Virus record (IMG/VR): IMGVR_UViG_3300020469_000010
Length of the DNA: 64,000 nucleotides
Direction: 5' to 3' (one strand)
DNA from: a virus
Positions 1 to 64,000 of this stretch are shown piece after piece. Both the position numbers and the translations under genes were made by a program. A model generated the notes under the pieces. The model worked only from the letters and a program-made list of their open reading frames with translations, did no database searches and had not been told where the DNA came from. Numbering within the stretch: position 1 is the stretch's first letter; every line of letters starts with the position of its first letter.

Positions 1-1
1 A

Positions 2-268
2 CCATCAAAAGGTGTTGAAACTGAAGCAGTATTCAATGATATAGGTCAGTTGGTGAATATAAATATACAGAACCCTGGAGGATCTTTCTTCGGAATTCCA
101 AGAATTTTTGTAAAATCTCAAACAGGTGTTAATGCTAATATTATTCCGATATTTGGTATTAGACCAGAGAATGAAAATCCAGATGAAAGAGTTATTCAAG
201 TCATTGGTGATAGAATTATCAGTGTTATTGACTGCGTAGGAACATTACCTAGACCTTTACAGAGATAA
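2..268 (+). CDS. 3' end of a structural gene starting upstream of the window (possibly gp5-like baseplate hub)
   Basis: Frame is open from base 2 to the stop at 268. C-terminus ...IISVIDCVG precedes baseplate-associated genes. The gp5 identity is inferred from context only. Confidence 0.45.
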   Translation, partial: PSKGVETEAVFNDIGQLVNINIQNPGGSFFGIPRIFVKSQTGVNANIIPIFGIRPENENPDERVIQVIGDRIISVIDCVGTLPRPLQR

Positions 269-271
269 TTT

Positions 272-856
272 ATGGCCGAGTTGGAACACGTTCAATATGT
301 AAAAAGTCATCCGTTTGGCAATCTTGAAATGGGTCAAGAATGTCTTGATGGTGTCATCACAGGCATAGGATTACAAGGAAGAAATTCAATTCATTACATA
401 CACTTGGATGCAACAGGTGTCCGTGAAGGATGGACTTTAATGAGAAATCCTGGTGTTTTTGAGATTAAATGTGGAGATACGGTTAATCCACAATCTACTG
501 CAATTGATATTGAAGCATTAAATGGTGATATTAGATTAACTGCATCTAATGGCAGAATTATCCTGAGTGCCAAAGATATTGACATTATGGCAAATGGGGA
601 GGATAATACTAGAGGTCATATCAAGATAGAGGCAAATCAAGATATAAAGTGTAAAGCAAGTGGGTCTTTTGATTTAATTGCAGATACTGGATATCGATTA
701 TATACTCCACATGTTGGTAAAATTATTGCCAATACCGAATTATTCATGGTATCAAATTTTATAAAAGGTTTAACGGTAGCATCTTCATCTTTGATAGGAA
801 AAACTGATCCAATGACCACTGTACAATTCATGTCTTTTTCAAATTACGTTTCTTAA
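272..856 (+). CDS. putative baseplate/spike-associated protein (gp5 C-terminal-like beta repeats)
   Basis: 194 aa with short repeated beta strands (IDIEALNGDIRLTASNGRIILSAKDIDIMA); structural context. Confidence 0.55.
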   Translation: MAELEHVQYVKSHPFGNLEMGQECLDGVITGIGLQGRNSIHYIHLDATGVREGWTLMRNPGVFEIKCGDTVNPQSTAIDIEALNGDIRLTASNGRIILSAKDIDIMANGEDNTRGHIKIEANQDIKCKASGSFDLIADTGYRLYTPHVGKIIANTELFMVSNFIKGLTVASSSLIGKTDPMTTVQFMSFSNYVS

Positions 857-858
857 TT

Positions 859-1635
859 ATGTCACTTTCATTCGATGATTTAACAATTCAACATCAACTT
901 TGGGTTGGTGCTGGTGTAATGCCAGTATTTGGTCTTGGTCCTGCAAAAGTTCGTGGTGCTGTTTACATTGAAGGTCCAGAGATGGTTGGAGCTCCACACC
1001 CATTCGTAACTGGATGTGTAATGATCGGACCTCTAATAAATACCGATTCTCCAACACCATTTATTCCTGGTGGATTTTGTTATGGTGCTCCTAGTAATCC
1101 ATTCTCATTATCAGTAGCTGGTAGTACGGCAATAATGGGTAGCTTAGAAACTGCTGGGGATGTTACTGTCGGAGGTAATTTAAAGGTTCAGGGTCTAGTT
1201 CTTGGTAGTTGTGGTGGTCATTTACTACAAATTAAAAAGAATTTTGATATTCCACACCCATCAAAAGAAGGTTGGAGACTCAGACATACTTGTCCTGAGG
1301 GACCATCTAATGATGTATACATCAGAGGCAGAGTAACGGGTAAAAGAGCAATTAATCTACCATCTTATTGGAAAGATTTTGTTGATGTTAGAACAATTAC
1401 GGTTAACTTGACTCCCGTTGGAGCATATCAACGTGTTATAATAAAGAGGATTGATGAAGACAAAATATATCTCCAGTCACAAGGAGATATGCCAATAGAT
1501 TGTTTTTATCACATCTTTGCCGAAAGGAAAGATGGTGAAAAATTAATACCAGAATATCCCGGAGAATCTCCAGAAGATTATCCAGGTGATAACAGTGGGT
1601 ATTCAATTGCTGGTTATAATTATGATGTTCGTTAA
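859..1635 (+). CDS. conserved cyanophage structural-region protein with FDIxHP..LRHxCxEGP domain
   Basis: 258 aa; C-terminal half is paralogous to 1646..2305. Confidence 0.7.
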   Translation: MSLSFDDLTIQHQLWVGAGVMPVFGLGPAKVRGAVYIEGPEMVGAPHPFVTGCVMIGPLINTDSPTPFIPGGFCYGAPSNPFSLSVAGSTAIMGSLETAGDVTVGGNLKVQGLVLGSCGGHLLQIKKNFDIPHPSKEGWRLRHTCPEGPSNDVYIRGRVTGKRAINLPSYWKDFVDVRTITVNLTPVGAYQRVIIKRIDEDKIYLQSQGDMPIDCFYHIFAERKDGEKLIPEYPGESPEDYPGDNSGYSIAGYNYDVR

Positions 1636-1645
1636 GGAGAATTAA

Positions 1646-2305
1646 ATGTCAGTAGATGAATCGCAATTAAAATTTGTACCGGGTAATCACGATAGTAAAA
1701 ACTGTGATGGTGCAATAACAGGAGTAAAACATCCTAGTTATGATTATATTCGGAGATCTCACTCCGGAGATGATGATGAGTATGAAGAGTTTAATGATTG
1801 TCCATTATATTTGCAAGTAAATGGAAAGTTTGACAATCTTCAGGTCACTAACAGAGTTACTGCTCCAACTTTTAGGGGAAGTATTAATGTTCAGTCTTGG
1901 AAAGGATTTGATATTAAGCATCCTAATAAAGATAATCATCGTCTTAGACATATCTGTTTAGAAGGTCCAGAGGCAGGTGTATATGTTCGTGGAAGACTTA
2001 CTGATCAAAATTCAATTACTCTTCCAGAATATTGGAAGGGTTTGATTGATCCAGAATCAATCACAGTAACTTTGACTCAAATTGGATCTTCTCAAGATTT
2101 AATTGTAGATAGTATTGAATGGGGATCAGTAATTAAAATTAAGTCTGGAAATGCTTCTAGAATTGATTGCTACTATGTAATACAAGCTTCTAGAATTGAT
2201 GGTGAACCTTTAATCGTTGAATATGAAGGTGAAACACCAGAAGAATATCCAGGCAGCAAAGACCAATTTTCTATTTCAGGTTTTGATTATGGGAGGAATA
2301 ACTAA
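1646..2305 (+). CDS. paralogue of 859..1635 (FDIKHP..LRHICLEGPEAGVYVRG)
   Basis: 219 aa; AGGAG RBS at 1636; motif shared with the upstream gene. Confidence 0.7.
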   Translation: MSVDESQLKFVPGNHDSKNCDGAITGVKHPSYDYIRRSHSGDDDEYEEFNDCPLYLQVNGKFDNLQVTNRVTAPTFRGSINVQSWKGFDIKHPNKDNHRLRHICLEGPEAGVYVRGRLTDQNSITLPEYWKGLIDPESITVTLTQIGSSQDLIVDSIEWGSVIKIKSGNASRIDCYYVIQASRIDGEPLIVEYEGETPEEYPGSKDQFSISGFDYGRNN

Positions 2306-2733
2306 TGGCAGGAACAACTAACAGTTATAGAGTTTTTATTGACAATTCTGCACTTGTAGGTCAAGAAACTATTGCTGGTATCCAAACTCAGGGTTTTGAG
2401 TATGGTATTTATGTCAGTAATGATCTCGAAACTAATGATGTAGATGCATCCGCTATAACTGCGAATAGTGTTAGTGCTAACACTTTGAGTGGTAATTTAA
2501 CTGCTACTAATGTTAGTACAAATAATTTAAGTGTATCTGGAAATATTACTGGTAATTTAAATTTAAATGGAAATGTAACAGGTTCATTTTCTGGATCTGT
2601 TCGTGCAACTGGTGCCGCACCTAATTCAAGTACATCATCTGGCACAACTGGAGATATTAGGGTATCCAGTGGGTTCATCTATGTTTGTGTTGCTCCCAAT
2701 ACCTGGGAGAGAGCAGAGTTGACTACCTTCTAA
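2305..2733 (+). CDS. small fibre-like structural protein
   Basis: N/S/T/G-rich beta repeats; C-terminal GTTGDIRVSSGFIYVCVAPNTW motif typical of phage fibre proteins. Confidence 0.6.
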   Translation: MAGTTNSYRVFIDNSALVGQETIAGIQTQGFEYGIYVSNDLETNDVDASAITANSVSANTLSGNLTATNVSTNNLSVSGNITGNLNLNGNVTGSFSGSVRATGAAPNSSTSSGTTGDIRVSSGFIYVCVAPNTWERAELTTF

Positions 2734-2737
2734 AGGC

Positions 2738-2766
2738 TTGACAAGGAGACCCGATTGCCCTATAAT
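2738..2766 (+). promoter_or_regulatory. consensus sigma70-type promoter
   Basis: TTGACA-17 nt-TATAAT, perfect match. Confidence 0.85.
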
Positions 2767-2790
2767 ACATGGGTACAACGGGTCAGACCC

Positions 2791-2979
2791 ATGGAAGACT
2801 ATCTAGACAGTGTGCTCATCGACATGAATCAAAGACAGTTCAAACTGTTCTCAACCTCAGGTGATGAAAAAGTTGTTCCTTGCGAAACTGTTGAGCAGTT
2901 TATGTCTGTTCTAAATGTCGTTCGTGATCAAGTAGACGAAGAAAATATCTTTTATGTTGACTCATTTGTAAATGTATGA
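2791..2979 (+). CDS. hypothetical protein
   Basis: ATG 2791 lies downstream of the promoter (the track start at 2755 is inside it); stop overlaps the next ATG. Confidence 0.7.
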   Translation: MEDYLDSVLIDMNQRQFKLFSTSGDEKVVPCETVEQFMSVLNVVRDQVDEENIFYVDSFVNV

Positions 2980-3428
2980 TCGATGATTTCATTGTAAAAC
3001 TGAAAGGTAAATACAATAATTGGTTGCAAGCAGCATCTAGTCCTAGAGACTATTCGCATGTACACATTATTTGGGACCAAATTGGTGACAATGAACTCAC
3101 AATCAAACAATGGTATGATCATGAAGGTGAATCAAACCCATATAGAACAAGATGGCACAAAATTTTGGAAAACCAAAATTCCATAATTGTTGAAAATTGG
3201 GAAGAAAACTGGAAAGAACACCATAACCAATACGATATGATGTTTACATTAAATAATAACTTTTATAAAGGAAAACTAATCCATGAGAATCCAACTGTGA
3301 GAGAAAATACAATATTAAAAAGTTTTGTTGAATTCAACGGAGATAAGTATCGAAGTAGAGATCAAGGATGGAGAGGTAATGAACTTATATGGGGTTCAAT
3401 GCTAATATATGAACTCCAAAAAGAGTAA
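2976..3428 (+). CDS. cpeT: CpeT/CpcT-family phycobiliprotein lyase
   Basis: GKYNNWLQA..P, QWYD....PYRTR and SRDQGW..LIWGS motifs match phage T-type lyases. Confidence 0.8.
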   Translation: MIDDFIVKLKGKYNNWLQAASSPRDYSHVHIIWDQIGDNELTIKQWYDHEGESNPYRTRWHKILENQNSIIVENWEENWKEHHNQYDMMFTLNNNFYKGKLIHENPTVRENTILKSFVEFNGDKYRSRDQGWRGNELIWGSMLIYELQKE

Positions 3429-3441
3429 AGTTAAACCTCTT

Positions 3442-3529
3442 GCGAGTGAGACTTGGTAGTCAGAGAGGATTTATAATCCTTTTCCGCCAGATTAGCGGCT
3501 TTGAGGTGGTTCAAATCCACCCACTCGTA
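3442..3529 (+). tRNA. tRNA-Ile(UAU)-like gene, atypical (short D-arm, long variable arm)
   Basis: Acceptor GCGAGTG/CACTCGT+A; anticodon arm GAGGA-TTTATAA-TCCTT; T-arm GGTGG-TTCAAAT-CCACC; variable stem CCGC/GCGG. Confidence 0.75.
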
Positions 3530-3530
3530 T

Positions 3531-3672
3531 TCGACAGGGAATGAGCTCGCCTGCGACGGTGTTAACCACACTGTGATCTAGAGAGTTGGTTACTTTCTTC
3601 TTGCTCCATTACAAACTGTTAGTATACTGGGTGTTGTGAATGCCCATATAGCATACTGATAAGTGTGATGTT
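3531..3672 (+). ncRNA. structured RNA between two tRNAs, possibly the manA RNA motif
   Basis: Nested stems TAACCA/TGGTTA, CATTACA/TGTGATG, TAGTAT/ATACTG, TGGGT/GCCCA; no credible ORF. The manA motif is known next to tRNAs in cyanophages (family assignment from recall). Confidence 0.55.
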
Positions 3673-3674
3673 AA

Positions 3675-3748
3675 GCCCGTGTAATCCAATTGGCAGAGAT
3701 AGTTGACTTAAAATCAATACAGTGTCGGTTCGAGTCCGACCACGGGTA
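3675..3748 (+). tRNA. tRNA-Leu(UAA), short variable loop
   Basis: GCCCGTG/CACGGGT+A; anticodon arm GTTGA-CTTAAAA-TCAAT; T-arm GTCGG-TTCGAGT-CCGAC; no encoded CCA. Confidence 0.9.
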
Positions 3749-3803
3749 TTCTGCTAGAAATGGTTGACTAAATAGACCTATAGGAATTTAACGCGTTAAT
3801 ACA

Positions 3804-6800
3804 ATGGGTCTTAGTCGTCTGGATAATTTTCTAAAGAGTTCAAAAGGTGAGATTCTATATGTAGATCCTTCTGCATTAGATTCTACTGACAGTATCGAAA
3901 ACAAAGGTAACTCTTTAGCAAGACCGTTTAAAACAATTCAAAGAGCACTGATTGAAGCCGCACGGTTTTCATATCAGTCTGGTCCCAACAATGATAGATT
4001 TGGTAGAACTACCATTTTACTCTATCCTGGTGAGCATATAGTAGATAATAGACCGGGATGGATACCAATTCACGACCAAATAGCAAATACATACAGACTT
4101 AGATCTGGAACTACTTCTGATGACTTCCCACCTTTTGACATCAATAGTAACTTTGATTTAGACAGTGATAATAACGCATTATATAAACTCAATAGTATTA
4201 ATGGTGGTGTTATCATCCCCAGAGGTACATCATTAGTTGGTCTTGACCTTAGAAAGACCAAGATTATTCCCAAGTATGTACCTGATCCAGAAAATGATCA
4301 GATTGAAAGATCTGCAATCTTCCGTGTAACTGGTGCATGTTACATGTGGCAGTTCTCCATCTTTGATGGTGATCAGACTGGCACTGTATATAAAGATTAT
4401 ACAACTAACTCATTCGTTCCTAACTTCTCACACCATAAACTAACAGTATTTGAATATGCTGATGGTGTAAATCCTGTATCTATTAATGATGACTTCTTAA
4501 TCTATGAAGATGAAGATACCGACCTTAAGATGTATTATCAAAAGGTTGGTTTTGCGTATGGAACACCTTCTGGTAGAGATGTATCCCCAGATTATCCTCT
4601 AGACAATTTAGATATTGAACCAAAGATTGATGAATTTAGAATTGTTGGTTCTACTGGTTCTGAAGTAGGTATTACAAGTATTAAAGCAGGTGATGGTTTA
4701 CTTACATCCACAGTTATTACTGTAGATCTAGTAGAACCTACAGTAGGATTAGATGTAGATACACCGATTCGTATTGAAGGCATTGCAGATGCTGGATATG
4801 ATGGAAAGTTTGCTATTTTTGAATCTATTAGTCCAACACAAATTAAATATCAAGTTTCTTCACCTCCAATAAATCCATTACCAGCAACAACTTCTGGTGC
4901 AACACTTAGTGTTTCTGTTGATACTGTTACATCTGCATCACCATATATCTTCAATATCTCTCTGAGATCAGTATTTGGTATGTGTGGTCTTCACGCTGAT
5001 GGTAGCAAGGCAGATGGATTTAAATCCATGGTTCTAGCTCAATATACTGGTATTGGTCTTCAGAAAGATGATAATGCTTTTGTTAAGTATAATCCATCAA
5101 ATGGATTGTATGAAAATCGTCTTGCTGCAGGAAATGAAAATATTCATACCGATAGTTTAGCACGATATAAACCCGAGTATGAAAACTTCCATATCAAGGC
5201 AAGTAATAATGCACTATTGCAAGTCGTTTCCGTCTTCGCAATTGGTTTTGCAAATCACTTCCTATTAGAGTCTGGTGGTGATGCATCTATTACTAACTCT
5301 AACTCAAACTTTGGAGCTAGATCTCTTGTTTCAAAAGGATTTAGACCAGATGCTTTTGATAGAGATGACTTAGGTTATATTTCTCATATTGTTACACCAA
5401 AAGAAATTGAGTCTACAGAAGGTGGAATCGAATTCTTAGGAATTGATGTTGGTGTATCTACTGCTGTAGGTATTGCAACAACTAGTAAATTGTTCTTATA
5501 TGCTGAAACTAACCAAGATAATCCACCAGCAACAGTTATTGATGGATTTAGAATTGGTGCAAGAGAAGATGAATCTTTGAAAGTTCTTCTTTCTGAAGGA
5601 AATGAAATTGTTACATATGAATCTAAAGTCGTAATGCCAAATACTGAAGGTACTTCAAATGAAGTATCTAAAGAGAAACGGCATAGAATTGCAAAAGTTA
5701 ATAATATAAATTCAATCTCATCAAATACAATTACTTTTGAAACTCCTCATTCATTCTTAAATGGTGAAAGTGTTAGAATTTTTAGTGAAGATGGAAGTCT
5801 TCCAGATGGAGTAGAATCTAATACAGTATATTTTGCAATTACTAATTCTATTTCACCAAATCCGGTACTAAACTCATCTGAAATTAAATTAGCAACAACA
5901 ATTAATGATGCTAATAATGATATTCCTATTACAATTAATAATGCAGGTGGAACTTTAACTGTTGTCAGTAGAGTATCTGATAAATCTGCTGGAGATTTAG
6001 GACACCCTGTTCAGTATGATGAAACTCAAGGTCAATGGTATATAAATGTCTCTACTGGAGGAACTGAGACAAGTATCTACAAGCAACTATTTGATAGAGG
6101 TGTTGCTCAACTTGGTGATGTGACACCAAGAACATTTGTATTGAGAAAACCCAGAGATAGATCTATTGAAGATAGTACATATAAGTTTAGATATATTCTT
6201 CCAAAAGATTCAACAATTTTTGCAAGACCTCCAGTTGATGGATTTGTATTCCAAGAATCAAATACTATTGATGGAGCAACTAATGAAGAAGTACAAAAGT
6301 TCTTAAGTTTTGATAGTCAAACACTTAACAACTCTACAGAATTTAGAAACTTCAAGTTTATTGCAAATGCCGAGTGGGATGCTGCAACTGCAAAAGCAAC
6401 ATATAGAACAGAACTTCCTCACAATTTAACTGAGGGAGCTCATGTAGAAATTTCTAATATTATTAGTGGACTCAATACTACTGGTCTTGCAAAGAAAGGT
6501 TTTAATGGTGAATTCTTCGTTGATTCTGTAGATAACAGAAAAGAATTTAAAATTTCTATATCAGTAGATCCTGGTGAATTTACAAGTGACACTACTGTTC
6601 GTGATAAAAATCTACCTAAGATCAAAAAGAAAAAACATAAAGGAACATACTTCTCATATAAATCTGAAGAAATTCGTCCATATATTCAGAATGAGCAGGA
6701 TGGAGTGTATCATGTAACGGTACTTAATTCATCAAATAATCCAACAGTATCACCATTTACTAATTTTAAACTACCTCAACCTGTTGGTAATCTTTATCCA

Positions 6801-9371
6801 GAATATGATAGAGATAACCCACTTTCAGATCCAGCAGAAGCAAGATCACATGCAACTAGAGATCTAATCGGAAGGGTTGTTGTTAACGATCCTGAGAAGA
6901 GTATCACTAAAGAAACTGTTGTTGCAAGTCTTCCTGACATCGGTATTGGTTTTGGTATAACTGATATTAAGTCTGACCAAGCAACTGATGCAACAACTCA
7001 TACCATCTTTACTGATAATGATCATGGTATGAATAGGTTGATTGAAGTTGAAGTTTTAGAGGGTGGAGAACAATATGGATCTGGAGCTGGCACCACAGAA
7101 TCACTCTTCAATGCACAATTAGTTGGTTTTGCTGGATCAGTTTCTGGATCTCATGCTACTGCAAGAGTAAGAGTTTCTACTGCAGGAACTTTATCTGAGG
7201 TTAAAATTATTGATGGTGGTAGTGCATATGGAGTTGGAAATACATTATCAGTCATTGGTATTAAGACATCTGGAGTAACTGGATTTGTTCCTGGACTTGT
7301 AAGAGTTACTAAAGTATATGATAATGTAGGAGACTCTATTTCAATTTTTGGTATCCCTGATTCAAATTCAGATTACAATACATCATACAAAATTTCCAGT
7401 GTAGGTGTTGGAGAAACTAGTAGTTTCAATGTTACTTCTGCAACTGCTGTAGGTATTGGTTCTACTCAGGGTGGTATTGGTGCAAATAATACTACTATTG
7501 CACATGGTATTTTAAATGGACAATCTTTCTCTGTTCTTTCTGCAGATTATACCTTCACTACAGGAATTGCTACATTTATTGTAGATAAACCTCATGGATT
7601 GCAAGTAAATGATAAATTCATCTTTGGTGGTGCAACTGGTGTAAGTACTGCTTTCAATGGTGAACATTTAATCACACAAATAGATACTTCAAACCTTGAT
7701 AGACTCACTGCAAGTATCGGAATAGGTACGACAACACTTCTTATTGGAGGATCTCCAGCAATATATCCTAAAGCAATTACATCAAAAGGTGGTGAAATTT
7801 CTATTGAGGATGAAAATATAAGTGCTAGAAATTCTTACTATTATGGAAATGTAACTGCGGTGCTGGCATCTCCGATGTCAAAAGTTGATACTACATTAGA
7901 AATTACAGATTTAGATAATTATGATTTAGAAATTGGTGATTTCCTATTAATTGGAAATGAAATTGTTAGGATAAAAAATTCAGTAACTGGAAATCCAATT
8001 ACTGTGTTTAGAGGAGTATTGGGAACGGAATCTAAGGCACATAATACCGGTATTGTTGTAAGAAGAATTATTGCAAAACCAGTTGAACTTAGAAGACATT
8101 CAATCATCCGTGCTTCTGGACATACATTTGAATATCTTGGATATGGTCCTGGTAACTATTCTACTGCATTCCCAGATAGACAAGATAGAGAATTGTCTGC
8201 TGAAGAAGAAGTCCTATCACAATCATTCTCAGATGAAGGTGGATTTATTGTTTACACTGGAATGAATAGTGATGGTGATTTCTATGTCTCTAACAAGAGA
8301 GTTATCACTACTGCAAATGATGAAGAAACATTCAATACACCACAGCAGAGATTTAGAGGAGAAACTAAAAAAGTTCCAAAGACAAAACTTGGATTCAATG
8401 TTATTTCTGCGGCGGAAGTTAATGTTACTGATGCTGTAAGAGTTGAGGGTGGTGATAGTAAGACAACTGTTTCTTATTTTGATGGTCCACTAATTGTTAA
8501 CAATAAACTTACAATTACTTCAAATAAAGGAGTAGAAACAACAGACATATTCTTACAAGGTAAGGAAACTGTATCAAGGAAATATACTGTTGGTATATCA
8601 GATCCACCATCCTCAGTTGAACTTACTGATGCCAACGCAGGAAATCCTGGTGACATTATCTTTAATGGTAATCCATTCAAAGGACAAAATGCTGGTTGGA
8701 TTTACACAACTGATAATGATTGGTATCCTTGGGGAATTATTTCAACAGATCATGATAAATTTACGATTGAAGGTAACTTCTTTGGAACATTTACTGGTGA
8801 TGGTCAAGGTCTAATCAATGTATCTGACATTTGGGCAATTGATGCAACAGGTATTCATACTACTCGTAATGTAGGTTTTGGATCTACAACCAGTTCCAAA
8901 CCAGATGTTGCGATGTATGTTCAGGGTAATGCGGAAATCCGTGGAACCATGAAGGTATTTGAGATTATTGAAAATACAACTCTCGATAATGTAACTGTTA
9001 TTGGTTCTGGTGTAACAAACCTTGAATTAGATCTCGATAGATCTTCAATCTATTACTTTACACAAGATGCTGGTGCAAACTGGGCAGTTAATCTTAGAGC
9101 AAATGTTGGTCTTGCACTAACTGATTTCCTTGATCTTGGTGAGTCTATTACAGTTGCTGTCACTACAAAACAAGGTCCAAGTCCATATTACAATGCTGAA
9201 GTTTATATTGACAATACTTTAGTTTCACCAAGATACTATGGATCACTTACGATAAATAGTGGCAATGCTAATAGTTTAGATCTGTACACATATGTTGTTG
9301 TAAGAAAGAACAACACAGGTAGTCCAGTTGCTGACTTTGATGTTCTATATTCACAATCTCAATATCAATAA
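3804..9371 (+). CDS. large virion structural protein (1855 aa)
   Basis: N-terminus MGLSRLDNFLKS..ILYVDP..GNSLARPFKTIQRALIEAARFSY typical of cyanomyovirus virion proteins; ACTAAATA late-promoter-like motif upstream. Confidence 0.8.
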   Translation: MGLSRLDNFLKSSKGEILYVDPSALDSTDSIENKGNSLARPFKTIQRALIEAARFSYQSGPNNDRFGRTTILLYPGEHIVDNRPGWIPIHDQIANTYRLRSGTTSDDFPPFDINSNFDLDSDNNALYKLNSINGGVIIPRGTSLVGLDLRKTKIIPKYVPDPENDQIERSAIFRVTGACYMWQFSIFDGDQTGTVYKDYTTNSFVPNFSHHKLTVFEYADGVNPVSINDDFLIYEDEDTDLKMYYQKVGFAYGTPSGRDVSPDYPLDNLDIEPKIDEFRIVGSTGSEVGITSIKAGDGLLTSTVITVDLVEPTVGLDVDTPIRIEGIADAGYDGKFAIFESISPTQIKYQVSSPPINPLPATTSGATLSVSVDTVTSASPYIFNISLRSVFGMCGLHADGSKADGFKSMVLAQYTGIGLQKDDNAFVKYNPSNGLYENRLAAGNENIHTDSLARYKPEYENFHIKASNNALLQVVSVFAIGFANHFLLESGGDASITNSNSNFGARSLVSKGFRPDAFDRDDLGYISHIVTPKEIESTEGGIEFLGIDVGVSTAVGIATTSKLFLYAETNQDNPPATVIDGFRIGAREDESLKVLLSEGNEIVTYESKVVMPNTEGTSNEVSKEKRHRIAKVNNINSISSNTITFETPHSFLNGESVRIFSEDGSLPDGVESNTVYFAITNSISPNPVLNSSEIKLATTINDANNDIPITINNAGGTLTVVSRVSDKSAGDLGHPVQYDETQGQWYINVSTGGTETSIYKQLFDRGVAQLGDVTPRTFVLRKPRDRSIEDSTYKFRYILPKDSTIFARPPVDGFVFQESNTIDGATNEEVQKFLSFDSQTLNNSTEFRNFKFIANAEWDAATAKATYRTELPHNLTEGAHVEISNIISGLNTTGLAKKGFNGEFFVDSVDNRKEFKISISVDPGEFTSDTTVRDKNLPKIKKKKHKGTYFSYKSEEIRPYIQNEQDGVYHVTVLNSSNNPTVSPFTNFKLPQPVGNLYPEYDRDNPLSDPAEARSHATRDLIGRVVVNDPEKSITKETVVASLPDIGIGFGITDIKSDQATDATTHTIFTDNDHGMNRLIEVEVLEGGEQYGSGAGTTESLFNAQLVGFAGSVSGSHATARVRVSTAGTLSEVKIIDGGSAYGVGNTLSVIGIKTSGVTGFVPGLVRVTKVYDNVGDSISIFGIPDSNSDYNTSYKISSVGVGETSSFNVTSATAVGIGSTQGGIGANNTTIAHGILNGQSFSVLSADYTFTTGIATFIVDKPHGLQVNDKFIFGGATGVSTAFNGEHLITQIDTSNLDRLTASIGIGTTTLLIGGSPAIYPKAITSKGGEISIEDENISARNSYYYGNVTAVLASPMSKVDTTLEITDLDNYDLEIGDFLLIGNEIVRIKNSVTGNPITVFRGVLGTESKAHNTGIVVRRIIAKPVELRRHSIIRASGHTFEYLGYGPGNYSTAFPDRQDRELSAEEEVLSQSFSDEGGFIVYTGMNSDGDFYVSNKRVITTANDEETFNTPQQRFRGETKKVPKTKLGFNVISAAEVNVTDAVRVEGGDSKTTVSYFDGPLIVNNKLTITSNKGVETTDIFLQGKETVSRKYTVGISDPPSSVELTDANAGNPGDIIFNGNPFKGQNAGWIYTTDNDWYPWGIISTDHDKFTIEGNFFGTFTGDGQGLINVSDIWAIDATGIHTTRNVGFGSTTSSKPDVAMYVQGNAEIRGTMKVFEIIENTTLDNVTVIGSGVTNLELDLDRSSIYYFTQDAGANWAVNLRANVGLALTDFLDLGESITVAVTTKQGPSPYYNAEVYIDNTLVSPRYYGSLTINSGNANSLDLYTYVVVRKNNTGSPVADFDVLYSQSQYQ

Positions 9372-9384
9372 GGAGTTGTAAAAT

Positions 9385-12300
9385 ATGCCTTTAATTGGTG
9401 CTCAAGGTCCTGGTTCCCAGATTGCCTTCAGAGGTAATCTGGATGAATATCCAGATCAGTTTCAATTCCCTTCTGTTGTAGAAGTTAATCCAGGAACTTC
9501 TGGAATATCTACAGAAGTAGTAATTACAGGTATTAACTATAAAGCTTTAGTTACTCTTGTAGGGTCTGCAGCATCAGTAAGTGTAACTCCGTATCAAGAA
9601 GCAACTGATAATTATGGATCAGAGGGTGATTTTCTACCCGGTAATGATCCTAATAATCCAATTATTATTAGAAACAAAGATAAATTAAAACTTAAAATTG
9701 ATACATTGCCTCCTACTGTAAAGGAAGATTATGGTAGGATTTATGCTGCAAATATTAAAATTGGAAAGAGACCAGAATCTGTATGGTCAATAACAACCAA
9801 ACTTGTAGATAATGATCCAGATCCATTTAGTTTTAATTCTCAAAGTGGGTTAGAAGTATCTGATTTTGTTGCTAGTAATAATGTACCAATTACTGGAATA
9901 GATGAGATAGTTGGAATTGATGTGTTCATGTTATCTCAAACTGGTGAGATAAGAATTAACGGAGGTTCTCCTGTAAGATCCGGAAAAATATTTAATGGAC
10001 AAGGTATAGATATTGTTGATACAACATCAGGTTTTTATACTAAAGATGTAGTAAATACGGTTCAAGTCGGTACTTTTGCAACAACATTTACGCACTCAAC
10101 TAGAGATGCTGATAAGACAATTGATCCATTTACATTATCAACCGTAGTTAATTCTGATGTTAGTGTATCACAAGATTCTACCACAATTACAATCAGTGGT
10201 GCAGATCCAAGTATAAACAATAATAATCCACTACCAATTTCAATTACATCTGGTGGTCAATATAAAGTAACCCGTGGTGGTACAATTGTAACACAGTTTA
10301 CCGATGTTGCTGGAACTGTTGAAAATGGAGATGTAATCACTGTTAGACAAACTTCTTCTACAGAGTTTTCTACAGAAGTAAGTACGACACTAACAGTTTC
10401 AAATCAATCTTCAACTTTTAGAATAACAACAAGACCAAGACCGATTGATACAATTCCAGATCAATTTGCTTTTAATAATATAATTGATCAAAAAAGAAAT
10501 GTAGTTGTAAGTAGTAATGAAGTAGTTCTTGCTGGTATGACAGCATTTGGTGATGAAGGAACTGCATCAATTTCTGGTACAAATGGTACAAATGCTGAGT
10601 TTAAAGTAATACGAAATGATGAAATAGTTAGAGATTATAGTTCTAGTTCTTCTCAAGTACAACTGGGAGATAAGATACAATTAAGAGTAACTACATCACC
10701 AAATTCATTAGGAGATGTCTCCGCAACATTTACAGTTGCTGGAACAAATACTTTCACTGTATTGAGTGGTGTTAATGGATCAACAACTTCAACATGGAGT
10801 GTAATATCCGCATTAAGAACTTGCTCAATTGATATATTCAGTCTCACAAATCAAGTTGGAGATTCTGGAGGATTGCAACCAGGAGAATTGGCAGAGACTT
10901 CATTTGTTTCTACTGGTTTTGATGAAGATTGTGGAATAACTGCTACAACTTCCAATCCAAACTCATATTTAAAAATTGGAAATCGTCAAGGAACATCTTT
11001 AGATAATGTTGCTATTGGTGATATCATAGAAGTGTATATGAGTACACCATATTTTGATCAAACAAGAACTACGACAGTTACTCTAACATCTTCTTTTGGA
11101 ACTTCTAGAAGTGCTGATTGGTCTATTGGACCAGTTAGTCCCCCATTACCAGAACTAGATTTAAATGCTGTTGATAGAAATGTTGCGTTTGTTTTCCCAA
11201 ATGGTGGTACAGCAATATTAAATTATGTTTATAATTTTGTAACTAATGCAACGGTTACAACTAATTTTGGAGTTATTTCAGTTCCTATTAATACATTATC
11301 AAGTGGAAGTAAATCTGGAAGTGCAACACGAATAAATCTTCCTGCTGGAACAACTAATTTCACGATGACTGTCAGTAACTCGACAGGTTCCACTTCTGAT
11401 AATGTTGATGTAATTGTTGGAGTTCCACCAAATCCAACAATCTCTTTATGTCCATCTGATACATCAACTTGTTCAAATACATCAAATAATAATAAAGGTG
11501 GAAGTATTAGATTATTCTGGAAAACTACAAATTGTGTTAGAACAGAATCTCCAGATTTTTCTACTGGAGGAAAACAAAATGGAAATATATTAATAGAAAA
11601 TTTGATAGAAGATGATAAAGTATTTACAATTACTGCTATTGGTGCAGGAAATCCAGCTCCAACAGCAACAGCAACTCATACAGCAAATCTAAGACCATTT
11701 GTAGATATAAGCACTGACAGAGATTCAATTATTCTTGGAGAAAGTGTAACACTTTCTTGGACATCAGAATTTGCTACAGAAGTTGCGAACTCCAGTGGAT
11801 TTAGTACAAGAGATTTAAGTGGAACTTTAAATGTAACACCTACAACCAGAGGTAATTTTACTTTTGGTATCACTGTAAGAGATACTGATGGGGTGCAAAC
11901 ATCAGATTCTACGAATATTAATGTTATTGAAGATATATCACCATTTTCGTTTAGACTAGATCCAGATAGTTTTGATAATTTAAATCGTGGTCAAAGGGTA
12001 GAAACTCAACCAGTATTTACTGAAGGAGATCCAAATTCTTTAGGTGGATTATCTCCGGGAGTATCTCTAGTAGCAACATTAACTGGGCAAGGAAATCCAA
12101 AATTCACTAAAAATAATTCTACAACTTTAAATGTTGAAAATGGTACACCTACAAATGATCTAAAATTCTTCTTTAATGCTTCTGATGACTTTAATGTTGA
12201 GCATATTGTATCATTAGCAATTGGAGATAAATCAGACTCAGTTTCTGCCAGCACTGATAAATGTATTGTTGAAAACTCAACAGAAACTCTTGACGGTATG

Positions 12301-13902
12301 GTTTGGAATATGCGAAGATTATTCCACTTCAATTCAAAAAATACAAGAATATTTAATGATCTTGCTTTCCTTGATATTAAAAGTGGTGGTCAAGATTTAA
12401 TTAAAAGATTTGGTGAGGCAACACCTGCATATCAAGAGTTTCCATGTGTTAATAACACACAAACAGATTATACTTGGACTGCGCCTTCTGGGATATCAGA
12501 AGTTATATTCCAAGCAATTGGTGGTGGAGGTGCTGGAAGTACAGGTAAAGTAAAATATACAAAAACAAGAGGTAAAGGGCGGCAAGATAATGTTAGACAA
12601 ACCAAGTTAATACCAGGAAGTGGAGGTGGAGGTGGAGGAGCAGCTCAACTAGAAACCACAACAGTTGCATCAGGAACAGAATTTTTCATTACTGTTGGTG
12701 CTGGGGGAAATGTAGATTCTTTTCCCACTGGTGGAAAAACAGAAATAAATCCTGGAAAAATTTCTGGAACTTCTGCAATTTTCATTAGTGTTATTGATGA
12801 AGCTTCATCCTTTAAAAAACAACAGACTGTAGATAACGCTTATGCTAATTTTCAGGCAGAATTTCCAGGGCAACCATTTTATATACTACAGCCAGGAAGA
12901 ACAGCAAATCAGATTACACTTCCATCTTCATGGAATAATGACAAATTATCATATGGTCCAATTCAAGTTGGAAGGCAGGATGGGAGAGGCATCGATGTGG
13001 TTACTGATTGGTTTGACTTACTTGATCTAAAGAAATTTGGTAGAGGAACTTTAATTTCTTTAAGTATTGATGATTCTGGAAGTATGAAAAGATCATCTGT
13101 TGAAGATTCAATTACACTTTTCTTTGAAAAAACTGCTGCAGCAGAATTTACAATTGTAGAAAGAAGTATGGCAACATCAGAAAATTGGATTGCAGGACAT
13201 ACAGGTAAAACACCAATAGATATCCCATTAGAACCATTTATTACTGCCTTCGGTGGAAAGGCAGGTTCGACAAGAGGTGGACAGGGTGGTATTTTTAGTG
13301 GATCACCTTCAGATGGATTAACTGGTGGAAACGGAGGTTCTGGTGTACAAGGAAGTTCAAACAAAACTGGACATGGAGGTGGATCGGGAATTCCTATAGG
13401 TGGTAAATGTGACGATGGATCCGATTGTGGAAATACAGGATTTGGAGGAGGTTCCGGTAAAGGTAGCACTATTTCTGGAGGAGAATGTAAGGGAGATAAT
13501 TGTATGAGTAGAACCAATAATGGAGGTGATGCTAATGGAGGTGGTTTCGGTGCTGGAGGTGGTGGAGGTCAATCTAAAAAATTAAGAAATGGTACTGTTG
13601 ATCTTGGTAGAGGAGGAAATGGTGGAAATGGTCATGCAAAAATTTTATGGAAATTTGATTTCCCAGACTATACCAAAGCTCAAGTTGTAGATACTATCAG
13701 AAGAACTCACTGGGACGACATCGGTAGAGCACCGACATTTGAAGAACTTAAAGTATACTATAATCTGTTTAAAGATAGACCAGATCTAACTGGACAGAGT
13801 TTAGGTGAGTTTGAAATTTATATGAAAGGTAAAATTGCTGATATTAAAAATACAAGATCAGAAGATAATTGTGGAAATGTTTTTCCTCTCATAGATTTCT
13901 AA
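9385..13902 (+). CDS. tail-fibre/adhesin-like protein: Ig-like repeats, glycine-rich domain, vWA-like insert
   Basis: Repeated (P)D.F.F..Thr-rich modules; GGGG tracts; DDSGSM motif. Confidence 0.7.
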   Translation: MPLIGAQGPGSQIAFRGNLDEYPDQFQFPSVVEVNPGTSGISTEVVITGINYKALVTLVGSAASVSVTPYQEATDNYGSEGDFLPGNDPNNPIIIRNKDKLKLKIDTLPPTVKEDYGRIYAANIKIGKRPESVWSITTKLVDNDPDPFSFNSQSGLEVSDFVASNNVPITGIDEIVGIDVFMLSQTGEIRINGGSPVRSGKIFNGQGIDIVDTTSGFYTKDVVNTVQVGTFATTFTHSTRDADKTIDPFTLSTVVNSDVSVSQDSTTITISGADPSINNNNPLPISITSGGQYKVTRGGTIVTQFTDVAGTVENGDVITVRQTSSTEFSTEVSTTLTVSNQSSTFRITTRPRPIDTIPDQFAFNNIIDQKRNVVVSSNEVVLAGMTAFGDEGTASISGTNGTNAEFKVIRNDEIVRDYSSSSSQVQLGDKIQLRVTTSPNSLGDVSATFTVAGTNTFTVLSGVNGSTTSTWSVISALRTCSIDIFSLTNQVGDSGGLQPGELAETSFVSTGFDEDCGITATTSNPNSYLKIGNRQGTSLDNVAIGDIIEVYMSTPYFDQTRTTTVTLTSSFGTSRSADWSIGPVSPPLPELDLNAVDRNVAFVFPNGGTAILNYVYNFVTNATVTTNFGVISVPINTLSSGSKSGSATRINLPAGTTNFTMTVSNSTGSTSDNVDVIVGVPPNPTISLCPSDTSTCSNTSNNNKGGSIRLFWKTTNCVRTESPDFSTGGKQNGNILIENLIEDDKVFTITAIGAGNPAPTATATHTANLRPFVDISTDRDSIILGESVTLSWTSEFATEVANSSGFSTRDLSGTLNVTPTTRGNFTFGITVRDTDGVQTSDSTNINVIEDISPFSFRLDPDSFDNLNRGQRVETQPVFTEGDPNSLGGLSPGVSLVATLTGQGNPKFTKNNSTTLNVENGTPTNDLKFFFNASDDFNVEHIVSLAIGDKSDSVSASTDKCIVENSTETLDGMVWNMRRLFHFNSKNTRIFNDLAFLDIKSGGQDLIKRFGEATPAYQEFPCVNNTQTDYTWTAPSGISEVIFQAIGGGGAGSTGKVKYTKTRGKGRQDNVRQTKLIPGSGGGGGGAAQLETTTVASGTEFFITVGAGGNVDSFPTGGKTEINPGKISGTSAIFISVIDEASSFKKQQTVDNAYANFQAEFPGQPFYILQPGRTANQITLPSSWNNDKLSYGPIQVGRQDGRGIDVVTDWFDLLDLKKFGRGTLISLSIDDSGSMKRSSVEDSITLFFEKTAAAEFTIVERSMATSENWIAGHTGKTPIDIPLEPFITAFGGKAGSTRGGQGGIFSGSPSDGLTGGNGGSGVQGSSNKTGHGGGSGIPIGGKCDDGSDCGNTGFGGGSGKGSTISGGECKGDNCMSRTNNGGDANGGGFGAGGGGGQSKKLRNGTVDLGRGGNGGNGHAKILWKFDFPDYTKAQVVDTIRRTHWDDIGRAPTFEELKVYYNLFKDRPDLTGQSLGEFEIYMKGKIADIKNTRSEDNCGNVFPLIDF

Positions 13903-13923
13903 TAGATGCCAATATGTTTCTAA

Positions 13924-13931
13924 TATAAATA
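13924..13931 (+). promoter_or_regulatory. T4-type late promoter
   Basis: TATAAATA in the intergenic gap upstream of a fibre gene. Confidence 0.75.
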
Positions 13932-13971
13932 TTAGAAAATATCGAGGGGATAGTGAACCTCAGGAGATCTA

Positions 13972-16272
13972 ATGGGAATTAATAAGAATTTCGTTGTTCG
14001 TAATGGATTAGAAGTTGCAACTGATCTGATTTATGCAAATGATTTTCAAAATAAAGTAGGAATCAATACTGCTTTTCCTGAATATGGTCTAGATGTTCAA
14101 GATGATATAAAAATTGAAGGGAGAATCGTATCTTCTGGAGAAACTGGTGGTGTAGTTGGACAATATTTAAAATCTACAGGTCAAGGATGGGAATGGGAAT
14201 CTTTTCCTATCAGCAGAAATACAGTTAGATATACTTTAACAGCTGGACAATTAAGAGTTCCTGAAACTGGAACTTTTCCAGACTTTACATTAACAGAACA
14301 AGATTTAACAAGTGTTTACTTAGATGGTGTTAAATTAACTGTTGGAGATTATTCCATCGATGTTGGTGGTGGTTCAATTGCATTATTTGCTGCTGCATTT
14401 GGTCAAGAAGAAATTGAAGTTATTGCTCATGGTGCTGCTGGTATTGGTGCAGGAACAACTGGTATTTTAGGTGTTACTGCAAGAAAAGCAGGTATTGATA
14501 GTGGATCAACAGGACAGGTAAGAATTTTTGATTTCGTTGGTCTTGGTGTAACACTAGATGGACGAGCAGGTATTTGTACAGTACATATAGATTCTGGTGG
14601 TCTAAGTGATGTTTTAAGTGATCCATCACCACAACTTGGTGGAAATTTAGATTTAAATTCCAGTGATATTACAGGAACTGGTGATGTAAATATTACTGGT
14701 TTTGTTACTGCAACAGGTTTCTATGGTAGTGGTTCTAATATCACTGGCATCTCTACACTCAACATTACAGGATATGGTGTTGGATTAGGTCAAGATGATT
14801 CTGGTCAGGATGGATTATTTGGTGAAGTAAATGATGATTCTGCTGTTGGTATTTTCACCGACAGTGCTGCTGTTGGTCTAGGCACAACAAATCCACGATT
14901 CCAAACAGAAATTGGATATGTTGGTGCTGCTGGAACACAACTATGGGTCAATGGTAACGCAAGAGTTACTGGTATTCTAACTGTTGGTGATTCAAGTATT
15001 ATAATTGATGGTGTCAATGATCAGATCAGAATCGGTGCTGGTTTTACACTATCTGCAGATACTGTTGCTCAAACTGCAAACTTACAATTATCTGGTATTA
15101 TTACTGCAACCGGATTTGATGGTGATCTAACTGGTCAACATAAAGTCTTTACCGCAGGTGTATCTAACAGTGATGATTATGATATTGCATTATTCCTTGA
15201 TCCTACTCAAGGTGGTCATTCATTTAACAGATTTGATTTAGGTCATAAGTTACAATTTAATCCCAATAATGGTCAATTCTCGGTTGCTGGAGTTACTAGC
15301 ACCAGAGGATTACAAGTAACAGGTGTCTCAACATTTACCAGTGGTGTAACTCTACAAGGTAATGCTCAGTTTGGAGATAGTATCTCAGCAGTCTTTGGTT
15401 CTGGAAATGATCTACATATTTATTCTGATGGATCAAATAGTTACATTGAAGATCAAGGTAATGGTGGAATAAACATTGATGCAAATCCATCTATCACGCT
15501 TGGACAGTATGGAACTACCGCAGAAATGGCATCCTTTAGAGTAGGTGCTGGTGTAAGTCTCTTCTATAATAACTCTAAGAAGTTTGAAACTACTGCTATA
15601 GGCATTGATGTAACTGGTAAAGTAACAGCAGATGACCATATACAATCAGTTACTGGTAATCAGACAGCAACTATAACAGGTAGTGATGATATCAAAAATG
15701 ATCCAGAATTAATTTTATATACAAATAATACATCTGAATTCAGAGGTTCAAGAGTTGAACTTCTAAATTCATCCAATGGAACTCAGTTATCACACTTAAA
15801 TAATAGTATAGCAAGTGGTAGTGGACAATATTTTGCCATAGAAAAAACCACTAATGATGGCACTTTCGTGCAACAGATGGCAATCTACTCTTATCGCAAT
15901 GATGAGTGGGTATTTAAGACAGGTTCTAATGAAGTTGAAAGCCTTACTATTAATAATGGACAGGTTGGTATTGGAACAACAGTTATTACTGATACTCTAA
16001 CAGTTGATGGTAATGTAAGGTCTACTAATGTTACAGTTAGTGCGGATATAACAATCGGAGGTAAAGTTCAATCAGATGTTATTGTTGGTAGCGGATATTC
16101 AGTAGGTATTGGAAGTACACAACCACAGAAAGCATTAGATGTTAGTGGTGAAATTTTAGTAACCGGTGGTATTAGTACTAATGGAACTAGTACAGCAGTT
16201 TCTTTAAATGTTGTTGGAAATGATTTAGTTATTACTGTAGGATCTTTATCAACATCGTTTTCTTTAGGATAA
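13972..16272 (+). CDS. tail fibre protein
   Basis: KNFVVRNGLEV N-terminus; VGIGT repeats; DPSPQLGGNLDLN; FGSGNDLHIY..NSYI; LFYNNSKKFETT. Confidence 0.8.
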   Translation: MGINKNFVVRNGLEVATDLIYANDFQNKVGINTAFPEYGLDVQDDIKIEGRIVSSGETGGVVGQYLKSTGQGWEWESFPISRNTVRYTLTAGQLRVPETGTFPDFTLTEQDLTSVYLDGVKLTVGDYSIDVGGGSIALFAAAFGQEEIEVIAHGAAGIGAGTTGILGVTARKAGIDSGSTGQVRIFDFVGLGVTLDGRAGICTVHIDSGGLSDVLSDPSPQLGGNLDLNSSDITGTGDVNITGFVTATGFYGSGSNITGISTLNITGYGVGLGQDDSGQDGLFGEVNDDSAVGIFTDSAAVGLGTTNPRFQTEIGYVGAAGTQLWVNGNARVTGILTVGDSSIIIDGVNDQIRIGAGFTLSADTVAQTANLQLSGIITATGFDGDLTGQHKVFTAGVSNSDDYDIALFLDPTQGGHSFNRFDLGHKLQFNPNNGQFSVAGVTSTRGLQVTGVSTFTSGVTLQGNAQFGDSISAVFGSGNDLHIYSDGSNSYIEDQGNGGINIDANPSITLGQYGTTAEMASFRVGAGVSLFYNNSKKFETTAIGIDVTGKVTADDHIQSVTGNQTATITGSDDIKNDPELILYTNNTSEFRGSRVELLNSSNGTQLSHLNNSIASGSGQYFAIEKTTNDGTFVQQMAIYSYRNDEWVFKTGSNEVESLTINNGQVGIGTTVITDTLTVDGNVRSTNVTVSADITIGGKVQSDVIVGSGYSVGIGSTQPQKALDVSGEILVTGGISTNGTSTAVSLNVVGNDLVITVGSLSTSFSLG

Positions 16273-16329
16273 ATAGGAGATCGCCAGTCACTAAATACTC
16301 TTAAGAGACCCACCTAGCTAGAGAAATAG

Positions 16330-19300
16330 ATGACTAGAAATAGTAGAGAACTATCTCAATTTGCGTCTTTTATTGATGTTAGAGATGCCAACCAAAATAT
16401 CGGGATTATTACATCAATAGTCATCGAACCTGGTGGCATTGGAATTGGAAGCACAGTTGCAGATTATCGTGCAGAAGTTGCAGCAAGAGGTGCTGTAGAT
16501 CCTCTAATCAACTTCAATGAAAGTTACTTATTAGATAAAGTTTATATTGAAGCAGATATAAATGTTGACGGTGGTCAGACAGCAGCAATAACATCTGCTG
16601 GATCAACATTTAATCACCTTAATGTAGCAGGATTAACAACGACACAGAATTTAACAGTTACAGGTATCTCTACACTTGGTGGTGATACTGGAATTGGAAC
16701 GTTATATGTTGGATCATTAAATACTGAAATCGGTGATAGCGCTGCATTAGGTAAGTCAGATACTCCATATCCAGGAACAAACTATAATTATCTTGGTGTT
16801 GGTGGTGGTAACTTTTCACCAGATAATGAATTTGCCCGTGCTGCTGTCATCATCAGTCAAGATGAAGGTGGTGATTTAAATAGAGACGATTATATTGCAT
16901 TACAAGTTTTTGGAAGAACACAATTTAATGGACGATCTCCAGATGATAATGCTGGTTTAGGAACTGCATTTGTAGTTGTTCCGGAATCATTTTTCCATAA
17001 TAAAATTACTTCTGCTCAAGGCATTGATATAACTAACCTTGACAATGGTTCAGGAAATAAATCCGATGGAAATCTTAAAGTATTCAATAGTGCACGTGAA
17101 AGAAATTTCTATAGAGATGACACATTTAGCGAAAAAGATCCAGCGGTTTACACCAGTGGTGGTATTTTAGTTGATAAATTTGGTGAAGTTGGACTTGGTT
17201 TCTCTGTTGGTGAAAGACTACAAGTTGGTTTTGGATTAACAAGAGATACCAATATTGTAAGTGGTTTTGACCCACTCGTCATGAGTGATGTTGTTCATGA
17301 TATAAGAGGAGACATATCTATTGGTGGTGATGAAATAATACTTGGTTTTACATCAACTAACCATCTTTATGATGGTGTCAATGATGCTCAAGTTAGATTT
17401 GTAAATTCCAGAGTTGCATCTAATATTTTACCACTGTTAGATAATAATAATTCTATAGGTGATGCTGCCGGTAGTCCATGGCCAAAGATCTTCGCAGCTG
17501 ATCTTGTTGATGTTGGTATATCAAATAGCATAACTGCTGGTGGTAGTGCTGCTAGAGGTCTAATACTGGCAAAAGATTTAATAATATCTGGAGTAACAAC
17601 AAGTTCAAGAGCATTTATTCCAGGTATAGGTTTAACTGGTGCAGATGCTACTGAAGCTCTCGATTTTGAAGTTCAGGTTGGTGCAACTAAGGTAAGAAAT
17701 TTCTCAGCAAATGGACATAATAAATTAGTTGGTTTCACCACAATTTTTGGAGAATTAAATGTTATAACAAGCAGTGGTGCTCCATTTAATGGATATGCAG
17801 CAACTGCTTTCCATGCAAATCAGATAGATGTTACTAGGCAGGACGCAAATAATAGTGCTAATCCTGAATATTTCTTCCCAGCAATGGTGAATTCCAGTCA
17901 AACTCAGACTGCTGCTGGTGCATTGTTATTTGTAAATCCTGGTTTTTATCTAGATGCTTTTGGATCAAGTCTCTACATTCAAAATGACTTAAATGTTCTT
18001 GGAACTGCTATCAATGCAGATCCATTTAGTGGAGAAACTGAAATAAGATTTGATGTACTAAATTATCGAGTAGATCAGTTACAACTTGCTGGTGAAGCAA
18101 GTCAAATCACCATGGGGCAGGCAGGTGCCACTGGTGTTACGACTATTTTTACTCGTAGAACAGATATATCAGAACTTAGACTTTTCCAAAATAATATTGA
18201 ATCAAGTGTTGGAAGTACATGTATCACATTAGATAATCTTGATACCATATTCACTGGTAGCGTTACTATTGGTGGAACGCAAATTGCTGCTACTAGTAAT
18301 CAATTTGAGATTGCATCTGATCCGAATTCTGGTAAATTATTTACTGGTGCGGCTGATATTCTAATTGGTCCTGATGGACAGACAACATCTGGAGTTACAA
18401 CTATAAGATCTACTATTACTGAAGTTGAAAAACTACAACTCAATGCAAATCAAATTAGATCAAGTGATGCTGAACCTGTTATTGAGGTTGGTGTAGGTGC
18501 AACTTTTGTTCAAACTAGTGGTGATTTAATAATAACCGGTATACACATAAACACTGGTTTTGGTGAAACTCAAATAACATTAGATAAACAGGTTGGTAGG
18601 ATTGAATTTTATAATGACATCATGGTTAATAGTAATAAAATACTATCCAGTGATGGAAATATAAACATTCAAATGTTTGATAACCAGGAACTTACAAGTT
18701 TCACTGGTGCAATTAGAGTTGAAGGTGATACTATTCAAGCAGGAAGTGGTAATACAAACATCACAATGCAGAGCAACCAGCTAACAAGATTTGCTGGTGC
18801 AATACAAGTTGATGGTAATCAAATTCGTTCTAGTGATGGACAAACAAATATTGAAATTAATAGTGATTTCTTAACAGAATTTAAAGGTGATATTCGTGTT
18901 GGTGGTGCTGGATCAATTCAAGCAGGTGATGGAGTTAATTGTATAACTCTTGAAGTTGGAACAGGTAATGTTGCAATTTCAAGTGATTTAACTGCTAACA
19001 GTGCGTTCTTTAATGGATTAGAAGCAAGATTAAATGTTCAAGATGTTGACATCAGAGATAACCTCTTGAGAATTGGTATGATTGAAGATCCTACAACAGA
19101 AGGATCACTAATTCCACCAAATGTATCGACAGGAAATACTGGTGATGTTGGTATCTTGATGGCAAGATATGATGTTGGTCTTTCAACTCATAAATATGCC
19201 GGTATTTTCTTTGATGATTCTAATGGAAGAATTGCAATTCGCACTGATGTAGAGGATGATCAGACTGGTACTGGAAGAAATCGTATACTCCAACTAAATG

Positions 19301-19443
19301 GATTACCCTCAGAATTAGAAATTAAAAACTTACTTTTAACTCTAAATAATACAATCGGAGTTAAAACATTGTTTGAACCTAGTGCAACTGACGATACTGT
19401 TCTTGTTCTGGGTAATGTGGAAATAGATGGGGGCACTTATTGA
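16330..19443 (+). CDS. tail fibre-like structural protein with ~30-aa beta repeats
   Basis: QIRSSDGQTNI..F.G.I.V.G repeats; ends IDGGTY; late-promoter-like motifs at 16268 and 16290. Confidence 0.75.
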   Translation: MTRNSRELSQFASFIDVRDANQNIGIITSIVIEPGGIGIGSTVADYRAEVAARGAVDPLINFNESYLLDKVYIEADINVDGGQTAAITSAGSTFNHLNVAGLTTTQNLTVTGISTLGGDTGIGTLYVGSLNTEIGDSAALGKSDTPYPGTNYNYLGVGGGNFSPDNEFARAAVIISQDEGGDLNRDDYIALQVFGRTQFNGRSPDDNAGLGTAFVVVPESFFHNKITSAQGIDITNLDNGSGNKSDGNLKVFNSARERNFYRDDTFSEKDPAVYTSGGILVDKFGEVGLGFSVGERLQVGFGLTRDTNIVSGFDPLVMSDVVHDIRGDISIGGDEIILGFTSTNHLYDGVNDAQVRFVNSRVASNILPLLDNNNSIGDAAGSPWPKIFAADLVDVGISNSITAGGSAARGLILAKDLIISGVTTSSRAFIPGIGLTGADATEALDFEVQVGATKVRNFSANGHNKLVGFTTIFGELNVITSSGAPFNGYAATAFHANQIDVTRQDANNSANPEYFFPAMVNSSQTQTAAGALLFVNPGFYLDAFGSSLYIQNDLNVLGTAINADPFSGETEIRFDVLNYRVDQLQLAGEASQITMGQAGATGVTTIFTRRTDISELRLFQNNIESSVGSTCITLDNLDTIFTGSVTIGGTQIAATSNQFEIASDPNSGKLFTGAADILIGPDGQTTSGVTTIRSTITEVEKLQLNANQIRSSDAEPVIEVGVGATFVQTSGDLIITGIHINTGFGETQITLDKQVGRIEFYNDIMVNSNKILSSDGNINIQMFDNQELTSFTGAIRVEGDTIQAGSGNTNITMQSNQLTRFAGAIQVDGNQIRSSDGQTNIEINSDFLTEFKGDIRVGGAGSIQAGDGVNCITLEVGTGNVAISSDLTANSAFFNGLEARLNVQDVDIRDNLLRIGMIEDPTTEGSLIPPNVSTGNTGDVGILMARYDVGLSTHKYAGIFFDDSNGRIAIRTDVEDDQTGTGRNRILQLNGLPSELEIKNLLLTLNNTIGVKTLFEPSATDDTVLVLGNVEIDGGTY

Positions 19444-19453
19444 AGTGTCCACT
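19431..19453 (+). repeat. early-cassette repeat, palindrome only (copy 1)
   Basis: GGGCACTT-ATTG-AAGTGTCC(ACT); contains the stop codon of the upstream gene. Confidence 0.55.
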
Positions 19454-19616
19454 GAAACAACCACTGAGACGATTACCCTATAAACTAGAGGTAATCAAAT
19501 TATATCATGAAATTTCTATTTGTCATCTCAGGAATATGGTTTTTACATTGGTTATGTGTAATTCCATACAAAATTATTGAATTGTTTCAACCTTCTCAAT
19601 TAATTCCTTTTGGGGC

Positions 19617-19645
19617 TTGACAAAAATAACAAATTTAATTATGAT
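19617..19645 (+). promoter_or_regulatory. sigma70-type promoter for the nblA-like ORF
   Basis: TTGACA-17-TATGAT. Confidence 0.7.
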
Positions 19646-19690
19646 AACTCTGCTAGGGTTGAAGGGTAAATAAGCTTTAAGGAGACTTTT

Positions 19691-19861
19691 ATGGAACCAT
19701 CAGAAATAACATTAACATCACCATCAAAATCTTTTGAATATGAAAAATTATCAAGAGAAATTGATAATGTCAATGATGTTAAAGAATTAAAAAATATGCT
19801 TAAGTCATATGTAAAATTATATTTTAAACAACAGGAAACTATTAAAATGATTGGTCTTTAG
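19691..19861 (+). CDS. nblA: NblA-like phycobilisome degradation adaptor (56 aa, not in the ORF track)
   Basis: MEPSEITLTSPSKSFEYEKLSREIDNVNDVKELKNMLKSYVKLYFKQQETIKMIGL; AAGGAG RBS; size and two-helix pattern resemble NblA. Confidence 0.6.
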   Translation: MEPSEITLTSPSKSFEYEKLSREIDNVNDVKELKNMLKSYVKLYFKQQETIKMIGL

Positions 19862-19862
19862 A

Positions 19863-19941
19863 ACCAATTTAAAAACTGTCACAGGCATCTTGACTTTCGG
19901 GTTGAGATGCCTTATATTATGTTCATTGACAGGGACAGCAC
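19863..19941 (+). promoter_or_regulatory. early-cassette repeat variant (copy 2) with a hairpin-forming promoter
   Basis: ACCAATTTAAAAACTGTCAC followed by TTGACT-17-TATATT. Confidence 0.6.
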
Positions 19942-21186
19942 TTGACCATCACTCTTCGACCCCACCAGTTTCGTGCAGTTGAAGCAATGCAAGAGAATAA
20001 TCTTGGTCAAATTATTGTTCCTACTGGTGGTGGCAAAACTATCTGCATGATTCAAGATACTATTCATCAGCAGGCAATTCCTACTGGAACTACTACTGTC
20101 GTTGTTGCTCCTCGTATTCTTCTTGCAGAGCAACTTTGTAGTGAGTTTCTTGAGTTGGTTAATACTAACTATACTCATATTCTTCATATTCATAGTGGAG
20201 AGACTTCACATTTCTCTACAACAAAACCAGAAAAAATCAATTTATTTGTAAATACTGCTAGGACTGCTGGTGAAAATGTAATTATCTTTACCACCTATCA
20301 TTCCTTACATCGTTTGCAGGAAGCAGATGTTGAGGTCAATACAATTTATTTTGATGAAGCGCATAATTCTGTGCAGAGAAACTTTTTCCCTGCTACAGAA
20401 TACTTTGCTTCTAATTCTGATCGTAGCTATTTTTTCACTGCTACTCCTAAGCACAGTGCTACCATTTTTAAACCTGGTATGAATGATACCGAAGTTTATG
20501 GTCAGGTAATTTGTCAAGTTCCTGCACCTGAACTGGTGAACAACGGTTTCATTATTCCTCCCAAAGTTGTTGTCAATCACTTGGACAATGCTTCTCTTTA
20601 TCCTGATGTTCCTGCACGGGATTCTGTTCATCTAATCAATACCATTGAAGAGACTGGTGCTGACAAAGCACTGATCTGCTCTAAGTCTACTAAAAACATT
20701 ATCAATCTGATTGGTCAGTCTGACTTTACTTTTCAGTTGGAATTGCGTGGATATTCTTACATGTATATCACTGCTAAGACTGGTGCTGTGATTGATGGTA
20801 AGAAAGTCAATCGAGAGGTCTTTTTTGATACTTTGAGTGCATGGGGTCGTGATGATGAGAAGAAGTTTGTTGTACTCCACCACAGCATTCTTTCTGAGGG
20901 TATCAATGTTTCTGGTCTTAATGCTGTTATTTTTATGAGATCCATGGATTACATTGGTATCAGTCAAACCATCGGTCGTGTGATTCGTTTACACAAAGAT
21001 GATGCAAAAGGTCTTCGTAATGGTACAATTATTCCAGGTCAACTAAATCAATACACAAAGTCTTATGGTTTAGTTTGCATCCCTACCTTCAATAGTTCAG
21101 GTATCAGCACTGCTAAAAAAGTTCAAGCAGTTGTTGATATTGTCTTTGAGAAAGGTGATGCTGCTGTTTCTGTAGTAAAGAAGTGA
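19942..21186 (+). CDS. SF2 DEAD/DEAH-like helicase (ResIII-like)
   Basis: LRPHQ, PTGGGKT (Walker A), DEAH, TAT, LSEGIN, QTIGRVIR; TTG start. Confidence 0.9.
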   Translation: MTITLRPHQFRAVEAMQENNLGQIIVPTGGGKTICMIQDTIHQQAIPTGTTTVVVAPRILLAEQLCSEFLELVNTNYTHILHIHSGETSHFSTTKPEKINLFVNTARTAGENVIIFTTYHSLHRLQEADVEVNTIYFDEAHNSVQRNFFPATEYFASNSDRSYFFTATPKHSATIFKPGMNDTEVYGQVICQVPAPELVNNGFIIPPKVVVNHLDNASLYPDVPARDSVHLINTIEETGADKALICSKSTKNIINLIGQSDFTFQLELRGYSYMYITAKTGAVIDGKKVNREVFFDTLSAWGRDDEKKFVVLHHSILSEGINVSGLNAVIFMRSMDYIGISQTIGRVIRLHKDDAKGLRNGTIIPGQLNQYTKSYGLVCIPTFNSSGISTAKKVQAVVDIVFEKGDAAVSVVKK

Positions 21187-21190
21187 TAAC

Positions 21191-21406
21191 ATGAAGTATA
21201 AATATACAAACTCATCAGTTCTAGATCCCAACTTTCGTGATCAATACTGCTCAGATGATGGAAATTTTGTAGTAATTCCATTAGCAGGAAAGAAAGTAAG
21301 ATATTCAATTATCTTAAAGGGAACACCAACGGGAAAAATTTATCGCAAATTTGACACTGCGATGAAAGATGTGGTAAAATTACAAAAAAGACAAAAAAGG
21401 AAGTAA
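21191..21406 (+). CDS. hypothetical protein
   Basis: 71-aa ORF tightly packed between its neighbours. Confidence 0.65.
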   Translation: MKYKYTNSSVLDPNFRDQYCSDDGNFVVIPLAGKKVRYSIILKGTPTGKIYRKFDTAMKDVVKLQKRQKRK

Positions 21407-21408
21407 TC

Positions 21409-22083
21409 ATGAGTGTTGATTATTCAATTTATTTTGGTGAAAATGAGGATAGCAATCCTGGTAATGAAGATTATATAATTCCTATATTTTCAGTTCCTTT
21501 ATTTCACTATAAAGTAGAAAATTGGCCAGAGAAAAAAGAAAAATTGATGGAATTATATAATAAAAGATTAGAAAGTAACATGTTAAAAAGAACTGGAGGT
21601 ATGAATGATGTAGAAACTGATTATCATGCTAATTTTGATAATGAATATAATTATTCGGATGATATCACTGACATCTTTGAAAGTGAATTAGTAGATTTTG
21701 CTGATGCTTCAGACTTGGCAATTTCTGTAAACTCTACATGGTTTGAAAGATCATCTAAAAATAGTTTACATTCATGTCATAATCATGGACCAATAGGATA
21801 TAGTGCAGTTTGCTTCATTCAATTTGATCCTAAATATCATACACCAACGGTGTTTATGAATCCAGTAACTGCTGCTGTTTCACCATGTAGTTTGATGCCA
21901 CCAGGAATAAGAGAAGGATCTTTAATTTTATTTCCATCATATCTTTTACATTTTACAAATTCTAATGAAAGTGATGTGGATAGAATTATATTATCATTTA
22001 ACTTAGAATCTGAAGAGGAAAGTCAAAAATTTTCTGATGATGATGATGCACATGACGGTGAATACTACTCAAAATCCTGCTAA
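21409..22083 (+). CDS. 2OG-Fe(II) oxygenase-like (TIGR02466 type)
   Basis: HSCHNHG, LILFPSYLLH, RIILSFN. Confidence 0.8.
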   Translation: MSVDYSIYFGENEDSNPGNEDYIIPIFSVPLFHYKVENWPEKKEKLMELYNKRLESNMLKRTGGMNDVETDYHANFDNEYNYSDDITDIFESELVDFADASDLAISVNSTWFERSSKNSLHSCHNHGPIGYSAVCFIQFDPKYHTPTVFMNPVTAAVSPCSLMPPGIREGSLILFPSYLLHFTNSNESDVDRIILSFNLESEEESQKFSDDDDAHDGEYYSKSC

Positions 22084-22639
22084 AGTTTTTATTCTTCGTA
22101 ATTTTTTATTTGAAGATGATGTAAAAGAACTTAATCAGTGGACACTTAGGAACAACCATTTGCATTATTTTAAAGATGCTTGTATGGATCCTGATAATCA
22201 TGGGACGAGATTTACAACTCGACGTTGTAATGAAGAAATAGCAGGAGACATAGACTATCCAAAGTCTGCATATGTTATACAAAAAAGAATAATCAATTAT
22301 TTTCACCTAGAAGGATATAAAAGTCCACCATCATATAGTCATGGAATTGTAACTGGAATTGGATACGATGGTGGAAGAATAGAGAATCACATTGATCCTA
22401 CATACTATCCAGATACAAAAACAGTTCACTTCAATGCTATCACACAACAAGCAGAAGAGGGTGGACATACCATCATTGATGGTGTAGAATATAAAAATGT
22501 AAATCCTACGGATCTTTTAATCTATCAAGTATCTGAACTTCATCATGAAGTAACATCAACTAAAGGAAATACTCCTAGAATACTTTGGGTTTTTGGTTTT
22601 TGCCTTGACAACGAAAAAATAGAGGAAATTTTTTTATGA
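22052..22639 (+). CDS. 2OG-Fe(II) oxygenase
   Basis: HID, GG, HEVT, RILWVFG; start codon uncertain (22037-22052). Confidence 0.8.
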   Translation: MTVNTTQNPAKVFILRNFLFEDDVKELNQWTLRNNHLHYFKDACMDPDNHGTRFTTRRCNEEIAGDIDYPKSAYVIQKRIINYFHLEGYKSPPSYSHGIVTGIGYDGGRIENHIDPTYYPDTKTVHFNAITQQAEEGGHTIIDGVEYKNVNPTDLLIYQVSELHHEVTSTKGNTPRILWVFGFCLDNEKIEEIFL

Positions 22640-23361
22640 CAGTAGAATTGTTTGAACTTAATGACCTATCTAATATGAAAGTCATTAAATTTAATGATGG
22701 AGATAGTGTATCAAATATTTACTGGATGGATAATTTTTACAAAGATCCAGATGGTGTATTTGATTATATTCAATCTGAAGAACCACCCCTATGGAAATAT
22801 GGAGATGAGTGGAAAGAATTCATGGAGACTTCATTGAACACCAAAACTTTTGAAGACAGACGACATATGAGAAAAACACCATATTTAAAAAAGGTGTATA
22901 AAGCATTGTCAAAGTTTACTGGTCAGGATGCAATGGATTATGATCTTGTCACAAACTACACTAGATTTAGTAGAGTAAAAGAAAATCCATATAAAACACA
23001 TTATTGGTGGCCTCATCATGACGCAGGATATAATGGTATTTGCTATCTGACAAAAAATGAAGAAATTGGAACCAATTTATACAAACCATTAATTACCGAT
23101 AATCCAGAAATTTTACCTCTAGATGAAAATGATTCTTATAGAAATGAACATGGAATACCATGGACACCTAAAAAATTGTGGGATATTGTAGTCAGATTAC
23201 GTTCAAAATATAATAGATTTGTTATGTTTGAAGGATCTATGTACTATCATAGCATGGACTTGACTGGTAAATATTATTTTGCTGATCATTATAGTAATGC
23301 TGATTATCGTATCAATCAAGTATTCTTTTTTAGAAATGAATCATCTCCATATTCAGACTGA
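22636..23361 (+). CDS. 2OG-Fe(II) oxygenase-like
   Basis: PHHD, YNRFVMFEG..YYHS, RINQVFF. Confidence 0.75.
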   Translation: MTVELFELNDLSNMKVIKFNDGDSVSNIYWMDNFYKDPDGVFDYIQSEEPPLWKYGDEWKEFMETSLNTKTFEDRRHMRKTPYLKKVYKALSKFTGQDAMDYDLVTNYTRFSRVKENPYKTHYWWPHHDAGYNGICYLTKNEEIGTNLYKPLITDNPEILPLDENDSYRNEHGIPWTPKKLWDIVVRLRSKYNRFVMFEGSMYYHSMDLTGKYYFADHYSNADYRINQVFFFRNESSPYSD

Positions 23362-23367
23362 AGTATA

Positions 23368-24063
23368 ATGCACAAACATAAGATAAATCGCACTTACTAT
23401 GAGGACACTCATGAAGATAATAATCAAGAAAATGATTCAAATCATATAGAGATTCATGATGTACAATCTGAACAAATTTTTTCAACTCCAATTTGGAGTA
23501 TGGAAATTGATACTGATAATGATGCAATACTTGAAGAATGTTATGATTTAGAACGCAAATTTCCTAATGGAGTTCGTAAATCTAATGCAGGAGGGTGGCA
23601 AAGTGATGTATTTGAAATTGAAACTATAAGTCCCTTTATGACTCCTAAAATTCAAATTTTAGCAAGAAATGTAGAAGATATTACTTATGATTTGGTAGAA
23701 GAATTTGCCGGAGGAAAGAAAAATCTTTCTGCTAATGTTGGTAAAGATCAAATAGGATGGTGGATTAACATTAACAGAGGATATTCATATAATGTTTATC
23801 ACACCCATCCGGGATGTGCATTGATTGCATTATATTATGCAAAAATCCCAAATAATAAAGACGAAAGAGAAGGTAATTTAGTTCTCTTAAGACAAGATTC
23901 AATGAATCATAATAATGTATTTGCTAACATAGGAGAACTATGTGAGGCTAATATCATACCACAAGAAAAACATTTGTATATAATGCCTTCAGTTGTAGCA
24001 CATTATGTCACTGCACATACTTGCAATGAAGATAGAATTTCTATTGCATTTAATATTGGATAA
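23368..24063 (+). CDS. 2OG-Fe(II) oxygenase-like (TIGR02466 type)
   Basis: SNAGGWQS, WININ, HTHPG, PSVVAHYV, RISIAFN. Confidence 0.85.
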   Translation: MHKHKINRTYYEDTHEDNNQENDSNHIEIHDVQSEQIFSTPIWSMEIDTDNDAILEECYDLERKFPNGVRKSNAGGWQSDVFEIETISPFMTPKIQILARNVEDITYDLVEEFAGGKKNLSANVGKDQIGWWININRGYSYNVYHTHPGCALIALYYAKIPNNKDEREGNLVLLRQDSMNHNNVFANIGELCEANIIPQEKHLYIMPSVVAHYVTAHTCNEDRISIAFNIG

Positions 24064-24066
24064 ATA
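24059..24066 (+). promoter_or_regulatory. late promoter (NATAAATA)
   Basis: GATAAATA about 35 nt before the fibre gene ATG. Confidence 0.55.
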
Positions 24067-24099
24067 GAATGATACTGAAATTTTTTGGTAGGTAAATAT

Positions 24100-24627
24100 A
24101 TGTCAATTCTACAGGCCAGTGGCATACAATTTGGAGATAATACAGTTTTAAATTCCAAGTATGGAATTATTCCTCAGGGAAGCAGTATGGTATTCTATAA
24201 ATCTTCTGCTCCAAGTGGATGGACAAAATCTACAGCACATAATAATAAAGCATTAAGAGTTGTATCTGGATCTGGTGGTGGATTTGGTTCTGGTGGAACT
24301 TCTGGACCGGGAGGATCTTCCTTCACTTCTATCATGGCAAGTAGAAGTGTTTCTGGATCAGTAACTTCGGGTGGTGCTGTTGGTAATCATACATTAACAT
24401 TGCAGCAAATTCCATCACATAGTCATAATGCAGGTTCTAGTGTAACTGTTAGTCCAGGTAGTCCTGGTACACAAGGTCGTGCTGTTAATAGTCAAGCACC
24501 TAATACAGGTAGTGCTGGAGGAGGTTCATCTCATAATCACCCATTTAGTGGTGGTACTTCTCCTGTTTCTGGTAGTGTTGATTTGAGAGTTCAATATATT
24601 GATGTTATTGTTTGTAGTTTTAACTGA
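24100..24627 (+). CDS. short tail-fibre/collar-domain protein with HxH motifs
   Basis: APSGWTK..NNKALRVVSG, HTLTLQQIPSHSH, GGGSSHNHPF, VQYIDVIVC; ATG at 24100. Confidence 0.85.
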   Translation: MSILQASGIQFGDNTVLNSKYGIIPQGSSMVFYKSSAPSGWTKSTAHNNKALRVVSGSGGGFGSGGTSGPGGSSFTSIMASRSVSGSVTSGGAVGNHTLTLQQIPSHSHNAGSSVTVSPGSPGTQGRAVNSQAPNTGSAGGGSSHNHPFSGGTSPVSGSVDLRVQYIDVIVCSFN

Positions 24628-24636
24628 GGACAATAA

Positions 24637-25923
24637 ATGGCAATTTTACAAACCGATGGCCTACAGTTTGGAAATGGTGGTGTAATTGAGACAAAATATT
24701 TTTTAGTCCCACAAACAACTCAGATGTTGTTTTATCAAGCATCTGCACCAACTGGATGGACTAAAAAAACAACACACAATAATAAAGCATTAAGAGTTGT
24801 ATCTGGAACTGGTGCAGGTAGTGGTGGTACTAGTAGTTTTACAAGTATATTCAAGTCCAGTAATACTGTATCAATGTCAGGATCTCATAGTGGATCTGTT
24901 GGCAATACAACATTATCTTTACAACAACTTCCATCACATAGTCATGGTGTTGGAAGTCCATTCAGCGCAGTCAGTTCTGCCGGTACTTCTCCATTCAGAC
25001 AACCACGAAGACAACCTAGATCATACTCTTTCAGGGCTGAATATAGACAACCAAGAAACTTTCGAGCTTCAGTTGCTTTCAGACGACCAATTCAGTTTAG
25101 ACAACCAAGAAATAGTCAAGTTGCAATTAGGCAAAGAAGAGACGTCAGATTTAGAAATGAACTTGAAATAAGATCAAGAAATCCGTTTAGATATAGAAGT
25201 CCATACAGACAACCAAGATCTTATAATACAACTGTATCAGTAAGATACAGGCAACCATTTAATAATAGAGTTGATTCTGGTAGAAATAGAAGTCCATCTA
25301 GACAAAGACGTTCTGTCAATTTTACAGTCAATCAAAGAAGGGAAGATAGGGGAAGAAGACGAGATCTAAAACGCAGAAGAAATCAGAGAAGAAGAACTGA
25401 TGTTCGTTTTAGATTGTCAGCTCGAGTAAGAGTTAATCAACGAAGAAGAAGCAACTTCAGACAAAGAAGACAGACTACTACTAACCAACCGGCAAGACAG
25501 AGAAGAGATGCTCGGCAGCCGAGAAGTTATAGTAATCAGGCTGATGTGAGACAAAGAAGATCTGACAGACAAAGAAGAGATGTCCCACAGCGTGCTAGGT
25601 ATCAAGGAAGGTTAAGAGTTGAAATTAGACAACCACGCAGATATCAAGCCTTTGTAGAATTTAGACAAAGTGCTGCTTATAGGCAACCAAGAACTTTCAG
25701 ACTAGCAAGAAGATACCCAGCAACAAATAATAATAGAGCAAATCAAAGAATATTGACACCCGGTGGAACTATTAGAGGAGTTAATACTCAAGGACCTGCA
25801 ACTTCGTCGGCTGGTGGAGGTTCATCTCATAATCATCCGTTTAATGGACAATCTTTCTCAACATCTTTAGGTCTTGATATAAGATTACAGTATATTGATG
25901 TTATTATGTGCTCTTTTAACTAG
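24637..25923 (+). CDS. paralogous short fibre with a ~250-aa arginine-rich insertion
   Basis: Both ends align with 24100..24627; the insertion at 24997..25749 lies between the SHSH and HNH motifs. Confidence 0.85.
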   Translation: MAILQTDGLQFGNGGVIETKYFLVPQTTQMLFYQASAPTGWTKKTTHNNKALRVVSGTGAGSGGTSSFTSIFKSSNTVSMSGSHSGSVGNTTLSLQQLPSHSHGVGSPFSAVSSAGTSPFRQPRRQPRSYSFRAEYRQPRNFRASVAFRRPIQFRQPRNSQVAIRQRRDVRFRNELEIRSRNPFRYRSPYRQPRSYNTTVSVRYRQPFNNRVDSGRNRSPSRQRRSVNFTVNQRREDRGRRRDLKRRRNQRRRTDVRFRLSARVRVNQRRRSNFRQRRQTTTNQPARQRRDARQPRSYSNQADVRQRRSDRQRRDVPQRARYQGRLRVEIRQPRRYQAFVEFRQSAAYRQPRTFRLARRYPATNNNRANQRILTPGGTIRGVNTQGPATSSAGGGSSHNHPFNGQSFSTSLGLDIRLQYIDVIMCSFN

Positions 25924-25973
25924 ACAAATTGTACATATTCTGATAGACTAAATAAGACAAAGAATTTTTTAGT

Positions 25974-26357
25974 ATGAGTGATGCGTTTGGAAAATGGTGT
26001 CCCTTAATAAGAAAAAACTGTATTGAACATAAGTGTGCTTGGTATATGCGTATTGCTGGACTAGATCCTAATACTGGTCAAGAAATTGATCATTGGGGAT
26101 GTGCAATAAGTTGGATGCCAACTTTACTTATTGAAAACTCACAACAACAGAGGCAAACTGGTGCTGCTGTTGAGTCTTTCCGTAATGAAATGGTCAATGC
26201 AAATGAAAGTAATCAACAAATGTTAGATGCTGTTGGTAACATGTATCTTGATATGTGCGAGCAACAGGGTGTCAATGTTGATCAATATATAGAACCTTTA
26301 GAAGGCATAGATAATAACGAAGAAAACATTTTACCACCTGAAGAGGAAAGACCATGA
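25974..26357 (+). CDS. Cys-rich fibre-associated protein
   Basis: CPLIRKNCIEHKCAW...WGCAISW..LLIENSQQQRQTGAAVESFRNEMV. Confidence 0.75.
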   Translation: MSDAFGKWCPLIRKNCIEHKCAWYMRIAGLDPNTGQEIDHWGCAISWMPTLLIENSQQQRQTGAAVESFRNEMVNANESNQQMLDAVGNMYLDMCEQQGVNVDQYIEPLEGIDNNEENILPPEEERP

Positions 26358-27691
26358 AAATTTCTATTATTCCACAAGATAATCGTATTGTAGTTGATGG
26401 AAAAACTGTAGATCTTGATGATAATGATATTAGGTGGGAATTTGAAGATGAGCATATTCATGCTATTCAGTGGAAAGATAGCATGGGTGAAGTTGAATAT
26501 GAAGATGAAATTGGTAAAGATCCTCTTCCCAATAAATCCTTTGGTCAGGATGAATTTGATACCATTGTTCAACCATACTTGTCTTTCTTTGAAAAATTTC
26601 TAACTGTTACAGAGCAAAATGAACTTGAGGCTATATTAGAAGAAGAAGAGAGATTAGCAAATGATATAAAAGAATCAGATCTTAATAAGATGCAAGAAGA
26701 AGAAAATATTTTAATGATAGAAGATCTTCAGTTACAAAATAAAGAAGTTAGACAAAATTATATGCAAATTGCTGCCGAATTAGGTGATGTTCTTGAAGAG
26801 AAAAAAGTAACTGAACAACAACTTAAACTAGAATATGATAAAGAATTGTTTGAAAAAGATCAATTGCTTAAGCAACAAGAACATGCAAAGATAGAGGAGT
26901 TTTTTAAAAAAAAATCGGCCGATTTTCTTGCAAACTTAGAAAAACTTGAAGAAGATTTTAATTCCCAGAAAGAAAATCTTGCCGAAGAAAAAAAACAATT
27001 TAACGACTATATACAAAAATATAGAGATACTTTAGAAAAAGAAAGTGAAGAAATCAATGAACAATTATTAGAAGGCAAAAGAAATGCAGAAAAAGATAAA
27101 ATTTTAAAAGAAAAGTCACAAGCTAATGCTGAAGAGTCAATGTCTATAATGAGGGCAGCAAATGAATTAGAACAGCAAAGTATGGAATTGGCATTTGAAG
27201 AATTGGAGTTAGAAAAAACTCGTTTACGGAATGAAAGAAGATTGGAAATTGAACGAATCAAACTTCTTGAAGATGAACTAGAAAAAGAAAAGGAAAATAT
27301 TGAACTGTCATACATCCAAGAAAGAGAAGAAATACTTAAGTATGATATGAAAGATGATGCAGAACTTACATTCTATCAGTGGCAATTAAAAGATACTGCT
27401 GAACTTGAAGCTGATTATATTAAAAAACAACAAGATAAATTCGACGATTACATTGCTGAGCGGGAAGGAACCTATAGAGATATTGAAGAACGCGTTCGTC
27501 TTAAAGAAATTGAAGGGAAATCTGAACTTAAAGAAGTTGAAGATGTTTCATCCATCCTTGATGAAATTAATCCAGAGGAATTTTATCAATCTCTTACAGA
27601 TGATCAAAGAGATTCAAATAGTTTTCCGGTAGAAAAAGCAACTGCTTGGTTTAAAAAACTAAAAGAGGTAATGGAAAAGAATGAATCTTGA
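26354..27691 (+). CDS. fibre-assembly-chaperone-like N-terminal domain fused to a long acidic coiled coil
   Basis: MKISIIPQD..IVVDG..IHAIQW..GEVEY, then ~350 aa of E/K/L/Q-rich helix. Confidence 0.7.
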   Translation: MKISIIPQDNRIVVDGKTVDLDDNDIRWEFEDEHIHAIQWKDSMGEVEYEDEIGKDPLPNKSFGQDEFDTIVQPYLSFFEKFLTVTEQNELEAILEEEERLANDIKESDLNKMQEEENILMIEDLQLQNKEVRQNYMQIAAELGDVLEEKKVTEQQLKLEYDKELFEKDQLLKQQEHAKIEEFFKKKSADFLANLEKLEEDFNSQKENLAEEKKQFNDYIQKYRDTLEKESEEINEQLLEGKRNAEKDKILKEKSQANAEESMSIMRAANELEQQSMELAFEELELEKTRLRNERRLEIERIKLLEDELEKEKENIELSYIQEREEILKYDMKDDAELTFYQWQLKDTAELEADYIKKQQDKFDDYIAEREGTYRDIEERVRLKEIEGKSELKEVEDVSSILDEINPEEFYQSLTDDQRDSNSFPVEKATAWFKKLKEVMEKNES

Positions 27692-29135
27692 TTTGTTGAG
27701 GAACAACTATTTGGTTGTTCCAAATTTTATTACCAAAAAAGAAGCATTAAAATTAAAGACGGAATTTGAATTAACAGATGAAGTTTTTGAATTTTCCGGT
27801 GATGAACAGGCACCTAATTCATCATCAATATATAATTATCTTCCTGCGTTAGAACTTTTAGCAAATAAAACATCACATGTATCTGAAATTATAGGTGAAA
27901 CTGTTTTACCAACTTATGTTTACTCCAGAATTTATCATAATGGGAGTGAATTAGTAAAACATACAGATCGTCCAGCATGTGAAATATCTTTAACTCTACA
28001 TCTTGGTGGAGATAAACCTTGGGCAATTTGGATAAAAACACCTAATAATAAAAATAAGTGTGTAAATTTGAATCCAGGTGATGCTATGCTATACTTGGGT
28101 TGCATTGCTCCACATTGGAGAGATACTTTTGAGGGAGATAATTATACACAGTTTTTCTTACATTATGTTAGGAGTCGTGGATGTTGTAATAGTGTTTATT
28201 TTGATAAACATGATAATGACAGTGATTTACCATCAAACCATAAATTGAATCATTTTTTAGAAAAGGAGTATGAACAAATGGGAAGACTTATTATACCAAG
28301 AAAATGGGAAGAATGTGATGAATTACTAAATGAATTTAATGAAAATAATCTTGAAATAGTTGATTCTGATTCGGAGTCGCAATATATTGATTTTGATGAT
28401 TCAAAATCAAAAATTTTTAGTAAACAAAAAGAACCTAAAATTGAACCCAAGTCAGAAGAATATTTTGATTTTGATGAAGTAGTAATTATCAACAAAAAAT
28501 ATGAGAAGAATTTTGTTGAAACAACTTCTAAAAAAGAGGTAAAAGATGTAAAAGATGCAAAACTTTCAAATAAAAGTTTGCATGAGTTTATACTGCATGT
28601 TGAAAATTGGATTGAACCAGATTTTTGTGATGAATTACTAAATGAATATGCAGATACTAATTTTTGGGAACCAACATTAACTGGTAGTGGATATGATCCA
28701 GGTTCTAGGAAATGTAATGTTATCAATATTTCTGACGAACATATTAAAAATGAAGCAAATACTGAGACTAGAAATGAACTTGACGAGTATCTATTTGAAA
28801 AAGTTTCAAAGTTAATTAACAAATATCAATCTGAGAATGATGATTTCTTGTTAGAAATGCAGGAAGATAGTGGATATGAACTGTTAAAGTATGAAGTTGG
28901 TGATTTTTTCCTTGAACATAGTGATTCTTTCAAAGAAAATCCTAGAGCTTTAACTATAATTTTTGCATTGAATGATAATTATAAAGGTGGTGAAATCGGA
29001 TTTTTCAAAAGAGAGTTAATTTATAGGTTAAATGTTGGAGATGCTATAATTTTTCCAGCTAATTTCATGTATCCACATGAAATTCTTCCAGTTACCGAAG
29101 GAATTAGATTCTCGGTAATTACATGGATTGTTTGA
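27681..29135 (+). CDS. two-domain 2OG-Fe(II) oxygenase (prolyl-4-hydroxylase-like C-terminal domain)
   Basis: HTDRPACEIS..PHWR and EHSD..FPANFMYPHEILPV..RFSVITW. Confidence 0.85.
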   Translation: MNLDLLRNNYLVVPNFITKKEALKLKTEFELTDEVFEFSGDEQAPNSSSIYNYLPALELLANKTSHVSEIIGETVLPTYVYSRIYHNGSELVKHTDRPACEISLTLHLGGDKPWAIWIKTPNNKNKCVNLNPGDAMLYLGCIAPHWRDTFEGDNYTQFFLHYVRSRGCCNSVYFDKHDNDSDLPSNHKLNHFLEKEYEQMGRLIIPRKWEECDELLNEFNENNLEIVDSDSESQYIDFDDSKSKIFSKQKEPKIEPKSEEYFDFDEVVIINKKYEKNFVETTSKKEVKDVKDAKLSNKSLHEFILHVENWIEPDFCDELLNEYADTNFWEPTLTGSGYDPGSRKCNVINISDEHIKNEANTETRNELDEYLFEKVSKLINKYQSENDDFLLEMQEDSGYELLKYEVGDFFLEHSDSFKENPRALTIIFALNDNYKGGEIGFFKRELIYRLNVGDAIIFPANFMYPHEILPVTEGIRFSVITWIV

Positions 29136-29136
29136 T

Positions 29137-29790
29137 ATGAAAGATACTACATTCATTGGTGTTTATGATAATGTATTTACTAAATTACAATGTAAAGAAA
29201 TTATAGATTATTTTGAACAATCTAACGGTCGAACTATTATAGACAACGATGAAGCAATTCATCATAGAAATGATGAGCAACTTTTTATTCTTGATGACGG
29301 TAATGATGACGATAAAAATTATTCTGGTGATACAAAAATTTTTAATTTAGTCAATGATGGTGTGCAAAAATGTTATGATCTTTATCAAAAACGATACTGG
29401 GTTGTTAAAAAAAATGATTTAACTTTTGACCAAGATCATATTAAAATTCAAAAAACTTTACCTAGAGGTGGTTATCATATTTGGCATTGTGAGATAGATA
29501 GTTTACATATGGTTGACAGATGTTTGGTCTGGTTATTATATCTAAATGACATACCTAAAGGTGAAGGTGAAACAGAATTTTTATGGCAAGGTATTAGAGT
29601 ACAACCAAAAGCAGGGACGATGGTAGTTTGGCCCGCATTTTTCACACATTATCATAGAGGGAACCCCGTTTATTCATGTAGTAAATATATTGCAACTGGT
29701 TGGGGACATTATAGAACTGCCGACGAATGTGTTGAAGACTATTTTGAACGAGAAGAAGAAGACATCAATTTTATTAGGAGAAAAGACTAA
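29137..29790 (+). CDS. 2OG-Fe(II) oxygenase
   Basis: GGYHIWHCE, YLND, WPAFFTHYHRGNP, KYIATGW. Confidence 0.88.
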   Translation: MKDTTFIGVYDNVFTKLQCKEIIDYFEQSNGRTIIDNDEAIHHRNDEQLFILDDGNDDDKNYSGDTKIFNLVNDGVQKCYDLYQKRYWVVKKNDLTFDQDHIKIQKTLPRGGYHIWHCEIDSLHMVDRCLVWLLYLNDIPKGEGETEFLWQGIRVQPKAGTMVVWPAFFTHYHRGNPVYSCSKYIATGWGHYRTADECVEDYFEREEEDINFIRRKD

Positions 29791-29990
29791 TGGCGTTATC
29801 AGATCAAGTAAAAGAATCTTTAGATTCAGCAGAATACAATTTAAGAGAAGCACTTGCATTTTCTGCAAGGAATGAAAAACCATTTGTTAATAAAGCAATC
29901 GCAGAAATGATTCAGACTATTGATAATATGGTAAATGCTGATGAATTTTTTGATCAAATGGAACAAATCATAAAATCAAATGATGATTAG
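29790..29990 (+). CDS. conserved cyanophage hypothetical protein
   Basis: MALSDQVKESL..LREALAFSARNE. Confidence 0.7.
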   Translation: MALSDQVKESLDSAEYNLREALAFSARNEKPFVNKAIAEMIQTIDNMVNADEFFDQMEQIIKSNDD

Positions 29991-29995
29991 TTAAT

Positions 29996-30077
29996 GTGTC
30001 AGTTAAACAAACTGTCCACTACTCATTGACTTGAGTGGTGGATTCATGTATATTGTAAGAGTCAAAGGAACCCACCC
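29996..30077 (+). promoter_or_regulatory. early-cassette repeat (copy 3)
   Basis: GTGTCAGTT..AACTGTCCAC, TTGACT, TGTATATTGTAAGAGTCAAAGG, ATG. Confidence 0.8.
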
Positions 30078-30629
30078 ATGCACCTGATTGATTCTTTGGA
30101 AGCAAAAACTGATTGGGGTAAGATTTTTGGTGTGGTCGATTCTCTTTACAATGATAAAGGATTCTCCTCCAATGCTGATAACTTTGCCCGTGCTACTGCC
30201 GTAGAGAAAGCAATAGCAAAGTTTTCTGATCTTGACCGTGTTGATCAAACTGGTTACGATTTTCTTTTTGGTGATAAAAAAGTAGAACTAAAGATGGGTA
30301 AGAATTTGTTCTACAAAAGAAAGGATGTTCATGCTACTAAAAAATTCAAGGTCAAATCTTTTCTAAGTGAAACTAAAACTGTAGAAGATTTCAAGAAAAT
30401 AAAAACATTCGATTACATGATGGTAATTGATCTTACTGCTCGTCGTGTGGTAATTGTTGAAGATGAGAAAGCAAGATCACTCTATCAAGATGGTGCTGAC
30501 GGTGCTATGATTGAACTTAAACTCGGTGACTATTACGAATGTAATCTAGGTGAGTTTGATGTTACTGAACCTCCTGCAAGTTTGTCAGAATCTATCAATA
30601 ACGCCATTGAAGGTTATCTGGACTTCTGA
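30078..30629 (+). CDS. putative PD-(D/E)XK nuclease
   Basis: E..(helix)..GYD.....KVELK and FDYMMVID. Confidence 0.55.
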   Translation: MHLIDSLEAKTDWGKIFGVVDSLYNDKGFSSNADNFARATAVEKAIAKFSDLDRVDQTGYDFLFGDKKVELKMGKNLFYKRKDVHATKKFKVKSFLSETKTVEDFKKIKTFDYMMVIDLTARRVVIVEDEKARSLYQDGADGAMIELKLGDYYECNLGEFDVTEPPASLSESINNAIEGYLDF

Positions 30630-30630
30630 G

Positions 30631-30716
30631 TGTGCCAGTTCATCAAAGTGTCCACTGATCGTTGACAGGGCACTAGGATGTCCTATAATACATTTGTAAT
30701 CAAGGGATGATCCCTA
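30631..30716 (+). promoter_or_regulatory. early-cassette repeat (copy 4)
   Basis: GTGCCAGTT..AAGTGTCCAC, TTGACA-16-TATAAT. Confidence 0.8.
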
Positions 30717-31343
30717 ATGCCTCTCACCGCGGAACAAGGTTACAAGATTCGGGAAGAGTATTCCGACATTAAAGAAAAGGAAGTTTGTGAGGCTCATGGT
30801 CTGACACAAATTGGTGGTTCACGCACTAAAATTGATGGTAGTGATGGTGTTAATAACAAAAGCATCAAAAATATGTCAGGATCTTCCACACAGGTTCACT
30901 TAACAACACAGAAACATTTTATCAAAATGTTGAATATCAGTGGTGATGCTGCTGAGTTCATTGCACATTTCTGTGGTAGTGAAGGTTACAACTACAACGG
31001 TAAAGATCGTCGTACAGTTAAACAGATCGATTCTGTGCTGGTTGATGCTTTTAAAAAGTTTCTTGATGCAAACAAGGACAAAATTGTTGATCTTATCATT
31101 CGTAATGGATTTGATATTACATCAGTTGTAATTAAAAATACAAAGACAAATGAAGAATTAGAATTGACCTATCAAGAGATTTGTGATAAGATAAAAGATG
31201 CTCAGTGGGTCTTTCTCAGTGGTGGTATTCACCTAAAAAATGCTGATGGTAAGAGTTACTTTCACTTCCAGCGTGAGGGTAAAAAGAAACTGAGCAATCG
31301 TTACAATGTTCTGTGGCACATTCACCGTAATCTGTTTGTATGA
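30717..31343 (+). CDS. putative type II restriction endonuclease
   Basis: TKID..SIKN..QVHL and HFQREG motifs; ATGA overlap with the MTase. Confidence 0.5.
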   Translation: MPLTAEQGYKIREEYSDIKEKEVCEAHGLTQIGGSRTKIDGSDGVNNKSIKNMSGSSTQVHLTTQKHFIKMLNISGDAAEFIAHFCGSEGYNYNGKDRRTVKQIDSVLVDAFKKFLDANKDKIVDLIIRNGFDITSVVIKNTKTNEELELTYQEICDKIKDAQWVFLSGGIHLKNADGKSYFHFQREGKKKLSNRYNVLWHIHRNLFV

Positions 31344-32089
31344 TTATCAATAAAGATTGTATTGAAGGTATGAAGGAGATGGAAGAAAGTTCCGTCGATT
31401 GTATTGTCACATCTCCTCCATACAATAAAAAAGGATTACTAGGAAAAGTAACACCTGGCAATCAAATTTGGGGTAAGTTTCAGATCGACTATTCATCTTA
31501 TGGTGATGATATGCCAGAGGATCAATATCAGGCATGGATGATAGAATTTCTGAATGAATGTCATCGTGTGATTAAACCTGAGGGATCTATTTTCTTCAAT
31601 CACAAACCAAGAAGATACAAGAACCGATGTTATCTGCCAACAGATTTTACCAGTCAAAGTGATGCTCAACTCTATCAACTTATCATCTGGGATAGACGCA
31701 ACTCACCAAATATCAGGAATGATGTACTTGTGCCATGCACAGAGCACATTTATTGGTTCTGTAAAAAGAAACCAAGAGTATATCGTAATGCCATAGATCC
31801 TGTATATAAGAGTGAAATATGGGTGATCAATCCTGAACGACAGAAACAACATCCTGCACCATTTCCCCCACAACTGGTAGAGAACTGCATTAAACTTACC
31901 ACACAAGAAGGTGATTTAGTCCTCGATCCTTTCATGGGTTCAGGTACAACTGCTGTTGTATCACAAAAACTTAATAGAAAATGGATGGGATTTGATATTG
32001 ATAACAATTATGCTAATATGACAAGGGATCGTGTGGCAGTTAAAGAACCGTCACAGAACCCATTGAAAACCGCCTTAGATGCCCTATAA
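31340..32089 (+). CDS. N4-C/N6-A DNA methyltransferase, beta class
   Basis: DC, VTSPPY (motif IV), HPAPFP, VLDPFMGSGTT (motif I). Confidence 0.92.
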   Translation: MIINKDCIEGMKEMEESSVDCIVTSPPYNKKGLLGKVTPGNQIWGKFQIDYSSYGDDMPEDQYQAWMIEFLNECHRVIKPEGSIFFNHKPRRYKNRCYLPTDFTSQSDAQLYQLIIWDRRNSPNIRNDVLVPCTEHIYWFCKKKPRVYRNAIDPVYKSEIWVINPERQKQHPAPFPPQLVENCIKLTTQEGDLVLDPFMGSGTTAVVSQKLNRKWMGFDIDNNYANMTRDRVAVKEPSQNPLKTALDAL

Positions 32090-32118
32090 TACATTTGTAA
32101 ACAAGGAACAACCTCCTC
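32031..32118 (+). promoter_or_regulatory. early-cassette repeat (copy 5), overlapping the MTase 3' end
   Basis: GTGGCAGTT..AACCGTCAC, TTGAAA..TATAAT, AAGGAA RBS. Confidence 0.7.
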
Positions 32119-32571
32119 ATGGCAAGAAGTTTCACCGATTATGTTGCCCAACAAGATGTTAGAAATAATCTGCAACTTAAAGTCCGTGAGTATTGCCTGA
32201 TGTTGTGTGAGGCACTGGAGCAGGATTTTGTAAAAGATTCTCTCCGTCGTGCTAATTTTTTCCTGAAAACTGATCCTGAATATCGTGAAGATCGTATTAA
32301 GCGTATTCAACAAGGTGAAGATCGTTACAAATACTATATTGAGAGTGGTAGAAAGTATCACAAAATTATCATGGAGACCGATGGTGGTTCCCGTAGTGTT
32401 CATTGTTTTGTCAACATGAAGACTGGTGAGTTGCATAAAGCAGCATCATTCAAAGCACCAGTAAAAGAACCTCGTTTCGACCTGCGTATCATCAAAGAGC
32501 GTGAGTGGGTATTTGAGAACTGTGATTGGTCTGGTGGTTATCTTTACAAAAACGCATATTACACTGGTTGA
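32119..32571 (+). CDS. conserved phage early hypothetical protein
   Basis: GRKYHKI..SVHCFV..TG..KAAS.KAP. Confidence 0.8.
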   Translation: MARSFTDYVAQQDVRNNLQLKVREYCLMLCEALEQDFVKDSLRRANFFLKTDPEYREDRIKRIQQGEDRYKYYIESGRKYHKIIMETDGGSRSVHCFVNMKTGELHKAASFKAPVKEPRFDLRIIKEREWVFENCDWSGGYLYKNAYYTG

Positions 32572-32733
32572 GATATGATTGTAAATCTCACAAAGAATGA
32601 GGTAAAGCATCTTGTCTACCTTTTAGGTAGAGGAGATGCTGATTATCCTGAACTAAATGGCAATCTACTGAAAAAACTAGAACCATTAGTTGACATCTGC
32701 ACATGTCAAGAAAAAAACAATTAACTAAAAATC

Positions 32734-32958
32734 ATGAAAACTCCAGACAAAATGAAAGAAGAGTATAAAAAACTCTTTTGTGAAGTAATGTGTGAACTAT
32801 GTGAATATGAAGATGGTGTAGATGTTTTCCGTCATTGTTTAAATTATGCTATCGGAGATGTTGGTTCATGGCATATTAAAGAATTAGGTTATCTTAATTC
32901 TATGCAGATGATTACAGATGAAGAATTTGATAAAAAAGAAACAAATAAAGAGGAATGA
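32734..32958 (+). CDS. hypothetical protein
   Basis: 74-aa ORF. Confidence 0.6.
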   Translation: MKTPDKMKEEYKKLFCEVMCELCEYEDGVDVFRHCLNYAIGDVGSWHIKELGYLNSMQMITDEEFDKKETNKEE

Positions 32959-32959
32959 T

Positions 32960-33023
32960 TGTGCCAGTCTGAGAACTGTCCACTAAATCCCCCATTGGAC
33001 CCAAAACCATGTATAGTAGCAGT
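32960..33023 (+). promoter_or_regulatory. early-cassette repeat (copy 6)
   Basis: GTGCCAGTC..AACTGTCCAC..CATGTATAGT. Confidence 0.7.
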
Positions 33024-33914
33024 ATGCAAAACAAACATCAAGAACATCCCGAAGACACCATTCTGACTGGTGATCTTTCTGCTATTGATCTACTCTACAA
33101 CTTCACACATGCCAGTGTAAAGATGGACGGAGCTCCTGCAATCGTTTGGGGCACAGATCCTGCTACTGGCACATTTTTTGTTGGAACTAAAGCAGTTTTC
33201 AACAAACAAAAAATTCGTATTGCACACTCTCATGATGAAATTGACCAATTCTATAAAGAAGAGGTTGCTGATATTCTTCATGCTTGTTACAATTTTCTAC
33301 CTCGTACAAATCGTATCATTCAAGGCGATTTTATTGGGTGGGGCACTGGTAGCGTTTTTACTCCCAACACGATTACTTACAAATTTCCCGAATTTGTAAA
33401 GCAAAAGTGCATTATTGCACCTCATACAGAATACTTTGCTGAAAATGATCTGCGTGATGCTATAGCAGAACCTCTCACAGATTATTTTGAGCATAACATC
33501 AGAGTAAGATGGGTTCAACCTTGTGTGGATTGGTTCTTAAGTCCTACAACACCAAAAATTGACACTACTGATGTCAATTTTATGGACAAACGAACATCAG
33601 ATTGCTGCAAAAAAATTATCAATGCTTTTGTGCGAGAGGGTAAAGAACTTACCCATGAATTGCTGACTATTGTGTTTGATTGTCCCAAACTTGCAAGTCT
33701 TTATCTCACTGTAATTGAGATGAAAGAGGATCTTATCGATAGTTTCAAGATTACAGATTGTCCCAAATCTTACATTGGTGATCTTCAAGTTAAGCAAGAA
33801 GGTTTTGTTATCTCGGACGATTCTGGTCGCATGATTAAACTTGTTGATCGAGAAGTTTTCTCCATGAATAACTTTAACATGCCCAAACGATGGGAGTCCC
33901 CGAACCAGTCGTAA
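33024..33914 (+). CDS. ligase-like nucleotidyltransferase-fold protein (DUF6267-like)
   Basis: SVKMDGAP (KxDG), QGDF, EGFV, KLVDR; likely true start at 33024. Confidence 0.65.
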   Translation: MQNKHQEHPEDTILTGDLSAIDLLYNFTHASVKMDGAPAIVWGTDPATGTFFVGTKAVFNKQKIRIAHSHDEIDQFYKEEVADILHACYNFLPRTNRIIQGDFIGWGTGSVFTPNTITYKFPEFVKQKCIIAPHTEYFAENDLRDAIAEPLTDYFEHNIRVRWVQPCVDWFLSPTTPKIDTTDVNFMDKRTSDCCKKIINAFVREGKELTHELLTIVFDCPKLASLYLTVIEMKEDLIDSFKITDCPKSYIGDLQVKQEGFVISDDSGRMIKLVDREVFSMNNFNMPKRWESPNQS

Positions 33915-33985
33915 AAGTGGCACACAGACCCTTGTGGATGCCTTAAAATCATGTATTATTAAAGAGTCAAAGGAACACAGCAACC
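33903..33985 (+). promoter_or_regulatory. early-cassette repeat (copy 7)
   Basis: ACCAGTC..AAGTGGCAC; exact TGTATTATTAAAGAGTCAAAGG. Confidence 0.85.
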
Positions 33986-34132
33986 ATGGACACCAAAACT
34001 TATCCGATTTTTTCGGAACTTGCTGAAATTTTTGAAGATATAAGTGATGAATCTGTTGATCAACTTCTTAATGAAATGGAACCTAAAAAATTCAATGTTG
34101 AAGAGTATTTGAATAGTAATTACGATTACTGA
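33986..34132 (+). CDS. small acidic protein (48 aa, not in the ORF track)
   Basis: MDTKTYPIFSELAEIFED...NYDY directly after the repeat RBS. Confidence 0.7.
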   Translation: MDTKTYPIFSELAEIFEDISDESVDQLLNEMEPKKFNVEEYLNSNYDY

Positions 34133-34170
34133 TCAAAGTTACACTGATTTTCAAAAACTTTTTTTCAATC

Positions 34171-34584
34171 ATGGGCACTCGTTCACGCATCGGTATTCAA
34201 CTTTCAGATGACTCTATTCTTTCTGTTTATCATCATTGGGATGGTTATCCTTGCTGGTTGGGCAGGATTCTTGAAACGCACTACAATACGAAGGAGAAAG
34301 TATCCGGACTGATTGATAGTGGGGATATGTCAACTTGCTGGACTGATAAAATCTGGGGTAAGGATCGTACTGATGGTCAAAAGTATGGTCCTGAAACTTA
34401 TGCTGATCGTGGTGAAGATTGTCCTCCCCGTTTAGATAAAGATATGGAAGAATTTTTCTCTGATGGTGAAGAATACTCCTATATTTTCCGCAATAATAAC
34501 TGGTTTGCCTACGATATGCACCAATTTGAAGATATTGTTGCACCTGAACCTGTAGAAATACCATCGGGAGAGTTGATGGTATGA
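34171..34584 (+). CDS. conserved phage hypothetical protein
   Basis: MGTRSRIG..SVYHHWDGYP..EEYSYIF. Confidence 0.8.
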   Translation: MGTRSRIGIQLSDDSILSVYHHWDGYPCWLGRILETHYNTKEKVSGLIDSGDMSTCWTDKIWGKDRTDGQKYGPETYADRGEDCPPRLDKDMEEFFSDGEEYSYIFRNNNWFAYDMHQFEDIVAPEPVEIPSGELMV

Positions 34585-34811
34585 AACCTGATATTATAGG
34601 TAGAATAATCGGATCATTTCTAGTTGTTTCTGCTTATTTTGTTGTTTTGCATGTTAGTGTGACAACTGGAGTGATTATGCACTTCATTGCTGATTTAATT
34701 TCAGTACCATTTTTTGTAAGAACTAAATCTTGGGATGTTGTTATCATGCTAGGATTCTTACTTGTTATTTCATTTACTAAATTATCCGGAGTTTCCAATG
34801 AAATCCTATGA
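34581..34811 (+). CDS. small membrane protein
   Basis: About three hydrophobic segments. Confidence 0.7.
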   Translation: MKPDIIGRIIGSFLVVSAYFVVLHVSVTTGVIMHFIADLISVPFFVRTKSWDVVIMLGFLLVISFTKLSGVSNEIL

Positions 34812-35208
34812 AGATCAACGACGTGAAAGATTGAGTGATGCTATTTTCGATTACATTCAAGACGATAATGTTGATGCAAGAGAATTATATCGAGATATTA
34901 AAAATGAAGTCGTAAGTTCAATGAATTATTATAAAAGATATGCAGATAAATGTAATGATCTTTTGGACAAGTTGAATGGATATAGGGAGGTTGATTTTAG
35001 TTTAGAGGATTTAGCACCTCAAGATAATCAGTTGATGAATAAAATTCAAGCAACTTCTCCATATAATGATGGTTGGACTAAAGAATTTTACAACGAAATC
35101 GTAAAAGATACTGAAACAAATGGTATCAGCACTGCTAGTATTGGCATGGGAACATCTCCTGATTGGCAAAAGTTCTGGAATGAGGATTCGATTCTGACAG
35201 ATTGCTGA
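34798..35208 (+). CDS. hypothetical protein
   Basis: ATG 34798 overlaps the upstream gene end. Confidence 0.65.
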   Translation: MKSYEDQRRERLSDAIFDYIQDDNVDARELYRDIKNEVVSSMNYYKRYADKCNDLLDKLNGYREVDFSLEDLAPQDNQLMNKIQATSPYNDGWTKEFYNEIVKDTETNGISTASIGMGTSPDWQKFWNEDSILTDC

Positions 35209-35594
35209 TGGAAAATCTTTTCAAACTGGCAACAGAAGTCGCTTCAACATCACCTTCAAAGAAAAAGGTTGGTGCTATTCTTCTCAAGAAAAACAGGGTA
35301 ATTGTCTGTGCCACTAACAATGAAACCAAAACTCACCCAATTCAAGCACATTGGGCAAAAAAAGTTGGACGACCTCAGAAGATTTTTCTTCATGCAGAAT
35401 TGTCCGCATTGGTTAAAGCGAGAGAAGAAGGTGACAAAATTATTGTTGCTCGTTTGGGAGGACATAATCACGATGAACTTAGAATGGCAAGACCTTGCCC
35501 AGTATGTGAGGCTTATTTAAGAGAATGTGGAGTCACTGATGTATATTATTCAGTGACAAATAACAAATGGACCTATGAACATTGGAGTAATTAA
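35208..35594 (+). CDS. zinc-dependent nucleoside/nucleotide deaminase
   Basis: VGAIL, HAE, PCPVC. Confidence 0.85.
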   Translation: MENLFKLATEVASTSPSKKKVGAILLKKNRVIVCATNNETKTHPIQAHWAKKVGRPQKIFLHAELSALVKAREEGDKIIVARLGGHNHDELRMARPCPVCEAYLRECGVTDVYYSVTNNKWTYEHWSN

Positions 35595-35596
35595 TC

Positions 35597-35917
35597 ATGC
35601 TTTTTGATATTGAAGTAAGACCCGGAAATAATACTGAATTTTTTCAGTATTATAGTGAAACTGTAGAAGCACTTACTTCGCATGATGCTGTTGCAAGGGT
35701 TCAACGTGCTAATCCAGGATGTCAAGTAAGATGCACTAATTCTTACAATGCAGATAATTCAGGTTCTTCTATTTCTAGCATGGGTGAGATTGGATCTTAC
35801 CTAATTCTTGGTGCAATTATCTTTGCTCTCTGGTTAATTGTTGAATACTGGTGGATCGCATTACCTGCCGGATTGATTGCATTAGGAGCATGGATTCTGA
35901 AACTATGTGGTAAATAA
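35597..35917 (+). CDS. hypothetical protein with C-terminal membrane segments
   Basis: 106 aa with a hydrophobic C-terminus. Confidence 0.65.
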   Translation: MLFDIEVRPGNNTEFFQYYSETVEALTSHDAVARVQRANPGCQVRCTNSYNADNSGSSISSMGEIGSYLILGAIIFALWLIVEYWWIALPAGLIALGAWILKLCGK

Positions 35918-36020
35918 TCATTTTTTGATAATTCTGCTGGCAACCCTGACCTAGACTTCATTTCACTCAAAAATGCAAGAAAATCAATTTATGACATTTT
36001 CAGATCCCTGTCCACTACTA

Positions 36021-36107
36021 GGTGGACAGTTCTTTAAAGTGTCCACCATAGGTTGATTCCGGCCGGTTTTCGTGTATTCTATAAGAGTCAAAGGAAAACA
36101 ACCACCC
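36021..36107 (+). promoter_or_regulatory. early-cassette repeat (copy 8)
   Basis: GGTGGACAGTT-CTTTA-AAGTGTCCACC, TTGATT, TGTATTCTATAAGAGTCAAAGG. Confidence 0.85.
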
Positions 36108-36263
36108 ATGAGACCAGTCGAAAAACATCTCGCAGACCCATACAATCGTCTCCGTTATTGTTATGAGTTTTTGAGGGAAGATGATCCCGATATGTATAAA
36201 AAAGCAATGCGTCGTATCTATTACTTTCTCTCTACACTTGAAGAGACAGAGTATCACTACTGA
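36108..36263 (+). CDS. hypothetical early protein
   Basis: ATG follows the repeat RBS. Confidence 0.7.
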   Translation: MRPVEKHLADPYNRLRYCYEFLREDDPDMYKKAMRRIYYFLSTLEETEYHY

Positions 36264-36283
36264 ACCACACTTTTTCTAAACTC

Positions 36284-36565
36284 ATGAACTACAGACTCAA
36301 AGATCTTCAAGAACGTGTCAACAAACTGATCAAAGAACAGGGTGAGGATGCAGAATGTGGAGCATGGATCTACACCAAGAATGATTGTCATTTAAAGGAT
36401 GAAGATGGTAACACTGATTATGGTAACAATGTAGAAGATCCTGAAGTCATTGAACGTATCTTCGATGAAGTTGGGAACATTGATTACATCTACACTGTGA
36501 TTCAGGAGTGTATTGATGAGGTTACAGAAGAGCAACTTATGTTACAACAACAGGAACTAGTTTGA
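36284..36565 (+). CDS. hypothetical acidic protein
   Basis: 93-aa ORF. Confidence 0.7.
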   Translation: MNYRLKDLQERVNKLIKEQGEDAECGAWIYTKNDCHLKDEDGNTDYGNNVEDPEVIERIFDEVGNIDYIYTVIQECIDEVTEEQLMLQQQELV

Positions 36566-36734
36566 TGATTACTCAAAAAACACAAATGACCAAAATCATG
36601 TCACAATGTGAGGGAGCAGATACACTTACTAGAGAGCAAAAGTTTCAAGTTTTCTGTAATGTATGTGACAACCTGCTTGAACAAGGCAGAATGACCAAAG
36701 CAACTCACACTCGTTGGACCAACATTTTTTGATC

Positions 36735-36986
36735 ATGATTTTTAAAGGCACAAATCCATCTCCAGTTTACATAAACAAGGAACGCAGTAATTACAGTGTT
36801 TCTGTTTATAGTTCAACAAAAATTGATGATCATGGAATCATTGAGCATCATTTCAAAACATTCAGAACGAAATATCAAAATTTCAGTGATGCTGAAAGTG
36901 CTGGATGGCATTACATTAACTCCCGAGAAACTATGCAAGCATGGAGAGGATCAATTCGATCATTCGATGAGGCATTAGCAAAATGA
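36735..36986 (+). CDS. hypothetical protein
   Basis: MIFKGTNPS...; in-frame ATG within the track ORF. Confidence 0.6.
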   Translation: MIFKGTNPSPVYINKERSNYSVSVYSSTKIDDHGIIEHHFKTFRTKYQNFSDAESAGWHYINSRETMQAWRGSIRSFDEALAK

Positions 36987-37129
36987 AATGGGAGGTTAAA
37001 TTGTATGTTGCTGGAAAAGTATTCATGGAAGAAGTTTATGCCAGCAATCATAAGGATGCAAAACTAACAGCAACTGCCCGCAATCCTACGGCAAAAGTGA
37101 TAGGAGTCAATCCTATAGTAGGCAGTTGA
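36983..37129 (+). CDS. small conserved cyanophage protein (48 aa, not in the ORF track)
   Basis: MKWEVKLYVAGKVFMEEVYA..ATARNPTAKVIGVN. Confidence 0.7.
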   Translation: MKWEVKLYVAGKVFMEEVYASNHKDAKLTATARNPTAKVIGVNPIVGS

Positions 37130-37201
37130 TGAAGTGTCCACTATTTGCTGACAGGGCCCCAGAATCATGTATTATTAAAGAGTCAAAGGCACAGCACTCA
37201 A
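37118..37201 (+). promoter_or_regulatory. early-cassette repeat (copy 9)
   Basis: GTAGGCAGTT..AAGTGTCCAC; exact 22-nt core. Confidence 0.85.
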
Positions 37202-37465
37202 ATGACCTCACAAACTTACAACGGTTGGACAAACTATGAGACCTGGAACGCATCACTTTGGATTGGAAATGATGAGTTCCTGTATAATACTGCAAAGGCA
37301 TGTGTTGAGTTCTGCGATGATAACGAAACCCCATGGGATAAGTTCATTCGTTGTATGATGGAAGGGCAAATTGGTCGATTCTTGGGTACAACTGGCGACG
37401 GTGTTTCTTGGGATGATTCTAACATCGACGCAGATGAAATGAATGAAATGATGGCAGAACTGTAG
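37202..37465 (+). CDS. conserved phage hypothetical protein (YNGWTNYETW family)
   Basis: ATG follows the repeat; YNGWTNYETWN..LWIGNDE. Confidence 0.8.
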   Translation: MTSQTYNGWTNYETWNASLWIGNDEFLYNTAKACVEFCDDNETPWDKFIRCMMEGQIGRFLGTTGDGVSWDDSNIDADEMNEMMAEL

Positions 37466-37543
37466 ACAGTTAATAAGGTGTCCACTGTTTCCACACAGGG
37501 CACCTGAATCGTGTATTATTAAAGAGTCAAAGGAAAGCAACCA
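37462..37543 (+). promoter_or_regulatory. early-cassette repeat (copy 10)
   Basis: GTAGACAGTT..AGGTGTCCAC; exact 22-nt core. Confidence 0.85.
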
Positions 37544-37708
37544 ATGAAACCCTATCCACTTGGCATCGACAATCCTATCATCGTCAAAGGTGTTTTTGGT
37601 TCACACAAATGGGCATTATATTGGAAAAATGATATGATCAAGATTGGCACATTTTCCAATCAGCATGATGCAATGGAGGCACGTCAAGCAATCATCAAAT
37701 CATTATGA
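37544..37708 (+). CDS. small early protein (54 aa, not in the ORF track)
   Basis: MKPYPLGIDNPIIVKGVFGSHKWALYW... after the repeat RBS. Confidence 0.7.
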   Translation: MKPYPLGIDNPIIVKGVFGSHKWALYWKNDMIKIGTFSNQHDAMEARQAIIKSL

Positions 37709-37867
37709 AAATGACTAACACTGTCCGTATCATTGACAAACTTGGATTGTTCCCTGAAACCAAAGGTAAGGCGCGTTATGTATCAGTCAAGACCTACAAT
37801 CATGCCATGGAAATTGTAGATGAACAAAACAAACTTGGTAACATCGCAACCCTAATCAACTGGTAAA

Positions 37868-38059
37868 ATGAAAACTACCACACAAACTTACAACATTCGC
37901 GTTGAGACTTGTGACTTCAAAGTGATAGAGTTTCAACGCACATTGCCCACTAAACCAACAACATCCAAGGGCATAAAAGCACAGAATAGTAAACTTGAGC
38001 AATGGGTAATGAAAGAATTACCTTATTACTCCCGCATCGAAATCACTCCTGCAAACTAA
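37868..38059 (+). CDS. hypothetical protein
   Basis: 63-aa ORF in a tight operon. Confidence 0.6.
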   Translation: MKTTTQTYNIRVETCDFKVIEFQRTLPTKPTTSKGIKAQNSKLEQWVMKELPYYSRIEITPAN

Positions 38060-38074
38060 CACCAATCAAGCACA

Positions 38075-38281
38075 ATGGAGTTCAAAGTAACAGAAATCAA
38101 ATTCGATTTTGATGATGCAATGACAGATGAATCAATCACTAATGAATACAAACGAGAGGTGACTGATGAAACTATTGGACATATTTGGAATGCAGATGAT
38201 GGGGAAGATCTCATTGAAGAGATCACAACTGTAACTGGTTGGTGTATTAACTCTATTGACTTTTACCATATTTTGCGTTAA
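38075..38281 (+). CDS. hypothetical acidic protein
   Basis: FKVTEIKFDF..DLIEEIT..TGWCI. Confidence 0.7.
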   Translation: MEFKVTEIKFDFDDAMTDESITNEYKREVTDETIGHIWNADDGEDLIEEITTVTGWCINSIDFYHILR

Positions 38282-38287
38282 GAATAA

Positions 38288-38375
38288 ACCAGTTGTCTAA
38301 GTGGCACAAGACCTGTTGCTGCTGCCTCGTTTTCATGTATTATTAAAGAGTCAAAGGAACAGCAACTCTCCCATC
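38288..38375 (+). promoter_or_regulatory. early-cassette repeat (copy 11)
   Basis: ACCAGTT..AAGTGGCAC; exact 22-nt core. Confidence 0.85.
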
Positions 38376-38615
38376 ATGAAAAACTTTATTTGTGCTTACT
38401 TTGGTTCTGACTGGACTATCACCACCCGCGGGTTCTCCAGTGCAAGACAGGCAGAAAAACATGGTCTTTATATGATGCCTACTGCTGGCATTTTTGGGTT
38501 TGCTGTTATTGAAGAGAATACCTCTTCTTGGGATGTAAATTGGGATCGCAGCATTTTATCGGGTAAAGAGACAATAACTTTAACTAATTTTGGCAATTTT
38601 GAAGTTTCTTTCTGA
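38376..38615 (+). CDS. hypothetical early protein
   Basis: MKNFICAYFG... after the repeat. Confidence 0.7.
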   Translation: MKNFICAYFGSDWTITTRGFSSARQAEKHGLYMMPTAGIFGFAVIEENTSSWDVNWDRSILSGKETITLTNFGNFEVSF

Positions 38616-38947
38616 TGCTTTTCACCTCTACTAAATCTCAACAAACCACCGAAATCATGAGTGCAACATCCAATCAAATTTTCTTTGTTCCTCTGTCTGA
38701 ATGTAAGAATCAAGTTATCACAATTTCATGGAAGTTTCCATATCATAAAATTATGAAAGCAGGGGAAGATTATGGTTTCTTTGTTGCTACTAAATCTCAA
38801 CCTTCTGCACCTACTATACTTAAGAATCGTACTTGGGGATACAAACGTGCACAATACAAAGGTTTAAATGGATGGTATATTTACGTCAAGCAATTTACAA
38901 ATAATTTTAATCCCGAGGATTATGTTTATATCGCATCAGGATCATAA
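38615..38947 (+). CDS. hypothetical protein
   Basis: 110 aa; N-terminus duplicated in the next gene. Confidence 0.6.
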   Translation: MLFTSTKSQQTTEIMSATSNQIFFVPLSECKNQVITISWKFPYHKIMKAGEDYGFFVATKSQPSAPTILKNRTWGYKRAQYKGLNGWYIYVKQFTNNFNPEDYVYIASGS

Positions 38948-38971
38948 TTATTCCTCTATTTTTTCTTTCTG

Positions 38972-39304
38972 ATGTTATTCACCTCTGGCAAATCTCAACA
39001 TACTCATTTAACTCAGAGTGTGTTTGAGTTCTTTACAACCAAATATCGTGTTGATAGTGATGTTGAGGTTTATCACACTGACTTAAGTGATGATAATGCC
39101 TTTGGATTTACTGAGGTTAATGGTGATGAACAATTCATCCAGATTCATAACAAATTAAGTGAAAAAGATTATATCACCACATTGATTCACGAATTGGTTC
39201 ATGTAGTACAGAATGAGCAAGGAATTACTGCGGATGATATAAGAGAAGATCAAGCATATCACATGGAAAAAGTGTTATTTAAGGGATGGTGTGCCAGTCG
39301 ATAA
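38972..39304 (+). CDS. zincin-like metallopeptidase
   Basis: TLIHELVHVVQ (HExxH)..REDQAY. Confidence 0.75.
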   Translation: MLFTSGKSQHTHLTQSVFEFFTTKYRVDSDVEVYHTDLSDDNAFGFTEVNGDEQFIQIHNKLSEKDYITTLIHELVHVVQNEQGITADDIREDQAYHMEKVLFKGWCASR

Positions 39305-39373
39305 GGTGTCCACTTTTGGTTGATCTGCCTTCGTTTTCATGTATTATTAAAGAGTCAAAGGAACACACCTCAC
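39290..39373 (+). promoter_or_regulatory. early-cassette repeat (copy 12)
   Basis: GTGCCAGTC..AGGTGTCCAC, TTGATC; exact 22-nt core. Confidence 0.85.
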
Positions 39374-39571
39374 ATGACCACCAAAGTTAATTACAATCAA
39401 GTCAAAGAAATGTTTGACAAAGTTGTTACTGATGGTCGGTGGACTTACAATGTAAGTGATTACAAAATGGGTTGTGATGCTTATTACCTTTGGTGCCACG
39501 AAGATCAGAATTTTTATTATACTGATTATACTGCATTTCATGCACTATTTGAAGTGATTGGTAATCGTTAA
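39374..39571 (+). CDS. hypothetical early protein
   Basis: ATG follows the repeat RBS. Confidence 0.7.
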   Translation: MTTKVNYNQVKEMFDKVVTDGRWTYNVSDYKMGCDAYYLWCHEDQNFYYTDYTAFHALFEVIGNR

Positions 39572-39614
39572 AAGTAACATTTTTCTCTCTTTAAACCTTT
39601 TCTTCTCTTAACAA

Positions 39615-39821
39615 ATGTCCACTACTAAATCACAATCACTTATCGATGATGCTAAGTTTCTGAGTGCTATATACGGATTACAATCTTTTGTTTTGGATAC
39701 AAATGCCGATTTAGATGCAGCATACGATTGGATATGTGACATTGCAGAATGTGATACATTTGTAGCAGATGATCAGGCATGGGATATTTTTTATGATACT
39801 TACCAATATGCAGTATCATAA
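39615..39821 (+). CDS. hypothetical acidic protein
   Basis: 68-aa ORF. Confidence 0.65.
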   Translation: MSTTKSQSLIDDAKFLSAIYGLQSFVLDTNADLDAAYDWICDIAECDTFVADDQAWDIFYDTYQYAVS

Positions 39822-39860
39822 TTCGACCTAAATTAGTCTACTTGTTCACTATTCCATCCA

Positions 39861-40052
39861 ATGTTAAATCTTGACACATTATCACAAAATGAATTAGAAG
39901 CACTTTCAGAAGATTGTGAGGATTATCTGATCCACAGATATATTCCCTTGACATCACATTCGTATTCAAGTATTATTAACCAAGCAATTAAAGAGGGTTA
40001 TCAAATTGAAAAGTTCGACCGTTTCGTTCACCAAAGTCAAACTAACTCCTGA
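39861..40052 (+). CDS. hypothetical protein
   Basis: 63-aa ORF. Confidence 0.65.
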   Translation: MLNLDTLSQNELEALSEDCEDYLIHRYIPLTSHSYSSIINQAIKEGYQIEKFDRFVHQSQTNS

Positions 40053-40294
40053 TGAGTTAAATGTATTGATGACGGCACTTCAGTTAATGACTATTGAAGA
40101 GCAACGTGAATGTGAGGAACAATTTGGTATCAAAGTTCCTGCCTTGTTTAACAAACTCATTTCTAATTACGAATCATGAAATCTGAAAAACTGCATGAAC
40201 TTGATGTTGCTGATCTTGAACAATTCCTTGAGGTATGTGAGATTGAAGCAGCACGATATGAGATAACTGTTGATTATTACATTGCAGAGTTTCT

Positions 40295-40501
40295 ATGAAC
40301 AGTGAAGATCTAAGGCAGGAACTTAGGGTTTGGTTCTTATCATGTTTAAATTCAGGATTAGAACCAATTCGTATCTATGAGATGCTATTATCTGAGTCAA
40401 AAGTATTAAAAGACCAAGCACTTGATGATTATGAAAAAACTAGTGAGATTCATGATTTTTTAATTGGTAACTTATCACCAGATGACCCAGACTTTAATTA
40501 A
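40295..40501 (+). CDS. hypothetical protein
   Basis: 68-aa ORF. Confidence 0.6.
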   Translation: MNSEDLRQELRVWFLSCLNSGLEPIRIYEMLLSESKVLKDQALDDYEKTSEIHDFLIGNLSPDDPDFN

Positions 40502-40805
40502 CTTAGATTTTCCTCATAATCCACCTGAGGGTTATTCTTATCAATTCAAACAACACAATGCTTCCACTATTTCGATTTGGTTATTACATCATCGTCGGTA
40601 TGTTTTTCATAACAGTGATGCAAGTATTTCAACCATCTGGGGATTTTGCAAAAGAAAACATGGAAAGAAAGGAAGCAGTTCGACGACTTATTTCTCCCCC
40701 ATCAACTCAAATAAGATAGGTAAAGAGGTGTCAATAGATGATACCTCTCCCTATACTGCAATGCAACTTAATCTTAATCCTCTTGAACTTGCTCTGTACG
40801 GATGA
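40482..40805 (+). CDS. conserved cyanophage hypothetical protein
   Basis: FPHNPPEGYSY..SIWL..TIWGF..TSPYTAMQLNLNPLE; start uncertain. Confidence 0.7.
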   Translation: MTQTLINLDFPHNPPEGYSYQFKQHNASTISIWLLHHRRYVFHNSDASISTIWGFCKRKHGKKGSSSTTYFSPINSNKIGKEVSIDDTSPYTAMQLNLNPLELALYG

Positions 40806-40961
40806 TGGAAATCGGAACAATTATAGAGTATAATGGTCACATTGGACCGATTAAGTTCATGAATGAATTTTCCATTACTTTTACAGTTGCCGAAAATCCT
40901 AGTACATTAAGAGAGGTAAATATGGTTATCTACAACCATTCTTTTGATAAGATTATAGTAC

Positions 40962-41492
40962 ATGATTAACAAAGATATTAAAGTATGTGATAATTTCTGT
41001 GATGAAGAAGTATTCAATAATTTTTGTGAATTATTAGACTCAGAAGATTTTACTTGGTCTTATGATCCAAGTTCTGTCGGTGATGGTGACAACTTTCCCC
41101 AATTAGTTCACCTATTCTTTTGTGCTGAATCACTTAAACCATGTTCTCTCTGGTATGATAATGTTATCGATTTAATCCAAGAATCTAACATTCAAACCGT
41201 GGGAAGAATAAAACTTAATGGAACTTTTAAAGAAGATAAACTTAAAGCTAAAAGATTTCATAGAGATTTTCATTGGAACATTGGTGATTCTGATCTTTCT
41301 CACTTGCGAATTATGATCCTTCATCTTAACACTAATAACGGATATACTCTAATTAAAGATACTGATGATGAGATATATCGTATAAAAAGTGTTGCTAATA
41401 GAGCAATAATGTTCCCTAATTCTTATTATCATGCAGGAACTAATTGCACTGATGAACCATTAAGGAAGGTTTTAAATGTGGTCTATTCTTAA
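40962..41492 (+). CDS. 2OG-Fe(II) oxygenase-like
   Basis: FHRD, LNTNNGYT, SVANRAIMFP..YHAG, RKVLNVVY. Confidence 0.75.
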   Translation: MINKDIKVCDNFCDEEVFNNFCELLDSEDFTWSYDPSSVGDGDNFPQLVHLFFCAESLKPCSLWYDNVIDLIQESNIQTVGRIKLNGTFKEDKLKAKRFHRDFHWNIGDSDLSHLRIMILHLNTNNGYTLIKDTDDEIYRIKSVANRAIMFPNSYYHAGTNCTDEPLRKVLNVVYS

Positions 41493-41706
41493 ACACTTAT
41501 GGATAGTATGGAAGTATTCATTAGGATCATTCTCTGATGACAAAACTAACAACTATGATAATTACATTGCATTACTCAGGACCATAATCTTTATCTCTTA
41601 TCTTATTACTAATTGCTTTATTATTGCAGGAGTTATCCGACACTATGACAATGAACAAATTCAGTGTGATATACAAGAAAGAAAAGAAGTCGGGGTATTG
41701 GAGTAA
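41476..41706 (+). CDS. small membrane-associated conserved protein
   Basis: WKYSLGSFSD.KT..YDN..LITNCFIIAGVIRH. Confidence 0.65.
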   Translation: MWSILKHLWIVWKYSLGSFSDDKTNNYDNYIALLRTIIFISYLITNCFIIAGVIRHYDNEQIQCDIQERKEVGVLE

Positions 41707-41961
41707 ACAAGAGGCAACATTCTTTGATATAAGAGATGCTATGCTCTGGGAACGACATGTAAAGGAATTAGGGTGCAAAAACATTGAAATTGTACCATTA
41801 TTCAATTAAAAATGTATTTAAAAACATATATGAGAGTTTCTTAACAACCTGTGGAAAACCCTGTGGAATACCTTCGGAGATACTTCACAGGGTCTTGAGA
41901 GTAACTTTGAAGCACTTTTATGCCTTATTAAATACCTCAACTTATAGTGATCTTAACCCGC

Positions 41962-41990
41962 AGTCTACCGAATTTTTTCTGTTTTGTCAA
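41962..41990 (-). promoter_or_regulatory. minus-strand sigma70-type promoter
   Basis: Reverse complement reads TTGACA-17-TAGACT. Confidence 0.6.
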
Positions 41991-42052
41991 CACCGAAGGA
42001 AAAAAATTTCATAACCCTGACATAAATACTTCTTATGATTTCGATTCTTCTA

Positions 42053-42081
42053 TTGACAGAAGGACTGAAATGCCATATAAT
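42053..42081 (+). promoter_or_regulatory. consensus sigma70-type promoter
   Basis: TTGACA-17-TATAAT. Confidence 0.85.
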
Positions 42082-42110
42082 AACAAAGAACTCAAATCAC
42101 CAGCAGAACA

Positions 42111-42278
42111 ATGCCTTACGCACAAAAGACAAAGTATCGCATCACTCTAGAGATTGAAGCAATGGATGATTTTAATCCTCATCAAATTGACTGGGAAAAG
42201 TTATTTGAATTGCAAGGAGGAGAGAAGGTCGAAAGTTATGTCGAAGACCTGTCTGTAAAGTATGATTATCTCTGGTGA
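42111..42278 (+). CDS. small conserved protein (55 aa, not in the ORF track)
   Basis: MPYAQKTKYRITLEIEAMDDFNPHQIDWEKLFEL..VESYVEDL. Confidence 0.7.
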   Translation: MPYAQKTKYRITLEIEAMDDFNPHQIDWEKLFELQGGEKVESYVEDLSVKYDYLW

Positions 42279-42297
42279 GTTACTATAAAGAAACCTT

Positions 42298-42382
42298 GTG
42301 CCAGTCATCAAAGTGGCACAGGGTAGGTTGTGTGGGGTCGGTTTTCGTGTATTATTAAAGAGTCAAAGGAAAGCAACCACCC
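42298..42382 (+). promoter_or_regulatory. early-cassette repeat (copy 13)
   Basis: GTGCCA-GTCATCAAAG-TGGCAC; exact 22-nt core. Confidence 0.85.
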
Positions 42383-42727
42383 ATGCGTAAGATCGAAACC
42401 CTGATGAACGCAGCAATCCAGGATAACAAAAACTGGTCTTCAGGGAACACAATGGTAAAAACAGATGATGCAAATGTTTCTCGTGTTTATCTGCATGGAA
42501 ATCATATTGCAACAATCGATGATGATTCAATGATGATCATGGATGGTGGTTGGCAGTCCAATACAACTAAGAGCAGACTGAATGCACTTTGCTCGGAGTT
42601 TTGTGTTGTCGGTGAGCATGTTTTCCAGAAAGATTTTGTCTGGTATGTAAGAAAGTTCGTCGGTGCGATTAACGGCAAAAATGTATACAAGACTGAAGAA
42701 TTCCACAGTGGTTACACATTCGCCTGA
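42383..42727 (+). CDS. conserved phage early hypothetical protein
   Basis: MRKIE..VYLHGNHIA..GGWQSNTTKSRLNAL. Confidence 0.8.
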   Translation: MRKIETLMNAAIQDNKNWSSGNTMVKTDDANVSRVYLHGNHIATIDDDSMMIMDGGWQSNTTKSRLNALCSEFCVVGEHVFQKDFVWYVRKFVGAINGKNVYKTEEFHSGYTFA

Positions 42728-42749
42728 TCACCTTAACTAACACAAACTC

Positions 42750-42953
42750 ATGCCTGACAACATCATCGACCGGGACAAACTTCAGCAGAATCTAATTGAT
42801 CAGATTCTAGATGACATGGATCTCAAAACATTAATGCAATTAGTTGGTGATCAATTAGATGCAAATTATGATGATTATACCGTCGATGAACTTATTGCAG
42901 AAGTGGCAGAATACTATCCCGATCTTTTAGATCCTGAACTTTCAGATCATTAA
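42750..42953 (+). CDS. small acidic helical protein
   Basis: ILDDMDLKTL..EYYPDLL. Confidence 0.7.
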   Translation: MPDNIIDRDKLQQNLIDQILDDMDLKTLMQLVGDQLDANYDDYTVDELIAEVAEYYPDLLDPELSDH

Positions 42954-43019
42954 TTACATATAGACCTGAGTTATGTCTATAAACTAATTCATCACTAACT
43001 AACACTTTTCTATCTTATC

Positions 43020-43112
43020 ATGACTCGTCAAATTGCTCTCGGAATGCTTGCTCAAGGTAACACTGGTGCAGAACTTCTGCAGATCCTGGAACTTATTCAG
43101 GAGGGTCTCTGA
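43020..43112 (+). CDS. 30-aa peptide (not in the ORF track)
   Basis: MTRQIALGMLAQGNTGAELLQILELIQEGL, immediately before a terminator. Confidence 0.55.
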   Translation: MTRQIALGMLAQGNTGAELLQILELIQEGL

Positions 43113-43120
43113 TTAACATT

Positions 43121-43145
43121 GAGGGCAGTTCATTCTGCCCTCTTT
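43121..43145 (+). terminator. intrinsic terminator-like hairpin ending the early region
   Basis: GAGGGCAG-TTCATT-CTGCCCTC-TTT. Confidence 0.65.
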
Positions 43146-43146
43146 G

Positions 43147-43175
43147 AGTATAGCATAGATTTATTCGTGCGTCAA
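43147..43175 (-). promoter_or_regulatory. minus-strand sigma70-type promoter with extended -10
   Basis: Reverse complement reads TTGACG-17-TATACT with TGc before the -10. Confidence 0.6.
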
Positions 43176-43398
43176 CAGCAGTCGTCGTTATTATGGGGGC
43201 CGGTTATAAAAAAGCATAGAGACCCTAACCTACAGAGGTGACAATTCGACTTCGATATAACACTTAGAAAAAAAATTCCGAGAATAAAAAATGACCCTCA
43301 GAGGTTTTCTAAAAGGGGTCTCCAGAAAGTTGCATATATAATTCGTCGATGGGTTTCAGAATCCGTCAAAAAATTTTCAGTAAAAAAATGGTTCCACA

Positions 43399-43590
43399 AT
43401 GGAAAAACTATATCATATCTACGCAGGAACGCAATGTATATTTGCAAACATCAATGAAGAAGAATTCAAGACTACTTGGAATACAGTGAAGGGTATTGTT
43501 GGATTAATGCAAACGAACTATACTGAATCTGACTTATCTTATGAGGTAGTAACATACAATAGTCAAACAATGCAAGAAGCATCATATTGA
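43399..43590 (+). CDS. conserved cyanophage hypothetical protein
   Basis: YHIYA..CIFANINEEEF..DLSYE. Confidence 0.7.
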   Translation: MEKLYHIYAGTQCIFANINEEEFKTTWNTVKGIVGLMQTNYTESDLSYEVVTYNSQTMQEASY

Positions 43591-43606
43591 CCTATATATA
43601 GACAAC

Positions 43607-43635
43607 TTGACATTTTCACTAGACACTGATAAAAT
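43607..43635 (+). promoter_or_regulatory. sigma70-type promoter
   Basis: TTGACA-17-TAAAAT. Confidence 0.75.
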
Positions 43636-43658
43636 TGATCTGAGGTTATTCAAAAACT

Positions 43659-44432
43659 ATGGCAAAAGGATTTACTGTTAAGGCAAATGCACCAAAGAAA
43701 AAGAGTGCAGCTGCTGACTTTGATTACGAGGCAATTAAAGAACGAATGAAAGGTAAGAAGATTGTCTTCTGCTTACCTGGAAGAGGATGTTCATTCACTT
43801 TTCTCAAGAACTTTGTACAACTGTGCTTTGATCTAGTACAGAACAGCATGAGTATTCAGATCAGTCAGGATTACTCATCTATGGTCAACTTTGCTCGTTG
43901 TAAGGTACTTGGTGCTAATGTACTACGAGGACCCTCTCAGAAACCCTGGGACGGCAAACTAGAGTATGATTATCAACTATGGATTGATAGTGATATTGTA
44001 TTCAACACACAGAAGTTCTGGGAACTATGTGATAGTGCATTAGCTGCTGATGGTACAGAGAAGGAAGTAGTTGCAGGATGGTATCTCACTGAAGATGGTA
44101 AGACTTCTTCTGTTGCACACTGGTTAGAAGAGGATGATTTCCGTTCTAATGGAGGTGTAATGAACCATGAGACTATCGAAACCCTACCCAACCGTAAGAA
44201 ACCCTTTACAGTCGATTACACAGGGTTTGGATGGGTATTGATTAAGCATGGAGTATTTGAGAATCTAGAGTATCCCTGGTTTGCACCTAAGATGCAAGTC
44301 TTTGAATCTGGTGCAGTACAAGACATGTGTGGCGAAGATGTCTCATTCTGTCTTGATGCGAAGGAAGAAGGATATGAGATTTGGTGTGATCCACGCATTC
44401 GTGTCGGTCATGAAAAGACAAGGGTACTATGA
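43659..44432 (+). CDS. GT-A-fold glycosyltransferase-like protein
   Basis: LWIDSDIVF (DxD), TGFGWVLI, GEDVSFC, VGHEK. Confidence 0.75.
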   Translation: MAKGFTVKANAPKKKSAAADFDYEAIKERMKGKKIVFCLPGRGCSFTFLKNFVQLCFDLVQNSMSIQISQDYSSMVNFARCKVLGANVLRGPSQKPWDGKLEYDYQLWIDSDIVFNTQKFWELCDSALAADGTEKEVVAGWYLTEDGKTSSVAHWLEEDDFRSNGGVMNHETIETLPNRKKPFTVDYTGFGWVLIKHGVFENLEYPWFAPKMQVFESGAVQDMCGEDVSFCLDAKEEGYEIWCDPRIRVGHEKTRVL

Positions 44433-44587
44433 GTGACTTAAATATCTTTTATAAAGGCAGAAAGATCTATGCCAATGTAACTCATGAGGAAGCAGCAGAT
44501 ATTCTTCATGAGTTGGCATTAGAGAAATATGAAGAACAAAAAGATATTGACTTAAACGAATTAGAAATCATTTCAACTACGGAGTAA
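44429..44587 (+). CDS. small hypothetical protein (52 aa, not in the ORF track)
   Basis: MSDLNIFYKGRKIYANVTHEEA..; ATGA overlap with the upstream gene. Confidence 0.65.
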   Translation: MSDLNIFYKGRKIYANVTHEEAADILHELALEKYEEQKDIDLNELEIISTTE

Positions 44588-44594
44588 ATTTATC

Positions 44595-44747
44595 ATGGCA
44601 GTACGAGCAAAAGTAGGACTAGTAAAGGACGGTTTCTGGAAACCAGGAAAACCCAAGAATACCCGTCAAGGTTGTGGAAAGCATTCAAAGTTTGCTGCTA
44701 GTAGTGGTAATGCTGCGAAGAAGCGTTATCGTGGGCAAGGACGATAA
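44595..44747 (+). CDS. small basic protein ending KRYRGQGR (50 aa, not in the ORF track)
   Basis: GGAG RBS; PKNTRQG..KKRYRGQG. Confidence 0.7.
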   Translation: MAVRAKVGLVKDGFWKPGKPKNTRQGCGKHSKFAASSGNAAKKRYRGQGR

Positions 44748-44802
44748 GAGAGTTATAAAAAAACTCCGACCGCGTTTCTCTCTTCGAAAAAAACCACCGA
44801 AA

Positions 44803-44840
44803 AACCTCTCTGATCAAATAAGATTGGAGAGGTTCTTTTT
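44803..44840 (+). terminator. intrinsic terminator
   Basis: AACCTCTCTGATC..GATTGGAGAGGTT followed by CTTTTT. Confidence 0.65.
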
Positions 44841-44875
44841 ATGGATAAATAGGATGATAATACTTGTATATTTGA

Positions 44876-45283
44876 ATGCCTATACCAAAGTTAAGTAGAG
44901 GATTTTTGGATGCGAGTTTAACACTTAAAACAAATCCTTTAAGTAAAGATGTAGTCACTTTAAGAAATCAAGTTGCAATTTCAAGATCAGTTCGTAACTT
45001 AGTACTTACATTTACTGGTGAAAGATTTTTTCAACCTGATCTTGGGTGTCAAGTATATCGTCTTTTATTTGAGAATATTACCGAAATTATTGCTGACCAA
45101 ATTAAAGATGAAATTAGTAGAACCATTGCTCGTTATGAACCAAGAGTTGAATTAGTAAGGAATGGTGTTTCTGTAAATCCTGATTATGAAGGTAATGCAT
45201 ATAATGTAACAATTAAATATAATATTATTGGAGTTGAAGTAACTCCTGAAGAATTATCATTTGTACTACAATCAACAAGATAA
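44876..45283 (+). CDS. gp25: baseplate wedge subunit gp25
   Basis: SVRNLVLT..GERFFQPDLG..YEPRV; GATAAATA late-promoter-like motif upstream. Confidence 0.9.
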   Translation: MPIPKLSRGFLDASLTLKTNPLSKDVVTLRNQVAISRSVRNLVLTFTGERFFQPDLGCQVYRLLFENITEIIADQIKDEISRTIARYEPRVELVRNGVSVNPDYEGNAYNVTIKYNIIGVEVTPEELSFVLQSTR

Positions 45284-47203
45284 ATGGCTGCTATTACGCA
45301 ATTTGCAAATCTAGACTTTGAAGATATCAAATCTTCGATTAAAGATTACATTCGTGCCAATACCAATTTCACGGATTACGATTACGAGGGATCAACATTA
45401 TCTCTCATCATTGACATGCTTGCGTATAACACCTATGTGGCGTCCTACAACGCAAACATGGTGTCTAATGAGGTATTCATAGATGGTGCCACTCTAAGAG
45501 AGAATGTAGTGTCTCTGGCTCGCAATATAGGTTATCTACCACGATCCAAGACATCAGCAAGAGCAAAAATACGATTCTCAGTATCAACAAGAGATTTTCC
45601 TAACCAACCACGATCTGTAACATTAAGAAAAGGATCTGCTGTTCTTGCCTCTGCAGAATTTGCAGCACAAAGTTTTACCTTTACAGTTCCAGATAGTGTT
45701 ACAGAACTTGTTTCTGATAACAAAGCATTATTTGATAACCTAGAAGTATTTGAGGGTGTCTTAGTTGAAGAAGAATTTACTGTTGATGATAGACAAGTTA
45801 GTCAAAGATTTATCTTAGGTAATGTTGGTATTGATTATGCAACATTAAGAGTTCGTGTAAAAGAAAGTAGTGTTGTTACTGATTCCGCACCATACCAATT
45901 ATCAGATTCCATTTTTGATATAGATGGAGATTCTACAGTATACTTTATCCAAGAAATTGAAGATGAACGATATGAATTGATTTTTGGTGATGGTGTCTTT
46001 GGAAGAAAACTATCAAATGGTAATGTCATTCAAGTTAGTTACCTTGTTACTAATGGAGATGTTGCTAATACTTTATCCAATTTCAAATTTATTGGAAACC
46101 TAACAACAAATAATGGAGATATTGTTTCCAGAGATATATCAAAAGTTCAGACATTAGAACCTTCTATTGGTGGTTCTAAGATTGAATCAACAACATCTAT
46201 TAAGAATTATGCTGGAAGGATATATGCAGCACAGAATAGAGCAGTTACTGCTAATGATTTTAATGCAATTGTAAGAAAAATATACCCAGAAGCAGAATCA
46301 TTAAACTCTTTTGGTGGTGAAGAACTTGATCCACCACAGTTTGGTAGAGTGTTTATTGCTATAAAACCAAAACGAGGTGTATTTTTATCATCCGCAATAA
46401 AAGATAATATTAAAAGAGAATTAAGAAAGTATTCTGTTGCAGGTATTGTACCAGAAATTATCTCTACAAAGTTCTTATTCATTGAATTAAAGAGTGTAAT
46501 TTATTATAATCCAAATAAAGCAGTCTCTGCAGATATTGTTAGGTCTACACTTATTACGAATTTATCTGCATATGCAAACAGTGATGAACTAAATGCATAT
46601 GGATCTAGATTTAAACATTCAAAACTTCTTTCAATAATAGATAACTCTGATAAATCGATTACTTCTAATGTAACAAACATCGAAATTCGTAGAGATATGA
46701 GGTGTGTTATTAACAGACTCGCAGAATATGAGTTATGTTTTGGAAATGCTTTTAATTCTGATGATTTTGAAGGTGGAAATATTAGGTCTACATCGTTTAC
46801 AGTATCAGGAATAAATCATAGTGTTAACCTTACAGATCTTCCAGATGCTGATGATCCAGATGAGGGTGATATTGTTTTAATTAAAACACCATTAAATGGT
46901 GATAATGATGCAAGAGTTCGTGAAAACATAGTCAGACAGGTTGTTGGAAGAGTTAATTACAAGAAAGGAGAGATTCATATATTTGCAATAAATATAACAT
47001 CTACTTCTCAACCACAGAATGTAATTCAAATATCAGCTACTCCATTATCAAATGATGTCATCGGTTTACAAGACTTATATTTACAACTTGATACTTCATT
47101 TAGTAGTCTTGATATGCTGGTAGACAATATTGAATCTGGTGCAGATCCTACTGGTTCTAGGTTCATATTCCCTGAAGAAACCAAATCCATAATTCGCAAA
47201 TAG
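45284..47203 (+). CDS. gp6: baseplate wedge subunit gp6
   Basis: LDFEDIK..FTDYDYEGS..LARNIGY..FGDGVFG..AQNRAVT..GRVFIAIKP. Confidence 0.93.
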   Translation: MAAITQFANLDFEDIKSSIKDYIRANTNFTDYDYEGSTLSLIIDMLAYNTYVASYNANMVSNEVFIDGATLRENVVSLARNIGYLPRSKTSARAKIRFSVSTRDFPNQPRSVTLRKGSAVLASAEFAAQSFTFTVPDSVTELVSDNKALFDNLEVFEGVLVEEEFTVDDRQVSQRFILGNVGIDYATLRVRVKESSVVTDSAPYQLSDSIFDIDGDSTVYFIQEIEDERYELIFGDGVFGRKLSNGNVIQVSYLVTNGDVANTLSNFKFIGNLTTNNGDIVSRDISKVQTLEPSIGGSKIESTTSIKNYAGRIYAAQNRAVTANDFNAIVRKIYPEAESLNSFGGEELDPPQFGRVFIAIKPKRGVFLSSAIKDNIKRELRKYSVAGIVPEIISTKFLFIELKSVIYYNPNKAVSADIVRSTLITNLSAYANSDELNAYGSRFKHSKLLSIIDNSDKSITSNVTNIEIRRDMRCVINRLAEYELCFGNAFNSDDFEGGNIRSTSFTVSGINHSVNLTDLPDADDPDEGDIVLIKTPLNGDNDARVRENIVRQVVGRVNYKKGEIHIFAINITSTSQPQNVIQISATPLSNDVIGLQDLYLQLDTSFSSLDMLVDNIESGADPTGSRFIFPEETKSIIRK

Positions 47204-47218
47204 ATTCACTGGTATCAA

Positions 47219-50200
47219 ATGTCAAATCAAACTAGAATCAAGATCAGTCAGGTTCTGGAAGCACAAATTCCAGACTTTGTAAATGATGAGTTCCCATTAT
47301 TTAAAGAATTTTTAACACAATATTTTGAATCACTTGAAAGTGATGGTGGTGCCTATAATCTTTTACAAAATATTGATAAGTATATTGATCTTGATACTCA
47401 ACTTTTAACTCCTGAAAGTACAGAATCTTTAGAAAACTTTTTCATTGGTGATGATACTCTAGTAGTTGAAAGCACTGAAGGATTTCCTACTTCTTACGGA
47501 TTGTTAAAAATTGGTGATGAAATCGTTACTTACAAATCTAAGACAGAAACAGAGTTCTTAGATTGTGTAAGAGGATTTTCTGGTGTTAGTGACTACGATA
47601 GCAGCTTAGTTTTCTCAAAAACAGGACCACAGAATCATTATAGGGGTGTTGTAACTAATTTAAGTTCAGTATTATTAAAAGAATTCTTTAGAAAGTTAAA
47701 ATCTCAAATTGCACCAGGTTTTGAAGATATTGATTTAGATCAGTCTGTAGATAAAAGACTATTCTATAAGCAAACAAGAGATTTTTATAAGGCTAAAGGT
47801 TCTGATAAATCATTTGAAATATTATTTGGTGCATTGTATGGAACAAAAGTTGAGGTAATCAGACCATCTGATTATGTTTTTGAACCTTCTGCTTCTGGAA
47901 CTAGAAGAACTTTAGATATAGTTCTGTCTACTTTTGATGATAGTATTGATTATACTGATATAATTCTTAATAGAACTCTTTTACAAAAAAATCGTGACAG
48001 TACATCTAATGCTGACACGGTATCTGCATTTGCTTCAATAACTCATGTTGAAAGATTTTTCAAAGGAAATAAATTTTATTATTTGGTAAGTTTAGATAAT
48101 GATACAAGTAGAGACATATCTAGTTCTGGAACAGTTTTTGGTAAGTTTCAAACAACTCAAACAACCAGACTTACAGAATCCCACACTCAAAATTTAGATG
48201 GTACATTTAATGATTATCTATTTGTGGATTCCACAGTTGCATTTGAAGAAAATGACATATTAGATGTATATTTAGATACAGGAATATTAGAAATTGACTA
48301 TAATGGTAAGTCAATTAATGAATTCTATAGTGTAAATGATGCGAACTTTACAATTCCAAGAGGAACTCTTGTTAGTACAAAGAAATATGCATATGTAGAA
48401 CTTGAAGAAGATAATGTATATTTTAGAGTTACTAATGTTATAAGTGATATTACTTTTCCAGAAGGTGGAAATTTCAAAGAAGGTGATGTAATAAAGTATG
48501 ATAGTTTAGGTTTACAAAATAAATCTACCAAACTTGATAATTGGAGATTTAATACTGCACCAAAATATAATATTGAATCAATTTCAGTCTTAAGTGAAGC
48601 TGAGCAAAAATATCAAATTAAATTTGCTGAAACATTTAATTTACAATTGAATGATATTTTCTTCTTAATTACTAGTTCTGAAGAAACATATAATGTCAGT
48701 GTTTCTTCTAGGGAAGGAGAAACTTCTTATGTAATCACATCAGAAACTGCTATTCCAGATTTTAATGCAACTGGTCGTACCTCATTATCACTAAAAACAT
48801 ATCCTAAAAAATTCTTTATTGAAAGAAAATTAAACAAAGCAAAGTTTAGGTTCTTCCCAGAAGCATCAAGTTTCTTATCAGATGTTCAGAACACATATAA
48901 ATCTAGAACTCTACAGGATAATTGTTTTGTAATGAGTTCTTCATTACCAAACTATTCTAATGAAATATTACCTACAAACTTAAAGAAAGTAATTTTTACA
49001 ATAAATGTTGCTGATGATGCAGTCAATGATACAGTTAATGTAGGACAAGATGCATCTCCTACTCAATCTGAAATAACTCATCCATTCTATACTGGTGATG
49101 CTATTGTATATCTTGAACCATTAGAGGATGAAGAGACAGGAGAAGTAAACACCAATAGATTAAACATAGACAATGGAAAATATTATGTAACAGTTCTTAA
49201 TTCTAAAAATATAAAACTATCAAGAAGTTTAAGTGATTTGTATAATAAGATATATGTTAATATAACAGGTAATGTAACTGATAATACTTTCTTCTATGTT
49301 GATTATTTTGATATTCAAAAAATACTAGATGAAGATAATCCATTCAAATTATCCTCAAAAAGGTGTGTTAAATTATTGACAGAACCCATTGATGATACTT
49401 TTAGAGAAGAAACCGTTCCAGGAAAAACTGGAATGTTGAATAATGGAGTAGAAATTTTAAACTATAAATCAAAAACAAATTTGAGTTATGGTCCCATTAC
49501 AAAAATAAATGTTTCAAATAGTGGTAATGGTGATTATGATGTTATTAATCCACCACTATTGAGTATTTTTGATGGTAATAATGCGGATGGAGTTAATAAT
49601 GGGGGAATAGGTGCTACTGGTCATTTCAACCTTTTCGGATCTGTCAGAGATATTTTAGTTGTTAGTGGTGGATTTAATTATGAAACTAAACCACTTATAA
49701 GGGTTTATGGTGGAAATGGTACATTATGTAATGTCGAACCAATAATGGAGACATATCGGCATAATGTTCGGATTGAATCCGAAGATGGAGAAATGGTTGG
49801 CATATCTTCAAATCTATTAACTGCTGATGAAGATCATTTCTTTAAAACTGGAGAACCTGTTATATATCGATCTATTGGTGATGAACCTATTGTTGGATTA
49901 GAAGATTTACAAACATATTTTATTTCAGTCGTAGATGATAGAAGTTTTAGATTGCATAGCAGTGGTGAAGATGCAGTTGCATTTGAAAATCCAGTTAATA
50001 TAACCGATTTTGGTGTTGGATATTCCATTGTAGAATCTGTAAATGACAGACAAAAACTCGCAAGAATAACCATTATTAAGTCTTCTGAAGATTTTTCAAA
50101 TAGAAAAGTATTATTTAATGCAGAAAAATCTCCAAATTCAGTTGATTTTTACGAGAATACAATCAATATTAAAAATCATGGTTTTCAAAGTGGAGAATTA

Positions 50201-53200
50201 ATTACATATGAATCTACAGATACACCAATTACTGGATTGACTAGTGCAGCATATTATTATGTAACAAAAATTGATGATGATTCATTCAAACTTTCAGAGT
50301 CTGATGTTGTTGATGGAGTTGATGGTTTACTTGAATATGGTGGTAAATTATTTTATGAGTCTGACGAATTTGTAAACCTATTTGCATTTGATGAAGGTTT
50401 AGACGAATCTGGAATTGGTGTCGGTGATCATATTTTCAGATATCCAGATATACAAGTAGCAATTCAGGAATCTGAAGATACTATTTCTATTCCACCTACA
50501 GTAATTCCAGTTGTCAGAGGATTTATTGATGATGTATTCTTAACTGATGCTGGTGTAGGTTATGGAGCTACAAACATATTTAATTACAAAAGATTACCAG
50601 TCATAACTGCTGAACCTGGAAAATTAGCATCAATAAAACCATATATCGTTGATGGTGAAATTAAACAAATTATTATTCAAAATGCTGGGCAAGGATATGT
50701 TTCTCAACCATATATTGGAATTGATAGTGAAGAGGGATTTGGTGCTGATTTAATTCCCATCATTAAAGATGGTAGATTAGACTCAGTTGTCGTTAAATCT
50801 GGAGGTTTTAATTATACCGATGACACTATACTTACAGTTAATCCTGCAGGTAAAGGAGCAAAATTTGAATCTGAAATTTTCTCATGGGTTGTAAATGAAG
50901 TTAGTAGATCTTTTGCAAGTAATCAAATCTACAGTGATGACGGATTCATCTATCAAGATTCTTTAGTTTCCGAATTAGATGCAGAAGATTATGGAATATT
51001 ACAATATACTGTAACATATATTCCTAGGAAATTTAGAGAAACTATTTACAATGAGTCTACTGTAGATGGAAGAAAAATTTTCAATCCAGATTTAATAAAA
51101 GATAGTTTAGGTAGAGAAACTGAATCGAAGAATCATTCTCCATTGATTGGTTGGGCATATGATGGAAATCCAATTTATGGACCATACGGATTTGCAAGTG
51201 CTGATGGTACTGGTGGTGTAAAACGAATGATTTCTGGATACAAAAAGAGATCTCTAGCAAACAGACCTTCACTACTAATATATCCTCTAGGATTCTTCTG
51301 TAATGACTATGAGTGGACCACTGATGGAGATCTGGATGAATCTAACGGAAGATTCTGCATAACACCAGATTATCCAAATGGTGTGTATGCTTACTTTGCT
51401 ACCATTGGAGAAAATTTGGTAGACTATGATAATTTTAAAGAACCCGTTTTCCCATATTTCATTGGTAATTCATTCAAATCTCCTCCGATTGAATTTAATT
51501 TCGAACCAGATATAAATCAGGAAAGTTTTACATCACCATCTAATATTTTAGAAGAAAAACTATCAGATAGTGATTTTCTTAGAAATGTCAGACCATATAA
51601 TTTATCTTCCTCAAATGGATCATATGAGTATTTGTTCCAACCAAGTCAATTATCACCATTACAATCAATAATTGATAATACAGCAGTTGGTAAACTAAAT
51701 GATCTAAACATACTATCTGGAGGAAAGGATTATAAAGTTGGAGATAGAATCGTCTTCAGTGCTAATGATAGTGAGAGAAGACCATTAGCTGAAGTTACTG
51801 GTATTGCAAATACTGAAGTAACAAATATTTCTGTTGCAACATCAGCAATTTCTAATGTTGAGTTTCTTCAAAATTATGGATCAAAAGATGCAGTCACTTA
51901 TATTGGGTTTACAACTAGTCCACATAACATGACTAGTGGTCTTGCAAAAATCTATGATAGTGTAAGGAATGTTGAATTTGTATCAGATATTAAAGTAAAA
52001 CCTAGTGAACTATCTTTAGGTATTGGAATTGGAACCACGGGACAGACCGGAATTGTTACATATATTTCAATATTTGGTAGTAAATTGTCTAAAATGTCTA
52101 ATTTTAGAGAAAATGACATTTACACAATTGAATCTGATGGTTATAGAGAAGAAATAAAAATTCTTAATATAGAGGAAGATCTTAATAGAATAAGAGTTGA
52201 AAGAAATGCAAATGGTACTATAGGAACTAGTTATTCTAAAGGACAAAGATTATTTGAAAATCCTAGGAAATTCTTAGTACCTGCAGTTGATGATGCCAAT
52301 TTAGAGTCCTCAGAAATAAATGAAGAATACTATTTCAACCCAATTGAATCTGTAGGGGTTGGAATTGGTACTACAGTTGCAATTGAAAATCCTGGTACTG
52401 GATCTACAAGCAGATTTATTGCTAGAAATAGAATATACATTGGTTCTCACGATATCCAAGTTAATGACGAAATTCGTTATGATTTTGACGAATCTCCAAT
52501 TTCTGTATCCACTGGATCTGATCAATTTACCCTAGAAAGAGATCGTGAATATTTTGCATTCCCATTTAATAATAATGTTATCGGTCTCTCCACAAATCGA
52601 ATTGGTGTAGGATCAACAGGATCTGCTGTTGGTTTTGGTACTACAACTGCAGCTGCACTTCTAACATTCACAGACTTTGGAAGTGGAGTTAATCATAGTC
52701 TAAGAACTAGAAAACCAGAAGTCCTTACTGGTGAAGTTATTCGTTATGAATCTACAATAACATCAAAAAATAATCATAATTTAAAAGTTACTGATAGAAT
52801 ATCTGTAGATTGTAGACCAACTACAGATAAAATTGTAGATATTGTTTACAATCAAACTCATAGAAAATTCTCTGCTGGAACATTAGCATTTGATGCAGTT
52901 GGTATCAACACAATTGCTAATACCATTACAATTCCTAATCATAATCTTAAAAATGAACAAGTAGTAATTTTCTCATCAAATGAAGTTGCACAAGAACTAG
53001 AATTTGATGCTTTGTATGTTGTTGTAGTTTTAGACTCAAATACAATACAATTAATTGACAAGGAAAGAGTTTTTACAAGATTACAAGATTTAGGTGATCT
53101 GAAAGCCCTTGCTGTTGACTTATTAGAACAAAAACCCGGAAAACTTCTTCCAATAAACCCACCATTATTGTTACAGAAAAATCAAACACTAATTTTTGAT

Positions 53201-56200
53201 GTTTCTAACGCTAGTTTGTCATATTCTAGAAATAATATACTATATCCAGCATTTGCTGTAGAATTTTATACTGATATAGAACTAAAAAATAAATTTGTAT
53301 CATCCAAACAACCAAATAAATTTAATGTTATTTCCACTGGAGTGATTGGAGTTGACGATAATGCCACTGTCAGACTAGTTTATGACGATGATCTACCAGA
53401 AACTCTATATTATAACTTAGTTCCACTGAAAAATAACCAAATTCCTGCTGATTTTTCATTAATAAAACTGGATAATGACATAATTACTGAAATATCAATT
53501 GAAGATAGTTCTTTCTCTGGAAATTATGATGTAAAATCAACCACAGATAAGACATTTTCTTATTTTCTACCAGATTATACTCACGATGAAAATTCATTTA
53601 CATCATCAAATGCAATTATTTCATATTTAAGTAGTTCTGATCAAGTTTCAGGACCAATTGGTAGAGTAAGGTATATTTCTGATGGAAATAATATAACACA
53701 AATTCCACAAATTGAGGAAATTGTTACTGAAAGTGGTGTTGGTGCTATTTTACAAGCAACATCTAAGGTTATTGGTAATATAAAAAATATTAATATAAGT
53801 GATATTGGATTTGATTTCCCAACAGACTTTACTTTAGCACCAAGAGCACATACACCAACATTAGTAAAAGTTGAAGAGTTGGTATCAATAGTATCAATTG
53901 GTGTTACCTTCCCAGGTAAAAACTATACATCTCTTCCAGATTTAAAAATTGTTGATGGGATTAGTGAAAAGGTTGTTGATGACATTGTATTGGATTATGT
54001 TTTTGACAACAGATTTAAAGTTCGTATTCTAAAGAATACTGGAAATATTAATAATGTTAAACCAAGTATTATACCATTTAATAATACTAATGGTTATAAA
54101 ATTAGAACATTAACTTATGATCCTTCAACAAAAGATGCAACAATAGTCTTAGACACCGTTGGTTTCAGTACTCTTTCTGCTTGGCCGTTCGCAGTAGGAG
54201 AAAAATTCCTATTAGAGGGTGTGAACACTCTAGATGATAGTCTAGTTGCTGGAACTGGTGATCTTGGATATAATAATGAGAATTATGAATTTAAACTGTA
54301 TGAGGTAAAAACTAGTGATCCAAATATAGGTGGTCAGGTTCCAGGATTTACATTCAATATGGAGGAATTTGTTGGTGATGGAGATCCAGGAATTTTTGAT
54401 GACGAATTCACTACTGCAAGAGTGGTTCCACAGCAATTCTTCCCCCAATTCCAAGTTGAAGTAGAGCAAAATGTTTTCTTCGATAATGAAGATATTACAA
54501 ATGGAAGTAATGTGGACAAATCACTTGGATTTGATTCAAATACTTCAATATTGAGAATTTCTACAAATAGACCAGAAGAATATAAAGTTGGTCAACTAAT
54601 AACTGGTAAATCTTCAAGATCTCAGGCAAATATAACAGAAATTGTTGGAGTAACCACCTTTACTTACAATATAAAACCACGTAGTAAAAATAATAAAAAA
54701 GGATTCCTTAAAAAAGGATTCTTGAATGAAGATTCACAAAGACTTCATGATAGTGATTATTATCAATACTTCTCATATTCACTAAAATCAAATGTTGGAA
54801 TATCCAGTTGGAATGATCCTGTAGAATCCATGGTTCATCCTGTTGGAATGAAGAAATTTAGTGATTTGCAAGTAGTTTCAGAACCAACAAACTCTGAAAT
54901 GATAGAAGATCAAAATGATGGTGCATTGACAGGGATATCTCACATAAATTCAATACTTGATTTGAATTGTTATACTGATATTGATCTAGTAACTGAAAAT
55001 AATGTAAATAATGTTTATTCCGATGAGATAAGATTTAACTCTCTTATCTTGCAGGACTTCTTTAAGTCCGTTGGTAACAGAGTTCTATTAGTTGATGATT
55101 TCAGTGATGAATTTAATAGTAATCCTAGAGCAACTTCTTTCTCAACAATTGATAGTTTCTCTTTAAATGCTTTTAGATTTAAAAAGTATTTCTTACTAAC
55201 TACGGATACAAAATTCCCAGGAGAAAGACAGGTAATTATTGTAAATATGCTCCATAACAACATTTATGGATTTGTGTCTCAATATGGTAGAGTTGAAACT
55301 GATGAGATTCATGGTTACTTTGATATTGGTGTTTTTGAAAATAATGGATTATTACTATTTTACCCACTAGAACCCAGATTTGATGATTATGCAGTAACTG
55401 GATTTAAATATGCAATTTCACCTGGCAGTGTTGGAATCAGTACACAATATATTGGTGACATTGCATCTGTAGGAGTTCAAACAGCATCTATCCCATCTGG
55501 AACTACTTCAGCATACAAAATTGTTGGAATTGAATCATCATATAGTTCTTCAAAAGTGATGGTAGTTTTGGAATCAACTGATTTACAATACTATCAGAGT
55601 GATGAAATCAATATAGTTCATGATGGAACAAATATTATACAAACAGAATTCTCCACATTAGCAACAGATACATTGGATGAGGATGTTTCTGATGGTATAG
55701 GAACATATCGATTTGGTTATAATGGTAATGAAATTGAAATGGATTTTGTTCCAAATTCTGGACTCACTACCGCATACAATGTCAATGCTACTGTAGTATC
55801 CATCTCAAATACTTCTAGAGTTGCAACTGGAACTAGTACATATCAAACAACACTTACTTCTGTTGGTCTAGGAACCACTAGTGCTGGAACTGCTACAACA
55901 TCAATTCAGGTGATGGAAATTGATTCTCAATATAGAGGATTTAATGTGTATGCAAGCATTGAAGATATGACTAATAACGATGTTCAATTCTCAGAATTGA
56001 CTATTGTACATGATAATACTGATGTTTCTCTATCTGAATTTGGTAGAGTTGTTACTGATGATAATCTTTTTGATACTGGAATAGGAACCTTTACTGCTTT
56101 TGTTGATCCTGTAAGTAAGAAAACACAAATTCATTTTGAGGCAATAGGTGGAATACCAAATAAACAGATTGAAGTTAGATTACTGGTTAATTCATTAAGT

Positions 56201-59200
56201 GCTGTTGATTTAGGAATTTCTACTGTTAGATTAGGATTCCAAGGTGGTGAGTTCTCTACGATGCATGGAGGATACACCGGTAGTCAAAATGATATTAAGA
56301 GAAGTTTTGAACTAAAACATAAAGGAGATTTGATCTTTGAAAGAACATTTAATTCTGAAGCACTAGGTACTGTTGTATCAGTAGAAAGTAATGTATTAAA
56401 TCTATCAAATCATTTCTTTGTCAGTGGTGAAGAAGTAACATACACATTCCCAGCTGGTGGTCAACCAATTGGAATAGCAACAACTACTCTTGTTGGAGTT
56501 GGAACTACAACGCACCTTCCACCCACATTATTTGTTATTAAGCAAGACTCTGGTAGTATCTCATTTACAGATACAGCAGAAAATGCACTTAGGTTTAATC
56601 CAAATATAACCATCAACATAACATCTGCTGGAATTGGAACTCAGCATCAAATTACTTCAACAAATAAAGATGCTAAGGGAGTATTTACTATTGACAATAT
56701 GATGCAGTCTCCTATTCAGAGATCTGATATTATTACTACTTTGGTTGAAGATATTTCTTTAGAACAAACTTTAATCAATACTGCGGGTATTACATCAATC
56801 TTTAGTGGAGATATCCTTAAGATTAATGATGAGTTTATGTTGGCAGAAACTGTTGGTGTTGGAACTCAAGAGAAACTGCGAGTAAGAAGACCTTGGCTAG
56901 GATCTGTATTGGGTGTTCATACTACTGGTGATACTATTATTAAGATGTATGGTGATTATACTATTTCAGGGTCTACAATTAACTTCACATCACCACCATT
57001 CGGAAAAGTACCAATTACAGTTGATGTAAACCAATTCGGTATTCCTTTTGTAGATCCAAACGATAGAGACTTTACTGGAATTACTACAAATTCATCTTTC
57101 CAGGGAAGAACCTTCATGAGGTCTGGTAGTATAGACACCAATGCAGAAACTTACAGCAGAAATTACATCTTTGATGATATTTCTACGAGATTTACTGGTA
57201 TTAGATCAGAGTTCCCATTAACTGTTGATGGTGCTAATATAACAGGAATATCTACAGATAATGCAATAATATTGGTAAATGACATTTTCCAACAATCATC
57301 AAGATCTGGTATCAAACCAGTAGTTGGAAACTATACTCTTGCTGAAAACAGTGGTGAAACTACTATTACATTTAATCCACAAACACTGGAACCAGGAGAA
57401 GACATAAACACAACTGATCTACCTATAGGTGGTGTAATCGTATCAGTCGGATCAACAAATGGTCTTGGATATCAACCATGTGTCCCTGCAGGAGGAACTG
57501 CAAATGTCTCTGGATTGGGTACTATCTCCTCTGTAAGTATCGGGAACAGTGGTTCTGGATATAGACCAGGAATTCAAACACATATCGGTGTAAAGGCAGT
57601 TACTTCATCCTCAGTGGATATAATTGGTTCTGCAACTGCATTGAATGGGCACATTACTGAAGTTTCAATATCTAATGATAAAGTCTTCTATGCTCCAAGA
57701 GATATATCAGATGTAATCTACAGCAATACAACTGGACTTACTACAGTTACAACTTCAACAGCACATGAATTGCTCATTGGACAAGAAGTTCTTCTTTCTG
57801 GTATTGCAATGACTTGTGATTACTCTGGTGCTGGTCCGGTCAATATCACTAATGTCATTTATGATAATATTAGTGGTATCATGACTGTTACAACTTCAGG
57901 AGCACATAACTTACAGACCACTGGTCAAAGAAGTGATGTTATTTTCACTGGTATTGCAATGACTTGTGATTTGGATGGTGGAGCATCAACTCACATCTAT
58001 CCAAGAACAACAGATCCATTCTATTGTGGATCTAGAGTAACTACTGTCAATAGTTCAACAGAGTTTGAAACTAATGTCGGTGTTTCCACCGTACCTACTT
58101 TCTATCAGTCTGGTGGTGTTGTACAACCTGTTATTATTGCTCCAAGAGTAAGTAATAATTCTGCAAGCAGAATTGATCCTGCTGCAGATGGAACTCGTAT
58201 TACAAGAATTATAAACAGTACTTCTTTTGAAGTTAATACAGGAATTTCTACAAGAGAACATTTCTATGCAAGATGCGGTGAAGTTAACACACCAATTGAA
58301 ATTGTAATTGATGGTCCGATAGGATACACAAATATTCCGTTAATTTATTCTGATAGTTCTGTTCAAGGAATAGGAACAAAAGCATCTATTGACATGTTTG
58401 TTAGTAGAGATACTTCTATTGCAGAATTTGATTTTAATAATGATGGTTTTGCATATGGTCAGGGTGAAAAGTTAACTATTGCAATAGGTGGAACTACTGG
58501 AATTCCTACTACAGGTTCTTCCTTTAAAGAGTTTGCTATTGATATTGAAAGAACTCACTCCGATGAGTTCTCTGCTTGGAGTGTGGGTCAATTCCAACAA
58601 CTTGATCCATTTGATAGTAAATTTAATGGAAAGAGAACTGTATTCCCAATTTCATTTAATGGTGATAGGATATCAATTAGAGCAGGTGCAGGAAGTAACA
58701 TTGATGTATCATCCACTATATTCATCTTTATTAATGATATTCTCCAGGTTCCTGGACAATCATATCAATTTAGAGGTGGTGGACTGGTAGTCTTTGATGA
58801 ACCAATTCCAAAAGATTATACATCTAGAATCCTCTTCTACAAAGGAACAAAAGATATTGATGTTGTTGAGGTTGATATTGATGAACCAGTAGAACCTGGT
58901 GATACATTAACAATCAATTCCGAAAATATCTCTCTGAAGGAAGATACTAGAACCGTTGAGGAAATATTAGCATCTGATATCGTCCTAACAAATCCATATC
59001 GTGGACGAGGAAGAACTAACGATGAAAGTTTAGAAAGACCAGTGATGCTTTGTAAGCAAACTGAAGATACTTTCATCTATGGATTTGAAGAAACTAAAGA
59101 TAGAGAATCACTAGAACCAAATATTACTCCCAAAACAAACATAATTCAAAGTGTTGGAATTGGAACAACAACAAACTTTGCTTGGGTTGAAAGTGTCAAG

Positions 59201-60193
59201 ACTTTCTTTGACAATTCTCTAGAAAATCAAACTACACAAAGACTTGGTGTAATTGAAATAATCTCTCAAGAGGTTACTGAACCTGGTTTTGCTTCTGCTA
59301 GAGTTTCTTCTGCTGGTATCATTACCGAATTTAGTATTACAAATCCTGGAGCAGGTTATACATCAGATCCACAAATTTCTATTGGTTCTCCAGGAACTGG
59401 AAATACCACAGCTATTGCATCATGCTCAGTCACTAGTGGTATTATTACAAGTATAACCGTAACAAATTCAGGAACTGGTTACACAAATACAAACCCACCA
59501 CAAGTTCTTATTGAACCACCAGTCGTAGAAAAAGAGTTGATTGAAAAAGTTACATACGAAGGTGACTTTGGATCAATAGTTTCTATATCCAATACTTCAG
59601 TTGGAGTTGGAACAACAGCACTTCTACTATCGTTGTATATTCCCTTTGATTCTTTCCTAAGAAATCCAGTTGTAAATAGTGGTTTTGCAACAGGTGGATG
59701 GAGTGGAATTCAAACTGGACATTACTTTACTTGCAGTAATTCAAATACTGTTGGAACCTATGTTACAGCACTCAACCATTATGGAGAAACTTTAAGTATA
59801 TCCACTTCAAGAATGAATGTCATTTTCCAGGCAGCAGATATTGAAAGAAAATATCAAGATATTGTTGGTATTGGATCAACTCAGGTTCTTGAGGTAACAG
59901 TTTATGTAGAAGATGAAATAGACTTGGGTGATGCTTTAGCATCTTTCGATAGTTCTTCACTTACTTTTGATGATGTACGCACCAATAGTTTTGATCAAAC
60001 AATATTTGATAAGACTAATTATTACGGTGATTTCTCTTGGGGCAAGGTAACTTGGGATCCTTTAAGAAGTAGAAGAAATGCAACTCCTTTCACTGCTTAC
60101 CATTTGTCAGGATACGCTGGAATATCTACATCACCTGTTGTTAAGAGAGTTCATCCTTTAAGAACTAAACTATATACAAAGTATCAAGATTGA
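47219..60193 (+). CDS. gp7: giant baseplate wedge initiator gp7-like protein (4324 aa)
   Basis: QIPDFV..FL..YF, FYKAKGS..SFEILF, LHDSDYYQYFSYSLKS..VHPVGMKKF; lies between gp6 and gp8. Confidence 0.85.
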   Translation: MSNQTRIKISQVLEAQIPDFVNDEFPLFKEFLTQYFESLESDGGAYNLLQNIDKYIDLDTQLLTPESTESLENFFIGDDTLVVESTEGFPTSYGLLKIGDEIVTYKSKTETEFLDCVRGFSGVSDYDSSLVFSKTGPQNHYRGVVTNLSSVLLKEFFRKLKSQIAPGFEDIDLDQSVDKRLFYKQTRDFYKAKGSDKSFEILFGALYGTKVEVIRPSDYVFEPSASGTRRTLDIVLSTFDDSIDYTDIILNRTLLQKNRDSTSNADTVSAFASITHVERFFKGNKFYYLVSLDNDTSRDISSSGTVFGKFQTTQTTRLTESHTQNLDGTFNDYLFVDSTVAFEENDILDVYLDTGILEIDYNGKSINEFYSVNDANFTIPRGTLVSTKKYAYVELEEDNVYFRVTNVISDITFPEGGNFKEGDVIKYDSLGLQNKSTKLDNWRFNTAPKYNIESISVLSEAEQKYQIKFAETFNLQLNDIFFLITSSEETYNVSVSSREGETSYVITSETAIPDFNATGRTSLSLKTYPKKFFIERKLNKAKFRFFPEASSFLSDVQNTYKSRTLQDNCFVMSSSLPNYSNEILPTNLKKVIFTINVADDAVNDTVNVGQDASPTQSEITHPFYTGDAIVYLEPLEDEETGEVNTNRLNIDNGKYYVTVLNSKNIKLSRSLSDLYNKIYVNITGNVTDNTFFYVDYFDIQKILDEDNPFKLSSKRCVKLLTEPIDDTFREETVPGKTGMLNNGVEILNYKSKTNLSYGPITKINVSNSGNGDYDVINPPLLSIFDGNNADGVNNGGIGATGHFNLFGSVRDILVVSGGFNYETKPLIRVYGGNGTLCNVEPIMETYRHNVRIESEDGEMVGISSNLLTADEDHFFKTGEPVIYRSIGDEPIVGLEDLQTYFISVVDDRSFRLHSSGEDAVAFENPVNITDFGVGYSIVESVNDRQKLARITIIKSSEDFSNRKVLFNAEKSPNSVDFYENTINIKNHGFQSGELITYESTDTPITGLTSAAYYYVTKIDDDSFKLSESDVVDGVDGLLEYGGKLFYESDEFVNLFAFDEGLDESGIGVGDHIFRYPDIQVAIQESEDTISIPPTVIPVVRGFIDDVFLTDAGVGYGATNIFNYKRLPVITAEPGKLASIKPYIVDGEIKQIIIQNAGQGYVSQPYIGIDSEEGFGADLIPIIKDGRLDSVVVKSGGFNYTDDTILTVNPAGKGAKFESEIFSWVVNEVSRSFASNQIYSDDGFIYQDSLVSELDAEDYGILQYTVTYIPRKFRETIYNESTVDGRKIFNPDLIKDSLGRETESKNHSPLIGWAYDGNPIYGPYGFASADGTGGVKRMISGYKKRSLANRPSLLIYPLGFFCNDYEWTTDGDLDESNGRFCITPDYPNGVYAYFATIGENLVDYDNFKEPVFPYFIGNSFKSPPIEFNFEPDINQESFTSPSNILEEKLSDSDFLRNVRPYNLSSSNGSYEYLFQPSQLSPLQSIIDNTAVGKLNDLNILSGGKDYKVGDRIVFSANDSERRPLAEVTGIANTEVTNISVATSAISNVEFLQNYGSKDAVTYIGFTTSPHNMTSGLAKIYDSVRNVEFVSDIKVKPSELSLGIGIGTTGQTGIVTYISIFGSKLSKMSNFRENDIYTIESDGYREEIKILNIEEDLNRIRVERNANGTIGTSYSKGQRLFENPRKFLVPAVDDANLESSEINEEYYFNPIESVGVGIGTTVAIENPGTGSTSRFIARNRIYIGSHDIQVNDEIRYDFDESPISVSTGSDQFTLERDREYFAFPFNNNVIGLSTNRIGVGSTGSAVGFGTTTAAALLTFTDFGSGVNHSLRTRKPEVLTGEVIRYESTITSKNNHNLKVTDRISVDCRPTTDKIVDIVYNQTHRKFSAGTLAFDAVGINTIANTITIPNHNLKNEQVVIFSSNEVAQELEFDALYVVVVLDSNTIQLIDKERVFTRLQDLGDLKALAVDLLEQKPGKLLPINPPLLLQKNQTLIFDVSNASLSYSRNNILYPAFAVEFYTDIELKNKFVSSKQPNKFNVISTGVIGVDDNATVRLVYDDDLPETLYYNLVPLKNNQIPADFSLIKLDNDIITEISIEDSSFSGNYDVKSTTDKTFSYFLPDYTHDENSFTSSNAIISYLSSSDQVSGPIGRVRYISDGNNITQIPQIEEIVTESGVGAILQATSKVIGNIKNINISDIGFDFPTDFTLAPRAHTPTLVKVEELVSIVSIGVTFPGKNYTSLPDLKIVDGISEKVVDDIVLDYVFDNRFKVRILKNTGNINNVKPSIIPFNNTNGYKIRTLTYDPSTKDATIVLDTVGFSTLSAWPFAVGEKFLLEGVNTLDDSLVAGTGDLGYNNENYEFKLYEVKTSDPNIGGQVPGFTFNMEEFVGDGDPGIFDDEFTTARVVPQQFFPQFQVEVEQNVFFDNEDITNGSNVDKSLGFDSNTSILRISTNRPEEYKVGQLITGKSSRSQANITEIVGVTTFTYNIKPRSKNNKKGFLKKGFLNEDSQRLHDSDYYQYFSYSLKSNVGISSWNDPVESMVHPVGMKKFSDLQVVSEPTNSEMIEDQNDGALTGISHINSILDLNCYTDIDLVTENNVNNVYSDEIRFNSLILQDFFKSVGNRVLLVDDFSDEFNSNPRATSFSTIDSFSLNAFRFKKYFLLTTDTKFPGERQVIIVNMLHNNIYGFVSQYGRVETDEIHGYFDIGVFENNGLLLFYPLEPRFDDYAVTGFKYAISPGSVGISTQYIGDIASVGVQTASIPSGTTSAYKIVGIESSYSSSKVMVVLESTDLQYYQSDEINIVHDGTNIIQTEFSTLATDTLDEDVSDGIGTYRFGYNGNEIEMDFVPNSGLTTAYNVNATVVSISNTSRVATGTSTYQTTLTSVGLGTTSAGTATTSIQVMEIDSQYRGFNVYASIEDMTNNDVQFSELTIVHDNTDVSLSEFGRVVTDDNLFDTGIGTFTAFVDPVSKKTQIHFEAIGGIPNKQIEVRLLVNSLSAVDLGISTVRLGFQGGEFSTMHGGYTGSQNDIKRSFELKHKGDLIFERTFNSEALGTVVSVESNVLNLSNHFFVSGEEVTYTFPAGGQPIGIATTTLVGVGTTTHLPPTLFVIKQDSGSISFTDTAENALRFNPNITINITSAGIGTQHQITSTNKDAKGVFTIDNMMQSPIQRSDIITTLVEDISLEQTLINTAGITSIFSGDILKINDEFMLAETVGVGTQEKLRVRRPWLGSVLGVHTTGDTIIKMYGDYTISGSTINFTSPPFGKVPITVDVNQFGIPFVDPNDRDFTGITTNSSFQGRTFMRSGSIDTNAETYSRNYIFDDISTRFTGIRSEFPLTVDGANITGISTDNAIILVNDIFQQSSRSGIKPVVGNYTLAENSGETTITFNPQTLEPGEDINTTDLPIGGVIVSVGSTNGLGYQPCVPAGGTANVSGLGTISSVSIGNSGSGYRPGIQTHIGVKAVTSSSVDIIGSATALNGHITEVSISNDKVFYAPRDISDVIYSNTTGLTTVTTSTAHELLIGQEVLLSGIAMTCDYSGAGPVNITNVIYDNISGIMTVTTSGAHNLQTTGQRSDVIFTGIAMTCDLDGGASTHIYPRTTDPFYCGSRVTTVNSSTEFETNVGVSTVPTFYQSGGVVQPVIIAPRVSNNSASRIDPAADGTRITRIINSTSFEVNTGISTREHFYARCGEVNTPIEIVIDGPIGYTNIPLIYSDSSVQGIGTKASIDMFVSRDTSIAEFDFNNDGFAYGQGEKLTIAIGGTTGIPTTGSSFKEFAIDIERTHSDEFSAWSVGQFQQLDPFDSKFNGKRTVFPISFNGDRISIRAGAGSNIDVSSTIFIFINDILQVPGQSYQFRGGGLVVFDEPIPKDYTSRILFYKGTKDIDVVEVDIDEPVEPGDTLTINSENISLKEDTRTVEEILASDIVLTNPYRGRGRTNDESLERPVMLCKQTEDTFIYGFEETKDRESLEPNITPKTNIIQSVGIGTTTNFAWVESVKTFFDNSLENQTTQRLGVIEIISQEVTEPGFASARVSSAGIITEFSITNPGAGYTSDPQISIGSPGTGNTTAIASCSVTSGIITSITVTNSGTGYTNTNPPQVLIEPPVVEKELIEKVTYEGDFGSIVSISNTSVGVGTTALLLSLYIPFDSFLRNPVVNSGFATGGWSGIQTGHYFTCSNSNTVGTYVTALNHYGETLSISTSRMNVIFQAADIERKYQDIVGIGSTQVLEVTVYVEDEIDLGDALASFDSSSLTFDDVRTNSFDQTIFDKTNYYGDFSWGKVTWDPLRSRRNATPFTAYHLSGYAGISTSPVVKRVHPLRTKLYTKYQD

Positions 60194-60209
60194 TTTTTAT
60201 TATTATCTT

Positions 60210-60794
60210 ATGAAATTCAAATTTCCAGTTATTGTAATTCATAATTTTATGAATTTTGATGAAGAAGATCGTTTACTTATGCAAGCAGATGCGCTTCATG
60301 CTAGAAGTGAAGGACTTAAAGAAGCAGAAGATGCATTTACAAGTAATAATGTAGTTCCTCGTGATTTGTCTGGCGGTTATTCTGAATTATATTCTAGATT
60401 TTTAGAAAAATCTGAAGAAATTTTTGGAGAATTAGATTTAGCTACAGAAAATTCAACATATTGTCATGCTTTATGCCAAAATTGTGAATTTTGGGACTTT
60501 AATCCACATATTCATGACAATTGTGATATAAATTCGGTATATTATTTAAAAATGCCGAGAGAATATGGGTCAATAATGGTTACTGATGACATCCAGAGTG
60601 GAATATGGGAAGAAATTAGACCGGTACAAGATGATTTAATTATATTTCCTGGAGATTTATGGCATGATCCATTATTTACATCTACTGTTGATTGGAGAAT
60701 TTCTGTAAATATGGAGATTTTATGTCACAATGTACCTACATGGGAAGAGTATCATGAATATGCCGAAAATGAGCGCATAATCTCACATAAATAA
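60210..60794 (+). CDS. 2OG-Fe(II) oxygenase-like (TIGR02466 type)
   Basis: PHIH, SVYYL, LIIFPGDLWH, RISVNME. Confidence 0.75.
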   Translation: MKFKFPVIVIHNFMNFDEEDRLLMQADALHARSEGLKEAEDAFTSNNVVPRDLSGGYSELYSRFLEKSEEIFGELDLATENSTYCHALCQNCEFWDFNPHIHDNCDINSVYYLKMPREYGSIMVTDDIQSGIWEEIRPVQDDLIIFPGDLWHDPLFTSTVDWRISVNMEILCHNVPTWEEYHEYAENERIISHK

Positions 60795-60815
60795 GTCACA
60801 AACTATCTTATTATA

Positions 60816-61307
60816 ATGTCATTTCAAGGAATATCTACTGGAACATCCATTAATGATGGAACTGGAGACAGTCTTTCAGCAGGTGCAACAAAAGTAAATG
60901 CTAATTTTCAAGAAATTTATGATGCTCTTGGAAATGGTACAGATTTATTAACAGGTAATCCAAATATTACTGTAGGATTTGTAACATCTACAGGAGCATC
61001 TTTTAGTGGTGATGTATCAATTGGGGGAACATTAACATATGAAGATGTAAATAATGTAGATTCTGTTGGTGTAGTTACTGCTAGAAACGGAATCGTAATT
61101 TCTGCTGGTGGAATTGATGTAACTGGAAATTCATCTTACAGTGATTATCTCAATGTCAACTCTGGATTGCAAATTACTGGTGTTACTACAACAACATCAG
61201 GAATCAGTACTGGAATTGGTACGCACAGAGTTAACTTGAATGTTGTCAATTCTACAGTTGTCATTGAAGTTCCTGGTGTAGGAATAACTACACTCACATT
61301 AACCTAA
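60816..61307 (+). CDS. small baseplate/fibre protein with gp9/gp10-like N-terminus
   Basis: ISTG..NDGTGDSL..GATKVNANFQEIY; CATAAATA upstream. Confidence 0.7.
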   Translation: MSFQGISTGTSINDGTGDSLSAGATKVNANFQEIYDALGNGTDLLTGNPNITVGFVTSTGASFSGDVSIGGTLTYEDVNNVDSVGVVTARNGIVISAGGIDVTGNSSYSDYLNVNSGLQITGVTTTTSGISTGIGTHRVNLNVVNSTVVIEVPGVGITTLTLT

Positions 61308-61331
61308 TAAATAACTAGAAAATAAACGATC

Positions 61332-62900
61332 ATGTCTGCAATTGTAACAGATCAACTACGGATTATAAATGCCAGAAAATTTATAGAAGAAGTTACTTTT
61401 AGTAGCAATGCTTATTATAGTTTTGTAGCTTTAACAAATCCGGAAGATTATCAATCTGATTGGGATGAAAATCCACCAGCACCCAAAGATTGTTTAAATG
61501 AAGAATATCACAATTGGGACACTGTTATTGGTCTCAAAAGGATTCTCGGTAGTGACATTAGATTTGCCGTTAAGAAGGTAAATTGGGCTTCCGGTATTAC
61601 ATACGACATGTATCGTCATGATATCAATAGAAATAATTTATCACAACCTTCAGAAGCAACTAATTTATATTCTGCAAATTATTTTGTCGTAAACTCAGAT
61701 TTTAAAGTCTATGTTTGTTTAAATAATGGAACTAGTCCAGAAAATCCAAATGGAAGACCATCTTTGGATGAACCTAAATTTGTTGATCTAGAACCAAGGG
61801 TTGCTGGAGCTAGTAATGATGGATATGTTTGGAAATACTTATTTACCATAAATCCCAATGAAATTGTAAAATTTGATACATTAAAATATTTTACTATTCC
61901 TACTGATTGGGAAACTGCTGATGAATATGCCTCTGTTAGATTGAATTCTGTTAGTAGTGGTCAATTAAAAGTAGTTCTTATAGAAAATAGAGGTGTTGAT
62001 GTTGGACCAGCAAATCAAATATACACTTGCGATATTATTGGAGACGGTCAAGATGCAACTGCTACGATTGTTGTAGATAATCAATCAAAAGTTGAATCAA
62101 TTACTATTTCTGATGGTGGAACTGGATATACCTACGGACGAGTTGATTTAACTAGTGGAGGATTCCCAACATCATCCACTACAGAACCAGAATTTAAAAT
62201 TATTATTCCACCGAAGGGAGGACATGGAAGCAATATTTACAAGGAACTTGGGTGTACTAGAGTTTTAATTTACTCACAAATTAAAAATGATATACAAAAC
62301 CCAGATTTTATCGTTGGAAATAAAATTTCTAGAATAGGAATAATTGCAAACCCACTTTCATTTAATTCTGATCAATTATTGAATAGAGGTGTGGCTAGTG
62401 CATTACATGCAATTAGGGTTATTGGTATTAACAATGATGATGATTTTAGAAATGCAGTATTTAGTGCAAATTCCACAATAACCCAAACAGTTGGAACAGG
62501 ACTTACTTCTATTGGAAGAGTTGTTTCATATGATAAAAATACTGGTGTTCTAAAATATTGGCAAGATAGAACTAATTATGGATTTAACTATAATTTACAA
62601 CAAACAGCAGTAGATGGAACTTTTGGTAATCAAAAAATTCAATTTAGCTCAGATATATTAGATGGTGGATCTTTAGAAATTTTTGGATCAAATCAATCTT
62701 TACAAATTGATAATACTTTTGATGGTGATTTATTAGTCATAAATAATGAAAACTATTATCTTGGACAAACTTTTGAAAATGGACTTGCTGATCCTGAAGT
62801 GAAAAAATATTCTGGAGATTTGATTTATGTAGATAATCGATCTCCAATAACTAGATCAGCAAATCAAAGAGAAGATATCAAAATCGTATTGCAGTTTTAA
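61332..62900 (+). CDS. gp8: baseplate wedge subunit gp8
   Basis: MSAIVTDQLR, FKVYVCLNN, DGYVWKYLF, IPPKGGHG, YSGDLIYVDNR..QREDIKIVLQF. Confidence 0.9.
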   Translation: MSAIVTDQLRIINARKFIEEVTFSSNAYYSFVALTNPEDYQSDWDENPPAPKDCLNEEYHNWDTVIGLKRILGSDIRFAVKKVNWASGITYDMYRHDINRNNLSQPSEATNLYSANYFVVNSDFKVYVCLNNGTSPENPNGRPSLDEPKFVDLEPRVAGASNDGYVWKYLFTINPNEIVKFDTLKYFTIPTDWETADEYASVRLNSVSSGQLKVVLIENRGVDVGPANQIYTCDIIGDGQDATATIVVDNQSKVESITISDGGTGYTYGRVDLTSGGFPTSSTTEPEFKIIIPPKGGHGSNIYKELGCTRVLIYSQIKNDIQNPDFIVGNKISRIGIIANPLSFNSDQLLNRGVASALHAIRVIGINNDDDFRNAVFSANSTITQTVGTGLTSIGRVVSYDKNTGVLKYWQDRTNYGFNYNLQQTAVDGTFGNQKIQFSSDILDGGSLEIFGSNQSLQIDNTFDGDLLVINNENYYLGQTFENGLADPEVKKYSGDLIYVDNRSPITRSANQREDIKIVLQF

Positions 62901-62906
62901 GGAATT

Positions 62907-64000
62907 ATGCCACAACTAACGAATCTAAACACCTTTCCATATTTTGATGATTTTGATAAAAAATCTAATTATCATAAGGTTCTCTTTAAACCTGGTCAAC
63001 CGGTTCAAGCTAGAGAACTTACGACAATGCAGTCTATACTGCAGAATCAAATTGAGCAGTTTGGCAACCATGTATTTAAAGATGGTTCAGTAGTAATTCC
63101 AGGTACGCTTTCTGTTAGATCTAAGCAATATAATATTGAACTTGAGAGAACTTTTGCTGGAATTGATGTATTTCAATATACAGATGCATTAACAGGTGTA
63201 GAGATTGTTGGATCTGAAAGTGGTGTTAGGGGAAGAGTAGAAGTTGTAGATGGAAATAGGTTATTTGTCGATATATTAACTTCTGGAAATGAATCGGAAT
63301 TTTCCGAATTTATTGTTGGAGAATCAATTACAACTACAGACACTGTAAATATAACCGAATCAAATATATCAAGTTTTCCTGAAGGAGCTGAAATTGGTGT
63401 AATTGGAAATGTTTTCAGAGGATGTATTGCAAAGTTAACTAGTGGTGTATTTTTCCTACGAGGATATTTTGTAGAAGTTGAAGATTCAACAGTAGTTATT
63501 AGTTCGGAAGAACCAAATCCAACTTGTTCTATAGGATTTTTAATTAATGAATTACTTACTGATTCATTTGATGACGAGTCTTTATATGACAATTCGCAGG
63601 GATTTATTAATTATGCTGCGCCAGGTGCAGATAGACTTCAAATTGAAGTAACACTAGTTACATCATATAGAGGTGAATTTGATGATGAATTTCCACAAAA
63701 TTATGTAGAAATTGCAAAAGTTACTAATGGTACAATATCTTCATCTAAAATTGAAAATCCATCATATAATATTCTTGGTGATGAATTAGCAAGAAGAACA
63801 TTTGATGAAAGTGGTCACTATTATGTAAAACCCTTTACTCTTGATGTAAGAGAATCTTTGAGAGATTTTAAGGGAAATAATGGAATATTTAATGATAGTG
63901 AACTTACCCTATTTGGACAAATTCCTAGAGATGATATTGGTATCTATGATGTTTCTCCAGGAAAGGCATATATTTTTGGATATGAAGTTGACATGTCCTC
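62907..64000 (+). CDS. VrlC/DUF4815-like virion structural protein, runs off the window
   Basis: MPQLTNLNTFPYFDDF..VLFKPG.PVQARELT.MQSILQNQ..APGADR..LARRTFDESG. Confidence 0.85.
   Translation, partial: MPQLTNLNTFPYFDDFDKKSNYHKVLFKPGQPVQARELTTMQSILQNQIEQFGNHVFKDGSVVIPGTLSVRSKQYNIELERTFAGIDVFQYTDALTGVEIVGSESGVRGRVEVVDGNRLFVDILTSGNESEFSEFIVGESITTTDTVNITESNISSFPEGAEIGVIGNVFRGCIAKLTSGVFFLRGYFVEVEDSTVVISSEEPNPTCSIGFLINELLTDSFDDESLYDNSQGFINYAAPGADRLQIEVTLVTSYRGEFDDEFPQNYVEIAKVTNGTISSSKIENPSYNILGDELARRTFDESGHYYVKPFTLDVRESLRDFKGNNGIFNDSELTLFGQIPRDDIGIYDVSPGKAYIFGYEVDMS

Follow-up and report, generated by a model that had tools for sequence, protein, structure and literature searches.

Organization of the locus

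The window analysed here is a 64,000-nucleotide stretch of viral DNA (IMG/VR record IMGVR_UViG_3300020469_000010). It contains two adjacent genes, henceforth referred to as the short and long paralogues, whose products are predicted to share an HxH fibre-tip domain. The long paralogue carries an Arg-rich insert between its two HxH motifs, and the pair lies among genes for 2OG-Fe(II) oxygenases and acidic proteins. The features are as follows.

21409..24063, plus strand: four 2OG-Fe(II) oxygenase genes, directly upstream of the pair
24060..24066, plus strand: late-promoter-like motif of the T4 type (ATAAATA), located 34 nt ahead of the short-paralogue ATG
24100..24627, plus strand: short paralogue, putative HxH fibre-tip domain, 175 aa (profile matches; S-SCSM1 orthologue gp244)
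24637..25923, plus strand: long paralogue, putative HxH tip domain with the Arg-rich insert, 428 aa plus stop
24637..24951, plus strand: N-terminal tip-domain part, residues 1-105, ending with the first HxH
24997..25371, plus strand: predicted outgoing hairpin arm, residues 121-245, a hexad-periodic amphipathic beta-strand (AlphaFold2, covariation, face composition)
25372..25380, plus strand: predicted hairpin apex, R246-R248, inside RGRRRDLKRRRNQRRR (centre of the covariation register)
25381..25749, plus strand: predicted return hairpin arm, residues 249-371 (AlphaFold2 strand, covariation, amphipathy)
25750..25920, plus strand: C-terminal tip-domain part, residues 372-428, with the second HxH and the QYIDVI..C tail
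25974..26357, plus strand: 127-aa acidic Cys-containing protein, found after the fibre paralogues at all related loci, both insert-bearing and insert-free
26354..27691, plus strand: 445-aa protein, net charge -58, with a tail-fibre-assembly-like N-terminal part of ~100 aa and then a Glu-rich extension of ~350 aa
27681..29135, plus strand: two-domain 2OG-Fe(II) oxygenase with a prolyl-4-hydroxylase-like C-domain (PF13640 at E 6.8e-13)

Outside the loop between the HxH motifs, the two paralogues align as an earlier reading of the sequence (the first-pass annotation) had described, identity being 64% over the part that precedes the first HxH and 61% over the part that begins with the second. The stretch between the motifs measures 35 aa in the short paralogue versus 294 aa in the long one. 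The first HxH of the long paralogue (H101 and H103, 24937..24945) is invariant across 38 sequences, and residues 1-105 share a mean identity of 52% with family members; the second HxH is formed by H398 and H400 (25828..25836). ATAAATA occurs 16 times in the window versus 32 expected, with 14 of the 16 copies on the plus strand and several just upstream of large structural open reading frames (13925, 16269). By its sequence and position, the copy at 24060..24066 is suggestive of a late promoter for the paralogue pair.

The base domain resembles HxH fibre tips

Profile comparisons support the assignment of the protein that hosts the insert to the HxH fibre-tip domains. The base profile of the long paralogue matched PDB entry 9qgo_A at E 2.5e-7, and the short-paralogue profile, built from 35 relatives, matched 9qgo_A at E 1.4e-8 and 9nxk_A at E 2.3e-6. 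Across 38 long and 35 short paralogues, neither the two HxH motifs nor the Q-Y-[IV]-D tail show any variation. The first-pass annotation had proposed this identity and had placed the insert at the tip of the inter-HxH loop; the matches to Pvc13 (9QGO) and Pa223 (9NXK) extend over both HxH motifs, and the placement was likewise supported.

Aligned by hhalign with single sequences of T4 gp12, gp10 and gp37, the base-domain profile reached a probability of at most 1.2%, and Pfam Gp10_C scored 18.7 bits against a cut-off of 27. The published description of phage S-SCSM1 assigned the orthologue gp245 to gp12 by HHpred (99.2% for gp245 and 98.9-99.5% for the orthologues) and does not mention the insert. 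The AlphaFold2 monomer model of the short paralogue had a pLDDT of 66, and a Foldseek search with it returned nothing at E <= 0.001. The top rows from VIA-align were T4 gp11, gp10C, the A-1(L) fibre, the PVC fibre and the gp12 RBD, at Z scores of only 2.2-3.2. A Pfam search gave no match at E <= 0.1, including to the phage tail fibre repeat PF03335; a feature search of the insert in the Atlas gave only a language-model lead to PF03335 (0.77-0.79), which lies under the level often reached by shuffled proteins.

Composition, conservation and origin of the insert

The in-frame translation of 24997..25749 comprises 251 aa, with 79 Arg (31.5%), one Lys, 15 Asp plus Glu and no His, and the Arg-rich chain has a net charge of +66. 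RQPR occurs eight times (protein residues 121-349), near the flanks, and six RQRR and three NQRR lie further inside. This recount reproduced the length, composition and motif placement reported in the first-pass annotation, and the midpoint string that it had quoted was found in the translation. All six Arg codons are present, as had been stated, though their usage is uneven (AGA 59, AGG 8, CGA 6, CGT 3, CGC 2, CGG 1). Because Arg outnumbers Lys by 79:1 in a genome of 31% GC, the preference points to guanidinium chemistry rather than to charge alone; in the acidic protein next to it, 48 Lys are present against 18 Arg.

The insert is real, conserved coding sequence. S-SCSM1 gp245 has the same architecture, and so do more than 50 representatives of metagenomic clusters; their identity to the window protein is 33-56%. 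Between 35 and 44% of the conserved Arg residues are encoded by a different codon in relatives, and a search within the insert found no DNA-level tandem repeat. These results agree with the earlier proposal that the repeat is maintained at the protein level, and DNA slippage was rejected as the origin of the insert.

A search for homologues with other insert lengths, suggested in the first-pass annotation, gave inter-HxH loops of 275-367 aa in the insert-bearing clade versus 28-64 aa in 65 wider relatives. Of 55 representatives, 17 share a stretch of exactly 284 aa. The insert-bearing loci form one clade, demonstrating a single evolutionary origin of the insert. A phmmer search with the insert alone against 1.84 billion representatives matched only four proteins, all of the same fibre family, and tblastn found no second copy of the insert in the window. 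As judged by these searches, the module appears to be without detectable homologues outside its own family.

Two loci, L034 and L028, had appeared as exceptions to the single clade and are not genuine; one of them is a cut contig.

The insert is predicted to form a long beta-hairpin

The 251-residue insert almost certainly folds back as one very long, two-armed antiparallel beta-hairpin. An AlphaFold2 model built with 38 sequences placed strands at residues 137-199 and 295-357 (pLDDT 68-84). In an MI-APC analysis of 77 sequences, the signal was highest along the anti-diagonals i+j = 492, 494 and 496, where it reached 0.08-0.10 (background -0.008 +/- 0.018), and antiparallel covariation was present in each 10-residue block from 115 to 244. 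This register spans the whole insert and agrees with the AlphaFold2 hairpin. The arms are gap-free in the 77 sequences (residues 121-215 in the outgoing arm). Hydrophobic residues recur with a period of 2, and Arg and Pro with a period of 6. At even positions, hydrophobic residues make up 40% and Gln 18%, and Pro is absent (0%); at odd positions, Arg accounts for 40% and Pro for 16%, with hydrophobic residues at ~0%. Because of the covariation, the gap-free amphipathic arms and the hexad period of Arg, the insert is read as a folded out-and-back beta-ribbon, the structure that had been anticipated in the first-pass annotation.

The share of Arg on the odd face varies from 11% to 46% over the family, and the hydrophobic face is retained. 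Around the apex (residues 231-262), Arg occupies both faces; this region is the least conserved (26% mean identity) and the sole one with indels. Such patterns suggest that the odd face is exposed and tunable, with the central part the most variable.

Neighbouring genes

Homologues of the 127-aa protein were found in more than 70 loci at 55-92% identity, and domain and profile searches assigned it to no family. The N-terminus of the 445-aa protein matched predicted structures in the Atlas from PF16778/DUF4376 clusters, at TM 0.74-0.76 over 88 residues; sequence searches of the protein against Pfam and PHROG gave no match, including to Phage_tail_APC and DUF4376. Its homologues measure 431-502 aa at insert-bearing loci versus 114-261 aa at insert-free loci.

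The charge of the insert correlated with that of the 445-aa protein across 28 loci (raw r = -0.90), and by independent contrasts on a 26-locus subset (r = -0.62, p = 8e-4; raw r -0.89). Other neighbours also correlated with insert charge, at -0.49 for the 127-aa protein, +0.58 for the short paralogue and -0.44 for an upstream oxygenase, and a specific charge matching between the insert and the 445-aa acidic protein was downgraded on that account. Because several neighbours correlate, the signal is module-wide or lineage-wide and is no evidence for one partner.

Proposed function

The explanation that we favour, and consider somewhat better than an even proposition, is that the product of 24637..25923 is an accessory protein of the tail-fibre tip in a T4-type cyanomyovirus resembling S-SCSM1, and that its Arg-studded hairpin rod serves adsorption. 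The base would be a trimeric HxH domain, and the 251-aa module at the apex of the inter-HxH loop would run ~125 residues out and ~125 back, reaching up to ~40 nm if fully extended. The ribbon face that bears Gln and the aromatic and aliphatic residues probably lies buried; the simplest arrangement would be three ribbons packed round a three-fold axis. The other face would present Arg at each sixth residue together with Pro and small polar residues, and the distal ~30 residues would carry Arg on both faces. The trimeric packing, the rod length, the presence in the virion and the ligand are inferred. The guanidinium groups would most likely make multivalent contacts with phosphate, sulfate or carboxylate, and the insert would probably bind polyanions of the picocyanobacterial envelope (LPS, EPS) at the host surface.

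Several observations count against this explanation. Confidence of the AlphaFold2 model was under 40 between its two strands (residues 200-294) and also in the base domain. The hydrophobic share of the putative inner face is only 40%, and Pro at each sixth residue argues against a fully hydrogen-bonded closed barrel. With +66 on every chain, close packing of a trimer would be strongly disfavoured unless counter-ions were present.

Alternative explanations

The protein may instead be no virion adhesin, acting inside the cell or in assembly, for instance by binding nucleic acid or polyphosphate or by providing a polycationic scaffold, or serving as a fibre precursor that loses its insert before assembly. 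We consider this unlikely, although it is the best placed of the alternatives. The first-pass annotation had held that absence from virions would speak against its reading, and available data touch on this in part: among the 45 proteins of the S-SCSM1 virion proteome, the short-paralogue orthologue gp244 is flagged and the structural block gp225-236 is marked in its entirety, whereas the Arg-rich gp245 is not flagged. This counts against a virion role. Trypsin would shred the insert, and the flanks should still yield a few usable peptides; because few tryptic peptides are expected from the insert, the non-detection of gp245 is weak evidence. Arg-rich segments often bind nucleic acids, and oxygenase genes surround this gene, which is not part of the main structural block. 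Against an intracellular role, the base is a predicted fibre-tip domain common to a virion-borne paralogue, the late-promoter-like motif precedes the pair, a tail-fibre-assembly-like gene is conserved downstream, and the insert differs from protamine-like binders in being an amphipathic hairpin of conserved length.

It is improbable that the insert is a disordered polycationic tether, or tentacle, for non-specific electrostatic capture. Such a tether would account for the very high net charge, the low sequence complexity and the Arg on both faces at the apex. It would also fit the low confidence of the structural models, since the AlphaFold2 model of the long paralogue had a mean pLDDT of 51 (under 40 in the centre of the insert) and the Atlas's own model had a pLDDT of 0.40. 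Disordered Arg-rich segments of the protamine or ARM type have no fixed length, register or periodicity. The insert, in contrast, shows gap-free arms, strict period-2 amphipathy in which Pro keeps to one face, and antiparallel covariation over its full length, and it lacks DNA-level repeats or slippage; many representatives have an inter-HxH length of exactly 284 aa.

By analogy, the periodic Arg/Pro face might mainly be a substrate array for the flanking P4H-like 2OG-Fe(II) oxygenases, the hydroxylated surface being the functional one. This reading is doubtful; it is compatible with the adsorption rod favoured above. The chlorovirus PBCV-1 combines a viral prolyl hydroxylase with Pro-rich repeats. 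Six oxygenase genes bracket the module, and homologues of the four upstream genes were found in insert-bearing loci only. The C-domain of the downstream enzyme matches prolyl 4-hydroxylases (E 1e-3 to the Bacillus enzymes 3itq/5hv0), and the exposed face presents Pro at each sixth residue. However, because the insert-bearing loci are one clade, the joint presence of the insert, the long acidic tail and the four oxygenases is a single evolutionary event. In addition, 24 oxygenases of this kind are dispersed through the S-SCSM1 genome, and the P4H-like gene is present at insert-bearing and insert-free loci alike.

An extension of the favoured reading would join the fibre to the acidic chaperone-like protein and the flanking oxygenases in a three-part device producing a post-translationally tailored polycationic adhesin for adsorption across Synechococcus and Prochlorococcus. 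A ~40-nm rod with an Arg/Pro face would be kept soluble during assembly by a chaperone with a ~350-aa polyanionic tail, and dedicated viral 2OG/P4H-like oxygenases would hydroxylate the RQPR face that it exposes. As a whole, this scheme is a long shot.

Finally, an artefactual open frame (assembly error, non-coding A-rich DNA or an overprinted gene), which the odd composition of the insert might suggest (AT skew up to 0.35, 75% of Arg codons AGA), is effectively refuted already by conservation, since an isolate phage and over 50 independent clusters from metagenomes retain frame and motifs, conserved Arg codons turn over synonymously, and no alternative frame is open across the insert in the window gene or six relatives (seven of seven genes), so that overprinting was rejected.

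Significance

Receptor-binding tips decide the host range of phages, and those of marine cyanomyoviruses are poorly understood. With ~125 residues per arm and Arg at 6-residue spacing, the insert would rank among the longest beta-hairpins proposed for any protein and would be a new fibre-tip construction with neither metal staples nor a globular head. If it does bind envelope polyanions at seawater salinity, this would provide a mechanism for the broad Synechococcus and Prochlorococcus range of S-SCSM1-like phages. The many orphan 2OG oxygenases of cyanophages would gain a concrete candidate substrate, and the hairpin could be a design template for rigid polycationic nanorods. Bench testing is possible because an isolate, S-SCSM1 on Synechococcus WH7803, exists.

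Comparison with known systems

No Arg-rich fibre was found in the literature searched, and there the hairpin is a structural element without description. The first-pass annotation, which recognised no described fibre of this kind, was to that extent correct, but an orthologue had already been deposited as "short tail fiber protein". This is S-SCSM1 gp245 (QFG06509.1), which is syntenic with gp244, gp246 and gp247. The module order in S-SCSM1 is the same as in the window: four oxygenases, the short paralogue, the long paralogue, a 128-aa protein, a 445-aa acidic protein and more oxygenases. The inter-HxH stretch of gp245 is 284 aa long, with 27% Arg and 10 RQPR. The protein is only 49% identical to that of the window, and the fibre-gene DNA cannot be aligned by megablast.

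In the tip needle of the T4 long tail fibre protein gp37 (PDB 2XGF), the chain runs out and back from an HxH-bearing trimeric tip, with the turn at the distal end; its antiparallel strands follow the fibre axis, and repeated HxH motifs bind metal. The comparison with gp37-type tips made in the first-pass annotation stands for the path of the chain, as the AlphaFold2 hairpin and the covariation at i+j = 492-496 indicate an antiparallel out-and-back course in the insert as well. It does not extend to the metal sites. The gp37 sequence has an HxH about every 9 residues, whereas none of the 251 insert residues is His, and the insert has an Arg/Pro period of 6, ~125 residues per arm and a charge of +66. 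A six-stranded needle of the gp37 kind, put together from three hairpins, would have to form without His or metal motifs and on this shorter period.

Pvc13, the fibre of the Photorhabdus PVC, and Pa223, a Pseudomonas phage tail fibre, are trimers with host-binding C-terminal domains. Their similarity to the base domain spans a P-x-G-W segment and both HxH motifs. Unlike the long paralogue, they have inter-HxH loops of tens of residues, and they possess long N-terminal shafts that are missing from the window proteins.

Protamine-like, ARM-like and cell-penetrating Arg peptides likewise combine extreme Arg content and avoidance of Lys with an expected affinity for polyanions. Such peptides are short or disordered, in contrast to the insert, which is predicted to be a length-conserved, covarying, amphipathic beta-hairpin set in a fibre tip.

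The paralogous tip proteins and the arginine-rich insert

Two neighbouring open reading frames each carry an HxH fibre-tip domain.

24100..24627, short paralogue, 175 aa, directly upstream of the long paralogue
24637..25923, + strand, long paralogue, 428 aa

The first-pass annotation had described the two as alignable end to end except for a replaced loop between the HxH motifs, and identities of 64% before the first HxH and 61% from the second HxH onward bear this out. The inter-HxH stretch spans 294 aa in the long paralogue versus 35 aa in the short one. The insert (24997..25749) encodes 251 aa, of which 79 are Arg, 15 are Asp or Glu and one is Lys; His is absent. RQPR occurs eight times, RQRR six times and NQRR three times, the centre reads RGRRRDLKRRRNQRRR, and all six kinds of Arg codon are present, with AGA accounting for 59 of the 79. 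The length, Arg and Lys counts, motifs, midpoint string and codons annotated earlier were exact on recount. The accompanying proposal, that the repeat is kept at the protein level and not by DNA slippage, also held: where the window and four relatives share an Arg, the Arg codon differs at 35–44% of positions, and TRF detected no DNA repeat within the insert. No alternative reading frame was open across the insert in seven genes.

The nearest isolate, Synechococcus phage S-SCSM1 (Kyanoviridae), has a gene order identical to that of the window, and its orthologue of the long paralogue is gp245 (421 aa), in which a stretch of 284 aa is 27% Arg and includes RQPR 10 times. A search of 5.8 billion proteins returned 55 full-length cluster representatives (411–515 aa, 33–56% identity), in all of which the inter-HxH composition was 14–30% Arg with 0–1 Lys; IMG/VR contigs widened the family to Arg as low as 11% and Lys up to 11. 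Judged from these comparisons, the insert is real coding sequence under selection.

Fold of the insert

The AlphaFold2 model, built from 38 sequences, was poor overall (pLDDT 51) but contained a hairpin within the insert, the long strands of which (residues 137–199 and 295–357 of the long paralogue) had pLDDT 68–84. Covariation was assessed independently of AlphaFold2 as APC-corrected mutual information over 77 unique family sequences. Peaks of 0.095, 0.085 and 0.075 were observed on the anti-diagonals i+j = 492, 494 and 496, against a background of -0.008 ± 0.018 over 333 anti-diagonals. Because the excess was present in each 10-residue block from 115–124/370–379 through 235–244/250–259, the insert in its entirety runs out and back as one antiparallel structure, turning near R246–R248. 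Hairpin and covariation together agree with the out-and-back beta path first proposed for this protein.

The arms were gap-free relative to the window's residues in 77/77 sequences, with indels confined to the centre. Arg autocorrelation was maximal at lags 6, 12, 18, 24 and 30, while Pro recurred with period 6 and hydrophobic residues with period 2. In the window's arms, hydrophobic residues fill 40% of even positions, Gln 18% and Arg 15%, and across the family no even position has Pro; at odd positions Arg reaches 40% and Pro 16%, and hydrophobic residues number one in ~95 arm positions and three over the whole insert. Across the family, Arg on the odd face varies from 11% to 46% and the hydrophobic face is retained. 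In the centre (231–262), Arg occupies 7/16 positions on each face. Mean identity falls from 52–58% in the base to 35% in the arms and 26% in the centre. On account of the gapless arms, periodicities, face separation, Arg range and conservation gradient, the insert is best read as a folded beta-ribbon of amphipathic character, whose exposed cationic face is variable and whose tip is hypervariable and fully cationic. At a standard rise of ~0.33 nm per residue, 125 residues per arm would give a ribbon of up to ~40 nm. Pro at each sixth position of one face speaks against a fully hydrogen-bonded six-stranded barrel.

Gene neighbourhood and origin

Three genes follow the paralogues.

25974..26357, acidic 127-aa protein with four Cys (C-x7-C-x4-C ... 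C)
26354..27691, acidic protein, 445 aa: ~100-aa N-terminal part, then ~350-aa Glu-rich extension, net charge -58
27681..29135, two-domain 2OG-Fe(II) oxygenase; C-domain similar to Bacillus prolyl 4-hydroxylase structures (E 1e-3)

All insert-bearing loci contain four 2OG-Fe(II) oxygenases upstream, both paralogues, the 127-aa protein, an acidic protein of 431–502 aa and the two-domain oxygenase. Insert-free loci contain the paralogues, the 127-aa protein, an acidic protein of 114–261 aa (homologous over the first ~50 residues and still acidic) and the two-domain oxygenase, which is thus kept beside the fibre module in both groups; the four upstream oxygenases were absent from the insert-free loci compared. 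Over its first 100 aa the acidic protein resembles tail-fibre assembly proteins among Atlas predicted structures (TM ~0.75), a likeness with no sequence-family match behind it. The 127-aa protein, which has no family match, adjoins the fibre paralogues downstream in all related loci at 55–92% identity and is more conserved than the fibres.

In a tree built on the 127-aa protein, insert-bearing loci all fell on one side of one branch; of the two apparent exceptions, L034 is a cut contig and L028 a scripting miss. This placement implies that the insert arose once, so its co-occurrence with these genes represents one event. It was gained by a lineage already possessing two or three tandem short paralogues. 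Exhaustive phmmer with the insert alone found no relatives outside its own family. The closest relative found (L034 42..3628 versus window 25500..29135), cut within the fibre gene, shares 66% identity at the fibre C-terminus, 92% in the 127-aa protein, 74% in the acidic protein and 84% in the oxygenase, making the fibre the fastest-evolving gene of the module.

Uncultured large myovirus contigs of up to 248 kb (L041 6995..8632; L043–L080) carry two or three tandem, shaftless short HxH tip paralogues of 171–195 aa, which suggests interchangeable or mixed tip subunits. S-SCSM1 is the only phage in the isolate collection with such paralogues.

Charge correlation

Net charges of the insert and acidic protein correlated at r = -0.90 over 28 loci (window's pair, +66 versus -58). 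In a 26-locus subset the raw r was -0.89 and independent contrasts gave r = -0.62 (p = 8e-4). Insert charge also correlated with the 127-aa protein (-0.49), short paralogue (+0.58) and one upstream oxygenase (-0.44); the signal is therefore not specific to the acidic protein, which undercuts specific charge matching between it and the insert, and may be a lineage-wide compositional trend. Across 21409..29135 and loci L001–L042, the net charge of several module proteins follows the positive charge of the insert from phage to phage (127-aa protein, -1 to -16; two-domain oxygenase, -4 to -48; likewise one upstream oxygenase and the short paralogue), a pattern resembling a compositional trend of the whole module or lineage, possibly related to habitat salinity.

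Proposed function

T4-type late promoters are expected to place ATAAATA ahead of structural genes. The motif occurs 16 times in the whole window versus 32 expected, 14 of them on the + strand, and several copies lie 40–60 nt upstream of large structural ORFs (copies include 13925, 16269, 21198 and 24060); that at 24060 is 34 nt upstream of the paralogue pair. Ahead of the module lie four very large + strand ORFs (3804..19443; 1855, 1505, 766 and 1037 aa) that match S-SCSM1 gp225–236, virion and tail-fibre proteins, in position.

A virion adhesin is favoured by the homology of the tip domain, the annotation of gp244, the S-SCSM1 orthologue of the short paralogue, as a virion protein, this strand-biased late-promoter-like motif before the pair and other structural ORFs, the fibre-assembly-like neighbour and the fast-evolving tip, as well as the S-SCSM1 host range, which crosses genera. 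Against it, the Arg-rich orthologue is not among the 45 marked virion proteins in the S-SCSM1 record; trypsin would destroy the insert, yet a few flank peptides should have shown in the proteome. The insert's Arg:Lys ratio is 79:1 in a genome of 31% GC, and the adjoining protein has 48 Lys and 18 Arg. This preference suggests that the contacts are specific to guanidinium (cation-pi, or bidentate with phosphate or sulfate) and go beyond charge alone, which would suit seawater, where long-range electrostatics are screened. Weighing these points, we lean towards an Arg-studded rod that binds envelope polyanions multivalently.

Action inside the cell or in assembly, with which absence from the marked virion proteins would accord, is unlikely. 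A disordered tether is improbable, the poor overall AlphaFold2 model standing beside antiparallel covariation along the whole insert. A further idea, compatible with the polyanion-binding rod and prompted by the prolyl-4-hydroxylase-like C-domain, takes the RQPR face as a substrate for oxygenases; it is equally improbable, since single origin reduces the co-occurrence to one event and S-SCSM1 encodes 24 oxygenases in total.

Relation to known fibres

The gp245 family has been deposited, the S-SCSM1 paper is silent on the insert, and no paper discussing it was found. New here are the covariation register, face-by-face anatomy and single origin of the insert, the missing virion-proteome flag for gp245 and the control weakening acidic-protein charge matching. 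A known fibre-tip domain here bears an insert module without detectable relatives.

The S-SCSM1 paper assigned gp245 to T4 gp12 (HHpred 99.2%) and gp244 to gp10/gp37/gp12 (98.9–99.5%). Here, the Pfam Gp10_C match was under the family cut-off, hhalign against single T4 sequences gave no significant match, and fold searches returned rows at Z 2–3 only, mostly gp10, gp11, gp12 and fibre entries. The inter-HxH loop is 28–64 aa in 65 wider relatives and 32–56 aa in insert-free phage relatives, with no lengths between 64 and 275 aa among the relatives examined. Profiles built on each of the two paralogues matched Photorhabdus PVC Pvc13 (9QGO; E 2.5e-7 and 1.4e-8), and a paralogue profile matched the Pseudomonas phage Pa223 fibre (9NXK; E 2.3e-6), the alignments spanning the P-x-G-W segment and both HxH motifs. 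Both are solved trimeric fibres, and the Pvc13 authors describe the matched region as homologous to phage short tail fibre host-binding domains. The T4 gp37 needle has a ~9-residue period, whereas the insert has a 6-residue period and no His.

Follow-up and report, generated by a model that had tools for sequence, protein, structure and literature searches.

An acidic long-helix protein encoded beside an arginine-rich fibre-tip protein in a T4-like cyanophage: a probable member of an unnamed fibre-tip accessory protein family

The fibritin (wac) of phage T4 has an N-terminal anchor, a long helical rod and a small C-terminal element, and assists in fibre attachment. Fibre accessory proteins encoded downstream of the fibre are already known. 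The receptor-binding protein of the Alteromonas phage V22 requires the DUF4376 protein gp27 in order to be functional (PMC7289586, PMC10579305), and the Tfa of phage Mu is cited as a fibre assembly protein that stays on the fibre (PMC10579305). The receptor-binding machinery of cyanophages is poorly known. For one cultured cyanophage, the Synechococcus phage S-SCSM1 (Kyanoviridae), 45 virion proteins have been identified by trypsin-based mass spectrometry (PMC9602691).

The window, a 64,000 nucleotide stretch of viral DNA (IMG/VR record IMGVR_UViG_3300020469_000010), is a fragment of a T4-like cyanophage whose nearest cultured relative is S-SCSM1. The gene under study has a counterpart in S-SCSM1, ORF247/gp125 (QFG06511.1, YP_010669940.1), a hypothetical protein that is likewise 445 amino acids long, has the same three-part layout and carries a net charge of -62; the two proteins are 39% identical over their full length and 68% identical over the N-terminal domain. 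The gene neighborhoods are also alike, S-SCSM1 encoding in succession a short tip protein (ORF244), a tip protein with an arginine insert (ORF245), a Cys protein (ORF246) and ORF247. V22 gp27 is similar in being an accessory protein encoded downstream of a marine phage fibre, and the concept of a "transient cap" fits the present protein; the N-terminus of V22 gp27, however, gave an hhalign probability of only 0.1%, so that this protein was ruled out as a relative of the N-terminal domain with experimental data behind it. No experimentally tested member was found among the proteins with this N-terminal domain, which we refer to by its IHAIQW motif.

Gene module, protein anatomy and predicted fold

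The coordinates of the gene, its parts and its upstream neighbors are given in Table 1. The gene closes a co-oriented, tightly packed module that also contains two genes for proteins with an HxH tip domain and one for a small Cys-motif protein. Its start codon overlaps the stop codon of the Cys-motif ORF (ATGA) and is supported by the same opening residues in all homologues, while its 3' end overlaps the start of a gene on the same strand for a double-domain 2OG-Fe(II) oxygenase. An earlier note, made from the letters of the DNA alone, had described a Glu-rich, net-acidic protein two genes downstream of an arginine-rich fibre. Both observations hold: the 445 amino acids include 86 Glu and 38 Asp against 48 Lys and 18 Arg, net acidity extends to every block of 40 residues, and only the Cys-motif ORF separates the gene from that of the 428 amino acid tip protein, whose Arg-rich stretch of approximately 250-300 amino acids lies between its two HxH motifs. 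Among the proteins of the window, a profile of the N-terminal domain matched the acidic protein only and a profile of the tip domain matched the two tip proteins only. No T4-type late-promoter motif was found near the module. The surrounding region is a variable island with many 2OG-Fe(II) oxygenase genes.

Table 1. Features of the fibre-tip module and of the acidic protein within the window
Feature	Position	Strand	Description
Insert-less tip-domain paralogue	24085..24627	+	180 aa; two HxH motifs; orthologue is S-SCSM1 ORF244
HxH tip-domain protein with Arg-rich insert	24637..25923	+	428 aa; 82 Arg; net charge +69; proposed partner
Cys-motif protein	25974..26357	+	127 aa; acidic C-terminal tail; net charge -13; middle gene of the cassette
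Acidic protein, whole gene	26354..27691	+	445 aa; net charge -58; orthologue of S-SCSM1 ORF247/gp125
N-terminal IHAIQW domain, aa 1-84	26354..26605	+	beta-rich; conserved module of the family
Acidic helix, aa 85-386	26606..27511	+	predicted in the full-length AlphaFold2 model
C-terminal conserved motif, aa ~399-445	27548..27688	+	from the family alignments

Family alignments of 18 and 38 sequences divided the protein into three parts. Residues 1 to approximately 100 show high conservation, the acidic middle varies except for a few invariant positions and a conserved stretch in the first 50 or so residues of the helix, and the C-terminal 45 or so residues carry a motif, D-P...L-T...F-P-V-x-K-A-x-x-W-F...L-K, that is present in all long forms. 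AlphaFold2, run on residues 1-95 with a 39-sequence alignment, predicted a beta-rich domain followed by the first turns of a helix (pLDDT 94.4), and in the full-length model this helix continues without interruption to its end at residue 386 (pLDDT >90); if straight, it would be approximately 45 nm long. The C-terminal motif was modeled with low confidence as two or three short helices. The confident fold of 84 amino acids agrees well with the compact N-terminal domain of about 85 residues that had been proposed, and the acidic coiled-coil helix of about 350 residues that was thought to follow it is upheld in part, as an acidic helix of approximately 300 residues, with the last 45 or so residues forming a separate motif.

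Whether this helix is a coiled coil was less clear. A hydrophobic periodicity of 3.5 residues is weak overall, being matched in the single sequence by 15 of 500 shuffles and failing to reach significance in the family profile, and heptad-type periodicity is clear only in two patches, at approximately residues 169-225 and 323-350, the remainder being without detectable heptads. The middle of the protein is thus best described as a long acidic helix with coiled-coil patches, and the term coiled coil is only partly justified.

Database searches placed the protein in no described family. The whole 445 amino acid sequence had no match in Pfam (E value ≤ 0.01), PHROGs or NCBIfam; in particular, PF16778 was absent at the same Pfam threshold, DUF4376 gave no Pfam match, and the Tfa proteins of Lambda, Mu and P2 type (Caudo_TAP) gave no Pfam, NCBIfam or PDB sequence match. 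PDB sequence profiles, searched with both the N-terminal domain and the full-length protein, revealed no solved relative, fibritin included. No fold match was obtained by Foldseek against the PDB (best E value 0.78) or by VIA-align in a wide search (best Z 3.7), and Tfa was absent from the matches listed by these two programs, none of which reached significance. The XRCC4/PAXX-like proteins, which also consist of a head and a stalk, were considered and rejected since their VIA-align Z scores of 3.2-3.4 fall far short of significance. A search of the BFVD returned family members only, and no homologue of the C-terminal motif was found when it was sought as a stand-alone small protein.

The N-domain family and its three-gene cassette

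An exhaustive HMMER search with residues 1-95 yielded 62 cluster representatives, most of them small proteins of 72-190 amino acids together with some further long forms of 420-491 amino acids. The small relatives are encoded downstream of fibres with an HxH tip, which supports the suggestion of the earlier note that the domain is usually found as a small stand-alone protein beside fibres. Two of them (P0073 and P0078) have a C-terminal Phage_tail_APC module (PF16778; 79 and 50 bits) and another (P0083) carries DUF4376 (PF14301). In addition, the N-domain itself is covered by the alignment to phrog_4912, named "tail fiber assembly", and the structural neighbors of residues 1-112 in the ESM Atlas belong to clusters automatically named tail fiber assembly protein. 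The N-domain has no Pfam model and no solved structure, and a literature search for PF16778 returned no match. The N-domain is the constant module of this family, and the chaperone label attaches to the family by association only.

The order of genes seen in the window, with an HxH fibre-tip gene followed by a small Cys-protein gene and then the IHAIQW gene, recurs in other phages. The Roseobacter podovirus CRP-361 encodes in this order a 914 amino acid fibre, a 103 amino acid protein and a 145 amino acid "tail assembly chaperone", and an uncultured podovirus contig (L012) encodes proteins of 901, 95 and 139 amino acids. Both fibres end in the HxH tip domain shared with the 180 and 428 amino acid proteins of the window, both middle proteins are clear homologues of its Cys protein, and both last proteins consist of the IHAIQW domain followed by PF16778. 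CRP-361 gp41, which is of the PF16778 type, resembles the acidic protein in its homologous N-domain, its gene position after an HxH fibre and a Cys protein, and its net acidity; the PF16778-type relatives differ in being only 139-160 amino acids long with PF16778 as their C-terminal module, whereas the acidic protein has its 300-residue helix and another C-terminal motif.

The tip domain is abundant, being found on at least 586 stretches in IMG/VR. The full combination of an IHAIQW N-domain, a preceding Cys-motif gene, an upstream HxH tip gene and net acidity was found in the window as well as in 77 distinct cassettes. Within the reach of our searches, neither the N-domain family nor the three-gene cassette has been described before, and together they define a widespread, unannotated unit (HxH tip, Cys protein, IHAIQW protein) common to marine myoviruses and podoviruses. 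The acidic protein is most likely a clade-specific, long-helix member of this unnamed family of fibre-tip accessory proteins.

Acidic tails with and without an arginine insert

In order to compare cassettes, two scans of IMG/VR, which started from the acidic protein and from the tip domain respectively, were combined with look-ups of individual contigs, and the 77 distinct cassettes that were kept each have a readable upstream neighbor. All 39 distinct long forms adjoin a fibre with an arginine insert, with no exception among the 77 cassettes. The fibres of these 39 are 411-528 amino acids long with 44-96 Arg and net charges of +28 to +87, and their long partners are 431-502 amino acids with net charges of -26 to -72. 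The remaining 38 cassettes are insert-less, their tip proteins being neutral and approximately 170-200 amino acids long, and their partners are acidic as well: seven of 293-348 amino acids have net charges of -61 to -71, eleven of 258-271 amino acids have -34 to -54, and the shorter ones have -10 to -43. Strong acidity therefore needs no arginine insert. The earlier note had proposed a charge-matched partner for the arginine-rich fibre and had named long acidic tails beside insert-less fibres as evidence to the contrary; with regard to acidity, such tails are what these 38 cassettes contain. No ORF that could credibly encode a polycation turned up when the available sequence of 19 insert-less loci was scanned in all six frames, a 95 amino acid stop-to-stop stretch with a charge of +21 in one of them (L103) being probably an out-of-frame artefact.

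In a tree of N-domain and Cys-protein sequences, all cassettes with an arginine insert fell into one clade (SH-aLRT 99), so that one change explains the trait, and the groups neighboring this clade are the intermediate acidic forms. The association of the long helix with the insert therefore amounts to a single evolutionary event. The acidic tail was probably already present in the ancestor, and cyanomyovirus members of the family have acidic C-terminal tails as a rule, with or without a fibre insert. The idea that fibre and chaperone expanded together holds only in part: every long form lies beside an arginine insert, but this counts as one event, and strong acidity is the older trait. The sister proteins, for example L143 (348 amino acids, net -68) and L100 (258 amino acids, net -54), share with the long form the N-domain (hhalign 96.8%), the gene order and the strong negative charge. 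They differ in that their fibres have no arginine insert and in that only the N-domain aligns, the sister tails having no detectable homology to the long helix; these tails appear to consist of a short helical stretch followed by disordered poly-acidic sequence. The long forms are less acidic per residue than the sister forms (-0.13 compared with about -0.2). In the Arg clade it is the second tip paralogue that acquired the polycationic insert, of 280-380 residues. When the intermediate acidic forms were used in a tblastn search of cultured phages, only S-SCSM1 was found.

Several of these results favor a possible, though rather unlikely, alternative in which the protein is a generic factor that assembles the tip domain or caps it transiently, its acidic tail has nothing to do with the arginine insert, and the match in charge is incidental or the product of a shared drift in composition. 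The tail of such a factor might provide solubility, act as an entropic bristle, mask the receptor-binding face or be repelled from DNA. The strongly acidic tails of the insert-less cassettes, the lack of a credible polycationic ORF in the 19 loci scanned, the nesting of the Arg clade, with its single origin, beside insert-less acidic forms, and the lower acidity per residue of the long forms all point in this direction. Against it, only in the Arg clade was the tail rebuilt as a long helix, and the charges of the neighboring proteins vary together in a way that was examined as follows.

The raw correlations were high, with r = -0.78 for charge and r = 0.94 for the length of the helix spacer against that of the insert. 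We did not accept them as evidence, since they reflect mostly clade structure and since fibre charge also correlates with that of control genes, namely a downstream oxygenase and the short paralogue of the tip protein. Phylogenetically independent contrasts were calculated within the Arg clade, using a tree of those conserved parts of the three proteins that are neutral in charge. By this method the charge of the acidic partner still varied inversely with that of the fibre (r0 = -0.57, p = 4e-4, 33 contrasts, signs 23:9). The control oxygenase showed a weaker relation to fibre charge (r0 = -0.42, signs 15:12) and none to speak of with partner charge (r0 = 0.05), and when this control gene was removed the relation between partner and fibre persisted (partial r0 = -0.64, p = 2e-4, 28 contrasts), which argues against a generic factor with an unrelated tail. 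So does the specificity of the covariation for the insert: tail charge varied with insert charge (r0 = -0.51), while the contrasts of tail and tip core charge were not significant (r0 = -0.11). Adding the Cys protein to the partner gave r0 = -0.64 against insert charge, and no effect of GC content on the charge covariation was found. On the other side, the charge of the N-domain varies with the insert as strongly as that of the tail does, which hints at general drift.

The charges of the three proteins in the Arg clade sum to -4.7 (SD 9.3, with an SD of 13-15 for each main component), in contrast to sums of -30 to -75 in the sister cassettes; this near-zero sum, confined to the Arg clade, is a further point against the generic factor. 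The charge of the partner together with the Cys-protein tail therefore tracks the charge of the insert in this clade, and the trio sums to approximately zero, a concrete case of charge co-evolution between neighboring phage proteins. No such relation holds for length. The helix spacer is nearly fixed within each of two clades, at 347-355 and 366-367 residues respectively, it does not scale with the insert within either of them, and the apparent match of spacer and insert length is merely a contrast between the two clades. The correlation of tail with fibre insert that the earlier note had suggested examining is thus retained for charge after phylogenetic correction, and for length it exists only between clades.

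Possible roles during assembly or in the virion

With about even confidence, we propose that the protein serves the HxH tip cassette as a factor for assembly or capping, and that its inherited acidic tail has been re-used to buffer the polycationic insert. The N-domain would dock to either the tip domain or the Cys protein, and the acidic helix would run along the arginine insert and neutralize it while the fibre folds and trimerizes, so that the insert might stay soluble and off nucleic acids. In the manner of assembly factors or transient caps, the acidic protein would then depart before or at completion of the virion. The acidic tail would have been inherited, turned into a long helix in the clade where the insert arose, and afterward tuned to the charge of the insert. 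A charge-balancing helper role of this kind is plausible but unproven. If true, this would add a viral equivalent to the acidic chaperones of highly basic proteins and would explain how a phage can safely make a fibre with a charge of +69; if not, the acidic tails found across the family pose a general question about the assembly of cyanophage fibre tips.

The bolder idea of charge matching is kept alive by the charge covariation that survives correction and is weakened by the acidity in insert-less cassettes. In its full form, which we regard as doubtful, the two proteins are a polyanion-polycation pair: the acidic helix of about 45 nm and the Cys-protein tail would zip onto the arginine insert and keep it charge-neutral in the cell, and at release the sheath would come off, perhaps aided by the salt of seawater through its ionic strength, to unmask a polycationic, host-binding needle. 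The sheath would act as an electrostatic safety device, with the net charge of the cassette held near zero by evolutionary tuning.

Departure of the acidic protein before the virion is complete, as in the buffering role that we prefer, can be compared with the virion proteins of S-SCSM1, as read from the notes of its GenBank record, which reflect a single trypsin-based proteome. The record labels virion proteins systematically, with 18 labeled within the first 50 kb. ORF244, the short tip protein, is labeled as a virion protein, and ORF245, ORF246 and ORF247 are unlabeled. The missing label of ORF245 says little because very few usable tryptic peptides are expected from it. In ORF247 the Lys and Arg residues, 68 in all, are well distributed over the whole length, and the fact that it is unlabeled despite the many tryptic peptides to be expected weakly favors a non-structural role for proteins of this type.

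The same observation counts against a structural whisker or strut of approximately 45 nm in the mature particle, laid out like fibritin and either standing alone or zipped to the arginine insert, which we consider improbable. Such a structure would accord with the domain layout and size of the protein, which resemble those of fibritin by analogy only, with the constant length of clade A (441-459 amino acids despite 37-40% identity), and with conserved elements at both ends that suggest two points of attachment; some fibre assembly proteins, Mu Tfa among them, are cited as staying on the fibre (PMC10579305). However, the protein differs from fibritin in its patchy heptads and has no sequence or fold match to it, nor a sequence match to any other solved chain, and the N-domain family otherwise consists of small proteins of the assembly-factor type.

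The buffering role and its alternatives above all tie the protein to the fibre. For a gene that merely happens to lie in the fibre region, a function unrelated to the fibre, such as countering host defence as an acidic DNA mimic or taking over the host, is very improbable, for although DNA-mimic proteins are known for high negative charge, also on an elongated helix as here, and the gene lies within a variable island rich in oxygenase genes, the order of the three genes is strictly kept in myoviruses and podoviruses alike, other phages have the N-domain joined to fibre-assembly modules, and there was no match to the PHROG anti-defence families. At the sister locus that was checked (L105), the gene downstream of the acid-tailed protein belongs to the same oxygenase family as in the window.

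The small Cys-motif protein

The small protein encoded between the HxH tip-domain gene and the acidic gene carries a C-P-L...C...C...W-x-C pattern, followed on its C-terminal side by a near-invariant E-N-S-Q-Q-Q-R-x-T-G-A-A-V-E-S-F-R-N-E block, and its conservation spans the fibre cassettes of cyanomyoviruses and marine podoviruses. Searches of Pfam and NCBIfam returned no family for this protein. The charge of its acidic tail covaries with that of the fibre (correlation of phylogenetically independent contrasts in the Arg-insert clade, r0 = -0.51), and with that of the insert alone (-0.45). One possible role of the Cys-motif protein is to handle metal for, or help assemble, the HxH tip domain.

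Coordinates of features in and around the fibre cassettes (L-numbers, loci of relatives)
Feature	Location	Remark
Cys-motif protein	window 25974-26357; L010:4693-5004; L012:4717-5004; L011:3-320	shared sequence pattern
Two-domain protein downstream of acidic gene	window 27681-29135; L001:8345-9706	2OG-FeII_Oxy_3 by Pfam
Terminator-like hairpin	window 27700-27721	9-bp stem, 4-nt loop, T-rich run after
ORF after acidic protein, insert-less cassette	L105:6302-6997	likeness to oxygenase judged by eye
Two tandem short tip paralogues (176 + 179 aa), close relative	L002:3167-4246	upstream of Arg-insert paralogue
Three tandem paralogous genes	L106:6652-8521	downstream of insert-less cassette

The downstream oxygenase and the hairpin

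Both PHROGs 2954 and 3531 and the RefSeq record of Synechococcus phage S-SCSM1 name the two-domain protein "ferrochelatase". Its only Pfam match is 2OG-FeII_Oxy_3, and in the GenBank record of the same phage it appears as a 2OG-Fe(II) oxygenase; the name ferrochelatase is probably an annotation error that has been propagated. In one insert-less cassette (L105), the ORF after the acidic protein resembles, by eye, the N-terminal half of this oxygenase. If that pattern is wider, the flanking oxygenase is not restricted to arginine-insert fibres, which bears on the separate idea that these oxygenases modify the arginine insert. The terminator-like hairpin begins 9 nt past the acidic gene's stop codon, where the overlapping oxygenase gene has its first codons. 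It could dampen read-through to the oxygenase genes, or be there by chance.

Tandem genes in related loci

The short tip paralogues in L002 precede the Arg-insert paralogue in tandem and therefore indicate repeated tip-gene duplication; tandem pairs of ~185-aa tip genes also occur in many insert-less loci. The N-termini of the three L106 paralogues resemble glycosyltransferase family 25 (by eye only), and this set may be a surface-sugar modification module.
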